Positions 1 through 64,000 of a DNA stretch of 64,000 nt are shown here, piece after piece. Source of the stretch: Candidatus Thalassospirochaeta sargassi. GTDB lineage: Bacteria; Spirochaetota; Spirochaetia; UBA9216. The notes under the pieces are model-generated. The model worked only from the letters and a program-made list of their open reading frames with translations, had not been told where the DNA came from and made no database searches. Both the position numbers and the translations under genes were made by a program. Positions within the stretch are counted from its first letter, which is position 1. Each line of letters starts with the position of its first letter. The stretch is from contig JAQQAL010000002.1 in assembly GCA_028532855.1 (NCBI GenBank), positions 5,901-69,900 of the forward strand, read 5' to 3'.

Positions 1-705
1 GAGCTTAAGGGGGTTGGAAATTACGATCTTGAGTGGAGTATAGATGAAATTCCAGCCGGACATGATGTTGAGACCAACATTACCACTACCGGTGAATTAC
101 TTTTTTTATTAACTGAAGTCAAGAGACGGGAAATAAAACTCACGCATATTGCACCTAATTTCGGAGTAGAAAAAGGTACGGACTATCGAATGAAGTACGG
201 CAGAGAATATCTGTTTGACCTTCTTAGATCATTTAAGATTATAAGTGATGAATTCGGAATAATGCTGGATGTACATTCAGGAGATAACTTGTCATCCGAG
301 ACCAAAAGAATAATAAATAAGGCTACGAACGGAGAAATCCATTATAAAATATCACCCATCACACAGGAGATTTTTGCTGAAACTTTATACAATACGAATT
401 ATGAAGATTTTCTTTTCTGGTGGAAAGAAGCATATAATTATGCAAAGAAAAAAGCAGAAGAGGGATCAGATTTTGCAGCTAAATGCCTGAAAGTTTATGA
501 GCGATCAGGAGGAAAACCGTCACCTGATGAGTCTGTTTTCCATTATTTTCACTATCCGCCAATTGGTGAAATATCGGCTGATGGTAATCTAACTCTTAGA
601 GAGTATTTGTATTCTCTTGATAAAGAAATTTATCAGGCATATGACAGACGATTTAATGAATATCTTGTTTCTATCACAGACGAGCTATTTTCAACGAATG
701 GGTAG
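1..705 (+). CDS. 5'-partial CDS, open from base 1, stop TAG at 703-705. C-terminal part of a tagaturonate/fructuronate epimerase UxaE-like protein.
   Basis: Frame 1 is open from position 1 with no start in the window. It lies immediately upstream of uxaB in a hexuronate cluster. The family call rests on context plus weak recollection of UxaE-like motifs. Confidence 0.4.
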   Translation, partial: ELKGVGNYDLEWSIDEIPAGHDVETNITTTGELLFLLTEVKRREIKLTHIAPNFGVEKGTDYRMKYGREYLFDLLRSFKIISDEFGIMLDVHSGDNLSSETKRIINKATNGEIHYKISPITQEIFAETLYNTNYEDFLFWWKEAYNYAKKKAEEGSDFAAKCLKVYERSGGKPSPDESVFHYFHYPPIGEISADGNLTLREYLYSLDKEIYQAYDRRFNEYLVSITDELFSTNG

Positions 706-711
706 GACCTA

Positions 712-2190
712 GTGATTAAAACAATATCAGAATATAAGCGTCAGTATGATTTTCCCATACGTATAGTACAATTTGGAGAAGGAAATTTTCTAAGAGCTTT
801 TTGGGGGAAAGCAATAAATGACCTAAATAGAATGAATGTACTAAATAGTCAGATATGTGTGATTCAGCCTATTGAGCATGGAAAACTATCTAAATTGGCG
901 GAGCAGAACTATCTATACAATGTCTGTCTTCAGAGCGAAGATGTTGAAAATATTGAAATTATAGAATCAATAAAAACAGGAATAAATCCTTATATAGATT
1001 TTAATGGATTTACCGCCTTAGCAGGCAATCCGGATCTCCGATTTATCATTTCAAACACTACTGAAGCGGGAATTGTACTGGATCCTGAGGATTCAATTGA
1101 GAATACGCCACCCCAGTCTTTTCCAGGGAAATTGCTGTATTTTCTTTATACTCGCTATAAAATGTTTAAAGGCCAAAAAGGTAAGGGATTACTGATTTTT
1201 CCAAGTGAATTAATCGAAAATAATGGAACAAAGCTTCTCGAAATAATGCTTAGCTTAAGTGAAAGATTAAGTTTGGATCCGGATTTCAAGCGTTGGCTTA
1301 CGACAGAAAATGAATTTTTTAATACTTTGGTGGATGGAATCGTAACTGGGTATCCATTTGCGGAAGCTGAAAAGTTTGAGAACTTATTGGGATATAAAGA
1401 TAATTTTCTGGTGAAAGGTGAACCCTATCAGTTGCTTGTTATACAGGGGAATGATCAATACCGAAGTGAATTCCCGATTGAAAAAGCTGCTTTAAATGTA
1501 GTGTGGACGGATGATTTAGACTTTTATAGAAAGATTAAAGTCAGGATGATGAACGGAATTCAAACTGTAATGTCGTTAAGTGGGTTTCTTTCAGGATTGA
1601 AGACCGAAAGAGAAGCTTTGAATAATCCGATCATCGGAGCTTTCATGAAGATGGGTCTCTACGATGAGATTTCTCCGACTCTTTCATATTCCGAATTAGA
1701 AAAAAACAAATTTGCGGATAAAATGCTGGAACGATTAAATAATCCTTTTATTGAACATTTTCTTGAAGATATAAATTTAAATAGTTTTTCAAAATATCAG
1801 TCAAGAATACAACCTTCACTTTCATTCTGGCAGGATGCTTCAAGGCCCTTACCGTTTTTATTATTCAGCACTGCAGTATTATTGAGTTTTTACATGAATA
1901 CTAAAAAAGAAAATGGTTTCTATTATGGTGAATGCTGCGGGATTAGATATCAAGTCTACGATACTCTTAAAATACTCGAAACTTTTGCTCAGTTAAAAGT
2001 TAAAGCTGTTAAAGATAGATTAACGACACAAGACCATGTTGAGTCGATCTTCAAAGAAAAGGAATTATGGCTGGAAACACCTAAACTGTCATTTGAGCAA
2101 ATGCGAATAATTATCAATATAATTGAAAGTATTGAAGAGAAAGGAATTATTGAAACAATAACAGATCTCCGGAAAGGAGGCCTTCTTTGA
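712..2190 (+). CDS. uxaB: Altronate oxidoreductase / tagaturonate reductase (long-chain mannitol dehydrogenase family). GTG start.
   Basis: N-terminal 'IVQFGEGNFLRAF' matches the UxaB/mannitol-DH Rossmann signature. Length is 492 aa. The gene follows uxaE and starts with GTG at 712. Confidence 0.8.
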   Translation: MIKTISEYKRQYDFPIRIVQFGEGNFLRAFWGKAINDLNRMNVLNSQICVIQPIEHGKLSKLAEQNYLYNVCLQSEDVENIEIIESIKTGINPYIDFNGFTALAGNPDLRFIISNTTEAGIVLDPEDSIENTPPQSFPGKLLYFLYTRYKMFKGQKGKGLLIFPSELIENNGTKLLEIMLSLSERLSLDPDFKRWLTTENEFFNTLVDGIVTGYPFAEAEKFENLLGYKDNFLVKGEPYQLLVIQGNDQYRSEFPIEKAALNVVWTDDLDFYRKIKVRMMNGIQTVMSLSGFLSGLKTEREALNNPIIGAFMKMGLYDEISPTLSYSELEKNKFADKMLERLNNPFIEHFLEDINLNSFSKYQSRIQPSLSFWQDASRPLPFLLFSTAVLLSFYMNTKKENGFYYGECCGIRYQVYDTLKILETFAQLKVKAVKDRLTTQDHVESIFKEKELWLETPKLSFEQMRIIINIIESIEEKGIIETITDLRKGGLL

Positions 2191-3203
2191 AAGCATTCAT
2201 AATAAGTGGGAAACAAAAAGTTGAATTTATCTCAGTGAATATAAAACCTCCAGGCAAAGAGGAGCTGTTAATTACGGTCAAAACAATAGGTTTATGCGGT
2301 AGCGATTTAAAATCTTATAATAATGAAAATCCTATGGTGAAATATCCTATTATTCCCGGGCATGAAATAGGAGGGGTAGTCGTAGCAAAAGGTTCAGATG
2401 TACCCGACTCTATCAGAATTGGGGATAAAGGAACTGTTTTCCCATACACATATTGCGGTGTTTGTCCCGCTTGTAAGCTCGGCCGTTTTAATACATGCGC
2501 AGAAAACCGGACCATGGGGGTCGCAAGAGACGGAGCTGCAACCGAGCAGATTTTAATCAGATACAAGGATTTTATTAGCTGCCCTGAACTTGATTTTAGT
2601 GAAATAGCCTTGATAGAACCTCTAAGTGTTGGCAGGCATGCAGCAATGCGTGCGGGGGATGTTCGAGGTAAAAATGTCCTTATTTATGGTTTAGGAATAG
2701 TTGGGGTTGGAGTTTTATTAGAATTAAAAAAGCAAGGGGCTCATGTTATAGTTGCTGATATTTCCGAAAAAAAGCTTGAATTAGCAAAATCTATCGGGGC
2801 AGAACATATTATAAATTTAAACGATTCTGATTATTCAGATCAACTCGATGCTTTTAAGTCCTCCGGAATCAGCGCCATATTTGATGCTGTAGGGGCTGCT
2901 GCTATTGTTTCAGCAGCTATAGAAAATTGCTCTGTGGCCGGGATCGTTGTTCTCATTGGATATTATAATGATATGCATCCGTTTAACTCAAAATTAATAG
3001 TCAGCAAAGAGCTGACGGTTTCAGGGGCAAGGAATGCGCTGAAAAGTGATATGGAATCCGTTCGGGATTTACTGCTGCAAAATAAAAGACTTAAAGACTT
3101 ATTAATTACTAAGTGTTTTGATTATAAAAAAATCGAGCAAGCATTTAGATACTGGAACAAAAAAAAGAGTTCAGTTAGAAAGATTATCATTGAAATGAAT
3201 TGA
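2187..3203 (+). CDS. Zn-dependent medium-chain alcohol/polyol dehydrogenase.
   Basis: 'GHEIGGVV' catalytic-Zn motif and 'CGVCPACKLGRFNTC' structural-Zn cysteines. ATGA overlap with the uxaB stop. Confidence 0.8.
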   Translation: MKAFIISGKQKVEFISVNIKPPGKEELLITVKTIGLCGSDLKSYNNENPMVKYPIIPGHEIGGVVVAKGSDVPDSIRIGDKGTVFPYTYCGVCPACKLGRFNTCAENRTMGVARDGAATEQILIRYKDFISCPELDFSEIALIEPLSVGRHAAMRAGDVRGKNVLIYGLGIVGVGVLLELKKQGAHVIVADISEKKLELAKSIGAEHIINLNDSDYSDQLDAFKSSGISAIFDAVGAAAIVSAAIENCSVAGIVVLIGYYNDMHPFNSKLIVSKELTVSGARNALKSDMESVRDLLLQNKRLKDLLITKCFDYKKIEQAFRYWNKKKSSVRKIIIEMN

Positions 3204-3273
3204 TGATTACATAATTGCAAAGGAAGGAAAAGAATGATGATTATTTTTTTATTTGATCTAAACAGGAGGGGAC

Positions 3274-3753
3274 ATGAAATTATATAAAAAAATCGAAGAA
3301 TATTTTCCAGAATTAATTTTTATAATTATTTGTTTAGCGATGCTGCTGCAAATATTTAGCAGGACTATTTTTGGGATTTCTTTTTCATGGAATCTTGAAT
3401 TTGTTCGGTATGCGCAAGTCTGGCTAACATTTATTGGAATAGCTTACCTTAGAAGAATCGATTCTCACATTAAAATTGAATTATTATTGAAATGGATTAA
3501 CGAAAGACTATCTAACCGCGGAAAAATGGTCTTTTACATAATAAGAACAATTATTGGTCTGTTTTTTATGATCCTACTCATAGTATTAGGGATTCAGCTA
3601 TCTTTAAAAGCCTGGAATCTTAGATCTTCGGCCATGCAGCTGAGACAAACCTGGTTATATATCTGTGTTCCCATCGGCTCTTTGGCATATTTGTTCAGAG
3701 AAATACAAAGTATTATCAGTATTTTTAGAGAAAATATTAGAGGTGCAAAATGA
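3274..3753 (+). CDS. TRAP transporter small permease (DctQ-like).
   Basis: 159-aa protein with four hydrophobic helices. RBS 'aggaggggac' precedes the start. Overlaps the downstream DctM gene by 4 nt. Confidence 0.7.
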   Translation: MKLYKKIEEYFPELIFIIICLAMLLQIFSRTIFGISFSWNLEFVRYAQVWLTFIGIAYLRRIDSHIKIELLLKWINERLSNRGKMVFYIIRTIIGLFFMILLIVLGIQLSLKAWNLRSSAMQLRQTWLYICVPIGSLAYLFREIQSIISIFRENIRGAK

Positions 3754-5030
3754 TTATATTAATAATAGTAATGCTGTTTATTCTTTTAGCTGCTGGACTA
3801 CCGGTAGCAATATCAATTGGCGTTCCGTCTTTACTTTATATTGTTTTAGATAGTGGTATTCCGGCTTTTGTAGCAGTTCAGAGAATGGTTGCAGGTATCA
3901 ATACATATAGTTTACTGGCTATTCCATTTTTTATTCTTGCCGGAAATCTTATGAATACTGGAGGAATTACAACAAGGATTTTTGATTCGTGCTCAGTAAC
4001 ATTCGGGCGCTTAAGAGGAGGTCTTGCTCATGTTAACATTATATCCAGTATCATATTCGCTGGGATGTCAGGCGCTGCAATAGCAGACGCAGGAGGTCTG
4101 GGCGCCATCGAAATAAAGGCTATGCGGGAAAATAAATATGATGAAAGAATGACCATTGGAATAACCGCCGCTTCCTCTATAATCGGTCCAATCATACCGC
4201 CGAGTATGCCTATCGTTGTATATGGTGTTGTAGCTTCGGCTTCTATCGGACGACTTTTTGCTGCTGGACTTGTACCTGGTATCATAATGGGGTTAAGTTT
4301 GATGGTAATGGTTTTTTTACTCGCAGGTAAAATGAACTGTCCCGTAGGACAAAGATCCAGTTTTGTTCAGAAATTCGTAGCATTCAAAAAAGCATTCTTT
4401 CCACTATTAACACCTGTAATAATATTGGGTGGAATATTCTCCGGATATTTTACCCCGACCGAAGCTGCTGCGATAGCTTGTTTATACGCTCTAATTCTTG
4501 GAATATTATACAAGGAAATAGATCTGAAAACTTTTAAAGAAGCAGTAAGATCTTCTATGGTGACCACGGTTCAGGTTCTTTTCATCGTAGCTTCAGCAAC
4601 ACTTTTTGCCTGGATATTAGCACGCGAGCAGGTGCCGCAACAGCTTGTAGCTTTTGTGCAGACTCTGGAAGTTTCAAAGTGGATGATTATACTGATATTT
4701 AATGTTTTATTGTTGGTTGTAGGGCTTTTTATGGAAACAGTCGCTTCAATAAATATATTAGTCCCTGTCCTTCTTCCCGTAATGATTGCATTGGGAATGA
4801 GTCCCATACAGTTCGGAATTGTAATGATTTTAAATCTGATTATTGGAACCTTAACACCTCCGTTTGGAACCGTGTTGTTTGTGTTAAGCGGGGTTGCAAA
4901 TGTTTCTGTTGAAAAAGTTGCAAAAAGTACTTTTATCTTTGTGCCGCCATTAATTGTTGTATTAATTCTCATAAATGTGTTCCCGGATTTGACTCTATGG
5001 TTGCCGAATTTATTTTACGGACTTGAATAA
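3750..5030 (+). CDS. TRAP transporter large permease (DctM-like).
   Basis: 426-aa polytopic membrane protein with typical DctM segments ('GLPVAISIG...', 'ILAGNLMNTGGIT'). Translationally coupled to dctQ. Confidence 0.85.
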   Translation: MIILIIVMLFILLAAGLPVAISIGVPSLLYIVLDSGIPAFVAVQRMVAGINTYSLLAIPFFILAGNLMNTGGITTRIFDSCSVTFGRLRGGLAHVNIISSIIFAGMSGAAIADAGGLGAIEIKAMRENKYDERMTIGITAASSIIGPIIPPSMPIVVYGVVASASIGRLFAAGLVPGIIMGLSLMVMVFLLAGKMNCPVGQRSSFVQKFVAFKKAFFPLLTPVIILGGIFSGYFTPTEAAAIACLYALILGILYKEIDLKTFKEAVRSSMVTTVQVLFIVASATLFAWILAREQVPQQLVAFVQTLEVSKWMIILIFNVLLLVVGLFMETVASINILVPVLLPVMIALGMSPIQFGIVMILNLIIGTLTPPFGTVLFVLSGVANVSVEKVAKSTFIFVPPLIVVLILINVFPDLTLWLPNLFYGLE

Positions 5031-5044
5031 ATAAAGGAAAAAAA

Positions 5045-6070
5045 ATGAAAGCATTAAGAAAATATGAAAAAGGTATCGCTAAGTTCAGGGTTGAGGAAGT
5101 AGATATTCCAAAACCAGGAAAAGGTGAAGTTCTTGTAGAAGTTCAATTTGCAGGTATTTGCGGAACTGATATGCATATTTATCATGATACTTATAATGAT
5201 GCACCTCCGATGACTATTGGCCATGAATTCAGCGGTGTCGTGGTTGAAGTTGGTATTGGGGTTAGCGACTATAAGAAAGGAGATAAGGTCGTCTCCGAAA
5301 CCAATGTTGAATATTGCGGTTCCTGCTATTTATGCAAATCCGGACGTTTCTGCCTCTGTAACAATAGAAAGGCTCTTGGACAGCAGGTTGACGGAGTTTT
5401 CGCTAAGTTTGCAGTAATTCCGGCCAGAGAATTATTTAAACTGCCGGAAAATGTATCTATGGTTGGCGCAGCACTTTCAGAGCCTCTTTCCTGTGTTGTT
5501 CATGCGGTTATGCAGCGTTCAAATATTCAGGCCGGGGATAATGTTATAGTCAGTGGTCCAGGTCCAATAGGATTGATGGCGGTAATGATTGCTAAAATGT
5601 CTGGTGCTCATGTTCTGCTAACAGGAACAACAATTGATGCGGAAAGGCTTAAACTTGGTGTGGAATTAGGCGCGGATAGCGTAGTAGATGTAATGAAACA
5701 AGATCTGCAGGAGGTCGTTCAGGAATACACTGACGGAAAAGGTGTGGATGTTGTTCTCGAATGTTCAGGTGTAGGAGTTGCTGTTAGGTCAGGAATTGCA
5801 GCATTAAAGAAAACCGGTATCTTCACTCAAATCGGGTTGTTCGGAAAAGATGCCATTCTTGATTTGAATGCATTCTGTTTTAAGGAAATAAACTTTTATG
5901 GCTGTCTTTCAAAAACCGATTGGTCATGGCGAAAAACGATGCAGTTATTGGCGACCGGTGATATTCCACTTGACAAACTTGTGAGTCACAAATTTAAACT
6001 TGAGGAATGGAAAAAGGCATTTGAAATTTCTGAAAATAAAACGGGAATGAAGATTGTTTTTGAGCCATAA
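5045..6070 (+). CDS. Zn-dependent dehydrogenase (sorbitol/threonine-DH-like MDR).
   Basis: 'GHEFSGVVVEVG' and 'CGSCYLCKSGRFCLC' zinc motifs. Confidence 0.8.
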   Translation: MKALRKYEKGIAKFRVEEVDIPKPGKGEVLVEVQFAGICGTDMHIYHDTYNDAPPMTIGHEFSGVVVEVGIGVSDYKKGDKVVSETNVEYCGSCYLCKSGRFCLCNNRKALGQQVDGVFAKFAVIPARELFKLPENVSMVGAALSEPLSCVVHAVMQRSNIQAGDNVIVSGPGPIGLMAVMIAKMSGAHVLLTGTTIDAERLKLGVELGADSVVDVMKQDLQEVVQEYTDGKGVDVVLECSGVGVAVRSGIAALKKTGIFTQIGLFGKDAILDLNAFCFKEINFYGCLSKTDWSWRKTMQLLATGDIPLDKLVSHKFKLEEWKKAFEISENKTGMKIVFEP

Positions 6071-6173
6071 AAAATAATCAGGGATAAGATTACTGCAATT
6101 CTGCGGATACATGATTTGTTGTTAAATCCTGATTGGATCTGACAAGCTTTAAAATATTAAAAAGGAACAGAGA

Positions 6174-8258
6174 ATGAAAACATCAGATATGTTTCAAACA
6201 GACAGGAAGCTTTTAAAGAAGGGCATCTACAAATTATTAGAAATCAAAGATTCCGATATCAGACTTCTTACATTGATGCAGGGCGTAAAAGCTGTAGATC
6301 GAGGAATTCACAGCGGTGGCGCACTTTCTGCGATTCTCCCATTAACAGCTGTCTATTACGGTGGTTATATAGATTATGATTTAAAGGACCCTTCTCGTGT
6401 AGGGCAAGATATGTTTATTTTGAGTAAAGGTCATGCTGTTGCCGCAATGGCTTCAGTATATACAGATCTTGGGTTTTTCAAGTCTGAACTGCTTGAAAAC
6501 TCGAGATCAGTTGAGAGTCTTTTGAATGGGCATCCAGGCCCCCTGCTTCCCGGGGTACATATAGCGACTGGTCCATTAGGACAGGGGATTGCCGCGGCAC
6601 AGGGCCTGGCTATGGCGGGAAAGTCTCAGTCAAACTTTAATGTATTTGCTATTACTGGAGATGGAGAATTACAGGAAGGTGTTGTATGGGAAGCCATAAT
6701 GCATGCACCGCAGGCTAGACTTGATAACCTCTGTATGCTCGTAGATAAAAATGAAGGGCAGCTTGATAATCATACTAAACTTTTGTTTTCGATGGATAAT
6801 ATTCCCGGACAGATAGAGTCTTTTGGTTGGCGAACTTTTGAAGTAGATGGAACTAGCTATTCTTCAGTTTGTGCTGCACTGGACCAGTTTCAAAACGCTC
6901 CGAAGGATGGAAGACCTACTGCCATTATCTGTAATTCTACAAAGGGTTTCGGTTCATTTTCATCAGATTTAAATAGGCATAAAATTACTCTTGGTGAGGA
7001 TGAATACTTAAATGAGAAAACTTTACAGGAAAATCGTCGGGATGTCCGGATGAATAGTTTTCTCCAGTTTGCAGAGGAACTTAAACAAGCAGGTAAAGAC
7101 GACGTTTTAAACGAATTGAAAAATCGTGCTCGATATATGAACCTTGAGATTAAAAAAGATTTTGTCTCGGGAATAACTGCTGTGCCTTTTGCCGGGAAGG
7201 TCCCTGCCCGAAATAAGAAAATTAATTATAATCCAGCTGATATTCCTGCATACACTGCAGATGAAAAAGTTGCGGCTAGTGATGTTATTAAATCTTGTAT
7301 GAAAGTGTTTGCAAAGGATAACAGAGTCGTATCTGTTGATTCAGATTTAGGCTCAACTAGTGGACTTGAAGCTGGTATAAGTTCGATCGACGAAAGCAGA
7401 GCTATTAATATTGGTATTGCCGAATCAAATATGATGTGTGTGGGTGAGTCCTATGCAGCATTAGGATATAACGCTTGGGTAAGTACTTTTTGTCCCTTTT
7501 TCGATTGGAAAGTTCTTCGTAGAATAGCTATAAGTCAACAGGAACGAGTTGAGGCTATTGCTTCTCCGGATGGGTGGCTTTCCAAAGGACACGGTTTAGA
7601 TCTTACATTTCTTGCAACAGCGCCTAATTTTGAAACGAAAACTAATGGTGCTACGCATATGGGTAATGATGATACCATCGTTTATGGTGGTATTGGCGGC
7701 CTGAACATCATTGATGTTTCCTGTCCGAACCAGCAGGTTGCAATTATGAAGTGGATAATGGAAGGTAATAAGGGGCTAAATTATGTCAGAATCATGCGTG
7801 CAGCCTCTGGTGTGCTTTACCCTGCAGGAATAGATTTCGAATACGGTAAAGCTTATCAGCCATACGGTAATGGAGCCAGTGATGTAAACTTTGTTTCAAG
7901 CGGACGAGGTGTTCATGAAGCAATCGCCGCAGCTGAATTACTAAAAAAGAAAGATATTGAAGTTTCGGTGTATGATATGCCTTCTTTTGATGAGAAAACA
8001 ATTACAGAACTATTATCTTCGAAGGGATTAACTGTGATAGCCGAACAGAACAACGGTTTTATCTATGAACAACTGGGTAGATTGATATTAAAGACCGGTG
8101 ATACGGGCCTCTTAAAAAACTGTGTAGCTGTAAATGCAAATGATAAAGAAGGTAATTTTCATTATATACATTCTGCAACATATGACCAGTTATTAGATAA
8201 ATATCAGCTGACTCCGAAAGATCTAGCCACAACAGCTGAAAATAATTTAAAAGGATAA
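6174..8258 (+). CDS. tkt: Transketolase, single chain, 694 aa.
   Basis: TPP-binding motif 'GHPGPLLPGVHIATGPLGQGIAAAQGLAMAG' followed by 'GDGELQEG'. Pyrimidine-binding and C-terminal domains are present. Confidence 0.8.
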   Translation: MKTSDMFQTDRKLLKKGIYKLLEIKDSDIRLLTLMQGVKAVDRGIHSGGALSAILPLTAVYYGGYIDYDLKDPSRVGQDMFILSKGHAVAAMASVYTDLGFFKSELLENSRSVESLLNGHPGPLLPGVHIATGPLGQGIAAAQGLAMAGKSQSNFNVFAITGDGELQEGVVWEAIMHAPQARLDNLCMLVDKNEGQLDNHTKLLFSMDNIPGQIESFGWRTFEVDGTSYSSVCAALDQFQNAPKDGRPTAIICNSTKGFGSFSSDLNRHKITLGEDEYLNEKTLQENRRDVRMNSFLQFAEELKQAGKDDVLNELKNRARYMNLEIKKDFVSGITAVPFAGKVPARNKKINYNPADIPAYTADEKVAASDVIKSCMKVFAKDNRVVSVDSDLGSTSGLEAGISSIDESRAINIGIAESNMMCVGESYAALGYNAWVSTFCPFFDWKVLRRIAISQQERVEAIASPDGWLSKGHGLDLTFLATAPNFETKTNGATHMGNDDTIVYGGIGGLNIIDVSCPNQQVAIMKWIMEGNKGLNYVRIMRAASGVLYPAGIDFEYGKAYQPYGNGASDVNFVSSGRGVHEAIAAAELLKKKDIEVSVYDMPSFDEKTITELLSSKGLTVIAEQNNGFIYEQLGRLILKTGDTGLLKNCVAVNANDKEGNFHYIHSATYDQLLDKYQLTPKDLATTAENNLKG

Positions 8259-8276
8259 AACTGTTTATAATTAAAA

Positions 8277-8360
8277 TTATAAATGTCAGGCACCGGTATC
8301 AACGTTTAGTGAGTTAAAAGATTTAGATTCACTCCGGAGCAGATCTATTTAAACGTTGAT
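8277..8360. repeat. 16-bp near-perfect inverted repeat (CCGGTATCAACGTTTA / TAAACGTTGAT(G)CCCGG) with a ~47-nt spacer.
   Basis: Read directly from the sequence downstream of the tkt stop. No T-run follows, so it is not a classic terminator. Confidence 0.4.
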
Positions 8361-8829
8361 GCCCGGTAGCTTTTTGTAGTAATAAACGCAGCGTAAGCGG
8401 CAAATCTTCTCTTCTTGTAAAAGTTTAAAAAAATATTATCCTCCTTGAAAAGTCGAGGATGAAAAAGCTGGGTAAAAAGATTACAAACTTGGAGCAAATA
8501 TTTGTAACCGTCAAAATAACTACACCTGCAGTTCGAATTTGAATCTGCTAAACTCTGCAATTGATAAATAAACAATACACCGATGGAGAACGAAAACTCT
8601 ATCCAAAATAGTGGCATGAATCAGACTATCGGGCAATAGGTTTTGTTTGGAGAATAATATATGACAGACTATGTTTTATAACTGGACCAAAGAACGTCAT
8701 AAAAAAACAATTGAAAATTCAGGCTTTATAAAAATATTAAGTTTGAAGGTCACTGCACTAAAAATAATGTAATAATTGAACACGATGGTTAGAATATAAG
8801 TCTATCGCCAGGTTTTGATTTAAGGTGGT

Positions 8830-9350
8830 TTTAATTCCCCGCCCCTTGGGGCGAAAATATGTAATACTGCATGAATGGATGAGTATATCTACAAGAGTCA
8901 TAATAAGACGCAATTGTTATATTATTTGGTCTTTCCAGCAAAGTATCGACGTAAAGTATTCACAAGCGAAGCGGAAGAAAGTCTAAAAGAGATATGTCTA
9001 GGGATCCTGGAAAGAGATGAAATAAAGTTTGTAGAGATAGGTTATGAGGAAGATCACATTCATATGTTAGTACAAGGAGTGCCGACAATGGCGGTATAAA
9101 AGTTAGTAACAATAATAAAGATTTTGACAGCGAAAGAGATCTGCAGGAGGTATCCGAAAATTAAAAGGGAAATACTGTGGGACGGAGCGTTGTGGACGGG
9201 CGGCTACTACGCAAATACAGTATGATTATATACGAGTAAAGAAGTGATAAAAAGTAAATACAGAGTCAAGGAAAACAAGAAGAATATGTGGAAATCTATA
9301 CAGGCCAAGTAGATTCAAATTTGGGAATATGATACCCCGCCCCTTGAGTT
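8830..9350 (+). mobile_element. Degenerate IS200/IS605-family element, about 520 bp and internally decayed.
   Basis: Direct 11-mer 'ccccgcccctt' at 8837-8847 and 9335-9345. The left copy forms the palindrome cgcccc-ttg-gggcg, as in IS200 subterminal hairpins. A TnpA remnant lies inside. Confidence 0.5.
8875..9226 (+). pseudogene. tnpA: IS200-type Y1 transposase TnpA, truncated and frameshifted.
   Basis: First frame ends early at 9099 with the HuH motif 'HIHMLV'. The continuation is in another frame at 9122-9226 ('ILTAKEICRRYPKIKREILWDGALWTGGYYANTV'), which is a typical TnpA C-terminus. Confidence 0.6.
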
Positions 9351-9558
9351 AAGGAGTTTCATTTACATATTGATGGAATTGCTGTCATGGAACTTGTTCT
9401 GCAAAAAACCGAAAAAAACCTTAAAACACTATATTGAAGTTTTAGACCGATGTTGGCATTTGAGAGAGCCTGTAAATAAATCTGTGTAAAACTTTAAATA
9501 TTTGGTATAAGAATATATGTTCTTTACTTTGATTAATGAGGATTTCAACAAACAGTTG

Positions 9559-10788
9559 TCATTCCTCCCTGCAGAGCGGCATACTCATACAGCGGGGGCC
9601 GCCCCGGCCGCGGACAAGTTCAGAGCCGGGAATCTCAACCACCTCTATGCCGTGCTTACGCAAAATATTGTTTGAAACAATATTTCGACGGTAGGTAACG
9701 ACCGTTCCGGGAGCAAGGGCCAGGGTATTTGTGGAATCGTTCCACTGTTCCCTTTCGGCGGTAACTGCATCGCCCCCGCCGGTTTCAATCAGTGTCACAG
9801 CTGGAAGATCAAGTGATCTGCTGAGGGTCTTTATCAGATTGTCCTGCGGTCTAATGGTTATACCGCCTGAACGTTTTGTCAGGCTGAATACATGCACCTT
9901 GTCGGTGATGCCTGGAAAAATCGTAAACTTATCCCTATCCACCATTGTAAAAACGGTATCGAGATGCATGTAGGCCCGGGTGAATGGAATCTGAATTACA
10001 ATCACCTCTGTAATATGTTCATCCTCTGAGAATAGTCTTGCTGCAAGGTTTTCAATTCCTTCGGCACTTGTTCTGGCGCTGCAGCCGATTGCAACTACAT
10101 GTTTACTTAGAACAAGTATATCTCCGCCTTCGATTGATTCGGGCTCGTTGTATTCATGCCACAGTCTCTGTCCGGAGCCGTTGAAACGCTTATGGTTTTT
10201 TACAATGTATTGTAGAAGCATACTCTCGCGTCTGCGAGCCTTTGCTTTCATGCTGTTAACAGATAATCTGCTGCCTATTACGGTGCCGTAATCACGGGCA
10301 AAGTAAAGGTTCGGCAGCGGATCTAGATAGAATGGATAATCATCCTTTATATAAAAGGAAAGTCGCTTTTCCAGTACAGGTTGTTTTACATCTGCCTTGG
10401 CAAGGCCTGCGAGCAGGGTCCCGGCCAGATCCTCCGGGGAACGCTCACTTAAAAGCATGCTGATGTCACAGCGCAGGCTGTTGTCCGTCAGCCCCAGATT
10501 GTCTGCTACTTCATCTACTACCGACTGCTTTACATCAGGATTCTTTAGGATATCAGCAAGCAGCTTTTCAAAATATAGGACCTCAGCCCCTCTTTCGCGC
10601 AGGGTCCGGGCGAAGACATCGTGCTCTTCCTGCATCTGAGCAAGATAGGGAATATCCTCAAAAAGCATTTCATCGAGATATTTCGGTATGAGCTGTTCAA
10701 GTTCCCTGCCTGGTCTGTGTAGCAGAATTGTCTTCAGGGTGCCTGTTTCAGAGCGAATATTAAAGATTGATGATTGAAGTTCTTTCAA
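9559..10788 (-). CDS. arcA: Arginine deiminase.
   Basis: 409 aa with the catalytic C-terminal 'GGPRCMSMPL'. TTG start (complement of 10786-10788) sits 6 nt after a GGAGG RBS. Confidence 0.9.
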   Translation of the reverse strand: MKELQSSIFNIRSETGTLKTILLHRPGRELEQLIPKYLDEMLFEDIPYLAQMQEEHDVFARTLRERGAEVLYFEKLLADILKNPDVKQSVVDEVADNLGLTDNSLRCDISMLLSERSPEDLAGTLLAGLAKADVKQPVLEKRLSFYIKDDYPFYLDPLPNLYFARDYGTVIGSRLSVNSMKAKARRRESMLLQYIVKNHKRFNGSGQRLWHEYNEPESIEGGDILVLSKHVVAIGCSARTSAEGIENLAARLFSEDEHITEVIVIQIPFTRAYMHLDTVFTMVDRDKFTIFPGITDKVHVFSLTKRSGGITIRPQDNLIKTLSRSLDLPAVTLIETGGGDAVTAEREQWNDSTNTLALAPGTVVTYRRNIVSNNILRKHGIEVVEIPGSELVRGRGGPRCMSMPLCREE

Positions 10789-10894
10789 CTGCAGCCTCCG
10801 TTTATCACTATTATAGTACCCGTTATACTGTATTTTACAAGTGCTTCCAGTATGTAAGATTGATCAATATTGGAATATCAGATAGTTTACGATT

Positions 10895-11536
10895 ATGATA
10901 AGGAATATTCTCTTTGATATGGATAACTGTCTCTATCCCGAATCGTCAGGTCTATGTAATGAAATGAATAAAAGAATAAGCAGTTTCACTGCGGAACTGC
11001 TATCTGTTTCATTTGAAGAAGCCGTTGCTTTAAGAAAGAAAAATGTGAAAACTTTCGGTACTACCTTGAAATGGCTTGAGAGCACCAGGGGTTTTACTGC
11101 TATAGACGAATACAACAGGGTTATACACCCTGCCAATGTCGAAGATTTTCTTAAACCCTCACGGAACCTTAAAAAGATGCTGAATGACCTTTCCTGCAGG
11201 CTGAGCGTGCTTACCAACGCTCCGGCAATGCATGCAGAGAGAGTCTTGGGCTATCTGGATATAAGCTCGTGCTTTGAGAATATCCTCGATCTGGGTTTTT
11301 GCGATACAATGGGAAAACCGCACAAGCATACTTTTGAAAAGGCTCTTGAAGTCTGTGGATATGAAATAAATCATACCCTCTTTCTTGATGATGTTCCTGA
11401 GTATCTGACTCCCTTCAGGGAAATGGGCGGAGAGGTCCTCCTCGTTGATGAGAGCGGCAGACATACTGATAAGAATATTCCTTCAATTACGAACATCCTG
11501 CAGCTTCCTGAGTTTCTGGAAGCACCTGTCTGTTAA
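10895..11536 (+). CDS. HAD-superfamily hydrolase (pyrimidine 5'-nucleotidase-like, subfamily IA).
   Basis: N-terminal 'ILFDMDNCLY' DxD motif and distal 'FLDD' motif. Confidence 0.6.
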   Translation: MIRNILFDMDNCLYPESSGLCNEMNKRISSFTAELLSVSFEEAVALRKKNVKTFGTTLKWLESTRGFTAIDEYNRVIHPANVEDFLKPSRNLKKMLNDLSCRLSVLTNAPAMHAERVLGYLDISSCFENILDLGFCDTMGKPHKHTFEKALEVCGYEINHTLFLDDVPEYLTPFREMGGEVLLVDESGRHTDKNIPSITNILQLPEFLEAPVC

Positions 11537-11583
11537 GTTTAATTTTCTATTTAATTTGACGTATATTGTTTTTGGTATTAAAC

Positions 11584-11605
11584 TGATAATAGTAACGATT
11601 ATTGA
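11584..11605. promoter_or_regulatory. Candidate Fur/PerR-type operator (AATAAT-N7-ATTATT) overlapping the perR promoter.
   Basis: 'gATAATAgtaacgATTATTga' lies 10 nt upstream of the perR start. A related motif recurs upstream of katG. Confidence 0.3.
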
Positions 11606-11614
11606 AAAGCATTT

Positions 11615-11992
11615 ATGGAATACAGAAAGAGTAAACTTCGAGATGAAATATTAAAACTTTTACAAGAGACTGATATTCATCCCACAGCCGGATGGTTGTA
11701 TGATCAGCTTAAAGTAGATAATCCAAATCTCAGTCAGGGAACTATTTACAGGAATCTGGGGATACTTGTTGAACAGGGGCTTGTGGATAAAATTGATTTT
11801 GGGAGTACTTTTGACAGGTTTGAATATAAAAAACCGGACCACTATCATTTTATCTGTGAGAAATGTGGAGCTATTATTGATCTTGATATACCGATTAAAA
11901 CTGAACTGAATTCGGAGGTTGAAAAGATTGCTGGATTTAAAACCAGGAAACATCAAATCGAGTTCTATGGGATATGCGATGCTTGTAAGTAG
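11615..11992 (+). CDS. perR: Fur-family peroxide-responsive repressor (PerR-like).
   Basis: 125 aa with the 'HHF' and 'CxxC...CxxC' Fur-family metal sites. Sits immediately upstream of katG. Confidence 0.75.
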   Translation: MEYRKSKLRDEILKLLQETDIHPTAGWLYDQLKVDNPNLSQGTIYRNLGILVEQGLVDKIDFGSTFDRFEYKKPDHYHFICEKCGAIIDLDIPIKTELNSEVEKIAGFKTRKHQIEFYGICDACK

Positions 11993-12003
11993 ATTAATTT
12001 AAC

Positions 12004-12020
12004 TATTATTAGTAATCGTT
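12004..12020. promoter_or_regulatory. Second candidate Per-box-like operator, upstream of katG.
   Basis: 'ATTATTAGTAATCGTT' in the perR-katG spacer, similar to the motif upstream of perR. Confidence 0.25.
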
Positions 12021-12031
12021 CCGAATACTAA

Positions 12032-14236
<2,205 letters not shown>

Positions 14237-14300
14237 GGATTTTAAAGAAGGTTAATACCCGGTAATGGCTGCTTTTTGGCACCATTACCGGGCTCATGTT

Positions 14301-14666
14301 ATGAAGAAAATAGTATTTTTGCTTTTCGGACATTTCTTTTTGCTGCTCGGAATTATTGGAATATTTATTCCGGTTCTGCCGACGACACCCTTTTTGCTCC
14401 TGACAGCCGGCTGTTTTCTGAAAGGCTCCGAGCGTTTATACAGATGGCTTACAGAACACAGGGTCTTTGGTTCATTTTTACATAATTATATTACACACCG
14501 GGCCGTCACTGTAAAAGCGAGAATAAAAGCCGTTGTTTTTTTATGGACGGGAATTTCAGTATCGATTATATTTTTTACTGACTCTATAGGCTTGAGAATT
14601 TTTCTGGGGTTTATAGCTGTGGCGGTTACGATTCATCTCTTTTTATTAAAGACCTGTAAGGATTGA
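14301..14666 (+). CDS. YbaN/DUF454-family inner-membrane protein.
   Basis: 'GIIGIFIPVLPTTPFLLLTAGCF' is typical of DUF454. The ATG at 14301 is preferred over the longer ORF, which runs through a hairpin. Confidence 0.6.
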   Translation: MKKIVFLLFGHFFLLLGIIGIFIPVLPTTPFLLLTAGCFLKGSERLYRWLTEHRVFGSFLHNYITHRAVTVKARIKAVVFLWTGISVSIIFFTDSIGLRIFLGFIAVAVTIHLFLLKTCKD

Positions 14667-14864
14667 TAAAATCGAAAGATCTGACGTTTTGCGATAATAA
14701 TCTAAGATATTTTTATTAGACATGGTTGACTGTATTACTCCCCCGGCCTCAGAATTTCATGAATATTTAAAAAATAATAGAGTGATTCATTCACCTAGTG
14801 TGGAATCTTTCTAAACCCCACTACTGTAGATGAGCTGATTCCGGAAAAAATTTTCTATAAATGA

Positions 14865-15236
14865 AACCCCGGACTTGCTGCTGTTAAACGTGCATATTCT
14901 ATATACAGGGAGAAAAACTACAAAGCTATTCTTATGATAGCCGCAATGCGCGGGAATTATCATATATCTGAGCTGGCCGGCGCTGATTGTATTCTGTCTA
15001 TACATCCAAAACATCAGCCTGATTTTTTAAATGATTCCTATCCTAAAGAAGAATTAATTGATAAACCCGTAAATCCGGAATCATTGGAAAAACTGCTGAA
15101 AATACCAGAGTTTGTCAAAGCATATGAACCCAACGGAATGAAAACTGAAGAGTTTATAAGCTATGGAGCTGTTCAGAAAACGGCTTCTCAGTTTATCGAG
15201 TCCGGTTGGAAGAAGCTCGAAGCTTTTGAGCTATAG
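14865..15236 (+). pseudogene. Transaldolase C-terminal remnant, about one third of a gene.
   Basis: 'NPGLAAVKRAYSIYREKNYKAILMIAAMRGNYHISELAGADCILSIHP' aligns to a TalB region recalled from memory as 'DPGV..KIYNYYKK.GYKT.VMGASFRN..EI.ELAGCD.LTISP'. A TGA stop lies in frame at 14862 and no N-terminal part is present. Confidence 0.55.
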
Positions 15237-15627
15237 GCTGTAAAGAAGGCGGCTGTCGAGACTGGCAGCCGTCAATGAAATAAAAATGTTGTATATTCTT
15301 ACAAACTCAAATTGATTCCTGATAATTTCAATTTGGTCTTTATCTCTGAAGTAACAACCGGAATGCGTGATTTGTGCTTCTCGATAGCATAAAGAGTTGA
15401 GGACCACCTGCATAAGATGTCTGTATATACAGATGAAAAAGGCATAATAATGTAGCTGATTACTTTGCTTAAAGATTTCTCATTTATGAAATTAGTTTAG
15501 ATTCTTTTGCTCAATTGTTGCCAAATCAACACATTTCTAATGATGCCAATAAAGAATTACATTAACTGGTGCGATCTGAAAATCTGACTCATAATTATTA
15601 TAACAAATTTAGTGAGGTGTTTAGAAA

Positions 15628-17022
15628 ATGAGTAAAGAACAGAGTACTGCTTCATCGAGAGCAGGAATACAGAAGTTCGGCCGGTTTTTGAGCGGTATGG
15701 TTATGCCAAATATCGGCGCATTTATTGCATGGGGCTTAATTACGGCTCTCTTCATTCCTACAGGCTGGATCCCGAACGAAAAACTTTCATCACTTGTAGG
15801 TCCGATGATTACCTACCTTCTCCCGCTGCTAATAGCTTATACCGGCGGTAAGATGATCTGGGGTGTCCGCGGCGGTGTTATGGGCGCTATTGCAACAATG
15901 GGTGTAATTGTCGGTGCAGATATTCCAATGTTTATCGGTGCGATGATAATGGGCCCCCTGGGCGGCTGGGTTATCAAAAAATCAGATAAACTTATTGAAG
16001 GGAAGGTGCCTGTAGGTTTTGAAATGCTTATTGACAACTTTTCAGTTGGTATACTCGGAATGCTTGTGGCCCTTCTCGGCTATTTTCTTGTTTCACCAGT
16101 AATCAGTGGTTTTGTTGCAATTATCCAGAATGGTGTTGAGTTTCTTATTAACGCAAGGCTTCTTCCTTTAGCATCAATTTTCATTGAGCCCGGTAAGGTT
16201 CTCTTTCTTAACAATGCTATAAATCACGGAATCCTTAGTCCTCTTGGTATTTCTCAGGCTCAGGAAACAGGTAAATCAATTCTATTCCTGCTTGAAACCA
16301 ACCCCGGTCCCGGTCTAGGTATTCTTCTTGCATACTGGATGTTTTCTAAGGGCAACATCAAGGCTTCAGCTCCCGGTGCCATCATAATCCACTTTTTCGG
16401 CGGAATTCATGAAATCTATTTTCCTTACATCCTTATGAGACCGGTTCTTATTCTTGCTGCAATGGGCGGTGGAGCAGCCGGTGTCCTGACTAACCTTGTA
16501 CTTGGATCCGGTCTTGTAGCAGCCCCTTCTCCCGGTTCTATCTTTGCTCTCGCGGCAATGTCACCTAAAGGCGGTTTAATCCCTGTCTTGATAGGTGTAA
16601 TTATTGCTACTGCTGTATCATTTGTAATCGCAATGCCGTTTGTCCGAAAGTTTGCTGAAGAAGACAGTGATGATGATAAACTTGAAGATGCAAAGGGTGC
16701 AATGAAGGCAATGAAGTCTTCTGGAAAGATTACAGAGATTCTGTTTGCATGTGACGCAGGAATGGGTTCAAGCGCAATGGGTGCTAATAAGCTTACCAAG
16801 CTCCTGAAGGCTGAGGGGCTTGATGTCAAGGTAGAACACTGTTCCGTAGATGACATCCCCCGAAATGCTCAGCTTGTAATCTGTCATAGAGATCTGGCGG
16901 AGAGGGTTAAGCTATCAGGCACGAAGGCACATACAGTTGCAGTAACAAATCTGGTCAATGCGCCGGAATATAAAGATGTAGTAAAAATGGTAGTTGAAAG
17001 CCATGGAGCAGCAAAGGCTTAA
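15628..17022 (+). CDS. mtlA: PTS mannitol-specific EIICB.
   Basis: 464 aa, with an MtlA-type N-terminus and an EIIB domain 'CDAGMGSSAMG' near the C-terminus. Confidence 0.9.
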   Translation: MSKEQSTASSRAGIQKFGRFLSGMVMPNIGAFIAWGLITALFIPTGWIPNEKLSSLVGPMITYLLPLLIAYTGGKMIWGVRGGVMGAIATMGVIVGADIPMFIGAMIMGPLGGWVIKKSDKLIEGKVPVGFEMLIDNFSVGILGMLVALLGYFLVSPVISGFVAIIQNGVEFLINARLLPLASIFIEPGKVLFLNNAINHGILSPLGISQAQETGKSILFLLETNPGPGLGILLAYWMFSKGNIKASAPGAIIIHFFGGIHEIYFPYILMRPVLILAAMGGGAAGVLTNLVLGSGLVAAPSPGSIFALAAMSPKGGLIPVLIGVIIATAVSFVIAMPFVRKFAEEDSDDDKLEDAKGAMKAMKSSGKITEILFACDAGMGSSAMGANKLTKLLKAEGLDVKVEHCSVDDIPRNAQLVICHRDLAERVKLSGTKAHTVAVTNLVNAPEYKDVVKMVVESHGAAKA

Positions 17023-17110
17023 AATTTTACGAGATTTAACAAAACTGAACAAATCAGTATTGTTTCAAAGTCCGGCAGCTGATGCCGGGCTTCATTTAAA
17101 GGAGATTATC

Positions 17111-17572
17111 ATGGGTTTTACAGAATACATTGTTGAGAAGAAAGCAGTAATATGCGGACTTGAGGTTGATACATGGGAAGATGCCATTCTAAAGGGCGGA
17201 CGGATACTGGTTGATAATGGAGCAGCGTCTGAAGATTATCTGGCTACTATAATTAGAAAATGTAAGGACAACGGTCCCTACATTGTAATCGCACCGGGTA
17301 TAGCAATGCCACATGCAAGACCGGAAGAGGGTGCTCTGTCGCTCGGATATGGAATAGTTACCCTGAAAATGCCGGTAAGTTTTAAAGATCCTGATAATGA
17401 TCCTATAAGCCTGCTGATTTTTATGGCGGCACCGAGTGTTAAAGAACATAACGAGGAAGCGGTCTCTCAGATTGCCGATCTCTGTGATGATGAAGATGCA
17501 GTAGAGGCGATGATTAAGGCGTCCGACGTATCGGAAATATTGACAATACTTGAGAATGTTGAGGGAGAATAA
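17111..17572 (+). CDS. mtlF: PTS mannitol-type EIIA.
   Basis: 'GIAMPHARPE' phosphorylation-site histidine motif. ATG at 17111 preceded by RBS 'aaggag'. Confidence 0.8.
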   Translation: MGFTEYIVEKKAVICGLEVDTWEDAILKGGRILVDNGAASEDYLATIIRKCKDNGPYIVIAPGIAMPHARPEEGALSLGYGIVTLKMPVSFKDPDNDPISLLIFMAAPSVKEHNEEAVSQIADLCDDEDAVEAMIKASDVSEILTILENVEGE

Positions 17573-17631
17573 AATTACCTCCATGTGATTTTATTATTAG
17601 AAGTATCATAGGACAAATCAGGAGTGAGCAA

Positions 17632-17892
17632 ATGGTAAAAGGAACAATTTTAGTAAGCAATCCTACAGGACTTCATACAAGACCTGCAAAGAATGTAGTC
17701 GCGAAGGCAAAACAATTTGAAAGCAAAATTATTATCAAATATGGAGAAAAGGAAGCGGATGCGAAGAGTCTGCTTAAGATAATGAAGCTTGGTATTACAC
17801 AGAATAACGAGATTGAGCTGCAGTGCGACGGATCCGATGAAGAAAAGGCCCTCAGTACTATGACTGAGTTTATCCTCAACCTGGAGGGTTGA
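17632..17892 (+). CDS. ptsH: Phosphocarrier protein HPr.
   Basis: 86 aa with 'GLHTRPA' (His15) and a Ser46-region 'KSLLKIM'. Confidence 0.9.
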   Translation: MVKGTILVSNPTGLHTRPAKNVVAKAKQFESKIIIKYGEKEADAKSLLKIMKLGITQNNEIELQCDGSDEEKALSTMTEFILNLEG

Positions 17893-19607
17893 TTATGACC
17901 GGAATTTCCGTATCGGACGGTATCGCTCATGGTACTGCATTTATAATTGACGAAGAGCACTCTATTGAAGATAGAAAAATAGACTCCGGAGATCTGAAGG
18001 CGGAAATTGCAAAATTTCTGGAAGGACGTGACAGAGCTGCTGTCGAACTCGAGAAGTTAATATTGAAAGTCCGTGTGGAACTCGGCGATGATAAGGCGGA
18101 GATTTTTGAGGGGCATCTCGAAATTCTCAGTTCAGATGATGTTGAAGAGGGCGTTATTGAGATTATCACTGAGAATCTGATTTGTGCAGAAAAAGCTTCT
18201 GAGATTTTTGCTGAAGAAAATGCGAAAGAAATGGAAGAGCTCGATGACGAATACTTCAGAGAACGCGGACAGGATTTCAGGGATATAGGAAAGCAGCTTG
18301 TAAAGGGAATAATCGGATCAGATTTGAATGATGCCGAACTGCCTGAAGAAGCTATTGTTATCAGTGAAGAGCTAACACCATCTCAGACCGCTGCATTGGA
18401 TATGTCGAAAGTGAAGGGATTTATTGTCCGCAAGGGCGGAAAGAATTCACATGCAGCAATTATCGCCAGATCACTAGAGCTGCCTGCGATCATACTTGAG
18501 GATGATAATTCTTTTTCACAATTCAGACCGGGCGATATAGTATACATTGACGGAGAAAGCGGAGAACTCTGGATAAATCCAAGACAGGAAATTGTCCGGA
18601 AGATTGATCGAAAGTATAAAAGCAGGCAGAAAGAGAAGGCTGAACTCATGAAGCTATTGAATCTGCCTACGGAAACTGCTGACAAAAAACCGGTTGGGTT
18701 ATATGCAAATGTAGGTGGACTTTTTGATATTGATAACGCTAAGAAATACAATGCAGAGGGTATTGGACTGTTCAGAACCGAGTTTCTGTTTATGGAAACC
18801 AAGAGTTGTCCTACCCTTGAAAGGCAGACGCATGTATACCAATCAGCAATAGAATCTCTTGAAGGCCGGAACGTAATAATCCGCCTTCTTGATACCGGTG
18901 CTGATAAACCCCTTTCTTATATGCCTCTTCCTGAAGAAGATAATCCCTTTCTCGGTATCCGGGGAATAAGGCTTCTTTTTCAGAAAGAAGATATTCTGCG
19001 GACCCAGATCCAGGCACTTCTAATGGCAAGTGAAGCCGGATCTGTCGGCATGATGATTCCGATGATAAATTCTCTCAAACCGATACAGCGTGTGAGAGCC
19101 ATTATCGAAGAAGAAAAGCAGGCGCTTGCGTGGAAGGGCCCGGAAAATCTAAAACTCGGTGTAATGATAGAAACGCCTGCGGCTGTTCAGCTGATCGAAG
19201 ACATCCTTGATCAGGTTGATTTTATAAGCATAGGTACCAATGACCTGACTCAGTATACCCTGGCTGCCGATCGCGGTAATCCGTCTATGAATGAATACTA
19301 CGACGAGTTTCATCCTGCTGTACTACGCTCGATTGCTCATGTAATCAAACAGGCTGGTAAAAAGAAAAAGCTGAACGGAATATGCGGTGAGCTTGCCGGC
19401 AATCCGCTTGCGCTTCCGTTTTTCGTCGGTCTCGGTGTGGATGAGCTGAGTACAAATGCTTCTAATATTTTGAGGCTGAAAAAGATAATCAGAAAAATAG
19501 ATTCCGGTGAGGCGAAAGACCTTGTTCAGGAGATTCTCAGGATTCCGGCCTCTGAGGGGATCCGCGCCAGGCTGAATCGTTTTCTGAATGAAAGAGATCT
19601 TATATAG
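17889..19607 (+). CDS. ptsI: PTS Enzyme I (phosphoenolpyruvate-protein phosphotransferase).
   Basis: 'GGKNSHAAIIARSLELPAI' plus a PEP-utilizing TIM-barrel C-domain. ATGA overlap with ptsH. Confidence 0.9.
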   Translation: MIMTGISVSDGIAHGTAFIIDEEHSIEDRKIDSGDLKAEIAKFLEGRDRAAVELEKLILKVRVELGDDKAEIFEGHLEILSSDDVEEGVIEIITENLICAEKASEIFAEENAKEMEELDDEYFRERGQDFRDIGKQLVKGIIGSDLNDAELPEEAIVISEELTPSQTAALDMSKVKGFIVRKGGKNSHAAIIARSLELPAIILEDDNSFSQFRPGDIVYIDGESGELWINPRQEIVRKIDRKYKSRQKEKAELMKLLNLPTETADKKPVGLYANVGGLFDIDNAKKYNAEGIGLFRTEFLFMETKSCPTLERQTHVYQSAIESLEGRNVIIRLLDTGADKPLSYMPLPEEDNPFLGIRGIRLLFQKEDILRTQIQALLMASEAGSVGMMIPMINSLKPIQRVRAIIEEEKQALAWKGPENLKLGVMIETPAAVQLIEDILDQVDFISIGTNDLTQYTLAADRGNPSMNEYYDEFHPAVLRSIAHVIKQAGKKKKLNGICGELAGNPLALPFFVGLGVDELSTNASNILRLKKIIRKIDSGEAKDLVQEILRIPASEGIRARLNRFLNERDLI

Positions 19608-19730
19608 AAGGAATGATAAAAAGAAGCCATTTTTTATCATTTTGAAGATTACGGTAAAACTTTGTGTTGTCCATAATCTTCACCTTCGTGGCCTGTCCTC
19701 AATGGCAGGATATTTTAAAAGGAGAAAAAA

Positions 19731-21068
19731 ATGAAAACAGCAGTGCATTTCGGCGCAGGAAATATAGGTCGTGGCTTCATCGGAAGTCTATTGTCGGCCT
19801 CAGGTTACCATGTGACGTTCGCAGATATTAGTAAAACCATCATTCCGGAGCTCAATGCCCGCGGAGAATATATCGTCGAAATAGTCGGTGAGGAAAAGCG
19901 TGAGATGAAAGTTTCTCCCGTTTCCGGAATCTATTCAAACGAACCGAAGCTTGCAAAGATTATAGCGGAAGCTGAAATAGTCACCACAGCGGTAGGTCCC
20001 GGTGTCCTTCCGCATATTGCCGCGCCGATTGCCCGGGGGATTACAGCACGTAAAGAGGCTGGAAATGAGAAGCCCCTGAATATTATTGCATGTGAGAATA
20101 TGATCGGCGGTTCATCAAAACTCAAAGCCGAGGTCCTTACTCATGTGAAGGCTGATGTTCGTAGTTTTGTCGAGAAAAATGTCGGATTTCCCAATTCGGC
20201 TGTCGACCGTATAGTTCCCCCTATGGAAGAAACTGAAGAGCTGCTTCGGGTTCGTGTTGAAGAATTCAGTGAATGGATTGTTGAGAAAGACAGTTTTATC
20301 GGTGAGGTTCCGAAAATTGAAGGAATGCATGCTACGGCCGACTTGATGAAATATGTGGAGCGTAAGCTGTTCACTCTGAACACAGGCCATGCAATTACCG
20401 CTTATCTTGGTGCTTTGCAGGGACATCGTACAATAGCCGAGAGTATCAGCGACCCTCAGATTCTTCCTGTTGTCCGCGGTGCAATGAACGAGAGCGGTGA
20501 AGTTCTCATCCTGCGCTACGGTTTTGATCGGGTTGCTCATACAGCTTATATAGAAAAGATTCTTGAAAGATTCCGCAATCCATGGCTCAAGGATGAGGTT
20601 GACCGTGTAGGACGCCAGCCGTTGCGAAAACTTGGTGCCGACGACAGGCTTATTAAGCCTCTTCGCGGTGCTATTGAATATGGTACTTCTTATCGAAACC
20701 TGGTCGTCGGTATTGCAGCTGCACTTTATTTCCGAAACGATGAAGATGATCAGGCTGAGAAGCTTGAGGGCCTGCTTGCGTCTCTGGATGTAAAGTCTGC
20801 AATTCCGGAAATAACCTCACTTGTGGATGACGATATAATTAAGGCCATTGAGGAAGCTTATGAAATCCGTGGTATAGAAGATCTGCACAGGGATTTCGTC
20901 TCTAACTGGACCCGGATAGTCTCGGCTATGGAAGCCGAACAGCATTTTCCGGAACTACTCAAGGAAGCCCTTTCCGGACGTGAAATTATTGTAGCTAAGA
21001 GTGGTATTCCCCTTGTCCGTATAACAGCTGTAGCTCCGGCCCCGCCAAACTACCAGGCTGGATTCTAA
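19731..21068 (+). CDS. mtlD: Mannitol-1-phosphate 5-dehydrogenase.
   Basis: 'MKTAVHFGAGNIGRGFIG' Rossmann N-terminus. At 445 aa it is longer than the canonical ~380 aa. Confidence 0.85.
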   Translation: MKTAVHFGAGNIGRGFIGSLLSASGYHVTFADISKTIIPELNARGEYIVEIVGEEKREMKVSPVSGIYSNEPKLAKIIAEAEIVTTAVGPGVLPHIAAPIARGITARKEAGNEKPLNIIACENMIGGSSKLKAEVLTHVKADVRSFVEKNVGFPNSAVDRIVPPMEETEELLRVRVEEFSEWIVEKDSFIGEVPKIEGMHATADLMKYVERKLFTLNTGHAITAYLGALQGHRTIAESISDPQILPVVRGAMNESGEVLILRYGFDRVAHTAYIEKILERFRNPWLKDEVDRVGRQPLRKLGADDRLIKPLRGAIEYGTSYRNLVVGIAAALYFRNDEDDQAEKLEGLLASLDVKSAIPEITSLVDDDIIKAIEEAYEIRGIEDLHRDFVSNWTRIVSAMEAEQHFPELLKEALSGREIIVAKSGIPLVRITAVAPAPPNYQAGF

Positions 21069-21074
21069 AATAGT

Positions 21075-21103
21075 CCACCGGCTTTGTCGGTGGGACATTT
21101 TTG
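21075..21103 (+). terminator. Rho-independent terminator after mtlD.
   Basis: Hairpin CCACCG-gctttgt-CGGTGG followed by 'gacattttt'. Confidence 0.6.
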
Positions 21104-21171
21104 AAAAATCATGCTATAATAAACGGCTTTCCGAATAAAAGTGATGATATATAAAAAGGGTCTGTTATAAA

Positions 21172-23217
21172 ATGAAAGACCGCCAGAAAAAGATACTTCG
21201 GTTTATGCTTCTCACTGAAGGTATGCTTCATATTGAAGATATTGCAGAAGTGTTTTCTGTCGGCAAAAGAACGGTTTCCAGGGATCTGGATACCATAGAA
21301 CAATGGCTTTCGTTCCGGGATGCAGGGCTTGAGCGAAAGCCTAACCAGGGCATCCGTGTAATGACCTTCGGCAGAACCGCGGATGAATTGCTTGATATAG
21401 TTAACACCCCCAACAACTATCTTGAATCTCTTGATGCTGAACATCGCCAGAGGCTGATCCTTCTTTATCTACTGTTCAGCAACTGTGAAGTAAAGATCTC
21501 GTCTATCGCAAACGTATTTTATATAAGTGATACATCAGTCTGGAGTGATTTGAACCAGATAGAAAACAGGCTTGAAGGATCGAAATTAAGGATTGAAAGA
21601 ATGAAGGGGGTCGGTATCAGGCTGTCGGGGCCGGAGTCTGTGATGAGGTTAGGTTTTCTTTCGGTCCTGACTGAAGCATATTCTTCACATACTATCATTC
21701 CTTATCTTTATGCGGTCCGGGAGGATCGGGGCTCATTCCTTGAGATAAATCAACTAAAATTCCTGATGAACAGATTGAATTTTTCGGAGAACAGTACTGA
21801 AATTTTTAATACAATTGCAGAACTTCAAAATGAGCTTGGATACCAGTTTACGATGTCGAGCGAATCACTACTTTATTTCTATTTGCAGCTCAGCATACAC
21901 CGCATAAAATCAAAGGCCTTAATAAACGAGACTGGAGCCTTTGGTTGTTCACCGTTTTTTGCAGGACTTGGAGAGCGTGTGCTTGATAAGTTAACGGCCG
22001 GGCTTCTCGACGGCAGGCTTCCTGACAGTGAATATTGTTTTTTGGGGCTTTTGATGCAGATCCTCGAGCCGGGAGATATAAACAGGATTAATACTGAAGA
22101 ACTCTTCGGCGGGATGATAACTGAAGACATTGTTTCATTTACCAGTGAGCTGATATCTGAATTCGGCAGAATAGACAGTAGACAGTATTATTTGAATGAT
22201 CAGATTGAGTCAAAAATGCAGATTATATCGGCTTCGCTGGTTAAGAGGCTTGAGAACGGAATCCCCTTTTGGCACGGTGAATGGGGCGAGACAACAGAGG
22301 AAACCTGGAACCGGTCGGTGAAAGCCGGAGTTCTGTCGGAACTGCTGAAGAGATATTTCGGGCTGGAGCCGGATCCGAGAGATATCGATTATATTCTGCT
22401 CTATTTTCATTCCATGGTTTTTAATGAAAAGGATCTCCCTGATAAAAAAGTTCGCTGTCTCGTCTGCTGTTTTGAAGGAATCGGACTTGCATCCTATCTC
22501 AGTTCAATACTGACAAGGGAAATTAGTTCAATAAACATCGTTGAAGCAACGGCTGTCTTCAGGATAAAGCAGGAATACCTTGATGCTAATGGTATCGAAC
22601 TTGTAATCTCAACGTTTCCGATTGCGGAACTTGATATCCCGGTAATCCCTGTTTCGCTTCCGCTGAATCGCGAAATGGTGGTGAGGCAGATAGAAAAAGC
22701 AGTCGGGGATCTGAAAACCCGTGAAGCATCTGTCTATTCTGAGTCTAAAAATCTGTTGGTTGAGAATAATACAGGGCGGCTGTCGTTGAGTAACATTATA
22801 AGCTTTATCAACGACTTCAGTCTGGTAAGATTTTCTTCCTCAAATAGTATTGACGCTATAATCGATCAGCTTCCAACCAGACTCGATGAATTCGTAACAG
22901 ATAGATCTTTGCTTTCGGAGGATTTTAGAAAGCGTGAGGCGTTGGGGCCGCTGATTGTTGAAGAGTGGGGACTAAAAATCCTTCACTGTAAATCGACTGC
23001 GGCGGTAAAACCCGTTGCCGGAGTAATTGCCTTTGATGACGAGACTGCAGTGAGAATGCTTTATTTGATTTCACCGGATCCCTGTCCGGATCTGGAGCGT
23101 AAGATGCTCTCCACAATTACTGTGTCATTTCTGGAGAACCGTGATTTTAGAAAATCAATTCTTACCGGCGGCATCGAGGATATGAAAAAAGAACTTCTGA
23201 ATATCTATCAGTCTTAA
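21172..23217 (+). CDS. mtlR: PRD-containing mannitol operon transcriptional activator (HTH + PRD1/PRD2 + EIIB-Gat-like + EIIA-Mtl-like).
   Basis: 681 aa. N-terminal DeoR-type HTH, an EIIB-like 'RCLVCCFEGIGLASY' and a C-terminal EIIA-like domain. Adjacent to the mtl operon. Confidence 0.75.
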   Translation: MKDRQKKILRFMLLTEGMLHIEDIAEVFSVGKRTVSRDLDTIEQWLSFRDAGLERKPNQGIRVMTFGRTADELLDIVNTPNNYLESLDAEHRQRLILLYLLFSNCEVKISSIANVFYISDTSVWSDLNQIENRLEGSKLRIERMKGVGIRLSGPESVMRLGFLSVLTEAYSSHTIIPYLYAVREDRGSFLEINQLKFLMNRLNFSENSTEIFNTIAELQNELGYQFTMSSESLLYFYLQLSIHRIKSKALINETGAFGCSPFFAGLGERVLDKLTAGLLDGRLPDSEYCFLGLLMQILEPGDINRINTEELFGGMITEDIVSFTSELISEFGRIDSRQYYLNDQIESKMQIISASLVKRLENGIPFWHGEWGETTEETWNRSVKAGVLSELLKRYFGLEPDPRDIDYILLYFHSMVFNEKDLPDKKVRCLVCCFEGIGLASYLSSILTREISSINIVEATAVFRIKQEYLDANGIELVISTFPIAELDIPVIPVSLPLNREMVVRQIEKAVGDLKTREASVYSESKNLLVENNTGRLSLSNIISFINDFSLVRFSSSNSIDAIIDQLPTRLDEFVTDRSLLSEDFRKREALGPLIVEEWGLKILHCKSTAAVKPVAGVIAFDDETAVRMLYLISPDPCPDLERKMLSTITVSFLENRDFRKSILTGGIEDMKKELLNIYQS

Positions 23218-23790
23218 AATTTCACGAATTATCGCAGATATATACCCTTTTCGAACGCATGCTTGAGTTTTTTATCAACTCGAGATTTCATGTACTGCTT
23301 TCATATTTTTTCAGGTAACTGAAACCATTTTCCCATCCGGAGTTTTATTAGCTCCTTGATGTGGTCGTAATGGCCTTACGAAACTGTTTTCAAAAAAAAA
23401 TCAAAAACTGCTCCATTGCTTCCCTTTAAAGTATTTAAAGTGCGAGCGTGAGAGCAGTTGTTTAACAAACTCTCGGGAAGGGCTTACTGTAAGATTATGC
23501 CGGTTTGTTTTCTTCGACTTGAGCAGAATTACAATAAAGAAATATTTCGTCATCAATGAAGCCGACGGAACTGAAATACACCATGTCATAGTTGAGCCTG
23601 TCCTTTTTATATCACGAGTATTTTGGGACTATTGGATATTTTTTTATTGACAATACTTTATCGAATGACTTATAATTATCCCGATAAAGCTTGGTGGAAG
23701 CTAAAAAAATATAATAACAAAACATCTCATGCAGGAGTAGACTATTACTATTTTCTATTCAGGGTGAGGTGCGAGCAAAGGGAAGGACAA

Positions 23791-24453
23791 GTGGCTGAAA
23801 AAAAAGAAACGATCCTCGATCAGAAAGTAACCCGCCGCGATTTTCTCAAGATATCCGGAATGACGGTATTGGGAACCTCTGCAGTAACCTGGTTATTTCC
23901 CGGCTGCAGCAATGCAACCAACGACGATGTAATGATGTTTGAATCAGCATCAGGAGTAATTATTCACATACCGAACAGATGTACAGGCTGTCTGCTTTGT
24001 GAAGCAACCTGTTCAGTTGTAAACGATGGTAAGGCAAGTCAGACAACCGCAAGGTTAAAGGTAAGCAGAAACCTTGCTTACGGTCCCGAAGGAGTAACCG
24101 GACCCTGGTGGAACAACGATGGAGATATGGGAAACCATAGAATCATAGCTGAGACCTGCCGCCAGTGCGAAACACCGGCATGCGCTCTTGCCTGTCCCGA
24201 GCAGGCGATCTACCAGGATGAGAAGACTGGAGCAAAGGTTGTAGATACCGAAAAATGTATCGGCTGCGGTACCTGTACGGATGCCTGCCCCTGGCATATT
24301 CCGACGGTAGATCCTGACCTCAAGGTTTCTACTAAATGCGTTCTTTGTCACGGATACCCCGGCTGTGTTTCAGTATGTCCAACCGGTGCACTGAATTTTG
24401 TAACCTGGGCAGAAGCAATTCAAAGATACAAAGAGCACTTTAAGGTAAGCTAA
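23791..24453 (+). CDS. Twin-arginine (Tat) signal 4Fe-4S ferredoxin-like subunit, YdhX-like.
   Basis: GTG start at 23791 after RBS 'aagggaagga'. Tat motif 'TRRDFLKISGMTVLGTSAV'. Four Cys clusters of CxxCxxCxxxCP type. Confidence 0.75.
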   Translation: MAEKKETILDQKVTRRDFLKISGMTVLGTSAVTWLFPGCSNATNDDVMMFESASGVIIHIPNRCTGCLLCEATCSVVNDGKASQTTARLKVSRNLAYGPEGVTGPWWNNDGDMGNHRIIAETCRQCETPACALACPEQAIYQDEKTGAKVVDTEKCIGCGTCTDACPWHIPTVDPDLKVSTKCVLCHGYPGCVSVCPTGALNFVTWAEAIQRYKEHFKVS

Positions 24454-24463
24454 GGAGAATAAT

Positions 24464-26581
24464 ATGGCAGTAAAAGGCGGATGGGCAGGAAAGATCCTCA
24501 GGGTTAATTTGTCCACAGGAAATATAGAACGAATCAATACGGAAAATTTTATCAGATATATCGGCGGAATGGGAATTGGCTACAAGGTAATGTGGGATGA
24601 GGTTCCAGCCGGAACAAAGGCATTTGACAAAGATAATAAAATCATCTTTGGTGTAGGCCCGTTGACAGGTACTGGTGCAATGTGTTCGGGAAGAACAAAC
24701 ATTACATCCCTTCTCCCATCAAACCCCTACAATGCTGTGAGCGACAGCCACATGGGCGGGCACTTCGGTGTCGAACTTAAGTACGCCGGATGGGATGCAA
24801 TCATCATTGAAGGCAAATCATCACGGCCGGTATGGCTGAAGATTGTCGACGACAAGGTGACCCTTGAGGACGCCGGCATTTACTGGGGCGAGGGGACCTT
24901 CGCAACTATAGCCGGCATCACCGCAATGATGGGAAAACAGAGCCAGGTTGCGGCTATCGGCCAGGCCGGTGAAAACCAGGTTAACCTAAGCGTAATCCGT
25001 ACAGGTCCGAGCCACTCAGCCGGCGGACATGGTGGCGTACTCGGTTCAAAGATGCTGAAAGCTATCGGTGTCATGGGAACCGGTGCAGTCAATATTGCCG
25101 GAGACAAGATGAAATGGCACGAGCTTAACAAATACGCGCTCAGCCTGGTTGGTGCGAACAACCAGCATGTTGTTCCCCGCACACCACAGCCCTGGGCTGA
25201 ATACAGCCATCCGGGCAGCCGCTGGACTGCAAAAGACGGACTCTACTGGGAAAAGGCTGATCCCCCTATTGAAACGGGCACAATTCGGCCTGAAGAAACA
25301 AACCGGATAGGTTACCGCACAATGAAGGCAATGCTCGATCTGGGCAAGAATGGTCCGAAGTATACAGTCAGAATGGGCGGATGCGCGGCATGCCCCGTCC
25401 GCTGTAAAACCCATCTTGAGGTTCCGCAGCTTGAGCAGTATGGAGTCGATCCGCATGTTGCAAATACCTGTATGGGATTCTACAGTCCCTGGGGGGTTCT
25501 GGCCGGTATATCAGGAGGCAAAGCAAGTGTTCCCGGAGAGTCAAAAGATGATGCTTCCGTTATCGCAAAGGCTCTCGGCGCACATTATGCCGACGATTAC
25601 GGTGTCTGGTGTAACTACGGTCAGATTGGGCGCGACTTTGCCTGGACCTATAAGCATGGCGTTTTAAAGCGAGTTCTTCCGACTGCAGAATACAACAGCA
25701 TCGACTGGGAGTCGATTGAAGCCGGGGATCCTGCAATCTTTGCCGATTTTTACCGCAGAATTGCCTTCAAGGAAGGTGAACTCAGTCACTTGGGAGATGG
25801 AGCACACTATATTTCAGAGAGATGGAACCTCGGTGAAGATTACTGGACATACAAGGGCAACAAGCTCTGGACGAAGATCGGCTACCCGGTTCATCACAGT
25901 AATGAATCAGACGCACAGGTTGGTTCTCTCATAAGTTCAATGTTCAACCGCGATGCACAGAGCCATACTCATCAGAATTTTATCGGCAGTGGCCTTCCCA
26001 CCGAGGTACAGAAGGACATTGCTGCAGAACTCTGGGGCAGTGCAGATGCGATAGATGAACCTGCAAACTATAAACCTGTAACAAAAGCAAAGATGAAATT
26101 CGCCAAGTGGAGTATTGTAAGAAACCTGCTTCACGACAGTCTGACAGTATGCAACTGGATGTGGCCGATGACTACCTCACCTCTGAAAGAGCGTAACTAT
26201 CGGGGTAACACTGCACTTGAAGCTTTATACTACACAGAAGCTACGGGAGAAGAAATTTCGGAAGAAGAACTTGATCTGCAGGCGGAAAAGCTTTTCCACC
26301 TTCATAGAGCACTGACTATCAGACAGATGGGGACTGTGGATATGAGAAACACACACGACCAGCTTACAGGATGGCAGTTCGATATGGATCCTGATAAAAA
26401 AGCTTTCGAACCGGGAACAATCAAACTCGATCGTGAAGATTATGAAAACACCCTGACTATGTTCTATGAAGAGATGGGCTGGGATCCTAAAACCGGTGCT
26501 CCCACAAGGGCTACACTGGAAAAACACGATCTTAAGTTTGTTGCTGATGATCTTGATGTTAAGAATCTTCTTCCGGCTTAG
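24464..26581 (+). CDS. Aldehyde:ferredoxin oxidoreductase-family tungsto/molybdo-pterin enzyme, long (705 aa) YdhV-like type.
   Basis: AOR N-domain 'ILRVNLSTG...GGMGIGYKVMW...GPLTGTG...GVELKYAGWDAIIIEGKS...AAIGQAGEN...GSKMLKAIG'. No signal peptide of its own. Confidence 0.85.
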   Translation: MAVKGGWAGKILRVNLSTGNIERINTENFIRYIGGMGIGYKVMWDEVPAGTKAFDKDNKIIFGVGPLTGTGAMCSGRTNITSLLPSNPYNAVSDSHMGGHFGVELKYAGWDAIIIEGKSSRPVWLKIVDDKVTLEDAGIYWGEGTFATIAGITAMMGKQSQVAAIGQAGENQVNLSVIRTGPSHSAGGHGGVLGSKMLKAIGVMGTGAVNIAGDKMKWHELNKYALSLVGANNQHVVPRTPQPWAEYSHPGSRWTAKDGLYWEKADPPIETGTIRPEETNRIGYRTMKAMLDLGKNGPKYTVRMGGCAACPVRCKTHLEVPQLEQYGVDPHVANTCMGFYSPWGVLAGISGGKASVPGESKDDASVIAKALGAHYADDYGVWCNYGQIGRDFAWTYKHGVLKRVLPTAEYNSIDWESIEAGDPAIFADFYRRIAFKEGELSHLGDGAHYISERWNLGEDYWTYKGNKLWTKIGYPVHHSNESDAQVGSLISSMFNRDAQSHTHQNFIGSGLPTEVQKDIAAELWGSADAIDEPANYKPVTKAKMKFAKWSIVRNLLHDSLTVCNWMWPMTTSPLKERNYRGNTALEALYYTEATGEEISEEELDLQAEKLFHLHRALTIRQMGTVDMRNTHDQLTGWQFDMDPDKKAFEPGTIKLDREDYENTLTMFYEEMGWDPKTGAPTRATLEKHDLKFVADDLDVKNLLPA

Positions 26582-26586
26582 GGAAA

Positions 26587-27129
26587 TTGACTGATATGTC
26601 TGATAATATACCGGCGCTCGCCGCCGGTTTCATAAGAGAGCAGTCCCGAAAAGGACTGCTCTCAACTGAAAATAATGTTATTAATAGATTTGAGCAGGAT
26701 GCAGGGAATGGCCTTTCTCTCTCTGAACTCAGTGAGAATAAGGAATATGGCGATCTTCAGAGAATCAGCGGGGAAAAGGCTGATTACTGGTACTCAACAT
26801 CCTGCATGACCAGCAGCTATGCTGAAATTGCAGTGCTGCTTGAAGAAAAAGATCTGCTAAGCCTGATTGTTAACACCGTAAGAAGGGAAAGCAGCCTGTA
26901 CCCAAGGCCGACGGCTATAGAGATTTTTGAATATTCTCCATATTTCATGAAGAAAGAAGAGATTGAGACTATGATGTCAATAATTGAAAATGATACCAGA
27001 TACTCAGATATTGAGAAATGTGCAACATCGATCGATAAGTTTTATCTTTTTTCTACAAAGTTTCTTCCGAAAGCACAGGCAGAATACCTCAGTGAATGGG
27101 ATGCAGTGGGACAGTATGAAAATCAGTAA
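26587..27129 (+). CDS. Hypothetical protein inside the AOR operon.
   Basis: 180-aa ORF. Translationally coupled to the AOR (5 nt after its stop) and overlaps fdhD. No motif recognised. Confidence 0.4.
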   Translation: MTDMSDNIPALAAGFIREQSRKGLLSTENNVINRFEQDAGNGLSLSELSENKEYGDLQRISGEKADYWYSTSCMTSSYAEIAVLLEEKDLLSLIVNTVRRESSLYPRPTAIEIFEYSPYFMKKEEIETMMSIIENDTRYSDIEKCATSIDKFYLFSTKFLPKAQAEYLSEWDAVGQYENQ

Positions 27130-27787
27130 TCATAAACCAAATCCGGTAGAACTTCCAATTGTAGATGAAGTAAAGTTCAAACTTTTTATTAATGGTGTTT
27201 ACTATAGTGATTTCCTGTGTACACCAGAGAGTATTGAAGAACTAGTACTTGGATATCTTTACACAAATTGTCATATATCAACAGTACATGAGCTTGAAAA
27301 GATTATAATAAAGGAATATAAAATAAATGCAGAATTAAGGCGTTCCACACCGCAGGAAGCTTTAACACCATTAAAAAAAAGCATTAAGCTGCCGGACAAA
27401 CAGAAATTAAGGAGAATGGCCCTCAAAATGTTCAGTACTGCTTCTATCTATAAAAAACACGGTGGAATACATTGCAGTGCATTTACTGATGGAGAGACTC
27501 TGCTTGCGTTTAAAGAAGATATAGGCCGGCATAATGCGTATGACAAAGTAGTAGGCGAACTTCTGATGAAAGAGCTCGATCCCTCGGAGCTGATTTATAT
27601 TACTTCCGGCAGAGTCAATCATGAAGTGATGCAGAAAACCCTCGCGGGGAGAATCCCGGCGATAGTATCAAGAAGCATATGCTCAAGTGCGGCCTATAAT
27701 GCGGCGCTTGAAAACGGGGTTGTGGTTATAGGACGAATTCTCGAAGATTCGCCAATTGTATACGGAAAGGAAATCATGAATGTCTGA
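27116..27787 (+). CDS. fdhD: FdhD-family sulfurtransferase (cofactor sulfuration accessory protein).
   Basis: 'GGIHCSAF' active-cysteine region and FdhD-like length. ATG at 27116; an alternative ATG is at 27101. Confidence 0.65.
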   Translation: MKISNHKPNPVELPIVDEVKFKLFINGVYYSDFLCTPESIEELVLGYLYTNCHISTVHELEKIIIKEYKINAELRRSTPQEALTPLKKSIKLPDKQKLRRMALKMFSTASIYKKHGGIHCSAFTDGETLLAFKEDIGRHNAYDKVVGELLMKELDPSELIYITSGRVNHEVMQKTLAGRIPAIVSRSICSSAAYNAALENGVVVIGRILEDSPIVYGKEIMNV

Positions 27788-28553
27788 AGTGATGACTGAT
27801 CAAGAAACAACAATGGCATTCCGCGCCCATCTTAAGGCGTTGAAACGCACGCTTATTGTATGTCTGATAAGCTTTATATGCGCTAGTGTAATATGTTTCC
27901 TGTTTTTTGACCCTATTGTCGAATTTCTTTATGCTCCTTTTCTTTCAATCGAAAACGCTGGAACTGAGGATACGCTCTTTATTAATAATATTTTTGAAGG
28001 ATTTCTTGCCAAATTAAAGATATCATTACTTTCAGGTCTGACGCTGAGTTTTCCGATTATTCTTTTCAGTGTTCTTAGATTTGTATTTCCTGCTCTCTCA
28101 AAGAAAGAGCGCAGGGTTATTCTTTATACGCTTATAATCAGTGCAGTACTTGTACTTGTCGGTTTCTATTACAGCTATTATTTGATACTGCCCATAACGA
28201 TAGACTTTTTCACAAGCGTAGGCTTTCTTCCGGATAATGTCGGAATTCTACTGAATTATCAGAATAATATAATCTACATCTTCAAATTCATTTTTATGAT
28301 AATGATAACATTTCAGTTTCCGGTACTGATGGAGATGCTGATGATAACAAATATAGTCGAAAGAAAAACGCTTTTAGGTTTTAGCAGATACATTATAGTA
28401 GGCGTTTTTTTACTTGCCGCAATCATTACCCCGCCGGATTTTGTCTCGCAATGCATGATTGCATTTCCCATGATATTTCTTTATTTTCTAGCTATTCTCA
28501 TAGCGAAAATATTTGGATTTGGAAAATCGATAGAGGGTAAAAATGGCAAATAA
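27780..28553 (+). CDS. tatC: Sec-independent translocase TatC.
   Basis: 257 aa with six TM helices. N-terminal 'AHLKALKRTLIVCLISF' is typical of TatC. Overlaps fdhD by 8 nt. Confidence 0.85.
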   Translation: MSEVMTDQETTMAFRAHLKALKRTLIVCLISFICASVICFLFFDPIVEFLYAPFLSIENAGTEDTLFINNIFEGFLAKLKISLLSGLTLSFPIILFSVLRFVFPALSKKERRVILYTLIISAVLVLVGFYYSYYLILPITIDFFTSVGFLPDNVGILLNYQNNIIYIFKFIFMIMITFQFPVLMEMLMITNIVERKTLLGFSRYIIVGVFLLAAIITPPDFVSQCMIAFPMIFLYFLAILIAKIFGFGKSIEGKNGK

Positions 28554-28866
28554 TGGAATAGGTTTCAGTGAGATACTCATTATACTTGTTATCTTCCTTA
28601 TTTTTGTACGCCCCTCAGATATGCCCAAAGTTGTCAGAACAATTGGTAAAATCTGGGCCAAATTCTATCTGTATTTTTCGATGTTCAAGCGTGAGATGAG
28701 AAATATGGAAAAAGAGATTGGTATTGAAGATGAGATGAAGGAGATACGGGCAATCAATGCTCAGCTCAACAGCGAGGTAATATCACTGAGAAACAGTGTT
28801 AACAATATTGTAGATAAAAACGAGTTGGCAGATCTCAAGAAAACTGAAATCAGTAAGGAGAATTAA
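28543..28866 (+). CDS. tatB: TatA/TatB-family protein, long TatB-like form.
   Basis: 'GIGFSEILIILVIFLIFVRPSDMPKVVRTIGK' is a TM helix plus hinge with an amphipathic extension. 107 aa. Confidence 0.6.
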   Translation: MANNGIGFSEILIILVIFLIFVRPSDMPKVVRTIGKIWAKFYLYFSMFKREMRNMEKEIGIEDEMKEIRAINAQLNSEVISLRNSVNNIVDKNELADLKKTEISKEN

Positions 28867-28867
28867 G

Positions 28868-29029
28868 ATGTTAGGAACAACAGAAATTATCGTAATCGGC
28901 GGCGTTGTCGTTCTACTATTCGGAGCCAGCGCTATTCCCAAATTTGCCCGCTCTTTGGGCAAGGCTAAAAAAGAATTCAAGGAAGGCGTAAACGAGGGAC
29001 TTGAAGAGCAGAAGGAAGGAGATAAATAA
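28868..29029 (+). CDS. tatA: TatA. This 54-aa ORF is absent from the supplied ORF track.
   Basis: ATG at 28868 lies 1 nt after the tatB stop. Translation is 'MLGTTEIIVIGGVVVLLFGASAIPKFARSLGKAKKEFKEGVNEGLEEQKEGDK', a canonical TatA/E. Confidence 0.75.
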   Translation: MLGTTEIIVIGGVVVLLFGASAIPKFARSLGKAKKEFKEGVNEGLEEQKEGDK

Positions 29030-29080
29030 CTCCTGTTCATGAAATTCAGTAATAAATTATAATATATCTATAGAGAGGTT

Positions 29081-31315
29081 TTGATGGATACGAAACGCTT
29101 AGTAATCCTCGGCGGAGGATATGCCGGCATAGAAGCCGCAAAAACACTGTATAAAAAATACAAAAAAAATGATAAAGTAGAGATAACTCTTATCGATAAA
29201 AACACTTACCACACCCTTATGACCGAGCTTCATGAGGTTGCAGGTTCAAGGGTCGAACCTGATTCAGTCATGGTAAGCTATCAGAGAATTTTCTCGGGAA
29301 CCAATATCAACCTTGTTACCGATGTTATCACCGGAATTGATTTTGAAACCAGAAAACTTAAATCAGATAAAGCTGAATATGATTATGATTACCTTGTTCT
29401 GGGAACCGGGGGAGCCCCCGAGTTTTTCGATATTGAAGGTGTTCAGGAAAATTCATTCTCACTCTGGTCGCTTGAGGATGCTATGCGTATCCGTGAGCAT
29501 TTTGAAGAACGCTTCAGGCTTGCCGCAAATGAACCGGATGAGTCTCTAAAAGCACAGATGCTTACTTTTGTTGTGGCAGGAGCAGGTTTCACCGGGATCG
29601 AGCTTATTGGTGAGTTTATCGAGCGCCGCGATGTGCTCTGTGCAAAATACCATATACCCGTCAAAGATGTCAGAATGGTTGTTGTAGAGGCGCTTGATTC
29701 AGTTCTCCCTATCATTGAAGAACCGCTTAGAAAAAAAGCGGTTAAATATCTGAAAAAGAAGGGTGCCGAGATAATCCTGAATGCACGAATTACCGGTGCC
29801 GCGGAAGGAAAAATCCTGCTTGCCGATGGAAGTGAAATAAAAACCGATACATTCATCTGGACCTGTGGAATTCATGGCTCCGAGTTTACCTCAAAGATTA
29901 ATCTCACTAAAGGACATACTGCCCGCGGCGAATGCAGCATTGCGTCAGCGGAGGGAATACACGGTATGTGCGGCTGCCGCTTTGATGAAGACGAGCGCTA
30001 TGTTGTTGGGAAACGCGGACGTATTCTCGTAAATGAATATATGCAGACGGACGATTATGAGAATGTATATGCAGTTGGAGACAACCTCTGGTTTGTTGAA
30101 AAAGAGAAGGTCCTCCCTCAGATAGTAGAGACCGCTCTTCAGACGGGGGAAACTGCTGCTGAAAATATTATTGCAGAAATTGAGGGTAACGATAAAAAAG
30201 CCTTCGAATCCAACTACCATGGTTTCATGGTATCAATTGGCGGTAAATACGCTGTTTCAAACGCCGGCGGAATGAAAACCTCGGGCTTTATGGCCATGGC
30301 GATGAAACACCTTGTAAACCTTCACTATCTCTTCGGAGTTGCCGGTATAAACGCGATATGGGGTTACCTTAAACACGAGTTCTTTGACATGAAAGATCGC
30401 AGAACCTTCATTGGCGGTCACCTGTCCTGGAAGATTCAGGGCTGGTGGGCTGTACCTCTGAGAGTATGGCTGGGTCTGATGTGGGTTTTTGAAGGTATCA
30501 ATAAGATAGGCGAAGGATGGTTTAACTTCTCCGCCGGCTCAAAATCCGGATGGATGTTCAGTTCCGGGGTGCTTCAGAAGGGCGTAAAACCCGCGGCAGA
30601 CGCATACAGCGCAGCCAGCGGTGCCGGTGAAACGGCTGTAGAGGCAGCAGGTCACGCAGATATGACTGCTGTATTCGACTCTGCAATGCCTAATCCGCAA
30701 CACGGTTCCGACGCTGTAAGTGCAGCTTCCGATTATGCAGCCGGTGCTGCCGAAGCGGTAGTTGAAGCAGCAGCCGATACTGTCAGCGCAGCTTCCGATT
30801 CTGCAGCCGTTGCAGTTGAGGCTGCTGCCGACGCTGTAAGTGCAGCATCCGATTATGCAGCCGATGCAGCTGGCGCTGCCGCCGACACCGCCGGACAGGT
30901 CTTCGGTAAGATATGGGATCTCGGTAATAATATAATTCCCTACGAATCAGGGTTTGTAACCTGGTTCAGAGAAACCTTTATGGATGGAATTGCGGCCTAC
31001 ATTCATTACCCTGTTTTTCAGGTGATGATAGTACTGGTTGAAATAGGGATAGGGCTTGCGCTGATGGGTGGATGTTTCACATTCATAGCAGCCGGTGTTT
31101 CAATAATTATGTGCCTTGTATTTACATTCTCGGGTATGTTTGCCTGGGATCAGGCTTGGTTTGTTTTTGCAGCTTTTCTGCTTCTAGGCGGAGCCGGACG
31201 TTCGCTGGGCCTTGATCACTGGATTATGCCGGCGATCAAACGATGGTGGAATGGAACAAAGCTTGCACGCAGAACACACTGGTTCGTTGGAGAACCTAAA
31301 ACAAGAAATAAATAA
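29081..31315 (+). CDS. Fusion protein: type-II NADH dehydrogenase-like FAD/NAD(P) oxidoreductase N-domain, an Ala/Ser/Asp-rich repeat linker, and a DoxX-family membrane domain.
   Basis: N-terminal 'LVILGGGYAGIEAAK' and a second 'VVAGAGFTGIEL' Rossmann motif. C-terminal 'LRVWLGLMWVFEGINKI' is a DoxX motif with four TM helices. Total 744 aa. Confidence 0.7.
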   Translation: MMDTKRLVILGGGYAGIEAAKTLYKKYKKNDKVEITLIDKNTYHTLMTELHEVAGSRVEPDSVMVSYQRIFSGTNINLVTDVITGIDFETRKLKSDKAEYDYDYLVLGTGGAPEFFDIEGVQENSFSLWSLEDAMRIREHFEERFRLAANEPDESLKAQMLTFVVAGAGFTGIELIGEFIERRDVLCAKYHIPVKDVRMVVVEALDSVLPIIEEPLRKKAVKYLKKKGAEIILNARITGAAEGKILLADGSEIKTDTFIWTCGIHGSEFTSKINLTKGHTARGECSIASAEGIHGMCGCRFDEDERYVVGKRGRILVNEYMQTDDYENVYAVGDNLWFVEKEKVLPQIVETALQTGETAAENIIAEIEGNDKKAFESNYHGFMVSIGGKYAVSNAGGMKTSGFMAMAMKHLVNLHYLFGVAGINAIWGYLKHEFFDMKDRRTFIGGHLSWKIQGWWAVPLRVWLGLMWVFEGINKIGEGWFNFSAGSKSGWMFSSGVLQKGVKPAADAYSAASGAGETAVEAAGHADMTAVFDSAMPNPQHGSDAVSAASDYAAGAAEAVVEAAADTVSAASDSAAVAVEAAADAVSAASDYAADAAGAAADTAGQVFGKIWDLGNNIIPYESGFVTWFRETFMDGIAAYIHYPVFQVMIVLVEIGIGLALMGGCFTFIAAGVSIIMCLVFTFSGMFAWDQAWFVFAAFLLLGGAGRSLGLDHWIMPAIKRWWNGTKLARRTHWFVGEPKTRNK
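30700..30880 (+). repeat. In-frame ~60-bp tandem repeat (3 copies) encoding 'DAVSAASDYAA...'.
   Basis: Near-identical 34-mers 'gacgctgtaagtgcagc(t/a)tccgattatgcagccg' at about 30708 and 30828, with a diverged copy at about 30775. Confidence 0.6.
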
Positions 31316-31327
31316 CAGGATAGAAAA

Positions 31328-32308
31328 TTGCCGGTAGTGAAGGAAATTGTTACTTCTACACATGATAAACAACTCAAAGAAGATCTAGCTGAAGTAAAGG
31401 ATATTCTTGGTGAAATCGCTGATACCGCCCCGGGCATAGTCAGAGAGGACATAAGGAAGCTTGTTTCCGGAAACGGTAAAATGCTTCGACCCTCGTTTAC
31501 TACCATAGCAGGACGCTACGGTAATTTTGAGGGCGAACGCATTTATAATATGGCTGCCGCAGTAGAGCTTCTTCATAATGCAACACTGATTCATGATGAT
31601 ATAATTGATGATGCTTCTATAAGACGCGGCAAGCCTGCAATCCATATGCTGCATGGTAATAAACTCGCGATACTTGCGGGCGATTATCTTTTTTCGAGGA
31701 GTATTGTAGTTGCTTCTGAAAAATCCCGAACAGCACAATACGGGCGGCTCGCAGGAGCCGTCGCTAAAATCTGTGAAGGTGAGATAATTCAGGATTCCGA
31801 AAAATATGTTCTTAATCCAAGTATACGCAGCTATAAAAGAAGAATAGCCGGAAAAACCGCAGTTCTTTTCGCTATAAGTCTATATATCGGAGCCAATGAA
31901 GCAGGCTGCTCCAGCGACGACTGCTCCACCTTCTCCCGGATTGGTTACAACGTCGGCATGGCATTTCAGATTATTGATGATTTACTCGATATTACCGGGA
32001 CTCCAGCGGTAACAGGCAAGCCCACCGGCCGTGATATTACAGAAGGGATCTACACCCTCCCCGTGCTGTATGCACTTGAAAATGATGACGGCAGACTTGG
32101 ACGACTGCTTTCTAAATACCCCTACCGCAGACATACTGTAAAAAAGATAACGAAGCTTGTCTGTGAATCTTCCGGTCCTGAAAAAGCTGCAGCTCAGGCG
32201 GAATTATACTCTGATCGTGCCATGAGAGAGATCAGTAAACTTGATGAAGGCTACACAAAATACCAGCTTTCTGTCTTGGTGAAAAATCTTCTGAAACGTA
32301 ATTATTAA
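31328..32308 (+). CDS. Trans-polyprenyl diphosphate synthase (hepta/octaprenyl; menaquinone side chain).
   Basis: 'LIHDDIIDDASIRRGKP' first DDxxD motif and 'FQIIDDLLD' second motif. TTG start at 31328, which is uncertain. Confidence 0.8.
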   Translation: MPVVKEIVTSTHDKQLKEDLAEVKDILGEIADTAPGIVREDIRKLVSGNGKMLRPSFTTIAGRYGNFEGERIYNMAAAVELLHNATLIHDDIIDDASIRRGKPAIHMLHGNKLAILAGDYLFSRSIVVASEKSRTAQYGRLAGAVAKICEGEIIQDSEKYVLNPSIRSYKRRIAGKTAVLFAISLYIGANEAGCSSDDCSTFSRIGYNVGMAFQIIDDLLDITGTPAVTGKPTGRDITEGIYTLPVLYALENDDGRLGRLLSKYPYRRHTVKKITKLVCESSGPEKAAAQAELYSDRAMREISKLDEGYTKYQLSVLVKNLLKRNY

Positions 32309-32318
32309 AACGCAGGCA

Positions 32319-32890
32319 GTGTTGTACAGAACATTTTACAGCATTATTCCACAAGAAACCTGCGTTAGCGCAGAATTGCAGCTGCCCGCTACAATACCGG
32401 TTCCGGGCGAATACGATTTACTCATTAAAATAGAAGCGATTTCAGTAAATCCGGTCGATTTTAAGATCAGACAGACTGCTGCTGAGAACACCATTCTTGA
32501 ATCCCTAAAATAACAGGCTGGGATGCAGTAGGAAAAGTCGAAGCAGTGGGAGATTTGACAAGAAGCGGAAGCAATGCTGAGTATCAGCTTGTCCCTGAAG
32601 CTGCGGCTATTCCACTTACCGGGTTATCAAACCTCAGAGACATATCGTATCCGCTGCGGGCAGCAGTGAGCCCCTCGATTTGTCTATTCTTAAAACCAAG
32701 AGTGTCAGTTTTTCATGGGAATTAATGTATACGCGCTCAATGTACACAACGGCTGATATGGAAAGGCCGCACCAGATCTTGAATAAAATAGCTGATCTAC
32801 AGGATGATGGAGCTTTAAAAATAACCTTATCCACTATTATAGCAGGCTTCTCCGTGGGAAACCTGAAAAAAGCGCACATACTGCTATAAT
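32319..32890 (+). pseudogene. Quinone oxidoreductase (Zn-ADH/MDR) remnant. Frameshifted and internally deleted.
   Basis: Three frames carry an N-terminal piece ('PGEYDLLIKIEAISVNPVDFKIR'), a middle piece ('ITGWDAVGKVEAVGD') and a C-terminal piece ('DGALKITLSTIIAGFSVGNLKKAHILL'). The Rossmann domain is missing. Confidence 0.55.
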
Positions 32891-33047
32891 CAGGAAAATC
32901 TATTGGTAAAACGGTAATTCGGTTTTGAAGAAGAATATATTAATCACCGGAAATACAGACGTGTTAGATTTGTGCTTTATTATTTAGCTCCATATATTAT
33001 GCTTATCAGTGCTGGTAAAAGTTTTCCAGTTTAACTATACTTCAATA

Positions 33048-34637
33048 ATGAAACTGAAAGAGATCTACAAAGAACATAATTATGAAACACAGCTAAAAGC
33101 ACCAGTTCTGCAAATTATGATTTGTGTTCTGGTTATCTTAACCAGTCTCACAACAATTAGTGCAGTGATTTCGAGATTATATGCAGGAGCAGCGCTTCTG
33201 GGGGTATGGGCTGCAGTTCTTATACTCTTATTTTTCTTAAATCGGAAAGGCGGCTATAGAAAAGCTGCATTAGGGGTCATTTATTCTATGGCTGTCATTC
33301 TTGTAGCCGCCCGTTTTGCTAATGGGTATGACGGAGAACATAGTTTGGCAAATACAGCTCTAACAGGAATTGTTATTATTATTGTCGCAACTCTTTTTTC
33401 TCCTAAAATAAAGCATCTATATTATATCACTGCATTTACTGGTGTATATTTTATTTCTTTTGTATCCTGGGTTTACGCAGCTGAACTTTATACTGAACAA
33501 TCGGCAGGATTTATTCAGCAGATGACTTCAGGTATAGCCATATATATTCTGGTAAGTGTGCTATCATTACTTTTAAGAATTATAATGGACAAGGTTTTGA
33601 ATGAAGCTTTTCTGAGGATGGAAGAGACAGAAATTGCCTCCAAAAAAATGGCAGAGTTGAATAGAGAAGCTTCTAAAAAGCTTCAGCTTGCACAAAGCAT
33701 GGATGACCAGGCACAGGAAACAGTTGAGGCAGTCAAGGAAATTGATTCACTGGCTTCAAATGTTAATATACAGATGAACGATTTATCGAAGCGCTATGAA
33801 TCATCTAAAGATTCACTTCAGAAAATAAATGGTCTTATGCAGACACTTGATACTATTACAGGGAAACAGTCTGCAAAGATTTCTGACACCGGAAGTGCTC
33901 TCGAAGAGATGGTAGCCTCTATTAGGAATATCAACAGTGTTATAGAGGAAAAAAGTAAATTATTTCACAATCTAAAACAATCAGCAGAAAATGGAACTAC
34001 GGAGATGGAGAATACTGTTACATCCTTTAGCCAGGTTCGGGCTCATATAGAAAGTGTAAATGAGATGGTTTCAATAATTACTGATATTGCAGACCAGACT
34101 AATCTTCTAGCAATGAATGCCGCTATTGAAGCCGCTCATGCCGGAGATTCCGGAAAAGGCTTTGCGGTTGTCTCTGATGAGGTTAGGAAATTGGCAGAAT
34201 CAAGCTCTCAGAGTGCCAAAAAAGTAGGCGAAACACTCAATCAGCTAAAGACTGCAGTAGAAGCTGCAGGCTCTAATGTCGCAGATAGCGGAAACACTTT
34301 CAGCTCTATTGGAAAAGGTGTGGATATGGTTAGTAAAACCATGGATGAAATTCAGCAAAGTATTCTTGAGCTTTCTGCCGGCAGTGATCAAATACTGACG
34401 GCTACATCTTTACTTCAGGATTTAACTGAAGAAGTTTTGGAATCTTTGAATAATGTGAGAAAAAATGAAAAAATCAGCTCAGAAAACGTCATGTCTTTGG
34501 GTGATTTTATTACATCTCTATCAAAAAATATGGCAGGAATTTCTCAGGGCAGTTCAGTTATCTATGATGCAACACGAGGTTTAAGTGAGAAATGTAATGA
34601 TATAAATGATTATGTTAAAACTTTACAGGCTCTTTAA
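33048..34637 (+). CDS. Methyl-accepting chemotaxis protein.
   Basis: Signalling domain '[32 protein letters not shown]' and N-terminal TM helices. The start could be GTG at 33009 or ATG at 33048. Confidence 0.85.
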
Positions 34638-34672
34638 CGCAAATAATTGATGGGTCGTCAAATCGGCAATTA

Positions 34673-35098
34673 TCAGCTGTCAAATTCCCAGATGAACTCC
34701 AAATCCGCAAAGCTGCCTTTTCCGCCGTCTTTCGTTACGTCATGCAGTCCTGTTATTCTCTCTCCATCCTGAGATATCTTGATGTCGTAAAGAGTACCTT
34801 CGCGGTCAATTGCAGGCTCTCTCCAGGACCCTTCCCAGCTGCCGTCTTTATACCGCAACTCGATAGTTCCTTTTCCGCTTGCCCAGGTGTCGGTGTAGGT
34901 TCCTGTATAACAATTACCGCTTTTGGCCAGTTCCACAATGCCCCAGCCGTACCCGCTGTAGCTTCCGGTTTTAGGTTGTAGAACCTGTACTGTATCAACA
35001 TTTTTTTCCACAGCTCCCTGTGTACCGGCGCACCCTGCAAGAAGAGCAATGATAATTCCTGCTAGTAACAGGCTTCGAACAAAGGTGTTTTTTATCAT
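34673..35098 (-). CDS. Hypothetical lipoprotein.
   Basis: Lipobox 'LLAGCAG' after a signal peptide. GGAGG RBS upstream. Confidence 0.5.
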   Translation of the reverse strand: MIKNTFVRSLLLAGIIIALLAGCAGTQGAVEKNVDTVQVLQPKTGSYSGYGWGIVELAKSGNCYTGTYTDTWASGKGTIELRYKDGSWEGSWREPAIDREGTLYDIKISQDGERITGLHDVTKDGGKGSFADLEFIWEFDS

Positions 35099-35296
35099 GG
35101 TTACATACCTCCATTAATATACCTATCATAGTAGCATGAAAATACAGGTTTACAATGAAGAAATCTTTATTATACGAATCCCGGTTTTCGTGAGGAAGAA
35201 TAATGATAACGGGGGATTATCCTGATTTTAGGGGAGAAAACAGCCATAATAGCTGGAAATCCTAATCGCAGGGAATATAGCTTTTCCTATCAATCA

Positions 35297-35659
35297 TTAT
35301 TGCTTTTCAGGCAGGTGATCCAAGGGAACATTTATATTTCTTTTAAGAGCGTAGTCGGTACTCCAACGGCAGAGTTGTTCAATAATGGGTTTTAGAATTT
35401 CTCCTTCTTCTGTCAGCGAATATTCTACTCTTGGAGGTACATCGGGGTATATCCGCCTGCTGAGAATCCCGTGATCCTCCAACTCCCTGAGTTGAGCGGA
35501 TAGCACCTTTTGACTGATATCGGGGAGGTTCTTCTGAAGAGAGGAGAATCTATTGTTTCCAATAGTTATGTGGTAGAGTACCCGCTGTTTCCATTTTCCA
35601 CCAATCAGGGCATTACTCAGCATCAATGAGCATTCATATTCGGATTTAAGATTTGCCAT
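35297..35659 (-). CDS. HxlR-family (DUF24) winged-helix transcriptional regulator.
   Basis: 'CSLMLSNALIGGKWKQRVLYHI...' wHTH pattern typical of HxlR/YodB. 120 aa. Confidence 0.8.
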   Translation of the reverse strand: MANLKSEYECSLMLSNALIGGKWKQRVLYHITIGNNRFSSLQKNLPDISQKVLSAQLRELEDHGILSRRIYPDVPPRVEYSLTEEGEILKPIIEQLCRWSTDYALKRNINVPLDHLPEKQ

Positions 35660-35870
35660 TTAATCTCCTTTATAACTCACCTTTTAGTAAGTTACTGATA
35701 AAAAAGTGCGTTATTGCCAGATAGTAAAAGATAAAATAATATCCATCATAGTTGCCGGTAAACTGTCCGTAGTTTTGGAGGGATTCCATTTCTTTTGAGA
35801 TTATACCTTCTTATGGAAATGGATTATCAGTAACGTCAATATCATATTATTTATCAAGGAGTATTTCAAG

Positions 35871-36563
35871 ATGAAGATTCAAATGAGAAGATTTCTGATC
35901 CTGACGGTTGTTGTATCCGTTTCTATAGGATTTGCAGGATGCGCGCCCCGTACAGCAGATAAGGTCTCCGAGGCTGCCGGAAGCGATACCACCAGTGCTG
36001 CTTCAGCGAAAAATGACTACTCAGCCTATGAGGGAGTGTCCGAATTTGCAGAGATGAACGGCATTTTCGGAAGATTGACAGCCCGACAGTTTTCTAATGA
36101 ATCGGTATCCGAAGAGCAGATCGATATGCTGCTGAATGCCGCCTTTGCTTCCCCCACGGGTGGAAACCAGAGATCCTGCGAGCTCATGGTAGTTACTGAC
36201 AGAAGTATGATGAAGAAGATGCAGGAGGGGCATCCTTATTCCCAGCCGCTGGACACGGCTCCGCTGGTTATTGTGATTGGAGTAAATGAAGAGACTGCGA
36301 AGTATCCTGAAATCCTGACTCTGGATGCAGGTATTGCCGCCATGGCCATTATGGTTCAGGCCGCTGAAATGGGTCTGGTTTCGGTTCCAATGAGCATCAT
36401 GCCCCAGGCTGAGCGTATCCAGGGAATCGCAAATGCGATCGGTCATCCTGGAAATGTAGCCGGCCAGATAATGGTTGCCGTAGGGCACAGCGCCGTGGAC
36501 GGTGATACCCATGCAAGCACCGATTACTTTAATGAGGAACAGGTGCATGTAAACGGCTGGTGA
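35871..36563 (+). CDS. Nitroreductase-family flavoprotein with an N-terminal lipoprotein signal.
   Basis: 'ILTVVVSVSIGFAGCAP' lipobox, then a nitroreductase core 'AAFASPTGGNQRSCELMVV'. Confidence 0.7.
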   Translation: MKIQMRRFLILTVVVSVSIGFAGCAPRTADKVSEAAGSDTTSAASAKNDYSAYEGVSEFAEMNGIFGRLTARQFSNESVSEEQIDMLLNAAFASPTGGNQRSCELMVVTDRSMMKKMQEGHPYSQPLDTAPLVIVIGVNEETAKYPEILTLDAGIAAMAIMVQAAEMGLVSVPMSIMPQAERIQGIANAIGHPGNVAGQIMVAVGHSAVDGDTHASTDYFNEEQVHVNGW

Positions 36564-36853
36564 GAACTCTTAAAAAGCAGATCTCAGCTTCAGTTTCCTT
36601 CGGGAGACTGAAGCTGTGGGATAGACAAATACACAGGAGTGAGATTCCGGATATCATCAATAATAGAAGAAGCATTAGAAAATATTCGGAGAAGCCCCTC
36701 TGTAATGATCTTATTCTGAAGCTGACAAAAGCAGCAATGCAGGCCCCTTCAGCCGGCAACCAGCAGCAGGATATGTCTGCAGCAGCAGCGAAATTTCTTC
36801 TGGAAGCAGTTCGGTTGAGTGTTTCTCCAGTGAAAGAGCTGAAAGTTTTATGA
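36560..36853 (+). CDS. Nitroreductase-like N-terminal fragment, possibly truncated.
   Basis: 'NNRRSIRKYSEKPL...AAMQAPSAGNQQQ' matches the nitroreductase N-terminus, but the ORF ends after 97 aa without the rest of the fold. Confidence 0.35.
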   Translation: MRTLKKQISASVSFGRLKLWDRQIHRSEIPDIINNRRSIRKYSEKPLCNDLILKLTKAAMQAPSAGNQQQDMSAAAAKFLLEAVRLSVSPVKELKVL

Positions 36854-36923
36854 TTGATCGTTTAGAACTCAGTGACAATCTGATCCTCTTTTTTCCGGTT
36901 GAGAGCATGGACCGGAATATCTG

Positions 36924-37220
36924 CTAAATTTCATAAATATCCATATCAACAGATCCGTTAGAATCGAATTCAATCCCTTCTGATTCAAGCAGGCCTCGCT
37001 GAATAATTGCATGTTCACCCTTGAGCAAAATGGTTCCTGTGCTGCTCAGGACCCTGTGCCAGGGCAGGTTGTACTTTTTGCCGGAAGAATGCAGCAGCCT
37101 GGATACCTGTCGTGCTGCCCGAGGGTTTCCGGCTATTCCTGCTATCCTCCCGTAGGACGCAACCCTGCCTTCGGGGATTGAGGCTATTAGGTTTATAACC
37201 CTTTTTGAAAATTCGGTCAT
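36924..37220 (-). CDS. Alkyltransferase-like protein (Atl/YbaZ-type; MGMT DNA-binding domain without the Cys acceptor).
   Basis: 'IPEGRVASYGRIAGIAGNPRAARQV...LPWHRVLSSTG'. Trp replaces the PCHR cysteine of genuine O6-methylguanine methyltransferases. 98 aa. Confidence 0.7.
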   Translation of the reverse strand: MTEFSKRVINLIASIPEGRVASYGRIAGIAGNPRAARQVSRLLHSSGKKYNLPWHRVLSSTGTILLKGEHAIIQRGLLESEGIEFDSNGSVDMDIYEI

Positions 37221-37326
37221 CCCTGAAGTTTAACAGCCGGGCGCTAAAAATCAATAGAAATTATTCCGGTTTGGGCTTTTCGGCGGTTTTTCTTGCCTGA
37301 GGGTTTATCCCTTAGTAAGTTAACCT

Positions 37327-38313
37327 ATGAGTAGAAAGACAAACAGTATAATTATTCTATTTATTGCGGTTTTTACAGTTATAATACCTGCATCTTCTAT
37401 GGCGCAGGGTGAGCAGGAGGTTAATATTATGATTGATAATCAGGATAGCGATGTTCTTGAAAGACTGAATGGTCGGCTGAATACGGAAGCTTTTCAGGTA
37501 CTTGAGAATAAGGGGACTGAAAGGGCTTTTACCGGTGAGTACTGGGACAGCAAGGCTGCCGGAACCTATGTCTGCGGGCGTTGCGGTGAACCCCTTTATC
37601 ACTCTGAGGATAAATTTGATTCCGGCTGCGGATGGCCTAGTTTCGACGATGAAATAGACGGAGCCGTTCGCAGGGAAACAGATGCCGACGGCAGCAGAAC
37701 AGAAATACTCTGTAATACCTGCGGCGGTCATCTCGGGCATGTGTTTGAAGGTGAGGGATTTACCGAAAAAGATACACGTCACTGTGTAAACTCTCTTTCA
37801 ATGAGGTTTATTCCTGAATCAGGAGAAACCGGACGGGCTGTTTTTGCCGGTGGTTGTTTCTGGGGTGTAGAGTATCTGTTTAATAATGTCGATGGGGTTA
37901 AAGGTACAACCGTCGGGTATACCGGCGGCAGCACGTCTTTTCCTGACTATAAAGAAGTCTGTTATGAGAATACGGGGCATATAGAGGCAATGGAAGTAAT
38001 CTATAATCCTGAAATTGTCAGTTATCGTGAACTCACAAAGCTATTTTTCGAAATCCATGATCCAACGCAGGCAAACGGGCAGGGGCCGGACATCGGAGAG
38101 CAGTATTTGTCGGTTATTTTTTATGAGAATGGAGATCAAAAGAAGATTTCAGAAGATCTTATTAACATTCTTAAGAATGACGGTCTTGATGTTGTTACAA
38201 GTCTTCGTCCGGCTGAAGCATTCTGGCCGGCGGAGGATTATCATCAGGACTATTACATAAAAAACGGTAAAGCTCCTTATTGTCATTCCTACATAAAGCG
38301 CTTTGATGACTGA
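37327..38313 (+). CDS. msrAB: Secreted bifunctional methionine sulfoxide reductase MsrB-MsrA.
   Basis: Signal peptide, then the MsrB motif 'CGRCGEPLYHSEDKFDSGCGWPSF' and the MsrA motif 'GGCFWGVEYLF'. Confidence 0.85.
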   Translation: MSRKTNSIIILFIAVFTVIIPASSMAQGEQEVNIMIDNQDSDVLERLNGRLNTEAFQVLENKGTERAFTGEYWDSKAAGTYVCGRCGEPLYHSEDKFDSGCGWPSFDDEIDGAVRRETDADGSRTEILCNTCGGHLGHVFEGEGFTEKDTRHCVNSLSMRFIPESGETGRAVFAGGCFWGVEYLFNNVDGVKGTTVGYTGGSTSFPDYKEVCYENTGHIEAMEVIYNPEIVSYRELTKLFFEIHDPTQANGQGPDIGEQYLSVIFYENGDQKKISEDLINILKNDGLDVVTSLRPAEAFWPAEDYHQDYYIKNGKAPYCHSYIKRFDD

Positions 38314-38357
38314 AAATACTGATTGAACTGCAGCTGCATTTATAATATGATCCTTCC

Positions 38358-39452
38358 ATGAGATATGCACTAATTATGGCCGGCGGCAGCGGTACAAGAC
38401 TGTGGCCTATGAGTACATCGGCACAGCCGAAACAGCTGATTCCCTTTATTAACGGCCGCAGCCTTCTTCAGATATCGTTTGAACGACTCGATGGTCTCGT
38501 GCCGTCTGAAAACAGATACATATGCGCTGGAAATGCCCACCGTAATATAATTTCCCAGCGGCTGAGCGGCTTCAGCGACGGGCAGTTTATCGGTGAGCCT
38601 ACCGGCCGGGATACCCTTAATGCTCTGGCATACAGTGCTGCGGTACTGTATAAAAAAGACCCCTCGGCTGTTATAGCTGTTTTCACTGCTGATCACGTTA
38701 TTGAACCGGTTGATGAGTTTCAGAAGATTGTCGAGATGGGTTATGAGGTTGTTGAAAACAGCGAAGATACCCTTGTCACCTTCGGTATCACGCCTGATCA
38801 TCCCGCAACCGGCTTCGGCTATCTTGAACTGGGACAGGTTTTTCATAAAGAAGCAAAGCTACTGAAGAGTTTCAGAGAGAAACCTGAAAAAATAGTCGCC
38901 GAAGAATATTTTGCTGCCGGGGCTCAGCAATACCTATGGAACAGCGGCATGTTTGTATGGAAGGCCTCAACACTCCTCAAATGTGTAGAAAAATATGAAC
39001 CGCAAAACTACAGGCAGATAATGGAGATTGTCGAAGTTTCTGAATCTGATGATTTTGAAAAAACCCTTAACAAAATATACCCCGAACTCAAAAAAATCAG
39101 CATAGATTATGCTGTAATGGAACCGGCATCACAGGATGATCAGTTCAATGTTGCAGCTGTCCCTATGCCGCTTACATGGATAGATCTAGGCTCATGGACC
39201 GCATTTGCGGAAATTACCAATGGCGATGAAGAAGAAAACAGTTTCGGCGGCGGGAAGCATCTGCTTGTTGACAGCAGTAAAACCCTCATTGCTTCAGAAA
39301 ACGATTCACATCTGCTGGCAGGCATAGGTCTGGAGAACATGATCGTTATCCACACAGATAAGGCAACGCTCATCTGTCCGCGTGATAGAGACCAGGATAT
39401 CAAGAAATTATATGAAGCTGTTAAGGAAAAGTACGGCTCAGATTATATTTAA
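38358..39452 (+). CDS. manC: Mannose-1-phosphate guanylyltransferase.
   Basis: 'ALIMAGGSGTRLWPMS' nucleotidyltransferase motif. 364 aa. Confidence 0.8.
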   Translation: MRYALIMAGGSGTRLWPMSTSAQPKQLIPFINGRSLLQISFERLDGLVPSENRYICAGNAHRNIISQRLSGFSDGQFIGEPTGRDTLNALAYSAAVLYKKDPSAVIAVFTADHVIEPVDEFQKIVEMGYEVVENSEDTLVTFGITPDHPATGFGYLELGQVFHKEAKLLKSFREKPEKIVAEEYFAAGAQQYLWNSGMFVWKASTLLKCVEKYEPQNYRQIMEIVEVSESDDFEKTLNKIYPELKKISIDYAVMEPASQDDQFNVAAVPMPLTWIDLGSWTAFAEITNGDEEENSFGGGKHLLVDSSKTLIASENDSHLLAGIGLENMIVIHTDKATLICPRDRDQDIKKLYEAVKEKYGSDYI

Positions 39453-39527
39453 CTTCGGCTCATGGCTTGAAATACCGATATTTAAGTGTTAATTATATTA
39501 ACATCTTGCTAAAACGGGATTAATTAA

Positions 39528-41531
39528 ATGAACGACCAGATTACAGAAACTGATTATAGAAACCTTCGTCCGGACGAAATAGATATTATGCAGAACCGCG
39601 GTTGCGTCTGTGAAGAATGGGAGAGAGTAAGGGTTCTTAAGGGCTTCTCTCCTGAGCGTTTCAAAAATGTCGCATTCTACGGTGATATCAGACTAGGCAG
39701 AATGAACGGTCGTATTGATTCGGTAAGCGGCGTCAGTCGAAAATGTGGAATCTATAATTCCGCGATTCATAATTCAACTATCGGCAATAATGTATATATC
39801 AGGAACGTCTCTAATTATATCTCTAATTATAATATAGAAGATGATGTCGTAATAGACGGTTTGAATACCCTGGAAATTACCGGATCCACTACCTTCGGGA
39901 ACGGGGTATCTGCTTCAGTAATAAATGAAGGCGGCGGCCGTGAGGTTCCGATTTACGACAGGTTATCGGCTCATGAGGCTTATATTATTGCGCTTTACAG
40001 GCATAGGGCAGAGCTTCTTGACCGCTTGAGAGCAATGATAGACGATTATTGCGGACAGGTCAGATCAGATCGAGGGGTTGTCGGTGCCGGCGCACACATC
40101 TCCAATTGCGGTCATATATCAGATGTAAAGATCGGGGCTAATGCCGAGATCATCGGTATTGTCAGGCTGAACAACGGTACGGTTAACAGTACAGCTGAAG
40201 CCGGGACGAGGGTAGGCGCGGGTGTTATTGCGGACGATTTCATTATGGCCTCGGGCTGCAGCGTCACTGACGGTGTAATAATTGAGCGATGCTTTATAGG
40301 GCAGGGAACCGTGCTCTCCAAGCAGTATTCAGCGGTAAATTCCGTGTTTTTTGCCAACTGCGGAGGTTTTCACGGTGAAGCCTGTTCGATTTTTGCAGGC
40401 CCCTATACGGTTACTCATCATAAATCAACCCTGCTTATTGCAGGAATATATTCATTTATGAACGCTGGTTCCGGCTCGAACCAGAGCAATCATATGTATA
40501 AACTGGGTCCTGTTCATCAGGGAATTCTTGAGCGCGGAACCAAGACCACATCAAATTCATACATCAGTTTTCCGGCTCGCATAGGTGCATTTACCCTGGT
40601 TATGGGACGGCATACAGCAAACTCTGATACATCAGATTTTCCCTTCAGTTATCTGCTTGAAGAAGATGATGAGAGCGTTCTTGTCCCGGGAGTCAATATC
40701 AGAAGTGTTGGAACAGTCCGCGATGCCAAGAAATGGCCCAGGAGGGACAGGCGAAATGGAAGTGATAAACTTGATTTTCTGTCTTTCTACCTGTTAACCC
40801 CCTATACTGTGCAGAAGATGATAAACGGTAAGGAGCGGCTTTTAAAGCTCCGTGAAGAAGCGGGAACTGCAACCAAGAAATACTATCACAACGGTGTGAA
40901 AATCAGCAGGGAAGCATTAGGCCGTGGAATAAAATATTATAACCTAGGGATTACCCGGTTCACAGGCAATGTTCTTGTATCGCTGCTGCAGAGTAAGAAG
41001 ATCAATAACCTCGAAGATTTGCGAGGTCTCTTTGCCTCCGGGGATGAAGACGGGCGTGGACAGTGGCTGGATATCGCCGGCCTTATTGTGCCGGAGAATG
41101 CTCTTGCTAATCTGCTGGAAGATATCGAAGCTGGAGTAATTGATAAACTAAGTGAAGTAAGTAACAGGTTCAGGGAACTTCACCGGAATTACAGCAGGTA
41201 TGAAATAGCGTGGATGTCTCAGCGACTTGAGATTATCCTAGGAAAGAAATTCAGCGATTTTTCTGCTGCAGATATCGCAGGCATACTCGACGACTGGATT
41301 ACTGCGGTTGAAGAACTTGACCAGATGCGCTGCTATGATGCCCGCAAGGAATTCAGCGCAACCGCTATGGTGGGGTTCGGGATTGACGGGGATGCTGAAG
41401 CACGCAAGAAAGATTTTTACGCTGTTCGCGGCGAAGAAGAAAATAATGATTTTATCACTCAGCTTAAAGCCCGCCTGAAGCTGAAGAAGGATACCGTTGC
41501 AAGCCTGAAAGAAAAACTGCAGCAGTTATAG
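39528..41531 (+). CDS. Large left-handed beta-helix (hexapeptide-repeat) protein of unknown function, DUF4954-like.
   Basis: 667 aa with repeated [IVL]-G-x-x-x-x-I hexapeptide runs ('IGANAEIIGIVRLNNGTV', 'VGAGVIADDFIMASGCSV') and a C-terminal alpha-helical region. No catalytic motif recognised. Confidence 0.5.
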   Translation: MNDQITETDYRNLRPDEIDIMQNRGCVCEEWERVRVLKGFSPERFKNVAFYGDIRLGRMNGRIDSVSGVSRKCGIYNSAIHNSTIGNNVYIRNVSNYISNYNIEDDVVIDGLNTLEITGSTTFGNGVSASVINEGGGREVPIYDRLSAHEAYIIALYRHRAELLDRLRAMIDDYCGQVRSDRGVVGAGAHISNCGHISDVKIGANAEIIGIVRLNNGTVNSTAEAGTRVGAGVIADDFIMASGCSVTDGVIIERCFIGQGTVLSKQYSAVNSVFFANCGGFHGEACSIFAGPYTVTHHKSTLLIAGIYSFMNAGSGSNQSNHMYKLGPVHQGILERGTKTTSNSYISFPARIGAFTLVMGRHTANSDTSDFPFSYLLEEDDESVLVPGVNIRSVGTVRDAKKWPRRDRRNGSDKLDFLSFYLLTPYTVQKMINGKERLLKLREEAGTATKKYYHNGVKISREALGRGIKYYNLGITRFTGNVLVSLLQSKKINNLEDLRGLFASGDEDGRGQWLDIAGLIVPENALANLLEDIEAGVIDKLSEVSNRFRELHRNYSRYEIAWMSQRLEIILGKKFSDFSAADIAGILDDWITAVEELDQMRCYDARKEFSATAMVGFGIDGDAEARKKDFYAVRGEEENNDFITQLKARLKLKKDTVASLKEKLQQL

Positions 41532-41716
41532 CCCGGCCCGCTTCTGTTCCTCGCTGACGCTCAGCCGAGTCTGATCCGCCGTAGGGAGTCTGCTCCGCCG
41601 TCTCCCGACAACTCTTTTCTGTTTGTTACATCCTGAGACAGGAAGACTACAACGCCTTGCAGCCTCTTGGGGGCATTCGGCCAGTTTTGTGAGGTTATCT
41701 GGTAATTGGGTCTCGG

Positions 41717-44700
41717 TCAGATGATTGTTTCTTCCCTCCACATTGATTCATCCGGTGTTGTTCCGCTGAGCAGTTTGTCTTTAAGTATAACGGTCTTTTC
41801 GTCGGCGGTTACCTTGTAATAAGCCTGCAGTTTTTGATTGAGCTTATCGAACAGCCTGGGGATTTCACTTCTATTGCCGACAGCCGAGCTTGAAACCATC
41901 AGCATGCGGTATGCGGGTTCACAAAGCGGGTCGGCATCAATGAGCTGTTTGGCCCATTCAAGAGCCTCATGGAATTCAGCCGAATTCAACGATAGAAGTA
42001 TCATTTTAAAGAGCAGGCTGCGAAATTTCGAACGAAGATTTTCCCGCTCATCACGGATGAAATCATAGTACAGATCATTTTCAAGAAAATCCCCTCTATA
42101 AAGTTCTATTGCAGAGCGGAACATCCTTGTTGATACCTCATGGTTGCCGTTTTTCTCCGCATCCGTTCCCAGCTTTATATATTCAAGAAATTTATCAGCA
42201 TCGGTTATTACTGTATTTTCCTTGAATCTGATTACGTTTACATCAGTGTAGAGAAAATCATCCTTATTATTCAGCAGCTTGCGCAGGCGGTAGATTATGG
42301 TGTTAAGGTTATCCCTTGCGCTTTTATATGAGTAGCGTGGCCAGAAAAGCTCATATATTCGCTCTTTGGTGATTCCTGTTTTTCTGTATACTATAAGCAG
42401 TTTCAGCAGATCCATCACACGCTTCTGTCCTCCAAGGAGATCTGCTGAGATCTCCTCCCCTTTAACACCGATGCTGAATGAACCCAGAGTGGTGATTTCA
42501 AGTTCATACTGTGAGGTAGAAAGTTTCTCATATTCTTTATCATGTTTGAGTCTTGGGAATGATTCGAAAGCTCCGCAAGGGAATACCTCAGCTATTTCAC
42601 GCAGAAGGTCCGGAGAACAGATGTCGAGGTTTGTATAATTATTTTCAGTAATAGCGTTTTCCATTCTTTTAAACCATTTTTTTGCCTCGGCTTTAGCTCC
42701 GCTTTTAGTACTGATATAAGCCAGAAGGGCTGTTGCGGTAGCATATGGGTAAGGGTATTCTTCAGCTGTGATTTCCTCCATAAGTTCCATAAGGATAATT
42801 CTGCTTTTTTCGGCACCCTCGGTGTAGAAGCTGACTTCTGCCAGTGCCAGTTTGCTGAATGGGAAGTCTGAACGCATCAGTTTTTCATTGCCGGGCTCCA
42901 GTAGTCTGTTGCAGTAATACCTGGCTCTGTGGTTGTTTCCTGTTCGATAAGCTATCAGCATCTCAAAGAGAAAATCGTAATTGTATTTCAGGTAAAGATT
43001 TTCTCCGGGTTCTCTCTCCCTCAAACGTTCATATAGGGCATCTGCTTTCTCTATATCATTCAGATAGAGATTGTAATAAACCAGGTTTAGTTCCAGATAA
43101 GGTCTGAATGCGAACTCAGTTCCGGAGGATGATAGAGCCTTGTGTATCTGTGAAATGGCTGTTGAGATTTCGCCGCAGTAGAAATATGTATCACCTAGGT
43201 AGAAGCTGGACAGACTCTGATACTGTTTGTATAAGTGGAATGAGCCTTCGGTAAAGAGGTTTTCTGTTTTTAAAAGCAGGTTTTTAGCGCTGTGGAATTC
43301 ACCGCGGGCGATATAAATTTTTGATAAAACGAGACGGGAGCAGAGAAAAGCTTCTTCGTTATGAAGTCTGTTTGATGTTTCTTCGGCTCTCAGGGCTATC
43401 TCAAATGCCTTGTCTCTCGATGCGCCGGTCCACCATTGCCCAAGCGGAATCAAAGCGGTCAGCAGTTCATTCTGCTCAATAGAGATATCAAGCCCGTGGT
43501 TAAGCAGGAATTCTTCAGCCATATTGATAATATTCCCAACGGTTTCTGCGTTACTCTGAAAGAAAAAGTAATTTGTAAGCAGGACTGAATAAATTGAAGC
43601 TTCCCGGTCATGATCTTTGTTGCTGTTAAAGATGTACAGGAGTTTGAGCAGTTGGCGCCGGGACGTTTCCGGCTGCATCAGATTGTTGACTATTGCATTG
43701 TAATAAGACAGATAAGGATCCGAGGCCTGCATCTCTGCAGGGAAGAATGAAAGAATATCATTAATGGATTCATACTCATTGTTTTTTATAAGATCTTCGG
43801 CGAAGTTGATTAATTCTACCCTTGCTTCATCAAACAACTCTGCTTTGCAGAGGAATTTTACTGCCGATCTAATATCCTCTTCCTGCTGGTAGTATTCGGC
43901 AATGCCTGAGAGGCATTCCTTTTTCTGTTCGGGAGTAAACTTGTTAAATTCGCTACTCAGGTAGGAGCGGAAAATCGGATTGAAAATATATTCGTATTTT
44001 GCCGGATCTACAGTCGAAATAAACATGTTGGTACGCTGAAGCTCTTTAATCGTCTGAACTCCGCTGTCTCCGGAGACTACCTCAATCAGGTGGGGGGTAA
44101 AGTTGTCCGCCTCGCTTAGTTTTATAAGGATATCAGCCATAGCAGGAGTTAGTATTGGAAGAATCTGAGTCTGGAAGTAGTCGTCAATTTCCGGAATTGA
44201 TTGAGTTACTAAAAAATTTTCAAGGATGTGTTCTCCTTCCTTCCGATTCAGGCAGCAGATCTTTTCCAGCAGTATGATTATGGCGGTTATCCATCCCTGT
44301 GTGACCTCTATAAGTCTTTCAAGAATGACGGTATCGAAACTCATGTCATAAAGGTTGTAAATCAGGCTGTGGATATCGTCACGGTTAAACGCTATATCTC
44401 TGTTTTTCAGCTCTGTAAGCTCTTTTCTTGTTCTTATCCGGGCCAGAGAAATTTTTACGGTTTCCCGTGTAAGTATTATCAAATGAATTCGTTTAGACAG
44501 ATGTTCAAGCAGTCTTTCAATCACTGTACAGGTTTCAGGGGAATGATTTATATACTCAAAATCCTCAAAAATCAGGTACATATCATCAGGGAGTTTACCT
44601 TTTATTTCTTCACAGAAGTTATCGGCAAGTTCAGCCGGAGATATTGATTCCGATAGGGGCTTTTTCCTTTGTTGCCCATTGTTCAGATAGGAATATAAAA

Positions 44701-44932
44701 CCTTTTCAAGGCGTTCAAGAAAGATTCTGAAATTTGAGTCTTTTTTCTGGAGCCGGTGCCAGACACAATTTTTGTCCTCATTGGTAATGAAGTCGAATGC
44801 TGCCGCTGATTTACCCATGCCGGGGCCTGCTTCAATTATGACAACATGTTTCTCTTCAAAAAAATTATAGAGTCTTGGCCTCGGCTGAACCTTGTTCAGT
44901 TCAGGCGGCAGGAATTCCTTTGAATAGGGCAT
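41717..44932 (-). CDS. STAND-class signal-transduction ATPase: MalT-like N-terminal NTPase, TPR/SUPR repeats, and a C-terminal OmpR-type wHTH plus BTAD (SARP-type) DNA-binding output.
   Basis: P-loop 'GPGMGKSAAAFDF' in a MalT-like N-region ('VTQGWITAIIILL'). C-terminal 'LGSFSIGVKGEEI...RIYELFWP...YRLRKLL' is a trans_reg_C wHTH, followed by BTAD 'AIELYRGDFL...'. 1071 aa. Confidence 0.7.
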   Translation of the reverse strand: MPYSKEFLPPELNKVQPRPRLYNFFEEKHVVIIEAGPGMGKSAAAFDFITNEDKNCVWHRLQKKDSNFRIFLERLEKVLYSYLNNGQQRKKPLSESISPAELADNFCEEIKGKLPDDMYLIFEDFEYINHSPETCTVIERLLEHLSKRIHLIILTRETVKISLARIRTRKELTELKNRDIAFNRDDIHSLIYNLYDMSFDTVILERLIEVTQGWITAIIILLEKICCLNRKEGEHILENFLVTQSIPEIDDYFQTQILPILTPAMADILIKLSEADNFTPHLIEVVSGDSGVQTIKELQRTNMFISTVDPAKYEYIFNPIFRSYLSSEFNKFTPEQKKECLSGIAEYYQQEEDIRSAVKFLCKAELFDEARVELINFAEDLIKNNEYESINDILSFFPAEMQASDPYLSYYNAIVNNLMQPETSRRQLLKLLYIFNSNKDHDREASIYSVLLTNYFFFQSNAETVGNIINMAEEFLLNHGLDISIEQNELLTALIPLGQWWTGASRDKAFEIALRAEETSNRLHNEEAFLCSRLVLSKIYIARGEFHSAKNLLLKTENLFTEGSFHLYKQYQSLSSFYLGDTYFYCGEISTAISQIHKALSSSGTEFAFRPYLELNLVYYNLYLNDIEKADALYERLREREPGENLYLKYNYDFLFEMLIAYRTGNNHRARYYCNRLLEPGNEKLMRSDFPFSKLALAEVSFYTEGAEKSRIILMELMEEITAEEYPYPYATATALLAYISTKSGAKAEAKKWFKRMENAITENNYTNLDICSPDLLREIAEVFPCGAFESFPRLKHDKEYEKLSTSQYELEITTLGSFSIGVKGEEISADLLGGQKRVMDLLKLLIVYRKTGITKERIYELFWPRYSYKSARDNLNTIIYRLRKLLNNKDDFLYTDVNVIRFKENTVITDADKFLEYIKLGTDAEKNGNHEVSTRMFRSAIELYRGDFLENDLYYDFIRDERENLRSKFRSLLFKMILLSLNSAEFHEALEWAKQLIDADPLCEPAYRMLMVSSSAVGNRSEIPRLFDKLNQKLQAYYKVTADEKTVILKDKLLSGTTPDESMWREETII

Positions 44933-45066
44933 AAAATCTCCAGAATTTGTATGAAAAAGAATTCATAACAGGGGTTTGTCATCTCACGTTCAGACCCGTG
45001 ACACTACATTATTGTATAAAAAGGTACAAAACTCAACATATTAATTTCATTAGAGAGGTATATAAA

Positions 45067-46368
45067 ATGAAAAGCGGACCTAAGAGCAAAGCTATGTACG
45101 ACAGGGCTGCGCAGTCTATTCCCGGAGGAGTTTCCTCTAATTTCCGTTTCTGGGGTGAAGATGCCACCCTTGTAGTAAAAAAAGGTGAAGGTGCATATCT
45201 TTACGATCAGGATGATAAGCGATATGTAGACTACAGACTCGGGTTCGGCCCTGTTGTTCTTGGACATGCCAGAGAGGAAATTTCTAATCATATAACAGAA
45301 GCAATGAAGATGGGAAACTGTTTCGCTATGACGAATGAGTATGAAATCAGAGTTGCTGAAAAGATTAAGAAAATGACAGGTGTCGATCTTGTAAGAATGT
45401 CCAATACGGGAACTGAGGCTACAATGGGTGCAATGAGAATTGCCAGGGCATTCACCGGAAGAGATAAGATCCTGAAGTTCGACGGTGCATATCATGGATT
45501 TCATGACTACTCGCTGTGGAATACATATCCTCCCACTACAGGGGTAGGTTACAAGAATTCCCCCTTTCTTATTCCCCAGGGTTCAGGTATTCCCAGATCC
45601 GTAGGTGATTTAATGTACTCACTTCCATTTAATAATAAGGAAGTCCTTGAGAAAAAGCTGAAAGAGCGATGGCAGGATATTGCATGTATTATTATTGAAC
45701 CGCTATTAGGTAATCAAGCCTCAATTATGCCGCAGGACGGATTCCTTGAATTTGTTCGAGAGCAGTGTGATAAATACGGAATCGTGATGATTATTGATGA
45801 GGTAAAAACAGGATTCAGAATTGCACCGGGCGGTGCACAGGAGTATTTCGGAGTTAAAGCCGATATTGTTACCTATGCAAAATGTCTGGGCAACGGGTTT
45901 CCGGTCGCTGCAATAGGCGGTCAGAAACATATAATGGGTGAAGTCGGCCCCGGTAAGATTCCGCATGGTGGAACTTACGGTTCGAATGTCGTTGCTATGG
46001 CAGCTGCGGATAAGGTTCTTGATCTTATTGCCGCCGGTGAGCTTGATAAGGTTAATGCTCACGGTAAAAAACTGAGAGCGGGATGGAAGAAAATACTTGA
46101 TGCTGCCGGAGTTCCATACGTAATTCAGGGACCCGATGCAATGCCTGGAATCGTATTTACCGAAGAGCCGGTGTGCCGTGAGTACAAGCACTGGGCGGAC
46201 GGTGATCATGACACCTACAATGCTATAATTCATAAATGTATAGAAAAAGGTGTTATGCCTGACTACGATTCAAGAGAACCCTGGTTTATCTCTTCATGTC
46301 ACACTGATGAAGATGCTGATTTCGTACTCGGTGTTTTTGAGGAAGCAGTCAAAGAAGTTCTTAGCTAG
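45067..46368 (+). CDS. Class-III aminotransferase, glutamate-1-semialdehyde aminomutase (HemL)-like.
   Basis: 'AAQSIPGGVSSNFRFW' and 'MSNTGTEATMGAMRIARAFTGRDKILKFDGAYHG' fit the HemL-family pattern. ATG at 45067 with a purine-rich 'gagagg' upstream. Confidence 0.75.
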   Translation: MKSGPKSKAMYDRAAQSIPGGVSSNFRFWGEDATLVVKKGEGAYLYDQDDKRYVDYRLGFGPVVLGHAREEISNHITEAMKMGNCFAMTNEYEIRVAEKIKKMTGVDLVRMSNTGTEATMGAMRIARAFTGRDKILKFDGAYHGFHDYSLWNTYPPTTGVGYKNSPFLIPQGSGIPRSVGDLMYSLPFNNKEVLEKKLKERWQDIACIIIEPLLGNQASIMPQDGFLEFVREQCDKYGIVMIIDEVKTGFRIAPGGAQEYFGVKADIVTYAKCLGNGFPVAAIGGQKHIMGEVGPGKIPHGGTYGSNVVAMAAADKVLDLIAAGELDKVNAHGKKLRAGWKKILDAAGVPYVIQGPDAMPGIVFTEEPVCREYKHWADGDHDTYNAIIHKCIEKGVMPDYDSREPWFISSCHTDEDADFVLGVFEEAVKEVLS

Positions 46369-46370
46369 GC

Positions 46371-46410
46371 AAAAAACCGCCGTGTGTTTCGCCGGCGGTT
46401 TTCTTTTTTC
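46371..46410 (+). terminator. Bidirectional rho-independent terminator.
   Basis: A-run, then ACCGCCG-loop-CGGCGGT, then 'tttcttttttcc'. Confidence 0.6.
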
Positions 46411-46598
46411 CCCATTTTAATAACCGGATAAACACTCCTCCGACAGGGGTAGCCAGCTGGCTTTTGTAAAAAAGCTTGCATAATTAAAAATGCAGATTTA
46501 AACTGATTAAGTAGATTCCATTCTATCAGCAGGCTGTCATAATTATATCAGAGTTGTGATAGACATTAAAAATAGAATGGACATGCAATCTATAAAAT

Positions 46599-48122
46599 AT
46601 GGAGGAGAAGAGATTGGAAAATGCAGTAGTTCAATTACACGTGGTTGACTGGCTGATCGTCCTGATTTACATCGCTTTTATGCTTTTCGTGGGATTTTAT
46701 TTCTCAAAGAAGCAGAAAGGTTTTGACGATTACTTCATGGCCGGCCGCACATTGACTGCACCGCTTCTGGTGGGAACACTTGTATCAACGTTCTATGGGC
46801 TTGATACCCTGTTTGGGACCTCGGAAGTCGGTTTTTACGAAGGTGTATCCGCCTTTTTTGCATATTCGCTGCCATATACAGCGCTGTATGTAATAATGGC
46901 ATTCCTTGCACCCAAGTTTAAGGAGGTGTTTCCTGAAGGCACAACAATGCAGGACATCGCGTTCAAGAAGTACGGTAAAACAACTGGGATATTTACTTCA
47001 ATAGCGGCTTTCCTGTATTCAACGAATACGATGGAAATGATGGGTATAGGATTTATCTTGAACCTTATTACCGGAATGCCTATATGGCTCGGTACTCTAA
47101 TAGGTGCAATACTTGTACTTATCTACACCTGGACCGGCGGATTGTGGGCAGTCACAATGACCGACTTCATACAGTTTATATCGATGATGATAACCGTCGG
47201 TATTGCTTTGATTATCGGCTGGAAGGCTATTGGCGGATATGAAGGAGTATTCGAAGGTCTGATTGAATGGACAGGCAGCGCGGAGGATGCCTCATACTTC
47301 TTCAGTGCGGGGGCGGGATATCTGAGTCCCTGGACGCTTGTATCCTACGGAATAACTGCTCTGGCAGTTCTTGCCGAACCCGCTTTTTTTCAGCGGGTAT
47401 TCGCATCAGCAGGGCCAAAGGAAATTCAGAAGGCTTTCGGTGCCGGTGTTCCGATGTGGCTGTCATACGACTGGTGTGTCACCTTCCTGGGTATTCTCGG
47501 CGCGGCAGCAATAGGCCTTGGTATTATTCCCGAGGTTGAGGCTAATCAAGCCTTGTTTGCTATCTGCGGTCAGTATCTACCCATTGGTCTTATGGGTGTC
47601 TTCCTTGCCGGTGTACTTGCTGCTGCAATGTCTACCGCAGATTCATATTTCCTTGTTTCGGGTGGTGTCATCGGTTATGACATCTACAAAGGTGTAATCA
47701 ATCCCGATGCTACATCGGAACAGGTTGAGAGAATGACTAAGCTTGGAATGCTCATTTCCGCAGTTTTCGCCATTGCTCTAACCTTCACCTTTGATGCAAT
47801 TATGGAAGTTTGGGTATTTCAGGCAACAGTTATACTTTCTGTAGCCCTTGTTCCGGTTTATTTTGGAGCTTTCAGCAAGAAACCGCCGAAAAAGATTGCC
47901 GGTGTACTTTCAACCGGTGTTGGTCTTGCCTGTTCAATTATATGGTATATCTGGTCTAACTTCTTCGGTACATGGAGTGACGACTGGGAAGTATATCTAG
48001 TAAAGATTGGAAAAGTGGAACTATGGCAGGAACACGGTATTCTTATTATCGTGCCGCTTGTAATCGTTATCTATCTGATTGCAAACGCCCTCGGTAAGGA
48101 ATCTCTTGAGGAGGCTGTATAA
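46599..48122 (+). CDS. Sodium:solute symporter family transporter.
   Basis: 507 aa with 13-14 TM helices and an SSS N-terminal pattern. The exact start is ambiguous (ATG 46599 or downstream GTG). Confidence 0.85.
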   Translation: MEEKRLENAVVQLHVVDWLIVLIYIAFMLFVGFYFSKKQKGFDDYFMAGRTLTAPLLVGTLVSTFYGLDTLFGTSEVGFYEGVSAFFAYSLPYTALYVIMAFLAPKFKEVFPEGTTMQDIAFKKYGKTTGIFTSIAAFLYSTNTMEMMGIGFILNLITGMPIWLGTLIGAILVLIYTWTGGLWAVTMTDFIQFISMMITVGIALIIGWKAIGGYEGVFEGLIEWTGSAEDASYFFSAGAGYLSPWTLVSYGITALAVLAEPAFFQRVFASAGPKEIQKAFGAGVPMWLSYDWCVTFLGILGAAAIGLGIIPEVEANQALFAICGQYLPIGLMGVFLAGVLAAAMSTADSYFLVSGGVIGYDIYKGVINPDATSEQVERMTKLGMLISAVFAIALTFTFDAIMEVWVFQATVILSVALVPVYFGAFSKKPPKKIAGVLSTGVGLACSIIWYIWSNFFGTWSDDWEVYLVKIGKVELWQEHGILIIVPLVIVIYLIANALGKESLEEAV

Positions 48123-48244
48123 TGGGTTGGAATGTAATGTGTTACATAATGGGCGCAATTTCAATAATAGGGCCTATCTGTCTGATTTTCTGGTATGTGC
48201 AGGGTGCAAAAGCGCAGCTGTCTAATTTGAAAAAAGATAAATAA
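48122..48244 (+). CDS. Small (40-aa) membrane protein translationally coupled to the SSS transporter. Not in the ORF track.
   Basis: TAATG overlap with the SSS stop. Translation is 'MGWNVMCYIMGAISIIGPICLIFWYVQGAKAQLSNLKKDK', one TM helix. Small subunits often accompany SSS transporters. Confidence 0.4.
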   Translation: MGWNVMCYIMGAISIIGPICLIFWYVQGAKAQLSNLKKDK

Positions 48245-48419
48245 AAAATTTACTCCCGGATCACCTGATTCGGGAGTCTTAAGCCGGTACTGTCGTCCGG
48301 CAGGACTGGCTTAACTGCTCAAACTGATATTTTCTGCTTGAGCCGCAAATACCTTTTAATAAATAATACAGACAATTGCGTCTGAAACGGCCGTTAGGTT
48401 TAATTGAGGTGAGAAATAA

Positions 48420-49643
48420 ATGAAAAAGGTAATAGTAGTTGGTGTAGGTGCTCAAGGAAGCACTATTGCCAAAAGACTTGATGAAGAAACCAATGTTTCT
48501 GAAGTGATTTGTGCTGACTATGATGAAAAGGCTGCTGACAATGTGGCCGGTCAGTTAAAGAAGGCTAAGGCTGTACAGCTGAATGCAAAGAATGTAAATG
48601 AGATTGTTGAGGCTGCTCAGGGCTGTGACCTGATTGTAAATGGACTGGCTCCTGATTTCAATATGAATGTAATGGACGCTGCGCTTGAAGTAGGAGCATG
48701 CTATCAGGATCTTGCATCAGGCCCGGTCAGTGATCTTGATTTTGTCTCTGCTGTGAAAAGATGTCTGGACAGAGCTCCGGAATTTGAGGCGAAGGGGCTT
48801 ACTGCTCTTATTAACACAGGATCCGCCCCCGGTATGGCAAACGTTCTTACAAGACACGGGGTTGAGAAACTCGATTCCTGCGACAGAATCGATATTTTTG
48901 TCTACGATGAGATATGGTCGAAGAAATTTATCCCGTTCTGGTGGTCCCCTGAGACGGCCTTCGGTGATATGGCTGCCCAACCTATCGTTTACAAGGATGG
49001 TGAATTCAAGAGAGTTCAGCCTTTCAACAATCCGCAGATGACGGAGTTTAAAGGTATGTCTGAACCTAAACGAATGACGGATCATGAACATGAAGAACCA
49101 GTGACAATGGGTCTTCTGTCGAACAAGGTTCTGAAGGGAGTGAAGGAAGTAAACTTCCGCTATGGCGGGCCTGGTCTTGAACTTGCTGAATCACTCTACA
49201 GGATGGGATTACTCTCTGAAGAAAAGCTCGAAGTAAAAGGCCAGGAGATTGTCCCGATGGATATCATCTCCAGGCTTACTCCGCCTGCTCCGAAGTATGC
49301 TGATGAAATTAAAGCAGTACTTGAGGAGGGTATGGTCTCTGAAGACGGGGTATTCCTTGTAAGGGTAAGCGGTAAGAAAGACGGTAGAAAAAGCAAGATT
49401 GATCTCTACTGTTACGCACCGGGGCTTACAGAGTCTTTTGAAAAAGCTGGAATTACCCATGAATCATATTTCACCGGTCAGGCAGCATTTCTATTTACGA
49501 AGATGTTTGTAAACGATGTTATTACTACGAGGGGTTGCTTTCCTCCTGAATGTCTTGAGGATGATGAGCGGGGTTATTACCTGAGTGAAGCTGCGAAGCT
49601 TGATATTTTAGTAGATGAGATAGTTGAAACAAGACTGTACTAG
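48420..49643 (+). CDS. Saccharopine dehydrogenase-family NAD(P) oxidoreductase.
   Basis: 'KVIVVGVGAQGSTIAKRL' Rossmann N-terminus with the saccharopine-DH fold length of 407 aa. Confidence 0.7.
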   Translation: MKKVIVVGVGAQGSTIAKRLDEETNVSEVICADYDEKAADNVAGQLKKAKAVQLNAKNVNEIVEAAQGCDLIVNGLAPDFNMNVMDAALEVGACYQDLASGPVSDLDFVSAVKRCLDRAPEFEAKGLTALINTGSAPGMANVLTRHGVEKLDSCDRIDIFVYDEIWSKKFIPFWWSPETAFGDMAAQPIVYKDGEFKRVQPFNNPQMTEFKGMSEPKRMTDHEHEEPVTMGLLSNKVLKGVKEVNFRYGGPGLELAESLYRMGLLSEEKLEVKGQEIVPMDIISRLTPPAPKYADEIKAVLEEGMVSEDGVFLVRVSGKKDGRKSKIDLYCYAPGLTESFEKAGITHESYFTGQAAFLFTKMFVNDVITTRGCFPPECLEDDERGYYLSEAAKLDILVDEIVETRLY

Positions 49644-49671
49644 TCCATATGAATTCCCAATAATTTTTTTG

Positions 49672-49707
49672 GTCGGCGGAGGCATTGCTTTTGCCGGCCT
49701 CTTTTTT
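49672..49707 (+). terminator. Rho-independent terminator after the saccharopine-DH-like gene.
   Basis: GAGGC-loop-GCCTC hairpin followed by TTTTTTGG. Confidence 0.5.
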
Positions 49708-49775
49708 GGGGAAAAACTATTTGGATTTTCAATGATCATGTTTTAGAATGAGTGCACCACTATATGGAGGATTAA

Positions 49776-50309
49776 ATGAAAAAATTTCTTTTGTCGATTA
49801 TAGTTATCAGTCTGATGATTCCCGCAGGTCTGTTTGCCGCTGAAGATATCACGGGGCTCTGGAAAACGGTTGATGATGAAACAGGGAATCCGAAGGGGGT
49901 TGTAGCTGTTTATGAATACAATGGTAAGATTTACGGCCGCGTTATTGCGTCATTTGATGATGATGGCAAGTATATAGATGATGATATGTATCGCCAGCTT
50001 AATACTTCTCCATACCTTGTCGGAGATCCGGCATTTAACGCTCTTACGATTATCTGGGATATGGTAGACCGTGGACGCAAATGGGGGCGTGGTAAGATTA
50101 TGGACCCGGGTAATGCGGAAGAAAAGAAGCCCGGCATTTATGACTGTGAGATGTGGAAAGACGGCGACACACTGGTTGTCAGGGGGAAAATCCTGATGTT
50201 CGGCCGAAACCAGACCTGGTATCCTATGGATAATTCGGAGTTTCCTGATGGGTTTGTTATACCTGATTGGAAGAGTTTTAAACCGGAAATTCCCAAGCTG
50301 AAAAAATAA
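49776..50309 (+). CDS. Secreted DUF2147-family protein.
   Basis: Signal peptide, then 'GLWKTVDDETGNPKGVVAVYEYNGKIYGRVI', the typical DUF2147 motif. Confidence 0.6.
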   Translation: MKKFLLSIIVISLMIPAGLFAAEDITGLWKTVDDETGNPKGVVAVYEYNGKIYGRVIASFDDDGKYIDDDMYRQLNTSPYLVGDPAFNALTIIWDMVDRGRKWGRGKIMDPGNAEEKKPGIYDCEMWKDGDTLVVRGKILMFGRNQTWYPMDNSEFPDGFVIPDWKSFKPEIPKLKK

Positions 50310-50328
50310 ACCTAATTATCTTATTGAC

Positions 50329-50362
50329 GAAGGAGGCTGCACCCAGAGATACAGCCTCCTTC
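50329..50362 (+). terminator. Strong 11-bp-stem hairpin after the DUF2147 gene. Weak T tail.
   Basis: GAAGGAGGCTG-cacccagagata-CAGCCTCCTTC. Confidence 0.45.
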
Positions 50363-50400
50363 TTAGTGATGCCTGCTGGATGGTTGTTTTCCTGCCCGGG

Positions 50401-50607
50401 CTAGGCCGTCATTCTTTCTCCCAGCGCAATCAGCTGTCTGCCGATTCTGTACTTAAGCGTTGCAGCCGCTGCCTGTTTCCGGGCGTAAACCTCGAACGAA
50501 GTCGAGTCCATTCTGGCCTTTTCGGCACACCTGATTGATTCTGCTTCAGCAAGTCGATCCTTGTGAAGCCCTGCAGCAATTTTGTAGTCAAAACCGTCTG
50601 CCAACAT
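50401..50607 (-). CDS. Small hypothetical protein (68 aa from the ATG with a GGAGGAG RBS).
   Basis: 'MLADGFDYKIAAGLHKDRLAEAES...'. A strong RBS lies 8 nt upstream. No recognisable domain. Confidence 0.3.
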   Translation of the reverse strand: MLADGFDYKIAAGLHKDRLAEAESIRCAEKARMDSTSFEVYARKQAAAATLKYRIGRQLIALGERMTA

Positions 50608-50687
50608 TTTTTTCTCCTCCAAATAAAACCGACTAAGCCGGTATCAAACATTCCCTTTGCGCTGCGCACCGGTTAGGGAAAAAAAAA

Positions 50688-50793
50688 GGCCGTAAACTCA
50701 GTGCGGATTGTTAAATCCGCCGTTTACGGCTCCTGAATTTTGCTCCGCCTCTGTGAGCAAAAAAAAGCCGCAGTTCAGGAGAACTGCGGCAAC
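50688..50793 (-). terminator. Two tandem rho-independent terminators on the minus strand.
   Basis: Minus strand reads GCCGCAGTTC-tcct-GAACTGCGGC+T8, then GGCCGTAAAC..GTTTACGGCC+T9. Confidence 0.6.
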
Positions 50794-50961
50794 CAAGCAA
50801 TTTAATATAAAATGATTACGACAGATCTCCTTCGACTGATACTTTTGCAAGATAGCTAAATATTCTAATCATGTATCTGTCTCCTTGTCGTAAAAATTAT
50901 GGTTTATAATAATCCTGTAATCAGGAATTTGTCAACCGTGTTTTATGAAAAAATGAGGTTT

Positions 50962-51819
50962 TCATAATAATATTTCGAGACCGGTGCTGAAAAAATCAAT
51001 ATTGCTGCCCATTTTTTGAGATAGCAGTAGCTTTGCCTTGTCTCCTGTGCAGTGACCGGTGAAAAAAGATGTCGGTCCTGATTTTTTAGAGATTTCAAGC
51101 AGTTTCTCCGCAGTTGAATTAACTGCCTCGGCGTGATGCTCTGAGAAGTCTCTGATATCAGGCATGTGGAAACCGCCGATAACCGCAGTGAGTTTTTTGC
51201 CTGGAAATAATGATACAGCATAGCTTATGATCGATGAAATATTATTGTGCGAGCATCCGGAAATTACCAGTATATCCTTTTCCCGTTCTATCACCATGAA
51301 AATCTCATGATCAAAGGTCTCAGCACTCTTTTCTTTTCCGTTGAGGAGAAAGAGCGAATTATCATCAAAGATGGGGCCTCTTCCGGGAACATTGGTGCAT
51401 GGTATTATATGGATGCCTTCAGCAGGGGTTAGCATTGAATCCAAATAAATGAATCTGTCGTTATCAGCGGTAAATATATCCTCTTTTATGCCCACAAATC
51501 TGGGCTTATCGCTTTTGCTTGTGCTGTAATAAACCTGCAGCGGTGCCTTTTTATGGATATATACAGGTGTTTCGCTGTTTTTATCAAAAAAAGCAGGCAA
51601 TCCACCGCCGTGATCATAATGTCCGTGTGAAATAACGGCTAAATCTAAATTTAAAAGGTCGATATTAAGTCTTTCTGCATTCACCGAAAAGGCTGAACTC
51701 TGGCCTGTGTCGAATAGTATCCTGCTGTCGCCGGTTTCAACTAGAATAGACAGTCCATGTTCGTTCAAAAGCCCGTCTCCGGGCTTGTCGTCCATGAGGA
51801 ATATGAGTTTTGCTTTCAT
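50962..51819 (-). CDS. MBL-fold metallo-hydrolase.
   Basis: 'VISHGHYDHGGG' HxHxDH motif. 285 aa. Confidence 0.8.
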   Translation of the reverse strand: MKAKLIFLMDDKPGDGLLNEHGLSILVETGDSRILFDTGQSSAFSVNAERLNIDLLNLDLAVISHGHYDHGGGLPAFFDKNSETPVYIHKKAPLQVYYSTSKSDKPRFVGIKEDIFTADNDRFIYLDSMLTPAEGIHIIPCTNVPGRGPIFDDNSLFLLNGKEKSAETFDHEIFMVIEREKDILVISGCSHNNISSIISYAVSLFPGKKLTAVIGGFHMPDIRDFSEHHAEAVNSTAEKLLEISKKSGPTSFFTGHCTGDKAKLLLSQKMGSNIDFFSTGLEILL

Positions 51820-51822
51820 GTC

Positions 51823-52035
51823 TTAATCCGGTTTTGGTTTTGCATGTTTTTTCATGTATTCATGTTCTGCCCGAACTTCGTTTATAAGATCCTTAATAAC
51901 CCAGTTTCTGTTTGTCGGAGTCCCCATCGCAAATGCTGTGCTTCCGGGATCTGCTATAACAGCTTTCACTGCGCGCATAATCTCCACTGTTTCATCCTGT
52001 GTGAACCCGTTGATAAATATTACTTTGTCTTCCAT
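51823..52035 (-). CDS. Small hypothetical protein, possibly DUF3783-like.
   Basis: 70 aa, separated from the MBL gene by 3 nt. The family assignment is from memory only. Confidence 0.35.
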   Translation of the reverse strand: MEDKVIFINGFTQDETVEIMRAVKAVIADPGSTAFAMGTPTNRNWVIKDLINEVRAEHEYMKKHAKPKPD

Positions 52036-52151
52036 AAATTTAGTATAGCATGCTCAATGCAAGATAAACAGAAGGTAAAATTATAATATTCTACCTGTTG
52101 ATTGACATTTTAGCTGTATTGATCGATGCTGATTGAAAAGGAGCTGCATCG

Positions 52152-52394
52152 ATGGCAAAGATATTAGAGTTTAAGAAGCCGGAAGAAAATAAGGGGAAAT
52201 CATGCTCATGGTGTCAGCACCGAAATACGCATCCTCTTGATCCTCCCTGCGATAAATGCAAATGGTATGACAGGGACACTGTTTTTGAACTTGAGGTAGA
52301 GGGTGAGGGTATGGCTAAATTCAGGAAAGAGGTAGACCCCGATACCTATGAGATAAGATTTCTCCCTGCTGAAGAATCTGATGTGGATATTTAA
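52152..52394 (+). CDS. Small zinc-ribbon-like protein.
   Basis: 'CSWCQ...(13)...CDKCKW' pair of CxxC motifs. 80 aa. Confidence 0.4.
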   Translation: MAKILEFKKPEENKGKSCSWCQHRNTHPLDPPCDKCKWYDRDTVFELEVEGEGMAKFRKEVDPDTYEIRFLPAEESDVDI

Positions 52395-52418
52395 AACAAA
52401 TATACCTTAACAGCTTAT

Positions 52419-53057
52419 TTAGGGATTATGGATGAAGTTTTTGCTGTTGCCGAGGAGGATTGATTCAAAATCATACTTTTTCCCAAGGCTGTCAAAATCA
52501 ACCCTTATAATTTCTCCGTTATTGGGGAATTGTTCCGGATAATAAGGAAGCATATTTTTTAATGCGGCGGTAATCATTCTCAGGGTTACTGCATGAGTTA
52601 CAATCAGAATTTTTTTATCGTTGTATTTATCTGCAACATCATTCAGGAAAGATATTACTCTCTCGGCAACCATTTTATATGATTCACCCTTGCCGGCGGG
52701 TACCCAATTCCATCTGCTTAGTGAATCAAGTTCGTATTCAGGTGTTGTCTTCACTTCATCATATGTCATTCCTGTAAAGCGGCCCAGGTGCTGCTCTGTA
52801 ATTCTATCGTCTATTTCAATCTTCAGGTTGTATATATTGCTGAAAGATTCCGCGGTCTGCACCGCTCTTTTTAACGGTGAAGATATGATTTTATCGAGCA
52901 GGATTTGTTCATGTAGTTGTGATGCAATTAAATCAGCATCTGCTTTCCCTGTCTCTGTAAGAGGATAGGGTAACTGGCTTGCGAGAATTCTCGCCTTATT
53001 TGCTTCGCTTTCGGCATGTCTGATGAAGTAGAGAGTATTCATTGTGGAACTATACAC
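52419..53057 (-). CDS. Histidine phosphatase (phosphoglycerate-mutase-like) family protein.
   Basis: 'LYFIRHAESEAN' RHG-type catalytic motif. The start is probably the internal ATG giving 'MNTLYFIRH' (53042). Confidence 0.8.
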   Translation of the reverse strand: MYSSTMNTLYFIRHAESEANKARILASQLPYPLTETGKADADLIASQLHEQILLDKIISSPLKRAVQTAESFSNIYNLKIEIDDRITEQHLGRFTGMTYDEVKTTPEYELDSLSRWNWVPAGKGESYKMVAERVISFLNDVADKYNDKKILIVTHAVTLRMITAALKNMLPYYPEQFPNNGEIIRVDFDSLGKKYDFESILLGNSKNFIHNP

Positions 53058-53068
53058 ACTATTGTCTA

Positions 53069-53106
53069 TAAATAAAAGAGCGGCGCCCGGGGTTCGGGGC
53101 CGCTCT
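53069..53106 (-). terminator. Rho-independent terminator after the second AOR (minus strand).
   Basis: Minus strand reads AGAGCGGCCCCGAACCCCGGGCGCCGCTCT followed by TTTATTTAT. Confidence 0.6.
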
Positions 53107-53139
53107 GAAATCCGGCGGTAGCCGAATTAAATCACTGAA

Positions 53140-54939
53140 TTATAAAACTGTTTTGTAGGCTTCGATAAATTTCGGCTCTATGCCGAGTTCCTCAAGTTTT
53201 TCTACCGTCGGGCGGCCGCGCTCGTCCCAACCTCGGTAGGCATAGTATTCGTCCATAGCTTTGTCGAAAGCCTCTTTGGTGTAGGCAATATCTTTGGGCG
53301 GTCCGGCTTTAAGCAGTTCCTTATGGAACCTGCCGGGCAGTTTGTCTTCTGTACGATCAAAGCCGGCCATGATGTTGAACATTCTTTGGAGGTTGAACAC
53401 GCGCTCGCCGGTTTTATATACTCTGTCTGCCGGCCATTCTCCGCCGTAGGTCAGTTCAAACAGTCGGCCCAGTGTTTCGTCATCTATCGGCCAGAAGTCG
53501 CAGACGCCCATCGAGAACTTGCAGAACTGTGAGTTCTGCATGTCGGCTACAAGCTTACCCTTGCCTTCAAAGGTGAACGGATCAAGCTCACCCCATGCTT
53601 CTTCGGCAATGGGGTAGGCGGACATATGGCAGCCTCCGCGGGGGGCGCTTACATAGGCAATTCCCATAGACCATGAACCTCGCGGATCATAGCCCGGCAG
53701 CTCAAGCCCCTTAACCTGGATTGCAAACTCTTCCCCGCCGTATTTTTCAGACAGGGCTTTTGAACCCATTGCAGCCTCTGCACCGATGCCGTCTTTATAA
53801 GCTATTTTCGTAAGCATTTCTATTGCTGCCTCCGCATCACCGAATCTAATGCCGAAGTCATGAATGCCCTTCTGTGTTGCTTCCATCATATAGGCGATTG
53901 TTCCGCCTGCTGATATTGTATCAAGACCCAGATCGTCACAGACTGAGTTGAACTCAATTACCTTTTCACGGTTGCCGACGCCGAGTGATGAACCTCCAAG
54001 CACGATGCTTTCGTATTCAGGGCCTTCAACTGATGCGGCTCCGTCTACTACGTAGTTTCCGCAGGCGATGCCGCAGGAAAAGCAGCCTTTTTTGTTCTTT
54101 CTGACGTCTTTAAAAGACTGCCCGTTTATCTTTTCCGCCTCTTCGAATGTACCTTCCTGGAAGTTGTTTGTCGGAAGGAGCCCCGACTCCTGGCTGTAAT
54201 CAACAAGGCATGAGGTGCCAAGGTCGTAGATTTCATTATCGGTCGCAATTACTTCATCCCGAACCGTTACCTCTTTGGAATATTTCAGCAGACCCTGGAG
54301 ATCATTAACGCTTACGTCAAGCTTTCCCCTGATTGCAATTGCTTTCAGGTTTTTGCTGCCCATAACCGCCGCTATTCCGCCTCTTCCAAGCTGTCTGTAT
54401 TTCTCCGAAGAAATACAGGAGTACGGAACGAGGTTCTCGCCTGCTGGGCCGATGGCCAGAACCTTAAGCTCTTCATCACCGACTTCTTCCTTGAGTCTCG
54501 CGTCTACATCAAAGGTTCCAAGACCCTTGAGAAACGCGGCATCTCTTATTTCAACTTTTTCATCAGTGATGTAAAGGTATGAAAGCCCGCCGGCTCTGCC
54601 GGTGATGTCAACAGCATCATATCCGGTGTATTTCAGCTCGGCCCCGGTATGTCCTCCGACAGAACCGTCGGTGATGGTTCCTGATAGTGGAGATTTTGTC
54701 GTAATAGCTAATTTTGATGAACATGAGACGATAGTTCCACCCATAACAGAGGTTGTAAGAACAACCTTGTTCTCGGGAGAGAACGGATCAGTTTTAGGAT
54801 TAACATCTTCCATCAGTATTCTGGAGCCAAGACCCTTCTGCCCGGTATAAAGCTCCACCCATTCCGTCGGGGTATCATTCCTGCTTATTGAACCGTTGCT
54901 GAGGTTTACCTTCAGTATTTTGCCCATTAAACTGTTCAT
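53140..54939 (-). CDS. Aldehyde:ferredoxin oxidoreductase (classical ~600-aa tungsten AOR type).
   Basis: 'ILKVNLSNG...LGSRIL...LSPENKVV...GPAGENLV...GGIAAVMGSKNLKAIAIRG', collinear with archaeal AOR. Confidence 0.9.
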   Translation of the reverse strand: MNSLMGKILKVNLSNGSISRNDTPTEWVELYTGQKGLGSRILMEDVNPKTDPFSPENKVVLTTSVMGGTIVSCSSKLAITTKSPLSGTITDGSVGGHTGAELKYTGYDAVDITGRAGGLSYLYITDEKVEIRDAAFLKGLGTFDVDARLKEEVGDEELKVLAIGPAGENLVPYSCISSEKYRQLGRGGIAAVMGSKNLKAIAIRGKLDVSVNDLQGLLKYSKEVTVRDEVIATDNEIYDLGTSCLVDYSQESGLLPTNNFQEGTFEEAEKINGQSFKDVRKNKKGCFSCGIACGNYVVDGAASVEGPEYESIVLGGSSLGVGNREKVIEFNSVCDDLGLDTISAGGTIAYMMEATQKGIHDFGIRFGDAEAAIEMLTKIAYKDGIGAEAAMGSKALSEKYGGEEFAIQVKGLELPGYDPRGSWSMGIAYVSAPRGGCHMSAYPIAEEAWGELDPFTFEGKGKLVADMQNSQFCKFSMGVCDFWPIDDETLGRLFELTYGGEWPADRVYKTGERVFNLQRMFNIMAGFDRTEDKLPGRFHKELLKAGPPKDIAYTKEAFDKAMDEYYAYRGWDERGRPTVEKLEELGIEPKFIEAYKTVL

Positions 54940-55376
54940 GCCTTAACCCCCTTTCGTTCTCTCAGCGATATAACGCCTTTGGGGCACCATTCTATACACT
55001 GGGGGTCACCTCCGCAGAGATCGCATATTGTAGATTTATCGTTATTCAAAAAAATTATCCTGGTAGGACAGTTATCAACACATGTCCCGCAGCCTATGCA
55101 TTTATCCTCATCGACAATCATCCAGCGGCCGTTGTTTGTGATTGCACCTACTGGACATACCTTCTCGCATTTTTTGCATAGAATACAGCTTTTTGATGCA
55201 ATTCTGATGCCGTCGTCGTTGTACTCGTGAATCATCTTCAGTCTTGCTTTTTCGGGGTTGAAAACCTGATAGTGACTTGCTGAACAAGCCAGCTGACATA
55301 GCTTGCAGCCTGTACATTTTGATAGATCAAATTTTAATGGCATAATTCCTCCATTGTAATTTTTCCTCCTTTTCAA
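54936..55376 (-). CDS. 4x[4Fe-4S] polyferredoxin, AOR electron-transfer partner.
   Basis: Four CxxCxxCxxxCP-type clusters in 146 aa. Overlaps the AOR start by 4 nt. Confidence 0.85.
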   Translation of the reverse strand: MKRRKNYNGGIMPLKFDLSKCTGCKLCQLACSASHYQVFNPEKARLKMIHEYNDDGIRIASKSCILCKKCEKVCPVGAITNNGRWMIVDEDKCIGCGTCVDNCPTRIIFLNNDKSTICDLCGGDPQCIEWCPKGVISLRERKGVKA

Positions 55377-55593
55377 GACTGGAAGGCAACATCGTTTCCA
55401 ATTTTACCCTGAGGCCGGCATCCATAGTAATTTATGCTCTGATAAAACTTTAGGTCTGTTCGGCTCGGAGATTGTTTCATTATAATTCATCTATAGAGCA
55501 ATGCAATTCAATATTCATTGATTCAGTCATATATCACTGTGAAGTCAGAATGAAACTATAGATTTGTGGTAGATATCATTATAAGGTATAATT

Positions 55594-55797
55594 ATGCTAA
55601 AGGTGAATGGAAAAGATGTTGAATGGAGGGAGGGGCTCTCCTTCAGCGAGCTTTACAGACAGATTGGTTATACAATCAGCAACCCAAGGGTTATTGTTAA
55701 GGTTAATGGAGAGAAGATAGCGAAGGCTGAGCGTAAAGAATATAATATCCCCGATTCTGCCGAGATCGAAGTAATAAATACCCTGTGTGGAGGCTGA
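55594..55797 (+). CDS. MoaD/ThiS-family sulfur-carrier protein (ubiquitin-like, C-terminal GG).
   Basis: 67 aa with 'MLKVNGK...' and the terminal '...NTLCGG'. Confidence 0.6.
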   Translation: MLKVNGKDVEWREGLSFSELYRQIGYTISNPRVIVKVNGEKIAKAERKEYNIPDSAEIEVINTLCGG

Positions 55798-55800
55798 GCA

Positions 55801-57459
55801 TTGAATAAAAAAATTTGGTTGACCGGGGCATTGTGCATTGCCGCAATCTTTATAACTGTTTTCGTCTATAATAATTTTATTATGGACAAGGATGCTGCTG
55901 AAGCCAGAAGGGCTGAAGAACAGGCTGCGGCCGAGGCTCTATTACCCGATGACTACAGTGTTAGATCAGCTGATTTTGAACCGGTTGGAGAAAGTGCTGC
56001 CTCAGTTCAGGATTACAGCAATGAATTGTTTACCGTAGAATTCTCAGCTGCCGGCGGAGTAGTTTCCTCCCTGAAGCTGAATGAATACGAATCAGAAACC
56101 GGGGGACCTGTCGAGCTGGTGTTTTCCGGCGGCAGCGGTATTTATCCTTTTAGCCTGTATGACGGCGGATATGAGTCTCCTGTAATTGATGGACATTTTA
56201 ACGGCATCAGAAGCGGCGATGATGTAATTTTTACCGGCAGGTTTGCGGATGAAAACGGCAGTATCTTCGAGATAAGAAAGGTGTGGAGTTTTAAGCCGCG
56301 AAGCTATTTAATTGGTTTCCGTATTGAGATAGAAGCCTCGGGTGGAGACCTCCCCCTTGGTGATGGTGAGTTTCTCTATTCCCTCGGCTTCGGACCGCAG
56401 CTTGGGCCCGAGTTTGACAAGCTGGATCGCGGATATGTTTATCGTTATTTCTGCCTGTACGATGAAGGTGAAAAACGCAATCTCGGGACTCCTGAAGAGG
56501 AGAAGATCCTCGAGCTTGATAACACCTATCCCTGGCTCGGGATAGAGAGCAGATACTTTACATCTGTTACAATTCCTGAACTGGAGTCTTATACACCGGC
56601 CTGGGATGAACGGAATACTGCTGGAATTTTCAAACGTAATGCATTCTTTATTCAGCGGCCTGATGACGGTATCGGGAGCGTTTCGGATCAATATTATGTC
56701 TACTTCGGCCCGAAAGACGCTGAAATTCTAGGCAGTTTGGACGGGTTTGAGCTTGGAGTCCTGACGGGTGACGGCGGGGTTGTCGCTATATTGTCGAAGA
56801 TAATGAAAACAGTTCTTGGCATGCTTTATAGGTTTATTCCAAACTATGGTCTTGATATAATTCTCTTTGTTCTCATTATCCAGTTAATAATCTTTCCAGT
56901 TTCCAGGCGCACCTATGATAATGCTATCAGGATGCAGCTGCTGGGACCAGAGATTGCCGACATCAAAAAGAGGTTGAAATATAATGATCGGAAGATGAAC
57001 GAAGAGACCATGAATTTGTTCAAAGAAAAGGGCGTTAAACCGCGTTCGAGTATGCTTCCATTTATAATCCACTTGCCGTTTTTTATTCTAACCTATGTTA
57101 TTCTGCTGACTGATATTGATTTCAGGCTGGCAACATTTATTCCAGGCTGGATAAACGACATTGCGAGCCCAGAGTATATTCTCGATATTGCGCCCGCGCA
57201 GATACCTGTTACAGCCTGGGACAAGATAAGGCTTCTGCCCATTATTGCCCTGGCTGTTTCACTCCTTCAGTCGCGTTACATACAGGCTCCGGCGGATTCC
57301 ATCCGCAGTATGAGGATAATGTCCTATCTTGTGCCTGTGGTAATGTTTATCGTAATCTATAATATGCCATCCGGAGCTGTTCTCTTCTGGCTAACCATGA
57401 CAGCGACCAACCTGCTTATTCAGTGGCGTATTAAAGCAAGATATGCAGATAAAAAATAA
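55801..57459 (+). CDS. yidC: Membrane protein insertase YidC.
   Basis: C-terminal 60-kDa-IMP domain 'IILFVLIIQLIIFPVS...MQLLGPEIADIKKRL...KGVKPRSSMLP'. TTG start at 55801. Confidence 0.85.
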   Translation: MNKKIWLTGALCIAAIFITVFVYNNFIMDKDAAEARRAEEQAAAEALLPDDYSVRSADFEPVGESAASVQDYSNELFTVEFSAAGGVVSSLKLNEYESETGGPVELVFSGGSGIYPFSLYDGGYESPVIDGHFNGIRSGDDVIFTGRFADENGSIFEIRKVWSFKPRSYLIGFRIEIEASGGDLPLGDGEFLYSLGFGPQLGPEFDKLDRGYVYRYFCLYDEGEKRNLGTPEEEKILELDNTYPWLGIESRYFTSVTIPELESYTPAWDERNTAGIFKRNAFFIQRPDDGIGSVSDQYYVYFGPKDAEILGSLDGFELGVLTGDGGVVAILSKIMKTVLGMLYRFIPNYGLDIILFVLIIQLIIFPVSRRTYDNAIRMQLLGPEIADIKKRLKYNDRKMNEETMNLFKEKGVKPRSSMLPFIIHLPFFILTYVILLTDIDFRLATFIPGWINDIASPEYILDIAPAQIPVTAWDKIRLLPIIALAVSLLQSRYIQAPADSIRSMRIMSYLVPVVMFIVIYNMPSGAVLFWLTMTATNLLIQWRIKARYADKK

Positions 57460-58336
57460 AAGCCGAACAGCTGACCTGATGATTTTTTTCTCTGCCCTTC
57501 TCTGGGGCGGGGAGTATGTAGTTGTTAAAGACATGCTTGATTATCTGCCTCCGAACTGGATAAATGCATTTCGCTTTATCACTGCATCACTGATTATGAT
57601 CCCGCTCTTCTACCGTCATATCAGGAGTATGAGCAAAGAAGAACTCAGGGGTGGTGCAATTCTCGGTACATTCATGTTTGGAGGTTTCACTCTGCAGACT
57701 GTGGGCATTCAGTATACGACAGCAGCTAAATCGGGTTTTCTAACCTCTACTTATGTCGTAATGGTTCCTTTTATAGTCTGGGTCTTCAAGCAGAAATTTC
57801 CGGGCTTAAAATCTCTTATAAGCGCCGGGGTTCTGATTGCTGGAATCTCCTTCCTGTCCCTGGACGGAACCGGTAAAGGTCTGAACAGGGGAGATATGCT
57901 TACCCTGGGCGCAGCCATCTGTTTTGCCGGTAGCATTATCGGTTTTGATTACTATGCCAAGCGTCATGATCCGATCAACCTTACCTTTATCGAGATGCTC
58001 TCAGGCGGCTTGATGTCTCTTGTTTCAGCCTCTTTAACTGAAGCGTTTCCCTCACCGGCAGGCTACGGCGCGTATGAGATATTTCAGCTGCTGTACCTGG
58101 TTCTTCTGGGTTCACTTCTTTGCCATGTTCTGTCCAATGTTGCTATGAAATGGGCGGAACCGACTCATGCATCAATTCTCTGGTCGCTTGAATCCGTCTT
58201 TGCCCTGATATTCGGGCTAATATTTCTTCATGAGGATTTGACCCTGAGGATGGGTATAGGTTTTATCCTGGTATTCGCTGCTGTGCTGCTTACCGAACTT
58301 GGCGGTAAAATCAGGCAGAAAGAAAATTCAGTTTAG
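57443..58336 (+). CDS. EamA/DMT-family transporter.
   Basis: Two EamA repeats and 10 TM helices in 297 aa. Confidence 0.75.
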   Translation: MQIKNKSRTADLMIFFSALLWGGEYVVVKDMLDYLPPNWINAFRFITASLIMIPLFYRHIRSMSKEELRGGAILGTFMFGGFTLQTVGIQYTTAAKSGFLTSTYVVMVPFIVWVFKQKFPGLKSLISAGVLIAGISFLSLDGTGKGLNRGDMLTLGAAICFAGSIIGFDYYAKRHDPINLTFIEMLSGGLMSLVSASLTEAFPSPAGYGAYEIFQLLYLVLLGSLLCHVLSNVAMKWAEPTHASILWSLESVFALIFGLIFLHEDLTLRMGIGFILVFAAVLLTELGGKIRQKENSV

Positions 58337-58400
58337 ATTTGAAAGGTGCCGGGACTCTGCCATTCTTGATAATATTCATCCTTTATAATAATATTCTTTC

Positions 58401-59189
58401 ATGATAAGAATAGGATTTTTAGGTGCTGGAAATATGGCTTTTGCAATTGCCGGCGCTGTCTCGAACAAGTTTGACGACTCAGTAATTGTACCCTTTGATA
58501 TATCAGATGAACGGATTGAACTGTTTAAGAGCTCTTACGGCAATGTAGAGCCCGTCTCTGCTGCTGCGGAGTTGACTGATAAATGCGACATACTTTTTTT
58601 GTCTGTAAAACCTCAGATGATGAAAGACGCGATTGAACCGCTTGCCGGATTCAGCGGGCTGGCGGTTTCTATAGCCGCTGGTTTAAAGATTTCTTTTTTC
58701 GAACAGCAGATGCCGTCGGCGCGGATTGTGAGGGTTATGCCCAATACCCCCTGTCTTGTCGGTGAAATGGCTGCAGGCTATGCGCCCGGCCGGGGTGTAA
58801 CGAGTGCTGACCTCGCGCTAACGGATAAAATCCTTACGGCGGCAGGCGTTGCTGTTGCTGTTGAAGAAGAGCAGATTGATGCTGTTACGGGAATTTCAGG
58901 TTCGGGCCCTGCTTTTTTAGCCAGAATTGCAGAAGCTTTTATTGATGCCGGTGTTGAATCGGGTCTTGAGCCGGAGCTGGCCCGCGACCTTACGTTGCAG
59001 ACAATGAAGGGAACAGCGGCCCTTCTGCAACAGAAGAATATGAGTCCTGAAGAACTTGTAAAAATGGTCAGTTCTCCGAATGGGACAACCGTTGCAGGTC
59101 GGGAGATTCTCGAATCTTCCGAATATCATGATATAATCGCCCGAACCGTGGCCAGAACAATCGAGCGAAGCAAGGAGCTGGGTAAATGA
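58401..59189 (+). CDS. proC: Pyrroline-5-carboxylate reductase.
   Basis: 'IGFLGAGNMAFAIAGAV' N-terminus and the P5CR C-terminal dimerisation domain. Confidence 0.85.
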   Translation: MIRIGFLGAGNMAFAIAGAVSNKFDDSVIVPFDISDERIELFKSSYGNVEPVSAAAELTDKCDILFLSVKPQMMKDAIEPLAGFSGLAVSIAAGLKISFFEQQMPSARIVRVMPNTPCLVGEMAAGYAPGRGVTSADLALTDKILTAAGVAVAVEEEQIDAVTGISGSGPAFLARIAEAFIDAGVESGLEPELARDLTLQTMKGTAALLQQKNMSPEELVKMVSSPNGTTVAGREILESSEYHDIIARTVARTIERSKELGK

Positions 59190-60460
59190 CTTTAACTGAA
59201 AAAACATCAAAACTCAAAGAATCTTCCTACAGACTCGCGTCAGTAAGTAATGAATTGAGAAACGAAGCCCTCCTCAAGGCAGCGGCCTCCCTTAGGTCTC
59301 AGGCTGATTTAATAATTTCAGAGAATAAAAAGGATCTTGAGAATGCTGAAAAGCAGGATTTGGCCTATGCCCTTGTTAAGCGGCTTGCCATTACCGGAGC
59401 TAAACTTGAGCAGATGGCTCTTGGTCTGGAATCTCTTGCGGTTCTGCCTGATCCTCTCGGTCAATCAAGCCTGCACCGGGAACTTGACGAAGGTCTGGTT
59501 TTGAACCGTAAAAGCGTTCCCATCGGTCTCATTGGCGTCATTTTTGAGTCCCGTCCTGATGCCCTGGTGCAGATTGCGGGACTTTGTATGAAAAGTGGTA
59601 ACTCCGTCATTTTGAAAGGCGGTTCCGAGGCTCTTAATTCAAACCGCATCCTCTCTGAGCTGATAATTTCCGCTGCCGAGAGTACTGACGAAGTTTTTAA
59701 AGATACGATAATGCTAGTCGAGAGCCGCGAAGATATCAGTAAACTCCTCGAAATGGATCAGTACATTGATCTGATGATCCCACGCGGTTCGAACGCGCTT
59801 GTGCGGTACATCATGGATAATACAAAGATTCCTGTCATGGGGCATTCCGACGGAATCTGCCATATGTTTGTTGATGAAAACTTCGATTTAGAACAGAGTC
59901 TTGAGCTGATTCGTGACGCAAAATGCCAGTATCCGGCGGTCTGCAATGCTATTGAAACCCTTCTTGTACATGAAAAATCAGCTGACAAGCTTATCCCGAG
60001 ACTGCCCGAAATGATGCCCGACGTAAAGCTTCTGGGAGATGAAACAGTTTGCAGTCTGATCAGTGTTGAAGCTGCAACAGATGAAGACTGGGATACGGAA
60101 TATAATGATCTGACTCTGTCGGTCAAGGTGGTAGGCGGGCTTGAAGAAGCAATCGATTTTATAAACCTTCACGGCAGTCATCATACTGATTGTATTCTTA
60201 CTTCAGATGAGGCCAATGCGTCGGTTTTCATGGCCAGGGTTGATTCTAGTTCGGTTATGAAGAACTGTTCCACCCGTTTTGCCGACGGTTTCCGATACGG
60301 TTTCGGTGCCGAGGTTGGAATAGCCACAGGTAAGATTCATTCACGCGGCCCGGTAGGACTTGAAGGCCTGACAATCTATAAATACTTCCTCGAAGGCTCA
60401 GGTCATAAGGTTCAGCCATATGCTGACGGTGAAAAAGATTTTACTCATAAGGATCTGTAA
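59186..60460 (+). CDS. proA: Gamma-glutamyl phosphate reductase.
   Basis: 424 aa, ALDH-like fold, with ProA motifs ('GNSVILKGGSEA'). Confidence 0.9.
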   Translation: MTLTEKTSKLKESSYRLASVSNELRNEALLKAAASLRSQADLIISENKKDLENAEKQDLAYALVKRLAITGAKLEQMALGLESLAVLPDPLGQSSLHRELDEGLVLNRKSVPIGLIGVIFESRPDALVQIAGLCMKSGNSVILKGGSEALNSNRILSELIISAAESTDEVFKDTIMLVESREDISKLLEMDQYIDLMIPRGSNALVRYIMDNTKIPVMGHSDGICHMFVDENFDLEQSLELIRDAKCQYPAVCNAIETLLVHEKSADKLIPRLPEMMPDVKLLGDETVCSLISVEAATDEDWDTEYNDLTLSVKVVGGLEEAIDFINLHGSHHTDCILTSDEANASVFMARVDSSSVMKNCSTRFADGFRYGFGAEVGIATGKIHSRGPVGLEGLTIYKYFLEGSGHKVQPYADGEKDFTHKDL

Positions 60461-61236
60461 TGAAACTGCTTGTTAAAATCGGCTCGGCGCTGATAAGCCG
60501 TGATAACAGAATTGATTATAGCTGGCTGGAAAGAAAAGTGGATGAGCTTGCCGCACTTTACCGTGAGGGAGTCCGCCCGGTAATTGTAAGTTCTGGTGCT
60601 GTTGCAGCGGGTATGGAGATCAGAAGTATGAGAAAACGCCCGACTGACCCGGTAAGCTTACAGATGCTTTCAGGAATGGGTCAGGTGCGGCTGAGCAAAT
60701 ATTATAAGGATCTGTTTAAGGAAAAGTATATATTTACAGCTCAGCTTCTGCTTACTCATCATAATTTTGATCAGAATTCAGAGGTTTCAGCGGTTACTGA
60801 TATAATAAACCGATGCCTCGATGAAGGTGTTATTCCAATTATTAATGAAAATGATATGATTAACAAGGAAGAATTTGATTCGGAAGGGAACTTTACTGAC
60901 AACGATATACTTGCTGCATTTGTGGCTTCTTCAGCCAGGGTTGATAAGGCATTGATATTGACGAATGTGGACGGGCTGTACGCCGGCAATCCGCATTCGG
61001 CTGATAAATCCAAGGTCCCCGAGCTGATTTCACGGGTGGATCGGATTGACGATAAAATCAAGGCAATGGCTGCTGACGGGAAAAGTGATCTTGGTCTTGG
61101 CGGGATGCGCTCTAAAGTCCTTGCCGCCGAGATGATTACAAAAGCAGGCATAGAAACAGTTGTAGCTAACGGAAATTATTCTATTATTGATATTCTTGAA
61201 AACAAGGTGCCGTCTACCATTTTTTCTGTGGTATAG
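60460..61236 (+). CDS. proB: Glutamate 5-kinase, short form without a PUA domain.
   Basis: 'LLVKIGSALIS' start and an amino-acid-kinase fold. 258 aa. TAATG coupling to proA. Confidence 0.85.
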   Translation: MKLLVKIGSALISRDNRIDYSWLERKVDELAALYREGVRPVIVSSGAVAAGMEIRSMRKRPTDPVSLQMLSGMGQVRLSKYYKDLFKEKYIFTAQLLLTHHNFDQNSEVSAVTDIINRCLDEGVIPIINENDMINKEEFDSEGNFTDNDILAAFVASSARVDKALILTNVDGLYAGNPHSADKSKVPELISRVDRIDDKIKAMAADGKSDLGLGGMRSKVLAAEMITKAGIETVVANGNYSIIDILENKVPSTIFSVV

Positions 61237-61266
61237 TATAGATAACAGGCTATTCGGGAGGCCGTA

Positions 61267-61926
61267 GTGAAAAAATTGTTTTTTTATTTAATTTTGTTAT
61301 TCTTTGTTGTTTTTTCGGTCACAGCAGGGGGGCAGACCGAAGGCTCTGCCGCAGTGCCTCAGTCCGTTGACGGGACAGTCGAATATTTTGATGGCAATGT
61401 TACTGTTGATGGCGTACAGGCTGATTTCGGAATGAAGGTCGGATATGGTGCCATTGTTAAAACCGGTGCTGATTCCTACTGCGAGATAGTTTTTGACAGC
61501 AAGAATATATTCAGAATAATGGAATCAACTGTTGCCGAAATAAGATTAAATGTAGAAGCCCCTGAAATACAGATTGAAAAAGGAGCGTTTGCAGCTCTGT
61601 TTACAAAACTTGAAAAACTGACAAGCAATGAATCGCTTAAGGTTCGAACCCAGACAACTGTAGCCAGCATCAGGGGGACCGCCTTTTTTGTAAAGGTTTT
61701 AGATCCTGAGACTACCTATGTCTGCCTCTGTAATGGCGAGCTTGATCTTGCTGAAGACGATGGAAGTAACGCCGGGACATATTCTTCCGGTCATCATACA
61801 GCAGTATATTTCAAGGAAGCAGATGGTGAAACCGAGGTTACTGATGCGCCGATGCTCTATCATAATGATGAAGATATGGACTCGTTAGCGAAACACATTG
61901 GTGAAAAGATTAACTGGTATTACTAA
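61267..61926 (+). CDS. Secreted hypothetical protein with a FecR-like beta-domain.
   Basis: Signal peptide. 'TTVASIRGTAFFVKV' resembles the FecR/DUF4974 core. GTG start after a GGGAGG RBS. Confidence 0.4.
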   Translation: MKKLFFYLILLFFVVFSVTAGGQTEGSAAVPQSVDGTVEYFDGNVTVDGVQADFGMKVGYGAIVKTGADSYCEIVFDSKNIFRIMESTVAEIRLNVEAPEIQIEKGAFAALFTKLEKLTSNESLKVRTQTTVASIRGTAFFVKVLDPETTYVCLCNGELDLAEDDGSNAGTYSSGHHTAVYFKEADGETEVTDAPMLYHNDEDMDSLAKHIGEKINWYY

Positions 61927-61947
61927 TCCGATATACGAAAGGATAAG

Positions 61948-62625
61948 ATGAACTACAAAGGAATAATTCTCGATTTCAACGGTACCCTTATCTGGGATAC
62001 CTTGCTGCATAAAGAAGCCTGGTTAACCTTTAGCCGTGAGCTTGGTACTCCTGTTACGGAAAAACAGTACTATAATGATGTCCACGGCAAATCTACCAGG
62101 AACATACTCGAGATGCTGTTTGATCGTAAGATAGAAGAATCAGAGCTTGCCCGCCTGTCCGATCATAAAGAAGCTCTGTACCGGGATGCCTGTCTCGAGA
62201 ATCCCGATGTTTACTGCTTCGCTCCGGGGGTAGAGGATTTCCTTGATTATTTAACTGACAAAGATATTCCACGCACAATAGCTACTGCCTCTGAGAAGGT
62301 TAACGTAGATTTTTTTGTAGAGACTCTTAAGCTCAATCGCTGGTTCAATCCTGATTTATTCACTTATGACGATGGCAGCCTTGCCATTAAGCCCGCTCCG
62401 GACCTGTATCTTAAGGCGGCGGAGCGCTTAAATCTGAAACCTTCACAGCTTGTAATAGTTGAGGACACCTACTATGGTGCGTTGTCCGCAAAAAATGCGG
62501 GAGCCGGCTGCCTCATAATAACCGGCCCCGCGGATGATCGGCATGATGAACTGGATCAATTGGAGGGGGTTAATCAGTTCATTTCTGATTTTGCCGAGAT
62601 TGATAAAAGTCTATTTTACGCGTAA
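61948..62625 (+). CDS. HAD-IA hydrolase (beta-phosphoglucomutase-like).
   Basis: 'GIILDFNGTLIWDT' motif I. 225 aa. Confidence 0.7.
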   Translation: MNYKGIILDFNGTLIWDTLLHKEAWLTFSRELGTPVTEKQYYNDVHGKSTRNILEMLFDRKIEESELARLSDHKEALYRDACLENPDVYCFAPGVEDFLDYLTDKDIPRTIATASEKVNVDFFVETLKLNRWFNPDLFTYDDGSLAIKPAPDLYLKAAERLNLKPSQLVIVEDTYYGALSAKNAGAGCLIITGPADDRHDELDQLEGVNQFISDFAEIDKSLFYA

Positions 62626-63940
62626 GGAACATTAGCGAAGCTGTAATCACAAATACGCCTACAGAACCTATCAGCAACGCCCAGTCTTCCGACTGAAGTG
62701 TCATGAAAAGGAAAAAATATACCGCGGTCATCACGGGAGCCATGAACCATGCTTTTCCGTCTTTGCCGAGGATTGACCAACTATATAGACAGAGCATTAG
62801 TGTGACTGATCCTGCTGAAATTAAATATGAAATATTAAAGCTGATGTGTTCGGATAGGGAAAGCAGCAGCAGATAGAATATTATGTTTGCAACACCAGCC
62901 AGTATATAATGAATAATGTGTAGCCTTCTTTTAAAGAATTGTTCAAACATGAAGAGTGTTATAAAGGGGAGCATAATAAAAAGTATTGCATACTTTGCCG
63001 CCCGTTCATTCAGGTCATAGTGATCCAGAATATTCATGAAATCGGTTTCTATATAGGCTTCATTTATTATATATGGATCAAATATAGTATTATTGTTCCA
63101 GTTTACAGGAATTCCGGTGCTTAGGCTGCTGCAAGACCATTCTGCGTTGAAGGATTTTTCAGTTATATCATGGAAATCAGGCAGGCAGAGGCCGGTGAAG
63201 GACGGGGCCGGCCAGTCTGCTGAAATTCTAGCAGTAGTGGATGACGCGAGGGGTAGAAAACTAGCCCTGCCGGCTCCGCGTACAAGAATCCTTATATTGA
63301 AAAACTGTGGAGTCTCCGCCTGCATATTTTCCTCATTAAGGTTTAATTTTGCGTATATTCCTCCGCTGTCAAGCTTCAGACCCCGGCTACCCGGCTGAAT
63401 ATCTATTTCTTCACCTGACCAATTCGCTGAGTGGATCTGCCGTATTCCCTTCTGGTTGAAAAATGGAATGATTATCTCAGCATCTTCAATGTTCAGTGTT
63501 TCATTTTCCTCAACCTCATCAGGTATTCCCGATAAATCGAAAATCCCGTCCAGGCTGAGTTCTCCTGTGAATACAGGGCTGTGGAATATTCCTCTGAACT
63601 TGTCTTCAGTATTAAGAAGTAGGTCGATATCCAGCTCCTCTGCAGTCGACCAGAGGCTGAAATCTTCATAGTAGTATTCGCTGCTCTTTTTACCCTGGTC
63701 GTCGAGGTACGAATGTTCAACCTTTCTGGTTCCCGGAATCCGGACTACCGGTCCGCCGAAACGTAATTCTCCGCCTGCTGCGGATGATATGTCGAGTTTT
63801 ACCTCTTGAGCACGTTGCGAGCGTTCCCTGATCAGAGAGTTTACCATTGTTATGGGGATGAGCATTATAAGTGTAAGCCCAATTAATGTTGCAGCCTTGA
63901 AACCCTGGCTTCCGGCGATGCCGTCTAATCTGTTTTTCAT
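62579..63940 (-). CDS. creD: CreD-family inner-membrane protein (cell-envelope integrity).
   Basis: 453 aa. N-terminal TM helix, then 'ITMVNSLIRERSQRAQEV' (typical CreD start) and C-terminal TM helices. Confidence 0.7.
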   Translation of the reverse strand: MKNRLDGIAGSQGFKAATLIGLTLIMLIPITMVNSLIRERSQRAQEVKLDISSAAGGELRFGGPVVRIPGTRKVEHSYLDDQGKKSSEYYYEDFSLWSTAEELDIDLLLNTEDKFRGIFHSPVFTGELSLDGIFDLSGIPDEVEENETLNIEDAEIIIPFFNQKGIRQIHSANWSGEEIDIQPGSRGLKLDSGGIYAKLNLNEENMQAETPQFFNIRILVRGAGRASFLPLASSTTARISADWPAPSFTGLCLPDFHDITEKSFNAEWSCSSLSTGIPVNWNNNTIFDPYIINEAYIETDFMNILDHYDLNERAAKYAILFIMLPFITLFMFEQFFKRRLHIIHYILAGVANIIFYLLLLSLSEHISFNISYLISAGSVTLMLCLYSWSILGKDGKAWFMAPVMTAVYFFLFMTLQSEDWALLIGSVGVFVITASLMFLTRKIDFYQSRQNQK

Positions 63941-64000
63941 TTTACCTTCCTGTTATTTAATAGAAATATTTGATATCCATGATGGTATCGTGCACCAGTG

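Follow-up and report, generated by a model that had tools for sequence, protein, structure and literature searches.

A spirochaete YdhV-type pterin oxidoreductase, probably periplasmic and encoded in one operon with an ordinary Tat translocase

What kind of system is encoded where an AOR-family oxidoreductase, an FdhD-like gene and a full set of Tat genes share one run? The run lies in a window of 64 kb, the whole stretch of DNA that was analysed. It reads ferredoxin–AOR–YdhW–FdhD–tatC–tatB–tatA, all on the + strand and about where an earlier sequence-only reading had placed it. All the genes named by that reading are present, read in the same direction and matched by HMMs with E-values of 1e-14 to 0, which excludes chance. 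They are tightly packed: from the ferredoxin through to TatA the junctions measure 10, 14, −14, −8, −11 and 1 nt, and the seven genes are translationally coupled. We conclude that the locus is probably a spirochaete YdhV-type (‘Class V WOR’, clade 41) pterin oxidoreductase, periplasmic and membrane-associated, whose single operon includes an ordinary Tat translocase.

The catalytic subunit (WorL, 705 aa; 24464..26581, + strand) is a YdhV equivalog, scoring 1104 bits against NCBIfam NF007354 (YdhV equivalog; cutoff 868). It consists of AFOR_N and AFOR_C domains, with neither an N-terminal extension nor a signal peptide, and shares 55% identity with E. coli YdhV. Its Cys336 aligns with Cys336 of the E. 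coli protein, the metal ligand of the clade, and the [4Fe-4S] cysteines C307, C310, C314 and C563 are kept. The YdhV-type Cys ligand is common to BamB (PMC12096430), which belongs to the sister AOR clade, has a ferredoxin partner, BamC, and is a PDB match at an E-value of 4e-39. However, the similarity to BamB is mainly confined to the N-terminal half of the sequence, and BamB is a cytoplasmic protein of the eight-subunit Bam complex, lacking a Tat signal and any linkage to YdhW or FdhD.

If the enzyme is a YdhV, is the system a new one? It had been suggested that a periplasmic AOR complex of this composition was not a described system. It is in fact that of E. coli ydhYVWXUT and of the Class V WOR (clade 41), and the same neighbourhood occurs in Cetobacterium somerae (PMC13328260). 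There, a paper of June 2026, whose phylum list does not contain spirochaetes, reports a Tat-signal S subunit, an orientation towards the periplasm, and tatAE/tatC and FdhD genes alongside (PMC13328260). The CsWOR41 LSW cluster resembles that of the window in its Tat-signal ferredoxin (S), YdhV-type large subunit (L) and YdhW-type third gene, in the tatA/tatC and FdhD genes encoded beside the operon, and in its predicted periplasmic, membrane-associated location; the two AORs are 63% identical. On the other hand, the window has tatC–tatB-like–tatA of the native spirochaete type, where Cetobacterium has the Firmicute-type tatA–tatC, with only 28% identity between the TatC proteins. The FdhD-like gene of the window lies inside the operon and encodes no Cys loop, the operon has neither TupABC nor MoeA genes beside it, and the ferredoxin carries a lipobox-like Cys that is missing from the Cetobacterium ferredoxin.

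The E. coli ydhYVWXUT operon was reportedly described by Partridge et al. in 2008, and YdhV is said to have been characterised by Reschke et al. in 2019. It shares with the window the order YdhY–YdhV–YdhW (identities of 39% for the ferredoxin, 55% for the AOR and 32% for YdhW), Cys336 and the Fe-S cysteines. It differs in having genes for YdhX (a second Tat ferredoxin), YdhU (a cytochrome b) and YdhT, all of which the window lacks; in the degenerate RR of YdhY (TRLEFLR), which is intact in the window ferredoxin; and in that fdhD and tatABC are located elsewhere. How widely is the arrangement of the window kept? The YdhV-clade loci with covered flanks have the Fd–AOR–YdhW core, and a YdhW homologue lies 3' of the AOR in 30 loci. 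The module is also syntenic in relatives, with the order Fd–AOR–YdhW–FdhD–tat kept in six spirochaete loci. Four of these (L083, L084, L085 and L088) have the full order ending in tatC–tatB–tatA, while L090 has tatA–tatC instead.

What, then, is the role of the Tat genes? TatC (257 aa; 27780..28553, + strand) has six TM helices predicted from hydropathy and exceeds the TIGR00945 cutoff (150.8 versus 132.7). The TatB-like protein (107 aa; 28543..28866, + strand) falls just under that of TIGR01410 (52.1 versus 56.5) and has an N-terminal GIGFSE–TM helix followed by an amphipathic region. TatA (28868..29029, + strand) scores 57.7 against TIGR01411, whose cutoff is 53.9; its presence had been correctly called, at a length of 54 aa that measures 53. 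The sequence-only reading took the three to be a substrate-dedicated pathway, a second translocase serving the ferredoxin–AOR complex alone. In keeping with this, the tat genes overlap the maturation genes or directly adjoin them, and the ferredoxin is the only ORF of the 64-kb window with a Tat-like signal. Moreover, tat genes adjoin ydhV in 11 of 37 loci, compared with 1 of 52 other AOR loci, an adjacency that arose with two different Tat lineages. However, all three proteins are closest to ordinary spirochaete Tat proteins from other contexts: TatC is 44–47% identical to such TatC, TatA 59–67% identical to TatA of L091–L093, and the TatB-like protein 39–43% identical to the long TatA/B paralogue next to TatC in L092 and L093. 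The tat genes of these comparison loci adjoin housekeeping genes in L093, the gene of a Tat-signal molybdoenzyme in L091 and that of a flavocytochrome in L092. In addition, a single TatC was recovered from the complete genome of a relative, O. crateris (Oceanispirochaeta), by the word-filtered protein search on which the reading as sole tat locus rests; this comes near to what the sequence-only reading had named as fatal to dedication, a genome with no other tat genes.

Tat genes beside their principal cargo are familiar from B. subtilis (tatAd–tatCd with phoD) and S. aureus (tatAC with fepABC), organisms with few Tat substrates in which the translocase genes adjoin or are co-transcribed with one of these. 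The Firmicutes also offer precedent for a lone Tat system encoded next to the main substrate that it exports. The adjacent system of B. subtilis differs in being one of two paralogous systems and truly cargo-selective, whereas no second system is evidenced for the window. Given also that the enzyme system is already in the literature, we consider a dedicated translocase within an undescribed AOR system unlikely. Judged by their relatives, the tat genes appear to be the general Tat system of the lineage placed beside a major cargo, not a second cargo-specific paralogue.

Might cargo and translocase have been acquired together from Firmicutes or Fusobacteria as a horizontally transferred export cassette? 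The TatC of L090 (Spirochaetaceae) has this character, being 39–43% identical to the cluster-linked TatC of Anaerosolibacter, Cetobacterium and Hydrogenoanaerobacterium and only 27–31% identical to other spirochaete TatC, and the window AOR is about equally close to Clostridial/Fusobacterial YdhV (63%) and to that of L090 (61%). In identity matrices, however, the Tat proteins of the window's clade group with native spirochaete Tat, and only the Fd–AOR–YdhW–FdhD core looks common to Firmicutes. Joint acquisition is therefore quite improbable.

What do the two genes between the AOR and tatC contribute? The first encodes a YdhW-family protein of 177 aa (26596..27129, + strand), or 180 aa if a TTG at 26587 is the start. 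The proposal that it is YdhW-like is borne out by a match to NF007411 of 131.8 bits, under the cutoff of 203, and by Pfam PF27264 (YdhW_C), found in a precomputed record for the 180-aa protein. It is soluble and fast-evolving, with no TM helix by hydropathy; a profile search of the PDB found no relatives, and the predicted structure has a pLDDT of 45.7, too low to be of use. We regard YdhW as a candidate maturation or escort factor. The second is an FdhD-family gene (27116..27787, + strand; GTG at 27092 as alternative start). Its product scores 148 bits against PF02634 and falls under both FdhD equivalog cutoffs (TIGR00129, 115 versus 140.9). It belongs to the Pfam family of the formate dehydrogenase chaperones FdhD and FdsC (PDB 4PDE, 2PW9) and shares their C-terminal domain for cofactor binding, in which the GG-H and ED-GRHNA-DK motifs here read GGIHC and EDIGRHNAYDK. 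Yet in the alignment the Cys121/Cys124 loop is deleted, identity to E. coli FdhD is 20–23%, and the cofactor of the presumed client is a bis-pterin free of nucleotide, not bis-MGD. Members of the family serve mainly as chaperones that bind the cofactor, and their CXXC motif is neither conserved nor required (PMC6239281); a cofactor chaperone for YdhV is not yet known (PMC9103625). The argument that FdhD implies a sulfido ligand is thus weaker than claimed. Because the loop is gone and both scores are below cutoff, the biochemical role of the protein may differ from that of FdhD.

Could the FdhD-like gene instead serve a formate dehydrogenase encoded elsewhere, as a mere neighbour of the AOR genes? 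The established clients of FdhD are formate dehydrogenases (PMC6239281), and no experiment is known to tie FdhD to any AOR-family enzyme. However, FdhD adjoins the AOR in 14 of 37 YdhV-clade loci, spanning five phyla, but in none of the 52 other AOR loci (Fisher p = 8e-7, with no correction for phylogeny), a linkage that is real and specific to the clade. The gene overlaps its neighbours by 8 nt or 14 nt. The cluster copy is divergent enough to score under the equivalog cutoffs, and O. crateris has, 12 kb upstream, another FdhD of more canonical sequence. To this second FdhD the cluster-linked proteins are 22–26% identical, compared with 33–38% among themselves, spirochaetes versus Firmicutes. 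Service to a formate dehydrogenase is very unlikely.

How would the complex reach the periplasm? The ferredoxin (WorS, YdhY-like, 220 aa; 23791..24453, + strand), recognised by Fer4_11, Cys motifs and a twin-arginine motif, starts at a GTG with GGGAAGGA just 5'. A putative promoter, TTGACA-18-TATAAT (23647..23676, + strand; 12/12 consensus matches), lies about 115 nt 5' of the gene, and a terminator-like hairpin (23262–23284) ends the regulator gene upstream. The protein is 31% identical to YdhX and has four [4Fe-4S] Cys motifs, amounting to 16 cluster Cys, and one extra Cys. Its twin-arginine stretch TRRDFLKISG (TRRDFLK at 23830–23850) is followed by an h-region of 17 residues and scores 17.5 bits against Pfam TAT_signal, under the cutoff of 22.7; the RR is kept in the aligned non-enterobacterial orthologues. 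After it comes a lipobox-like LFPGC with Cys39 at 23905–23907, a Cys kept in 19 of about 33 orthologues from spirochaetes, Firmicutes, Enterobacteria and an alphaproteobacterium. The Pro at −2 is unusual for such a motif.

Since the AOR has no signal and the ferredoxin has an intact one, hitch-hiking export is the natural reading, as had been proposed. Hitch-hiking of redox enzymes through Tat is exemplified by hydrogenase-2 HybOC and DmsAB of E. coli. In these, as is predicted from sequence for the complex of the window, one subunit bears the twin-arginine signal and the cofactor-loaded partner is co-exported folded; with the Fe-S subunit bearing the signal and the pterin subunit carried along, the arrangement is opposite to that of DmsAB and like that of the hydrogenases. 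That the complex is cytoplasmic and the ferredoxin N-terminus vestigial, as may hold for E. coli YdhY, is scarcely credible: YdhY of enterobacteria no longer has the second Arg and cytoplasmic YdhV variants are predicted in Coriobacteria (PMC4257093), but in the window the RR is intact and fits the consensus, the h-region is conserved, as is the lipobox-like Cys, and the operon itself includes tat genes.

Where might the electrons go? Downstream of tatA, the 54-nt gap contains no terminator, and the transcription unit probably extends to 32308 through two probable accessory genes. One (29084..31315, + strand) fuses an NDH-2 domain (Pyr_redox_2; PDB 4NWZ, a type II NADH:quinone oxidoreductase, E-value 6e-69) to a membrane domain at the C-terminus, with about four TM helices, and has an Ala/Asp-rich insert; an orthologue shows faint DoxX similarity. 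The other (31328..32308, + strand; PF00348, and TIGR02748 at 236.8 bits, below cutoff) is a long-chain, HepT-like polyprenyl-diphosphate synthase, the probable source of a quinone side chain. Both follow the cluster in this order in L083 and lie near it in Anaerosolibacter (L003); they are absent in O. crateris, Marispirochaeta and L088 and may be mere neighbours. Immediately upstream of the cluster, O. crateris has genes for MqnL-like, MqnP-like and UbiX proteins. The probable run of the operon into the NDH-2 fusion and the synthase suggests a menaquinone link for the enzyme. The window contains no membrane quinol-dehydrogenase subunit of the YdhU or NrfD type, which leaves a gap in the proposed electron path to quinone.

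For the YdhV-type system, we propose that in the cytoplasm the FdhD-like protein, as a cofactor-binding chaperone, would deliver a nucleotide-free bis-pterin Mo/W cofactor, which may be sulfurated, to the apo-enzyme, and that YdhW may assist or proofread the loading. TatCBA would then export the folded ferredoxin–AOR heterodimer on the signal of the ferredoxin. Lipidation of the Cys after the h-region would anchor the complex on the periplasmic side of the membrane, where it would exchange electrons with the menaquinone pool, which the NDH-2/membrane fusion and the prenyl-diphosphate synthase might supply or connect to. We know of no activity or substrate for any Class V WOR member, which makes the direction in which electrons would flow conjectural.

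The locus is thus a real and tidy example of a known enzyme system, not a new kind. What it newly brings to notice are details: the loss of the Cys loop from the FdhD-like protein, the conserved lipobox-like Cys of the ferredoxin, and the probable continuation of the operon into the NDH-2 fusion and prenyl synthase genes.

Seven co-directional genes occupy positions 23791–29029 of the + strand. In order they encode a ferredoxin (WorS, YdhY-like), an AOR-family large subunit (WorL, YdhV-type), YdhW, an FdhD-like protein, TatC, a TatB-like protein and TatA, and the six successive junctions measure 10, 14, −14, −8, −11 and 1 nt. The ferredoxin gene opens with a GTG start at 23791, preceded by GGGAAGGA; further upstream, at 23647–23676, is a perfect match to the promoter-like site TTGACA-18-TATAAT. 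Its product of 220 residues carries four CxxCx(2-5)Cx3C motifs and has the N-terminus ...QKVTRRDFLKISGMTVLGTSAVTWLFPGCSN. Such a run had been proposed in the sequence-only reading. Gene content, junctions, and the domain and profile matches obtained to each gene confirm that observation.

Upstream, at 15628–23217, are genes for a mannitol PTS (EIICB, EIIA, HPr, EI), mannitol-1-phosphate dehydrogenase and a 681-residue Mga/HTH_11 regulator. They appear to make up a sugar-utilisation unit of their own, which ends at a terminator-like hairpin (23262–23284). Among these upstream genes we saw no dedicated regulator of the ydhV-type operon, and Rfam returned no riboswitch 5' of the operon. The sole Moco/tungsten-cofactor riboswitch in the window (RF01055, 65 bits) lies at 55350–55482 on the − strand. 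It is followed on that strand by a small ferredoxin gene (~54945–55328) and one for a classical AOR of 599 residues (53140–54939; AFOR_C 398 bits), so that the organism has, in addition, a cytoplasmic, riboswitch-controlled AOR of the S–L (ferredoxin–AOR) type.

What kind of enzyme is the AOR subunit of the seven-gene operon? The 705-residue protein matches AFOR_N at 202 bits and AFOR_C at 136 bits. Against NF007354, the NCBIfam equivalog for YdhV, it scores 1104.1 bits (cutoff 868) and covers model positions 4–703 of 703. Since the conserved AOR N-terminus begins at the very start of the protein, with nothing preceding it, there is no signal peptide, as had been proposed. The [4Fe–4S] site, C307, C310, C314 and C563 (CxxCxxxC...C), is invariant across the 14 aligned sequences. 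C336 aligns with C336 of E. coli YdhV, where this cysteine is a protein ligand to the metal, a feature found otherwise only in BamB (Cys322) (2025 review, PMC12096430). Matches in the PDB align chiefly over the N-terminal domain. The best hits to the AOR are from Spirochaetales (83% identity), then Marispirochaeta and Oceanispirochaeta (68–69%), in line with the origin of the contig in a spirochaete MAG. Compared with E. coli K-12, the identities are 39% for ferredoxin and YdhY, 55% for the AOR and YdhV, and 32% for the YdhW proteins.

The suggestion that the 180-residue protein is YdhW-like is borne out by its position after the AOR and by its matches to the YdhW family: NF007411 at E 3e-38 (131.8 bits, below the cutoff of 203) and, in the precomputed record, PF27264 (YdhW_C). 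YdhW evolves fast, showing 48% identity where the AOR shows 83%. A homologue search returned 2 proteins only, the AlphaFold model built from 2 sequences has a pLDDT of 45.7, too low for use, and a 19-sequence profile found no relative in the PDB at E up to 5. In Proteus, Brenneria, Leminorella and a Rhodospirillaceae (loci L012, L009, L011, L029, L019), the N-terminus of YdhW is extended and includes an RR-like motif (SRRRWLLPLS, KRRLLLPLS or GRRRFLRLATG), which no hydrophobic h-region follows; the motif is missing from spirochaete and Firmicute YdhW.

Is a system of this composition new? In E. coli K-12 the first three genes of ydhY-ydhV-ydhW-ydhX-ydhU-ydhT are of the same kinds and in the same order as those of the window. 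In tblastn searches, the one match to E. coli YdhX in the window is its only YdhY-like ferredoxin; the window is without YdhX, and neither YdhU nor YdhT finds a match there. Furthermore, the June 2026 classification of tungsten oxidoreductases names this group Class V WOR (clade 41, the YdhV clade) and defines it by a Tat signal on the S subunit, from which a periplasmic location and an association with the membrane are deduced (PMC13328260). The class makes up more than 10% of the AOR/WOR family and is present in gut bacteria; no activity or physiological role is reported for any member (PMC13328260). Spirochaetes, to which the present organism belongs, are not among the phyla listed for it there. 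The earlier statement that such a complex is undescribed is therefore out of date, overtaken by the E. coli operon and by Class V WOR. We conclude that the operon is real and well conserved, a spirochaete addition to a class already described but functionally unsolved.

How widely is this arrangement shared? Using tblastn and iterated HMMs made from the window proteins, we compared, among the matches listed, at least 37 loci of the YdhV clade with at least 52 of other AOR clades. The closest spirochaete loci were missing from the genome-collection scan and were added one at a time. Among the matches listed, the YdhV-clade loci with covered flanks have the ferredoxin–AOR–YdhW core, and YdhW follows the AOR in at least 30. 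The full order, from ferredoxin through FdhD and tatC to the tatB-like gene and tatA, is found again in L083 (a Spirochaetales MAG), L084 (Oceanispirochaeta crateris), L085 (Marispirochaeta) and a further locus, L088, so that the synteny in relatives holds on checking; L090, from a Spirochaetaceae at a greater distance, has the variant Fd–AOR–YdhW–FdhD–tatA–tatC. Among the matches listed, FdhD adjoins 14/37 YdhV-clade loci and 0/52 of the others (Fisher p = 8e-7, uncorrected for phylogeny). The 14 come from spirochaetes, Clostridia, Natranaerobius, a Rhodospirillaceae, a Desulfovibrio and an Anaerolineae. For tat genes the corresponding counts, again among the matches listed, are 11/37 and 1/52. 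Neither Proteobacteria nor Desulfobacterota contribute to those 11; the tat linkage is seen, among these matches, in phyla with scarce Tat cargo and not in Proteobacteria.

If the AOR has no signal, how does its ferredoxin partner, encoded 10 nt to the 5' side, behave? The ferredoxin N-terminus has the motif TRRDFLK followed by an h-region, although the Pfam TAT_signal match is weak at 17.5 bits against a cutoff of 22.7. At the end of the signal is a lipobox-like cysteine, LFPGC, in which the Pro at −2 is atypical. The forms LLPGC, LLGC, LFGC or LSGC occur in 19 of about 33 orthologues, E. coli YdhY included. From these features we rather favour the ferredoxin as a Tat-exported lipoprotein that anchors the complex. 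Such an anchor would account for an association with the membrane in the absence of YdhU. The enterobacterial YdhY and its Rhodospirillaceae orthologue (L002, E. coli, 11852–12478; L008–L012, L029, L019) have a degenerate twin-arginine, TRLEFLR or TRQEFLR, and keep the textbook lipobox LLSLLGC. Only in these YdhY lineages, Enterobacteria and Rhodospirillaceae, is a second ferredoxin with a true RR signal, YdhX, added.

Are the tat genes dedicated to the cargo beside which they lie? TatC scores 150.8 bits with TIGR00945 (cutoff 132.7) and has six predicted hydrophobic segments; TatA, of 53 residues, scores 57.7 with TIGR01411 (cutoff 53.9) and 51 bits with PF02416. The TatB-like protein (107 residues), in which a long helix comes after the N-terminal GIGFSE-TM helix, reaches 52.1 with TIGR01410, just under the cutoff of 56.5, and its orthologues adjoin TatC in other spirochaetes. 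The linkage itself had prompted the proposal of a substrate-dedicated Tat pathway. This is probably not the case: the three proteins group with ordinary spirochaete Tat proteins, and in a word-filtered protein search the window TatC recovered one TatC encoded by the complete O. crateris genome, the cluster copy. TatC is 44–49% identical to TatC proteins that sit in other gene contexts in other spirochaetes, and TatA (59–67%, loci L091–L093) and the TatB-like protein (39–43%, L092 and L093) are likewise close to the Tat proteins encoded there. In L093, tatC-tatB-tatA lies amid a tRNA synthetase gene and other housekeeping genes; in L092, a spirochaete tatC homologue stands beside a flavocytochrome gene; in L091 (Alkalispirochaeta, 10001–20771), tatC and tatA adjoin a Tat-signal molybdopterin oxidoreductase with Fe–S, NrfD-type and TorD-type partners. 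The linked set of the window's clade is, as judged from these identities, the native three-component spirochaete system, and the tat genes are quite probably the general Tat machinery of the organism, parked beside a major cargo. Firmicutes are known in which the only Tat system adjoins its principal cargo, as with tatAC-fepABC of S. aureus, and the arrangement in the window resembles theirs. We conclude that neither the novelty of the system nor a dedicated Tat pathway is supported.

The TatC of L090 is of another kind. It is 39–43% identical to the cluster-linked TatC of Anaerosolibacter, Cetobacterium and Hydrogenoanaerobacterium, and 27–31% identical to other spirochaete TatC. Since it is Firmicute- or Fusobacterial-like whereas the window TatC is spirochaete-like, the linkage of tat genes to ydhV-type cargo arose on two or more occasions and involved different lineages of Tat.

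In L091 the molybdopterin oxidoreductase genes are followed by genes for UbiE, UbiA and a polyprenyl synthase, and in the spirochaetes related to that of the window genes for quinone biosynthesis are often found together with those of the Tat system and its cargo.

What lies downstream of the operon? The next gene starts 54 nt after tatA, with no terminator between, and encodes a protein of 743 residues. A type II NADH:quinone oxidoreductase makes up its first 400 residues (4NWZ, E 6e-69); in the C-terminus of this NDH-2 fusion, about four TM helices flank an Ala/Asp-rich insert. The C-terminal domain matches no Pfam family at E up to 0.01, and a similarity to DoxX is faint and confined to an orthologue. 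The insert (~30590–30895), about 100 residues that are Ala/Asp/Ser-rich and quasi-repetitive (SAASDYAAGAAEAVVEAAADTVSAASDSAAVAVEAAADAVSAASDYAADAAGAA), falls between the first and the later TM helices. A gene for a HepT-like prenyl-diphosphate synthase comes next. In L083, too, both genes come after tatA, and in Anaerosolibacter they are close to the cluster. The O. crateris cluster is preceded by late menaquinone genes, encoding a TIGR03701 decarboxylase (644 bits), an MqnP-like protein and UbiX. Taken with its neighbours, the operon points to a putative menaquinone-linked periplasmic redox module. The O. crateris region 1–9134, which adjoins the cluster directly on its 5' side and holds these genes (the MqnP-like product being a prenyltransferase), also encodes an ABC ATPase and permease, a U32 (UbiU/TrhP-like) protein and a second, more canonical FdhD of 267 residues; it looks like a quinone-biosynthesis and respiratory island.

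What role might be played by the FdhD-like protein? It scores 148.1 bits with PF02634 (FdhD-NarQ; cutoff 27.2) and falls under both equivalog cutoffs (TIGR00129, 115.1 against 140.9; NF001943, 108.5 against 269). In the alignment, the Cys121-x-x-Cys124 loop of E. coli FdhD is deleted in the window, in L083, L085 and L088, and in the cluster copy of L084; a single-Cys CGSG is retained in L090 and in the Firmicute cluster copies. GG(I/M)H and ED-GRHNA-DK are retained in all aligned proteins. Among themselves, the spirochaete and Firmicute cluster copies are 33–38% identical, compared with 22–26% to the second FdhD of O. crateris and 20–23% to E. coli FdhD. This suggests, as far as sequence can tell, that they form a subfamily travelling with the Fd–AOR–YdhW core. 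The presence of FdhD had been taken to imply a sulfido ligand. Reschke et al. (2019) reportedly concluded from XAS data that YdhV has a cysteine and 'likely a sulfido ligand'. The adjacency of FdhD is real, but the Cys loop is gone and the scores lie below the equivalog cutoffs. Loss of the loop was, for its part, rejected as proof against sulfur transfer, the CXXC motif being neither conserved nor essential in FdhD-like chaperones (Schwanhold et al., PMC6239281). Given an FdhD-like protein without the loop in a family that can dispense with the motif, a sulfido-ligand step is possible but not compelled.

Two published facts make a useful pair: no cofactor chaperone has been identified for YdhV (PMC9103625), and large subunits produced recombinantly in the absence of FdhD or YdhW showed no activity (PMC13328260). 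Could the FdhD-like protein, by delivering cofactor, and YdhW, by escorting export, be the missing maturation system of YdhV-type enzymes? We put this forward tentatively and with some doubt. The FdhD-like subfamily would have been adapted to a bis-pterin cofactor that has no nucleotide and may be sulfurated, which it would bind and hand over, and YdhW would act as an escort or proofreading factor during Tat export. Maturation of this kind would explain why recombinant YdhV and CsWOR41L, the large subunit of the Class V WOR of Cetobacterium somerae, were inactive when produced without the two proteins. In E. coli, FdhD works with IscS. Recombinant CsWOR41L co-purified with this cysteine desulfurase of the host, which its authors regarded as coincidental (PMC13328260). 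Because of that partnership, and because FdhD genes accompany the clade, the co-purification may matter.

The question of the substrate and role of Class V WOR and YdhV is not solved by the present locus. It does offer a compact and complete genetic unit as a possible guide for co-expression: a promoter-like site, genes for the two subunits and for two candidate maturation factors, and a translocase. If the proposed maturation system is true, FdhD-type chaperoning, and perhaps the sulfido ligand too, would reach beyond the DMSO-reductase family into the AOR family.

Follow-up and report, generated by a model that had tools for sequence, protein, structure and literature searches.

A spirochaete homologue of Listeria Ndh2 with candidate flavinylation sites repeated in tandem in a predicted periplasmic loop

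Flavin-based extracellular electron transfer (EET) has been studied in Listeria, Enterococcus and lactobacilli. The Listeria ndh2 gene sits between pplA and eetA/eetB/polyprenyl synthetase in what is annotated as a FLEET locus; RefSeq annotates EetB as a subunit of an FAD exporter, not as an electron carrier. A transmembrane-anchored NDH-2 serves as a marker of EET systems (PMC8238504, methods), and "clade D" NDH-2 is the transmembrane type (PMC13524794). The flavinylation motif of ApbE is D-x-x-[S/T]-G-A-[S/T], of which the seven residues suffice; exchange of Gly for Ala keeps about 50% of flavinylation and Ser is accepted as acceptor, and either of these features is reported to lower the efficiency of a substrate (PMC12052999). 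Periplasmic flavinylation by ApbE/Ftp is experimentally established in the spirochaete T. pallidum (PMC4436053). Multi-flavinylated proteins, which by definition contain two or more FMN-binding domains ("beads on a string"), have been proposed to relay electrons over distance (PMC8238504; PMC10339131).

The DNA considered here, called the window, is a stretch of 64,000 nucleotides from Candidatus Thalassospirochaeta sargassi. It contains an ndh2-type gene (29084..31315, + strand; 743 aa plus stop), the product of which combines NDH-2 with a DoxX-like four-helix membrane domain. The reading frame 29081..31315 (+) has 744 aa when counted from a TTG; ATG 29084, which is preceded by GAGAGG, is most likely the start, giving a product of 743 aa. 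This product is 100% identical over 743 aa to the database protein P0001 ("Spirochaetales bacterium" MAG), and the single 744-aa ORF joining NDH-2-like and membrane modules, which an earlier note had described, is real.

BLASTP against L. monocytogenes Ndh2 showed 43% identity for aa 1-475 (E 8e-122) and 31% for aa 612-740 (E 2e-18), and a profile of the C-terminal domain matched Ndh2 of Listeria and E. gilvus with E ~1e-42 (9e-43). In common with L. monocytogenes Ndh2 ("clade D"; Ndh3 in E. faecalis), NDH-2 is followed by a C-terminal four-helix membrane domain, a polyprenyl synthase is encoded downstream at the position of DmkB, and an [S/T]-x-A-[S/T] site is present in the same loop between TM1 and TM2. 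Judged by sequence, the protein is a whole-length homologue of Listeria Ndh2, the EET-specific NADH dehydrogenase. There are also differences: the loop has about 165 aa and four tandem sites, compared with one site in Listeria; position 5 of the motif is Ala instead of Gly; the NDH-2 module is enlarged by a Cys-containing insertion of about 38 aa; and pplA, an FMN transferase gene, eetA, eetB, fmnA and dmkA are lacking at the locus. Since the spirochaete host is diderm, the loop would face the periplasm and not, as in Listeria, the cell wall.

The NDH-2 module and the membrane domain

The cytoplasmic NDH-2 flavoprotein module (aa 1-434; 29084..30385, + strand) was recognized by Pfam, PDB and Foldseek comparisons and by GxGxxG motifs; it ends in amphipathic helices (aa 402-434). 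Pfam Pyr_redox_2 matched aa 6-268 with E 2e-36, and Pyr_redox was matched too. The two GxGxxG motifs, GGGYAG (aa 10-15) and GAGFTG (aa 166-171), belong to a two-Rossmann flavoprotein fold. The NDH-2 of C. thermarum (4NWZ) was matched with E 6e-69, that of S. aureus with E 2e-56 and B. subtilis YjlD with E 1e-56; Foldseek gave a target-normalised TM-score of 0.94 and an rmsd of 1.7 A against C. thermarum NDH-2. The earlier assignment to NDH-2 with two Rossmann motifs is borne out by these values, and by the same comparisons a bona fide NDH-2, with predicted NADH:quinone activity, makes up the N-terminal ~430 aa.

In C. thermarum the quinone-site motif is AQxAxQ. The segment aligned to it reads V-E-T-A-L-Q, with the second Gln kept; Glu349 is invariant in the family at a position where C. 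thermarum has Gln. The Cys-containing insertion (~38 aa, residues 272-309; ~33 alignment columns; 29897..30010, + strand), visible as a gap against 4NWZ, carries the conserved residues Cys284 and Cys298. Of 57 spirochaete-group rows of the alignment, 51 had Cys284, and the insertion was missing from all 26 Firmicutes-type rows.

Hydropathy and AlphaFold agreed on four transmembrane helices (aa 453-476, 642-662, 666-682 and 688-700). TM1 (aa 453-476; 30440..30511, +) is a helix of pLDDT 84-95, with W455, P458, R460, G464 and W467 as invariant columns. It is followed by a conserved periplasmic segment, GEGWFNFSAGSKSGWMFSSGVLQKGV (30512..30592, +), seen in the spirochaete alignment. A second conserved segment, periplasmic or interfacial, precedes TM2 in the alignments (FGKIWD...IIPYESGFVTWFRETFMD; 30905..30988, +); its aligned counterpart in Clostridia is "HTPGWYAW", and the Listeria loop has a similar "HMPGWFQW" at this place, the latter compared by eye. 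TM2-TM4 (aa 642-712; 31007..31219, +) were delimited by sub-threshold DoxX, DoxD and MauE matches and by the three AlphaFold helices (pLDDT 82-95), and a Lys/Arg-rich cytoplasmic tail with 8 K+R in 32 aa by charge counts (31220..31312, +) completes the protein. The loop itself has 5 K+R versus 21 D+E. From a cytoplasmic NDH-2 followed by one helix, an acidic loop and a K/R-rich tail, the TM1-TM2 loop is predicted to be extracytosolic, that is, periplasmic. On the side of the membrane taken by the repeat, for which the earlier note had proposed a topology check, the outcome is accordingly a prediction.

The DoxX assignment made previously could be kept in part. This copy reached 16.2 bits with DoxX (PF07681; curated cutoff 23.6; E 0.017) and 11 bits with DoxD (PF04173; cutoff 22.7), both below threshold; at the Pfam cutoff it thus has no DoxX match, an outcome which the earlier note had itself named as a refutation of its proposal. 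Among relatives, 14 of 23 matched PF07681 at E<=0.01, the best with 7e-07, and precomputed matches to PF07681 or PF04173 exist for many homologs. The four helices stand, and the DoxX likeness survives on this family-level evidence, so that the domain is best called "DoxX-like", of divergent DoxX/DoxD type. It shares with DoxX and DoxD the four-helix membrane architecture, HMM similarity at the level of the family and a plausible quinone-facing role; it differs in the score of the window copy and in the long TM1-TM2 loop which splits the domain. A solved structure of a DoxX-like domain for comparison was not found.

Weak Pfam similarities to DoxX, DoxD and MauE, low-scoring NCBIfam matches to SQR and CoA-disulfide reductase (all far under cutoffs) and the conserved Cys pair in the spirochaete-specific insertion might suggest a sulfur- or thiol-linked quinone reductase working through the DoxX/DoxD-like domain, modelled on thiosulfate:quinone oxidoreductase-type or thiol-stress complexes, instead of a component of EET. 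However, true NDH-2 enzymes match far better than anything else, the gene has no linked DoxA, rhodanese or other sulfur gene, and the DoxX-like domain is almost confined to fusions with NDH-2 and to FLEET-type loci; such a function appears very improbable.

The repeated loop and its flavinylation-like motif

Repeat search, TRF and mapping of units showed three in-frame tandem units of 66, 54 and 54 bp (30710..30883, + strand), each of which opens with a candidate flavinylation site: DAVSAAS (site 2, 30710-30730), DTVSAAS (site 3, 30776-30796) and again DAVSAAS (site 4, 30830-30850), all on the + strand. TRF reported a period of 54 with 2.4 copies and 80% matches (30760-30888); copies 1 and 3 share 93% identity over 43 nt, with copy 2 at 81%. 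A fourth, diverged unit at ~30599 contains site 1, DAYSAAS (aa 506-512, acceptor Ser512; 30599..30619, +), which was located by motif mapping and motif statistics. The in-frame DNA repeat of the earlier note was therefore found again, and its copy number does vary among close relatives, as had been supposed: four motif units are present in the window protein, six near-perfect units of 22 aa in P0002 (85% identical), and six strict-motif units of 18 aa, or seven by a looser count, in P0010. Two other statements about the segment need correction. It had been regarded as a linker between the two halves of the protein; since one helix (TM1, 453-476) lies before the repeat and three (642-700) after it, the repeat is an insertion inside the membrane domain. 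Nor is it merely of low complexity: a motif similar to ApbE flavinylation sites occurs in it in a position-specific way.

In the D-x-x-S-A-A-S sites of the window protein, the one departure from the motif is Ala instead of Gly5, with Asp, Ser4, Ala6 and the Ser acceptor unchanged. The pattern D..[ST][GAS]A[ST] was scanned in 130 family loops and compared with shuffles; 190 occurrences were observed versus 1.8 expected, an approximately 100-fold excess that is uncorrected for phylogeny, and at least one motif was present in 105 of the 130 loops. Asp stood exactly at -3 in 190 of 232 [ST][GAS]A[ST] cores, versus a background of 5.7% Asp (likewise uncorrected). Shuffle and Fisher statistics of this kind ignore phylogeny, and tandem duplication multiplies any motif within a repeat unit. 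The motif rate was 1.23 per 1000 aa in the family versus 0.046 elsewhere, and, outside the family, two or more motifs per ORF were seen in bona fide FMN_bind proteins only. In Clostridia the motif was found at the same loop position in 28 of 30 sequences (for example DAASGAS, DGGTGAS, DAGTSAS); the same loop contains SGAS (TSGAS) in Listeria, TGAS in Enterococcus and a perfect DATSGAT in P0110. Spirochaete relatives have one to seven copies of the site, relatives in Bacilli and Clostridia usually one.

Extracytosolic location, here predicted, of a seven-residue D-x-x-[S/T]-x-A-[S/T] motif and genetic linkage of relatives to apbE are features which the ndh2-type family shares with ApbE/Ftp substrates (NqrC, RnfG, PplA, T. 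pallidum TP0171). In the natural substrates, by contrast, the motif is part of an FMN_bind (or DUF2271/DUF3570) domain and has Gly as its fifth residue; Gly is also used by the bona fide FMN_bind proteins encoded in the family loci (DAISGAT, DTVTGAT). Here an FMN-binding domain is lacking, the place of Gly is taken by Ala or Ser, and modification is predicted only. Pfam FMN_bind, DUF2271 and DUF3570 had no match in the window protein, and its candidate sites lie where pLDDT is below 50 and no FMN-binding fold is seen; no pocket for a tethered flavin is evident there. In this respect the sites resemble the engineered seven-residue "Flavin-tag", which is likewise placed in a flexible segment and not in a folded pocket. 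With the multi-flavinylated proteins of Meheust et al. (2021) the protein has in common several predicted sites on one extracytosolic polypeptide, the difference being that here they are bare repeats of 18-22 aa in a membrane-protein loop fused to an NADH dehydrogenase. A report on flavinylation of any Ndh2 was not found in the literature searched.

The linkage to apbE was derived from 88 loci (7 of the spirochaete family, 81 of Clostridia/Atribacteria) with neighbours within 10 kb of the domain. Genes for ApbE were present at 56 of them, for polyprenyl_synt at 65, for Hpre_diP_synt_I (EetB-type) at 54 and for NusG_II (EetA-type) at 51. ApbE is a divergent neighbour in the spirochaete loci L003, L089 and L090, and other FLEET genes were seen in relatives, namely NusG_II in L003, UbiA in L004 and L006, and FMN_bind in L006. 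At 20 loci an adjacent ApbE and a loop motif coincided and yet no FMN_bind gene was detected within 10 kb. G. ferrireducens and Anaerosolibacter have two paralogs each; the motif-less copies (L007/L037, L039, L041) are without any FLEET context, whereas the copies adjoining ApbE (L068, L029) possess motif-like sites.

An EET-type or respiratory Ndh2 could also contain the repeat as an unmodified, acidic and disordered periplasmic spacer, which changes by replication slippage and in which D-x-x-S-A-A-S is inherited low-complexity sequence without a cofactor. This would agree with pLDDT below 50 across aa 505-597 (AlphaFold), with loop lengths of about 3 to 208 aa among homologs, with Ala at position 5 where Gly is canonical, and with the absence of apbE from the window. 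None of ApbE/FmnB, PplA (FMN_bind), EetA (NusG_II), EetB or UbiA/DmkA was found encoded in its whole 64 kb. The spacer would agree, too, with the existence of a loop-less subgroup of ~580 aa (P0030, P0035) without a motif site, from which it follows that the site is not essential to the fold. On the other hand, the loop is otherwise unalignable between Bacilli, Clostridia and Spirochaetota, yet its Asp (-3), Ala (+2) and Ser/Thr (+3) stay the same, and short loops hold a single, non-repetitive motif, which slippage cannot explain. The excess of motifs over the shuffled expectation, the tight linkage of the family to apbE even at loci without another detectable substrate, and the fact that the paralogs without a motif coincide exactly with those lying outside FLEET loci also speak against a mere spacer, which we hold to be rather unlikely.

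Neighbouring genes

The gene which starts 12 bp downstream of the ndh2-type gene (31328..32308, + strand) encodes a long-chain polyprenyl diphosphate synthase (Pfam E 1.5e-60), HepT-like, with 237 bits for TIGR02748, below the cutoff of that model; by position it is the counterpart of DmkB. A polyprenyl synthase, as the next gene had been named previously, is kept downstream in 11 of 11 spirochaete-family loci, directly in 10 and with one gene between in the loop-less L004.

Upstream lies a Tat-exported AOR cluster (23665..29029, + strand; Pfam, NCBIfam) consisting of genes for an Fe-S protein, a YdhV-like AOR, YdhW_C, FdhD, TatC and two TatA. No terminator-like site was seen in the 54-bp gap between tatA and the ndh2-type gene, and the two may be co-transcribed. 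The ndh2-type protein could then be a dedicated membrane partner of the exported YdhV-like AOR/Fe-S module, replacing a YdhU-type membrane subunit and tying periplasmic redox reactions of an aldehyde (or another substrate) to the quinone pool; this would be compatible with flavinylation, the loop being a docking and electron-transfer element. Such a partnership is suggested by the common strand and the short gap, by the block from the Fe-S gene to the polyprenyl synthase, which is kept in L091 (78% identity) between different flanking genes, and by the AOR cluster encoding no other membrane redox subunit. However, the cluster does not adjoin the family gene in eight other spirochaete-family loci examined, among them L092 (71% identity), L002, L003, L005, L006, L089 and L090, and the loci of Clostridia and Listeria lack it as well. 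The association, being restricted to the window and L091, appears recent and clade-specific; the adjacency could be simple juxtaposition, any physical or electron-transfer link is hypothetical, and a dedicated partnership seems improbable. Of the membrane partner proposed in the earlier note the adjacency remains, in these two loci. Should coupling exist, the known role of the family (Listeria Ndh2 passes electrons from NADH via quinone to extracytosolic acceptors) suggests that the protein would be an electron donor to the AOR module, rather than the "electron acceptor" assumed before.

About 4.5 kb downstream, a nitroreductase-family lipoprotein is encoded (35871..36563, + strand; ORF translation, Pfam Nitroreductase, motif scan), which has DTTSAAS (nt 35985-36005) just after the lipobox and is a possible second substrate of ApbE.

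A possible path of electrons and its meaning

The explanation which we favour, and which on balance appears somewhat probable, is a spirochaete Ndh2 of the FLEET/EET type with a dedicated polyprenyl synthase, whose tandem loop sites are flavinylated by ApbE and form a chain of flavins. NADH would reduce the FAD of the NDH-2 module, which would in turn reduce membrane quinone; on the outward side of the membrane, the DoxX-like domain would re-oxidise the quinol and pass electrons to FMN, covalently attached by an ApbE-type flavin transferase to the terminal Ser of the D-x-x-S-A-A-S units. The polyprenyl synthase would supply the side chain of demethylmenaquinone for the Ndh2-type enzyme. Tandem duplication has raised the number of sites to four in this spirochaete lineage, and the flexible, acidic multi-flavin tether would hand electrons to periplasmic partners, candidates for which in this clade are the upstream Tat-exported AOR/Fe-S complex and the motif-bearing nitroreductase lipoprotein. 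A more far-reaching proposal, that the DoxX-like domain of Ndh2 is in general an ApbE substrate and the missing step from quinol to flavin, with FMN on a bare seven-residue site and a spirochaete array of four to seven FMNs relaying electrons from the inner membrane to periplasmic enzymes, is put forward tentatively, as a possibility.

A flavinylation-type site in the outward loop of Ndh2, from Listeria to spirochaetes, is a candidate for the step from the quinone pool to extracytosolic flavin. If modified, the spirochaete variant would represent a new class of ApbE substrates, with tandem sites and without an FMN-binding domain, and the engineered Flavin-tag would have a natural parallel in its array. 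FLEET-type machinery would thereby extend to the Spirochaetota, which are diderm and for which periplasmic acceptors would be expected.

Architecture of the fused protein

The open reading frame that the earlier note had placed at 29081–31315 (+) was recovered by the ORF call, with ATG 29084 as the probable start of the ndh2-type gene (GAGAGG lies 5' of it); the product of 743 amino acids is identical to the database homologue P0001 from a "Spirochaetales bacterium" MAG. The first ~430 aa make up a genuine NDH-2 (type II NADH dehydrogenase), as had been proposed, with a Pfam match to Pyr_redox_2 (E 2e-36) and two GxGxxG sequences, i.e., the two Rossmann motifs noticed before. The NDH-2 of Caldalkalibacillus thermarum aligned with aa 4–271 and 310–425 (E 6e-69), and the AlphaFold model (mean pLDDT 82) could be superposed on NDH-2 structures with a target-normalised TM-score of 0.94. 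The module carries an insertion of ~38 aa (aa 272–309, 29897–30010; GHTARGECSxASAEGIHGMxGCRF...), in which Cys284 and Cys298 are near-invariant; proteins of the spirochaete group have this insertion, whereas it is lacking in all 26 Firmicutes-type proteins and in C. thermarum NDH-2. At aa 348–354 (~30125–30145), which align with the quinone-site motif of NDH-2 (AQxAxQ in C. thermarum), family members read V-E-[TSA]-A-x-Q, Glu349 being invariant; this may point to a specialised quinone.

The assignment of the C-terminal domain to DoxX held for the family only, through its relatives. The match of the window protein itself was below the Pfam threshold (16.2 versus 23.6 bits, E 0.017), also for the C-terminal half and a loop-deleted construct, whereas 14 of 23 aligned relatives matched at E<=0.01 (best 7e-07) and precomputed DoxX or DoxD matches exist for many homologues; the label "DoxX" thus rests on the relatives. 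A Foldseek search with the membrane domain alone gave no match in the PDB (best E 5.5).

The in-frame DNA repeat is real (TRF period 54, 2.4 copies, 80% matches, 30760–30888). In protein register the units measure 66, 54 and 54 bp (30710–30883), copies 1 and 3 being 93% identical over 43 nt, and a diverged fourth unit is located upstream at 30599. Each unit starts with a short site: DAYSAAS (aa 506–512), DAVSAAS (aa 543–549), DTVSAAS (aa 565–571) and DAVSAAS (aa 583–589). The suspected variability of copy number was borne out, since spirochaetes possess 0 to 7 copies and close relatives differ; P0002, a homologue 85% identical to the window protein, contains six near-perfect 22-aa units. The proposed position of the repeat, as a linker between the two modules, had to be abandoned: one hydrophobic helix (aa 453–476) precedes it and three (aa 642–700) follow, and the repeat is an insertion in the TM1–TM2 loop. 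A loop-less subgroup exists in the family. The loop is predicted to be periplasmic, because the NDH-2 module must be cytoplasmic and the loop is acidic (5 K+R versus 21 D+E), compared with a C-terminal tail rich in K+R (8 in 32 residues).

Relationship to Ndh2 of Listeria and gene neighbourhood

With a profile of the C-terminal domain, matches at E<=0.001 were limited to 471 of 1.84 billion cluster representatives; the domain begins at about residue 405–437 in full-length proteins and is therefore fused to NDH-2. Full-length homologues of 650–790 aa are common in Spirochaetota (Marispirochaeta, Salinispira, Sediminispirochaeta, Alkalispirochaeta, Treponema), and Clostridia widely carry a shorter form of ~580–650 aa, among them the metal reducers Thermotalea metallivorans and Geosporobacter ferrireducens. 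At least 398 family loci were counted when species-representative genomes were scanned.

PLSDB happens to include large replicons of Listeria and Enterococcus. The Clostridial member P0311 matched a gene of Listeria monocytogenes over 99% of its length, which is situated between pplA and eetA/eetB/polyprenyl synthetase and adjoins the FMN transferase gene and fmnA. By these neighbours it is Ndh2 of the experimentally defined flavin-based extracellular electron transfer (EET) locus, the composition of which has been described (PMC8906456, PMC7074142); our description of Listeria Ndh2 is drawn from secondary papers and the RefSeq-annotated locus. Two PLSDB "plasmid" records of L. monocytogenes, NZ_LR134400.1 (locus L093; 593 kb) and NZ_CP030101.1 (2.9 Mb), carry ribosomal protein operons together with the FLEET locus; evidently, chromosomal sequence has been entered there under the name of plasmid. 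The window protein showed 43% identity to Listeria Ndh2 over aa 1–475 (E 8e-122) and 31% over aa 612–740 (E 2e-18), and the C-terminal domain profile matched Listeria Ndh2 with E ~1e-42. The window protein is very probably an EET-type Ndh2. In published work, an NDH-2 with a transmembrane anchor serves as the marker of this system (PMC8238504; "clade D" NDH-2 in PMC13524794).

The downstream polyprenyl synthase pointed out in the earlier note corresponds to DmkB and is a conserved partner. In all 11 spirochaete-family loci it lies downstream of the family gene; 10 of them have it as the next gene, and in the loop-less L004 a single gene separates the two. Gene context was surveyed by local profile searches within 10 kb of the domain in 88 loci (7 spirochaete-family, 81 Clostridia or Atribacteria), with seeds from Pfam-annotated loci. 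Polyprenyl synthase occurred in 65/88, ApbE in 56/88, Hpre_diP_synt_I (the EetB slot) in 54/88, NusG_II (the EetA slot, as annotated in E. gilvus) in 51/88 and FMN_bind in 32/88; the family is thus linked with apbE. In Clostridia the genes typically run ndh2, FMN_bind (optional), apbE, NusG_II, HpreI, polyprenyl synthase. Spirochaete loci are reduced, with ApbE as a divergent neighbour in three of them (L003, L089, L090); in L003, from Salinispira pacifica, apbE occupies 6840–7928. Within the 64-kb window UbiA, ApbE, FMN_bind, NusG_II and Hpre_diP_synt_I were not found, and just the pair of ndh2 and polyprenyl synthase genes is kept. In the spirochaete locus L090 (2893–7856, 11798–13879) the apbE-ndh2-polyprenyl synthase module is flanked on one side by genes associated with CRISPR (Cas2 and an HNH protein) and on the other by an ECF-type transporter (CbiQ, ABC, BioY-like); the latter recalls the ECF transporter for flavin in the Listeria locus. 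A FLEET-type Ndh2 homologue with its DmkB partner is, in our judgement, very probably encoded here; if flavinylated sites are included in the statement, the balance tips only slightly in its favour.

The loop motif as a candidate flavinylation site

The sites in the loop resemble the motif for flavinylation by ApbE, D-x-x-[S/T]-G-A-[S/T], of which seven residues are enough (Flavin-tag); roughly 50% of the flavinylation remains when Gly is replaced by Ala, and Ser is a possible acceptor (PMC12052999). Position 5 of the window sites is Ala, not Gly, while FMN_bind proteins of family loci use Gly. In 130 family loops 190 occurrences of D..[ST][GAS]A[ST] were observed versus 1.8 expected from residue shuffles, with kinship ignored, and 105 of these loops contained at least one. 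Asp was exactly at -3 in 190/232 [ST][GAS]A[ST] cores, against a background of 5.7% Asp. The rate was 1.23 motifs per 1000 aa within the family and 0.046 outside, where the only ORFs with two or more motifs were bona fide FMN_bind proteins. Many variants (SGAT without Asp, DATASAS, DKLVAGAS) escaped the strict regular expression, and the broadened motif definition is post hoc.

The position is conserved as well. Short-looped Clostridial proteins have one non-repetitive motif at the aligned position in 28/30 cases (DAASGAS, DGGTGAS, DAGTSAS), TSGAS occupies the same place in Listeria Ndh2 (within ...TAATSGASQ... of the 628-aa protein in L093) and TTGAS in that of E. gilvus, and a perfect DATSGAT was found in an Alkalispirochaeta homologue. 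In two Firmicutes-type proteins, P0299 and P0297, the loop site was tandemly amplified independently, with another unit, e.g., ...DTVASASTAVADAVASAST....

Contingency of the motif with ApbE alone was not significant (p 0.12), and with any of ApbE, NusG_II or HpreI p was 0.003, kinship being ignored in both and L007 and L037 representing one locus. A natural control is provided by Geosporobacter ferrireducens (L007/L037, L068), Anaerosolibacter carboniphilus (L029, L039) and an Anaerosolibacter sp. MAG (L036, L041), which possess two paralogs each: the one adjoining apbE has motif-like loop sites, whereas the other has a Pro-rich loop without motif (PDAIANPSPPADT) and no FLEET/EET gene context. 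In 20 loci apbE is adjacent and the loop motif is present, while no FMN_bind gene could be detected within 10 kb; the Ndh2 loop is the sole visible candidate substrate there. In the AlphaFold model the site array has pLDDT <50 and no FMN-binding fold.

An O-glycosylation site, for which the motif in Bacteroidetes is D-[ST]-[AILVMT], or a phosphopantetheine site was also considered; neither pattern fits D-x-x-S-A-A-S. As a hypothesis, we prefer to interpret the "low-complexity linker" as candidate sites for flavin attachment arranged in tandem; we consider the chances that these sites are flavinylated to be about even. For the spirochaete T. pallidum, experiments have established flavinylation by ApbE/Ftp in the periplasm (PMC4436053). 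The literature searched contained no report that ApbE flavinylates Ndh2 or domains of the DoxX type, and nothing relevant on NDH-2 together with DoxX.

The AOR cluster and a possible electron route

Upstream, at 23665–29029 (+), lie genes for a Tat-signal Fe-S protein, a YdhV-like AOR (NCBIfam 1104 bits versus a cutoff of 868), YdhW_C, FdhD, TatC and two TatA; TatC and TatA are encoded within this Tat-exported, YdhV-type cluster itself, which has no YdhU-like membrane subunit. If TTG 26984 is taken as its start, the FdhD ORF overlaps the YdhW_C gene; gene calling places the start at 27092. The suggested link between this cluster and the ndh2-type gene stood in part: both are on the same strand, 54 bp apart, with no terminator-like site between them, but the synteny is limited to a clade. 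The whole block recurs with different flanks in L091 (78% identical) and was not present in L092 (71% identity) or any other spirochaete locus examined; any coupling to AOR is therefore clade-specific. Should such coupling exist, Ndh2 would, to judge from the direction in which electrons are known to flow in this family, supply the periplasmic enzyme rather than accept electrons from it. A second AOR of 599 aa without a Tat partner is encoded at 53140–54939 (-), and a catalase-peroxidase (KatG-type) gene at 12056–14236 (+).

A nitroreductase-family lipoprotein (35871–36563), whose signal peptide ends ...GFAGC, contains DTTSAAS (35985–36005), with the S-A-A-S variant of the loop sites, in an Ala/Ser-rich stretch just past the lipobox. 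The protein is a possible second substrate of ApbE and could act as an electron acceptor in the periplasm, although this is on its own only suggestive, ~0.8 chance motifs being expected per window. The gene may be split or frameshifted, as judged from a weak Nitroreductase match in the next ORF (~36560–36853).

The following route could perhaps operate. Electrons from NADH would pass through the NDH-2 module to a demethylmenaquinone-type quinone, the quinol would be oxidised by the DoxX-like bundle on the outward side of the membrane, and the electrons would be transferred to FMN esterified by ApbE on the terminal Ser of each motif. The amplified array would then be a periplasmic tether, flexible and acidic, that bears several flavins. 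The proposal of candidate flavin attachment reaches back to Ndh2 of Listeria and is directly testable.

What the first reader, a model, noticed from the sequence alone, without database searches (positions are those of the whole stretch)
41717..44932. MalT-like STAND ATPase with a C-terminal SARP-type (wHTH + BTAD) output, inverted relative to AfsR/SARP regulators
The 1071-aa protein starts directly with a MalT-type NTPase (P-loop GPGMGKS, 'VTQGWITAI' arm), then about 450 aa of TPR/SUPR repeats. It ends with an OmpR-type winged helix and a bacterial transcriptional activation domain. Classical SARP/AfsR proteins have the DNA-binding+BTAD at the N-terminus. MalT has a LuxR HTH at the C-terminus. 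This one combines MalT topology with a SARP DNA-binding module. It is transcribed divergently from the HemL-like aminotransferase / SSS transporter / small membrane protein / saccharopine-DH-like cluster and is the obvious candidate ATP- and ligand-dependent activator of that module.
Basis: partly seen in the sequence, partly recalled or inferred. Interest (0 to 1): 0.6.

Follow-up and report, generated by a model that had tools for sequence, protein, structure and literature searches.

The report
MalT-type ATPase regulator with SARP output
A spirochaete gene encodes a large ATP-driven switch protein built like the E. coli maltose activator MalT. It ends in the DNA-binding and activation module of Streptomyces antibiotic regulators, and probably turns on a neighbouring amine uptake and breakdown gene set through phased repeats at two promoters.

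Summary
ORF 41717-44932 (-) encodes a 1071-aa protein with three parts:
- an N-terminal MalT-clade STAND ATPase (family profile vs MalT 8bob, E=2e-55);
- about 470 aa of helical repeats;
- a C-terminal OmpR-type winged helix plus BTAD (Pfam BTAD 52.9 bits; TM 0.80 to the AfsR SARP domain).

There is no LuxR HTH.

Linkage to the divergent aminotransferase cluster holds in all 10 distinct orthologues of 60% identity or more. It also holds in at least 7 relatives of 38-45% identity where other synteny is lost. Other paralogues sit next to different amine or aldehyde genes.

New here: two promoters carry four T-R-W-Y-A-N hexamers in 11-bp register, ending 10 bp before a -10 box, with no -35. One is upstream of the aminotransferase gene (44966-45004) and one is upstream of the symporter gene (46524-46562). 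They are the only two matches to the composite pattern in 64 kb and the two best sites in a simple score scan. This layout resembles SARP operators.

The architecture is not unique. End-to-end homologues occur in other lineages, and JGI already labels some of them "MalT/DNA-binding SARP". I found no characterised member, and reviews state that SARPs are actinobacteria-only and N-terminal. Verdict: a new variant of a known kind, of moderate interest.

The parts
41717..44932 (-). Regulator gene, 1071 aa (NOD - arm/TPR sensor - wHTH - BTAD)
43943..44911 (-). MalT-clade STAND NOD (about residues 8-330: NBD, helical domain with GW motif, winged-helix domain). The MalT match itself extends to residue 415, into the arm.
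   Evidence: NCBIfam MalT E=1e-42; 8bob E=2e-55 with the family profile; precomputed WHD_MalT PF25873
44807..44827 (-). Walker A / P-loop GPGMGKS (residues 36-42). G38, G40 and K41 are invariant in 28 relatives.
42518..43942 (-). Arm plus helical-repeat (TPR/SUPR-like) putative sensor, about residues 331-805
   Evidence: TPR_MalT/TPR hits; all-helical in the model
42218..42517 (-). OmpR-type winged-helix DNA-binding domain, about residues 806-905; the most conserved stretch of the family
   Evidence: Trans_reg_C 24 bits here and hit in 21/28 members; aligned to the AfsR/EmbR DNA-binding domains; invariant columns
41771..42205 (-). BTAD (bacterial transcriptional activation domain), residues 910-1054
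   Evidence: Pfam 52.9 bits vs cut-off 22.1; 28/28 members
44966..45004 (+). Predicted operator 1: four hexamers in 11-bp register (TAACAG 44966, TGTCAT 44977, GTTCAG 44988, TGACAC 44999), covering the position where a -35 box would lie
   Evidence: Phylogenetic footprint in 15 loci; lag-11/22 peaks; composite pattern and score scan
45013..45020 (+). Predicted extended -10 (TGTATAAA) of the aminotransferase promoter, 10 bp after the last hexamer
   Evidence: Invariant in orthologues; inference, no mapped transcription start
45008..45036 (-). Consensus-scan promoter for the regulator itself (TTGAGT-17-AATAAT), back to back with the aminotransferase -10
   Evidence: weak evidence, consensus match only
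45067..46368 (+). HemL-like class-III aminotransferase, 433 aa, first target gene
   Evidence: Aminotran_3; GntE model 521.8 vs 525 bits, hemL 370.8 vs 527.3 bits
46371..46409 (+). Terminator-like GC hairpin plus T-run directly after the aminotransferase gene
   Evidence: read from the sequence
46524..46562 (+). Predicted operator 2: TATCAG 46524, TGTCAT 46535, TATCAG 46546, TGATAG 46557, then 10 bp, then -10 TAGAAT at 46573-46578
46599..48244 (+). SSS-family symporter (507 aa) and overlapping conserved 40-aa membrane ORF (48122-48244)
48420..49643 (+). Saccharopine-dehydrogenase-like NAD(P) oxidoreductase, 407 aa

Best explanation
This is a MalT-topology STAND transcription activator in which a SARP module (OmpR-type winged helix plus BTAD) has replaced the usual C-terminal LuxR-type HTH. 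Proposed mechanism, by analogy with MalT, GutR and AfsR: the protein rests as an autoinhibited monomer. A small-molecule inducer, probably the amine substrate of the adjacent pathway or one of its intermediates, binds the helical-repeat sensor. ATP binding by the NOD then drives oligomerisation. The oligomer places several C-terminal SARP modules on one face of the DNA, on four hexamers (T-R-W-Y-A-N) spaced 11 bp apart and ending 10 bp upstream of the -10 box. There they substitute for the missing -35 contact and recruit RNA polymerase. Two promoters in the window carry this array. One serves the HemL-like aminotransferase gene. The other, after a terminator, serves the symporter, the 40-aa protein and probably the saccharopine-dehydrogenase-like gene. 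Shown here: the domain composition, the MalT-clade identity of the NOD, conservation of the Walker A motif, the conserved gene linkage, and the existence, conservation and uniqueness of the two repeat arrays. Inferred: DNA binding to those arrays, activation rather than repression, ATP and inducer dependence, the identity of the inducer, and the promoter elements.
For: Architecture. Walker A G38/G40/K41 are invariant; the Walker B position is E123-D124 here and DD in the family consensus. Linkage: 10 of 10 distinct orthologues (60-80% identity) and L012, L017, L020/21, L022, L024 and L032 (38-45% identity) are divergent from the aminotransferase gene. This holds even where DUF4954 and the other flanks are absent, or where the symporter gene is missing (L006, L009). 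Operator: a conserved footprint of four hexamers in 11-bp register plus a 10-bp gap plus a -10 box is seen in 15 loci. Self-similarity peaks at lags 11 and 22 (0.38 and 0.44, against 0.18-0.31 at the other lags; 0 of 2000 shuffles reach the lag-11 value). A composite pattern derived only from the aminotransferase promoters of orthologues finds exactly one further site in the 64-kb window, at 46524, correctly placed upstream of the symporter gene, with 0 matches expected by chance. In a scan using a simple consensus score over both strands, these are the two top-scoring sites (24/24 and 22/24). The second array is conserved in orthologues, with lag-11 0.47. The layout resembles the published SARP rule: direct repeats at 11- or 22-bp spacing, the 3' repeat 8 bp from the -10, overlapping a poor -35 (PMC10936776). 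It also resembles the PimR operators (PMC5930380). The winged-helix region is the most conserved part of the family, which fits a conserved DNA target.
Against: There are no experimental data. The transcription starts and -10 boxes are predicted, and in the distant loci I chose the -10 anchors by eye. The hexamer core TRWYA is self-complementary, so direct and inverted orientation of the units cannot be told apart. The loci are related, so the shuffle statistics overstate significance. The gap to the -10 is 10 bp, not the canonical 8 bp. Some relatives (L022, L033) have the cluster nearby but no recognisable array. Other paralogues are not linked to this cluster. The substrate of the pathway is unknown, so the inducer is a guess. 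Another transcription factor could bind the arrays.
Confidence: 0.7

Rival explanations
1. The protein is a transcription factor of this architecture, but it acts mainly as a repressor or dual regulator. The arrays lie between the divergent genes and could serve mainly for autoregulation of the regulator gene rather than activation of the metabolic genes.
For: Operator 1 lies in the shared 134-bp divergent region and overlaps a consensus-scan promoter for the regulator gene. Sites that overlap core promoter elements can repress.
Against: Both target promoters lack a -35 match and have a conserved (extended) -10, as expected for activator-dependent promoters. Operator 2 has no divergent gene. 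BTAD/SARP and MalT-type regulators are activators in every characterised case cited (PMC10936776, PMC10972967).
Confidence: 0.12
2. The adjacency reflects inherited synteny only. The regulator controls genes elsewhere (a global role like AfsR), and the hexamer arrays belong to a different DNA-binding protein.
For: Among the orthologues of 60% identity or more, the wider neighbourhood (DUF4954, NTP transferase, DUF2147) is also conserved. Paralogues sit in other contexts. No binding data exist.
Against: The pair survives loss of all other synteny at 38-45% identity and an ABC/TetR insertion on the other side of the regulator in L001. No other regulator gene lies in the cluster. The arrays occur only at the two cluster promoters in 64 kb. 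Similar high-scoring arrays lie next to paralogues in unrelated contexts, for example L014 5918-5956 in its own divergent intergenic region, which is suggestive only.
Confidence: 0.1
3. It is an anti-phage STAND (Avs-like) protein or another non-transcriptional NTPase, and the C-terminal region is only more TPR repeats.
For: Foldseek also lists Avs3/Avs4 and other STAND+TPR proteins (E about 1e-8). BTAD is itself TPR-like.
Against: There are no PADLOC hits. The C-terminal 260 residues match the complete wHTH+BTAD of AfsR and EmbR by profile and by fold. Trans_reg_C is hit in 21/28 members. The gene has a conserved metabolic neighbourhood, not a defence island.
Confidence: 0.02

Closest known systems
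MalT (E. coli) and LAL-family regulators
   Same: N-terminal STAND NOD of the same clade (8bob, E=2e-55 with the profile), then an arm and a helical-repeat sensor, with the DNA-binding output at the C-terminus. Like MalT, it controls uptake and catabolism genes and is expected to need inducer plus ATP and to bind arrays of repeated sites as a multimer.
   Different: The output is an OmpR-type winged helix plus BTAD instead of a LuxR/GerE HTH (no GerE hit). Only about 19-25% identity to MalT-like proteins. It scores far below the MalT equivalog cut-off (146 vs 537 bits).
AfsR and 'large SARPs' (Streptomyces)
   Same: The same three kinds of module: SARP wHTH+BTAD, STAND ATPase and TPR. The SARP module superposes on AfsR with TM 0.80. 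The predicted operator has 11-bp phasing next to the -10 and overlaps the -35 position, like the afs box (PMC10936776).
   Different: The order is reversed (SARP last, not first). The NOD is MalT-clade, not NB-ARC; the profile matches AfsR chains only through the SARP part. The predicted operator has four units rather than two. The host is a spirochaete, and the targets are transport and amine-metabolism genes rather than secondary metabolism.
SARP-LAL regulators (PimR, FilR, SanG, PolR)
   Same: They combine a SARP module with a LAL/MalT-like ATP-binding half and lack a LuxR HTH. They bind three heptamers with 4-bp spacers, i.e. 11-bp units (PMC5930380).
   Different: In these proteins the SARP is N-terminal. 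They are found in actinomycetes and in antibiotic gene clusters. The PimR main operator does not overlap the -35.
GutR (Bacillus subtilis)
   Same: A STAND plus TPR activator of a catabolic operon, switched on by substrate and then ATP (cited in PMC10936776).
   Different: N-terminal HTH, an NB-ARC-type NOD, and no BTAD.
EmbR (Mycobacterium tuberculosis)
   Same: A wHTH+BTAD module (2fez/2ff4 matched by profile and by fold).
   Different: The module is N-terminal and is followed by an FHA domain. It is regulated by phosphorylation and has no ATPase.

Membership tests
STAND NTPase, MalT clade | P-loop NBD with Walker A and Walker B, followed by a helical domain and a winged-helix domain, with significant similarity to the MalT NOD | tested here: met
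   NCBIfam MalT E=1e-42 over residues 8-415. 8bob E=2.3e-55 with the family profile. G38/G40/K41 invariant; the family consensus has DD at the Walker B position. Precomputed WHD_MalT hit.
MalT / LAL family (as named regulators) | C-terminal LuxR/GerE-type HTH DNA-binding domain | tested here: not met
   No GerE hit at E<=1 in this protein and none among the 25 families listed for the 28 relatives. The C-terminus is wHTH+BTAD.
MalT / LAL family (as named regulators) | Score at or above the MalT equivalog cut-off | tested here: not met
   146.1 bits vs cut-off 537.
MalT / LAL family (as named regulators) | Inducer- and ATP-dependent multimerisation and cooperative binding to repeated boxes | not testable with these tools
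   Only the repeat arrays are seen.
SARP (wHTH + BTAD module) | OmpR-type winged-helix DNA-binding domain | tested here: met
   Trans_reg_C scores 24.0 vs 26.2 bits in this protein (sub-threshold) but is hit in 21/28 relatives. The profile alignment covers the DNA-binding domains of AfsR and EmbR. Fold TM 0.80 to the AfsR SARP.
SARP (wHTH + BTAD module) | BTAD immediately after the winged helix | tested here: met
   PF03704 52.9 bits vs 22.1, residues 910-1054; 28/28 relatives.
SARP (as classified in the literature) | SARP domain at the N-terminus (small, medium, large and SARP-LAL classes) | tested here: not met
   The module occupies residues about 806-1071 of 1071. Classes as defined in PMC10972967.
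SARP (as classified in the literature) | Found in actinobacteria and controlling secondary metabolism | tested here: not met
   The identical protein is deposited from a Spirochaetales MAG, and all close relatives come from Spirochaetota MAGs. The neighbours are transport and amine-metabolism genes.
SARP (as classified in the literature) | Operator of direct repeats at 11- or 22-bp spacing, with the 3' repeat about 8 bp from the -10, overlapping a weak -35 | tested here: inconclusive
   Arrays with 11-bp phasing are found at two promoters. However, the gap is 10 bp, the unit core is palindromic, the promoter elements are predicted, and binding is untested.
Large SARP / AfsR-like | NB-ARC-type NOD | tested here: not met
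   No NB-ARC hit. The profile matches full-length AfsR chains only via the SARP region.
Anti-phage STAND (Avs and similar) | Match to known defence-system models | tested here: not met
   0 PADLOC families.

The most novel reading that the evidence does not exclude
The protein may belong to a widespread, uncharacterised class of non-actinobacterial STAND regulators with a C-terminal SARP output. The class is seen in Spirochaetota and 'Deltaproteobacteria'/Syntrophaceae MAGs, and also as NOD-less forms of about 725 aa. In this reading an ATP-driven oligomer lays four SARP modules on four helically phased sites and replaces the sigma region 4 / -35 contact. That would mean the 'sigma adaptation' mechanism described for AfsR operates outside Actinobacteria and in the control of amine catabolism.
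Probability: 0.35. Interest if true: 0.6.

Novelty: new variant of a known kind. Interest (0 to 1): 0.45.

Why it matters
Reviews state that SARPs occur exclusively in actinobacteria and always carry the SARP domain at the N-terminus (PMC10972967, PMC7040171). This locus, and the many C-terminal SARP modules found in the protein library, show that the wHTH+BTAD activation module is a portable output. MalT-type switches use it in other phyla for ordinary catabolic control.

The locus offers a compact test system:
- one regulator;
- two predicted operators with a simple phased-hexamer grammar;
- a small target gene set.

With it one could ask whether SARP-type replacement of the -35 contact works with non-actinobacterial RNA polymerase, and how a STAND oligomer arranges C-terminal DNA-binding modules.

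It is also a candidate sensor and promoter pair for an as yet unknown amine. The practical weight is limited because both halves are well understood and the combination is already named in automatic annotation.

Tried and rejected
- **First operator pattern.** WCAGRNNNNTGWYAY matched only the two half-sites it was derived from, with about 1 match expected by chance, so it was uninformative. I replaced it with the four-hexamer composite pattern and a consensus-score scan.
- **Repeat finder.** The repeat finder on the intergenic region reported only an irrelevant TTGTATRAAAA pair. The phased hexamers are too degenerate for seed-based detection.
- **Inverted-repeat reading.** I considered TGTCA...TGACA as an inverted repeat. 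This cannot be excluded, because the core TRWYA is its own reverse complement. I therefore report phased units without claiming an orientation.
- **Third array.** I looked upstream of the saccharopine-dehydrogenase-like gene (48245-48419). There are only hairpins there and no array.
- **Riboswitches.** An Rfam scan for leader RNAs in the cluster found none. The only hit in the window is a Moco riboswitch far away.
- **Defence role.** No PADLOC hit.
- **Literature.** Searches for a described MalT-NOD plus C-terminal SARP protein found nothing. This is a limited open-access library, so absence is not proof.
- **Pathway substrate.** The aminotransferase is HemL-like and scores just under the GntE equivalog cut-off. 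The dehydrogenase is only distantly related to saccharopine and carboxyspermidine dehydrogenases. No substrate could be assigned.
- **Relatives without an array.** L022 and L033 have the cluster nearby but no recognisable array; L022 has two palindromes instead.
Full report

Yes. The ORF 41717-44932 on the minus strand encodes 1071 aa starting at an ATG. It contains GPGMGKS at residues 36-42 and VTQGWITAI at residues 210-218.

N-terminal part:
- NCBIfam's MalT model matches residues 8-415 at E=1.1e-42, although far below the equivalog cut-off (146 vs 537 bits).
- The solved MalT NOD (8bob) is the only PDB sequence hit for the single protein (E=1.6e-13).
- It is by far the best hit for a profile of 28 full-length relatives (E=2.3e-55, positions 12-408).

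C-terminal part:
- Pfam BTAD covers residues 910-1054 at 52.9 bits (cut-off 22.1).
- Trans_reg_C covers residues 837-890 at 24.0 bits, just under its cut-off of 26.2.
- Across the 28 relatives, BTAD is hit in 28 and Trans_reg_C in 21.
- No GerE/LuxR model matches this protein at E<=1, and GerE is not among the 25 families listed for the 28 relatives.
- The family profile aligns positions 802-1062 to the whole wHTH+BTAD of AfsR (8hvr_I, E=4.6e-6) and EmbR (2fez, E=2.2e-5).

An AlphaFold2 model built on the 28-sequence alignment has mean pLDDT 87.7. It shows a Rossmann-like N-terminus, an all-helical repeat region from about residue 334 to 805, and then a β-strand and helix winged-helix unit followed by a helical domain. 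Foldseek against the PDB ranks MalT 8bob first. It superposes the C-terminal 260 residues on the AfsR SARP chains with target-normalised TM 0.79-0.80 and rmsd 3.6-3.7 Å. There is no PADLOC (defence) hit.

**2. What organism, and how common is the protein?**

The identical protein is deposited as [quoted passage not shown]. Seventeen clusters of 60-100% identity exist. Species-representative genomes that carry it are all Spirochaetota MAGs.

I searched the C-terminal 267 aa against 1.84 billion cluster representatives. This returned 19,629 hits at E<=1e-3. Among the best 150:

| Class | Count |
|---|---|
| Proteins of 950 aa or more with the module at the C-terminus | 30 |
| Shorter proteins with a C-terminal module after at least 100 aa of something else | 62 |
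| Classical large SARPs with the module at the N-terminus | 20 |
| Small SARP-like proteins or fragments | 26 |
| Other | 12 |

Three proteins of about 1100 aa from outside the close family have an N-terminal P-loop, TPR_MalT-like repeats and a C-terminal BTAD. They or their cluster mates come from "Deltaproteobacteria"/Syntrophaceae MAGs, and JGI names some of them [quoted passage not shown]. One of them (P0099, 1124 aa) aligns with the window protein from residue 10 to residue 1054 at 23% identity, E=4e-58. The architecture is therefore old and shared by descent. It is not a local accident.

A set of proteins of about 725 aa aligns to residues 367-1071 only. These are sensor plus SARP without the ATPase.

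**3. Is it linked to the neighbouring cluster?**

The divergent neighbour is a 433-aa class-III aminotransferase (45067-46368). It is HemL-like but below the hemL cut-off, and it scores 521.8 bits against a 525-bit cut-off for GntE, the guanitoxin pathway transaminase.

It is followed by:
- an SSS-family symporter gene (46599-48122);
- an overlapping conserved 40-aa ORF (48122-48244);
- a saccharopine-dehydrogenase-like gene (48420-49643), only distantly related to solved saccharopine and carboxyspermidine dehydrogenases.

All ten distinct orthologous loci (60-80% regulator identity) keep the regulator divergent from the aminotransferase gene, with an intergenic region of 125-182 bp. Because wider synteny is also kept there, the informative cases are others:
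- L001 has an ABC/TetR insertion on the other side of the regulator, and the pair is intact.
- L006 and L009 have lost the symporter gene, and the pair is intact.
- In relatives of 38-45% identity the other flanks differ. L012, L017, L020/L021, L022, L024 and L032 still have the aminotransferase gene divergent and adjacent. L026 and L033 have cluster genes nearby.

Other family members (36-41% identity) lie next to different genes:
- molybdopterin oxidoreductase, with a second class-III aminotransferase, an MttB-family methyltransferase and an ABC transporter (L014);
- dimethylamine methyltransferase plus a corrinoid protein (L027);
- flavin amine oxidase plus another saccharopine-dehydrogenase-like gene (L023);
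- aldehyde:ferredoxin oxidoreductase (L028);
- a class-V aminotransferase (L019);
- a PfkB kinase (L013).

The family thus looks like a set of paralogous local regulators, most often found beside amine or aldehyde metabolism genes.

**4. A predicted operator**

I aligned the divergent intergenic regions. Conserved blocks alternate with variable spacers. Anchored on the -10 box, all 15 loci examined show four hexamers whose starts are 11 bp apart. A 10-bp gap and a -10 hexamer follow, with nothing resembling TTGACA at the -35 position.

In the window the hexamers are TAACAG (44966), TGTCAT (44977), GTTCAG (44988) and TGACAC (44999). They are followed by TACATTATTG and then TATAAA (45015-45020), which forms an extended -10, TGTATAAA. 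The unit consensus is T-R-W-Y-A-N.

Self-similarity of the 44-nt region peaks at lag 11 (0.38) and lag 22 (0.44), against 0.18-0.31 for all other lags from 3 to 23. None of 2000 shuffles reaches the lag-11 value. The loci are related, so that number overstates significance. The comparison between lags does not suffer from this problem.

The strongest test was unplanned. Reading the 230-bp gap after the aminotransferase gene, I found a GC hairpin with a T-run (46371-46409). After it comes TATCAG-N5-TGTCAT-N5-TATCAG-N5-TGATAG, then 10 bp, then TAGAAT (46524-46578), just upstream of the symporter gene.

A composite pattern written from the orthologous aminotransferase promoters only (TRWYAG N5 TGTYAT N7 TYAG N5 TGAYA) has exactly two matches in the 64-kb window on both strands, even with one mismatch allowed. 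They are these two sites. Zero matches occurred in 100 shuffles.

A simple score (four TRWYAB hexamers at 11-bp spacing, maximum 24) ranks the symporter site first (24) and the aminotransferase site next (22) among all positions of the window. The second array is conserved in the orthologues that have the symporter gene, in the same register relative to the -10 in six of seven. Its lag-11 value is 0.47.

The geometry resembles the published description of SARP operators: direct repeats separated by 11 or 22 bp, the 3' repeat 8 bp from the -10, overlapping a poor -35 (PMC10936776). It also resembles the three heptamers with 4-bp spacers bound by the SARP-LAL regulator PimR (PMC5930380).

Caveats:
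- The gap is 10 bp, not 8 bp.
- The five-base core TRWYA is self-complementary, so unit orientation is undetermined.
- The -10 boxes and transcription starts are predictions.
- In the distant loci I chose the anchors by eye.
- No binding data exist.

**5. How it most likely works**

The composition and order are those of MalT: NOD, arm, helical-repeat sensor, C-terminal DNA-binding output. [quoted passage not shown] The AfsR SARP domains sit side by side on 11-bp repeats and take over the -35/σ region 4 contact (PMC10936776).

I therefore propose the following sequence:
- inducer binding to the sensor;
- ATP-dependent oligomerisation through the NOD;
- cooperative occupation of four phased sites by the C-terminal SARP modules;
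- activation of two -35-less promoters that drive uptake (symporter plus 40-aa subunit), transamination and an NAD(P)-dependent step acting on an unidentified amine.

The Walker A residues are invariant and the Walker B position is conserved across 28 relatives, which argues for a working ATPase. The winged helix is the most conserved part of the protein, which fits the conserved hexamer. Everything after "domain composition, linkage and repeat arrays" is inference.

**6. Comparison with known systems, and novelty**

It works like MalT but is not a MalT/LAL family member in the strict sense, because it has no LuxR HTH and scores far below the equivalog cut-off. It carries a genuine SARP module but fails the literature definition of SARP classes, which are N-terminal, actinobacterial and concerned with secondary metabolism (PMC10972967, PMC7040171). 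It is not an inverted AfsR, because its NOD is of a different clade. The closest in composition are the SARP-LAL proteins such as PimR, which have the SARP at the other end.

My literature searches found no described protein with this layout. Automatic annotation has already named it.

I rate it a new variant of a known kind with moderate interest (0.45). The claim of unusualness needs tempering. The new result of this second look is the testable pair of operators.

Noticed in passing
window 55350-55482 (-): Molybdenum/tungsten cofactor (Moco) riboswitch, 65.2 bits vs gathering score 36. It is the only Rfam hit in the window.
   Followed up: no
window 45067-46368; L017, L024: The aminotransferase is far more conserved than its regulator. 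In L017 it is 90.5% identical vs 45% for the regulator; in L024, 84.7% vs 39%. It also scores 521.8 bits on the GntE (guanitoxin transaminase) equivalog model, whose cut-off is 525. This suggests either a fast-evolving or exchanged regulator, or horizontal movement of the enzyme genes. The GntE score points to an aldehyde/amine transaminase rather than HemL.
   Followed up: partly
window 45021-45045 and 46579-46598: Both predicted promoters share a conserved block just downstream of the -10...ACAAAACTCAACATATTA... and ...ACA(A/T)(A/G)CAATCTATAAAA.... At the aminotransferase promoter this could be the -35 of the divergent regulator promoter. The symporter promoter has no divergent gene, so the block may be a shared leader element or a second protein's site.
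   Followed up: partly
P0081-P0083, P0085, P0087, P0090, P0091 (about 710-745 aa): A group of relatives aligns only to residues 367-1071 of the window protein: helical-repeat sensor plus wHTH+BTAD with no ATPase domain. They look like a NOD-less version of the same regulator.
   Followed up: partly
window 48122-48244 (+): A 40-aa hydrophobic ORF overlaps the symporter stop codon. It is conserved at 78-87% identity in orthologues and 40-55% in distant loci and matches no NCBIfam model. It is probably a small accessory subunit of the symporter.
   Followed up: partly
L014 5918-5956; L034 11394-11432; L024 5834-5872; L026 9564-9602 and 12268-12306: High-scoring four-hexamer arrays (23-24 of 24) lie in intergenic regions next to paralogous regulators in unrelated gene contexts. 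One example is between the molybdopterin oxidoreductase gene and the regulator in L014. I did not assess these statistically, and the AT-rich consensus may inflate the scores.
   Followed up: partly
L022 5736-6000 (reverse strand): This relative (39% identity) is divergent from the aminotransferase gene. Instead of phased hexamers it carries two perfect palindromes, TGTATCGATACA and TTCTCAACTTGAGAA.
   Followed up: no
window 35871-36853 (+): Two overlapping ORFs in different frames (230 aa and 97 aa) both hit the Nitroreductase family. This could be a frameshifted gene, an assembly error or two adjacent genes.
   Followed up: no
P0020, P0032 (1208 aa): Distant hits carry BTAD, MalT-type WHD/TPR and GerE domains together. 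They are presumably SARP-LAL-like proteins that keep a LuxR HTH, giving two DNA-binding modules in one STAND protein.
   Followed up: no
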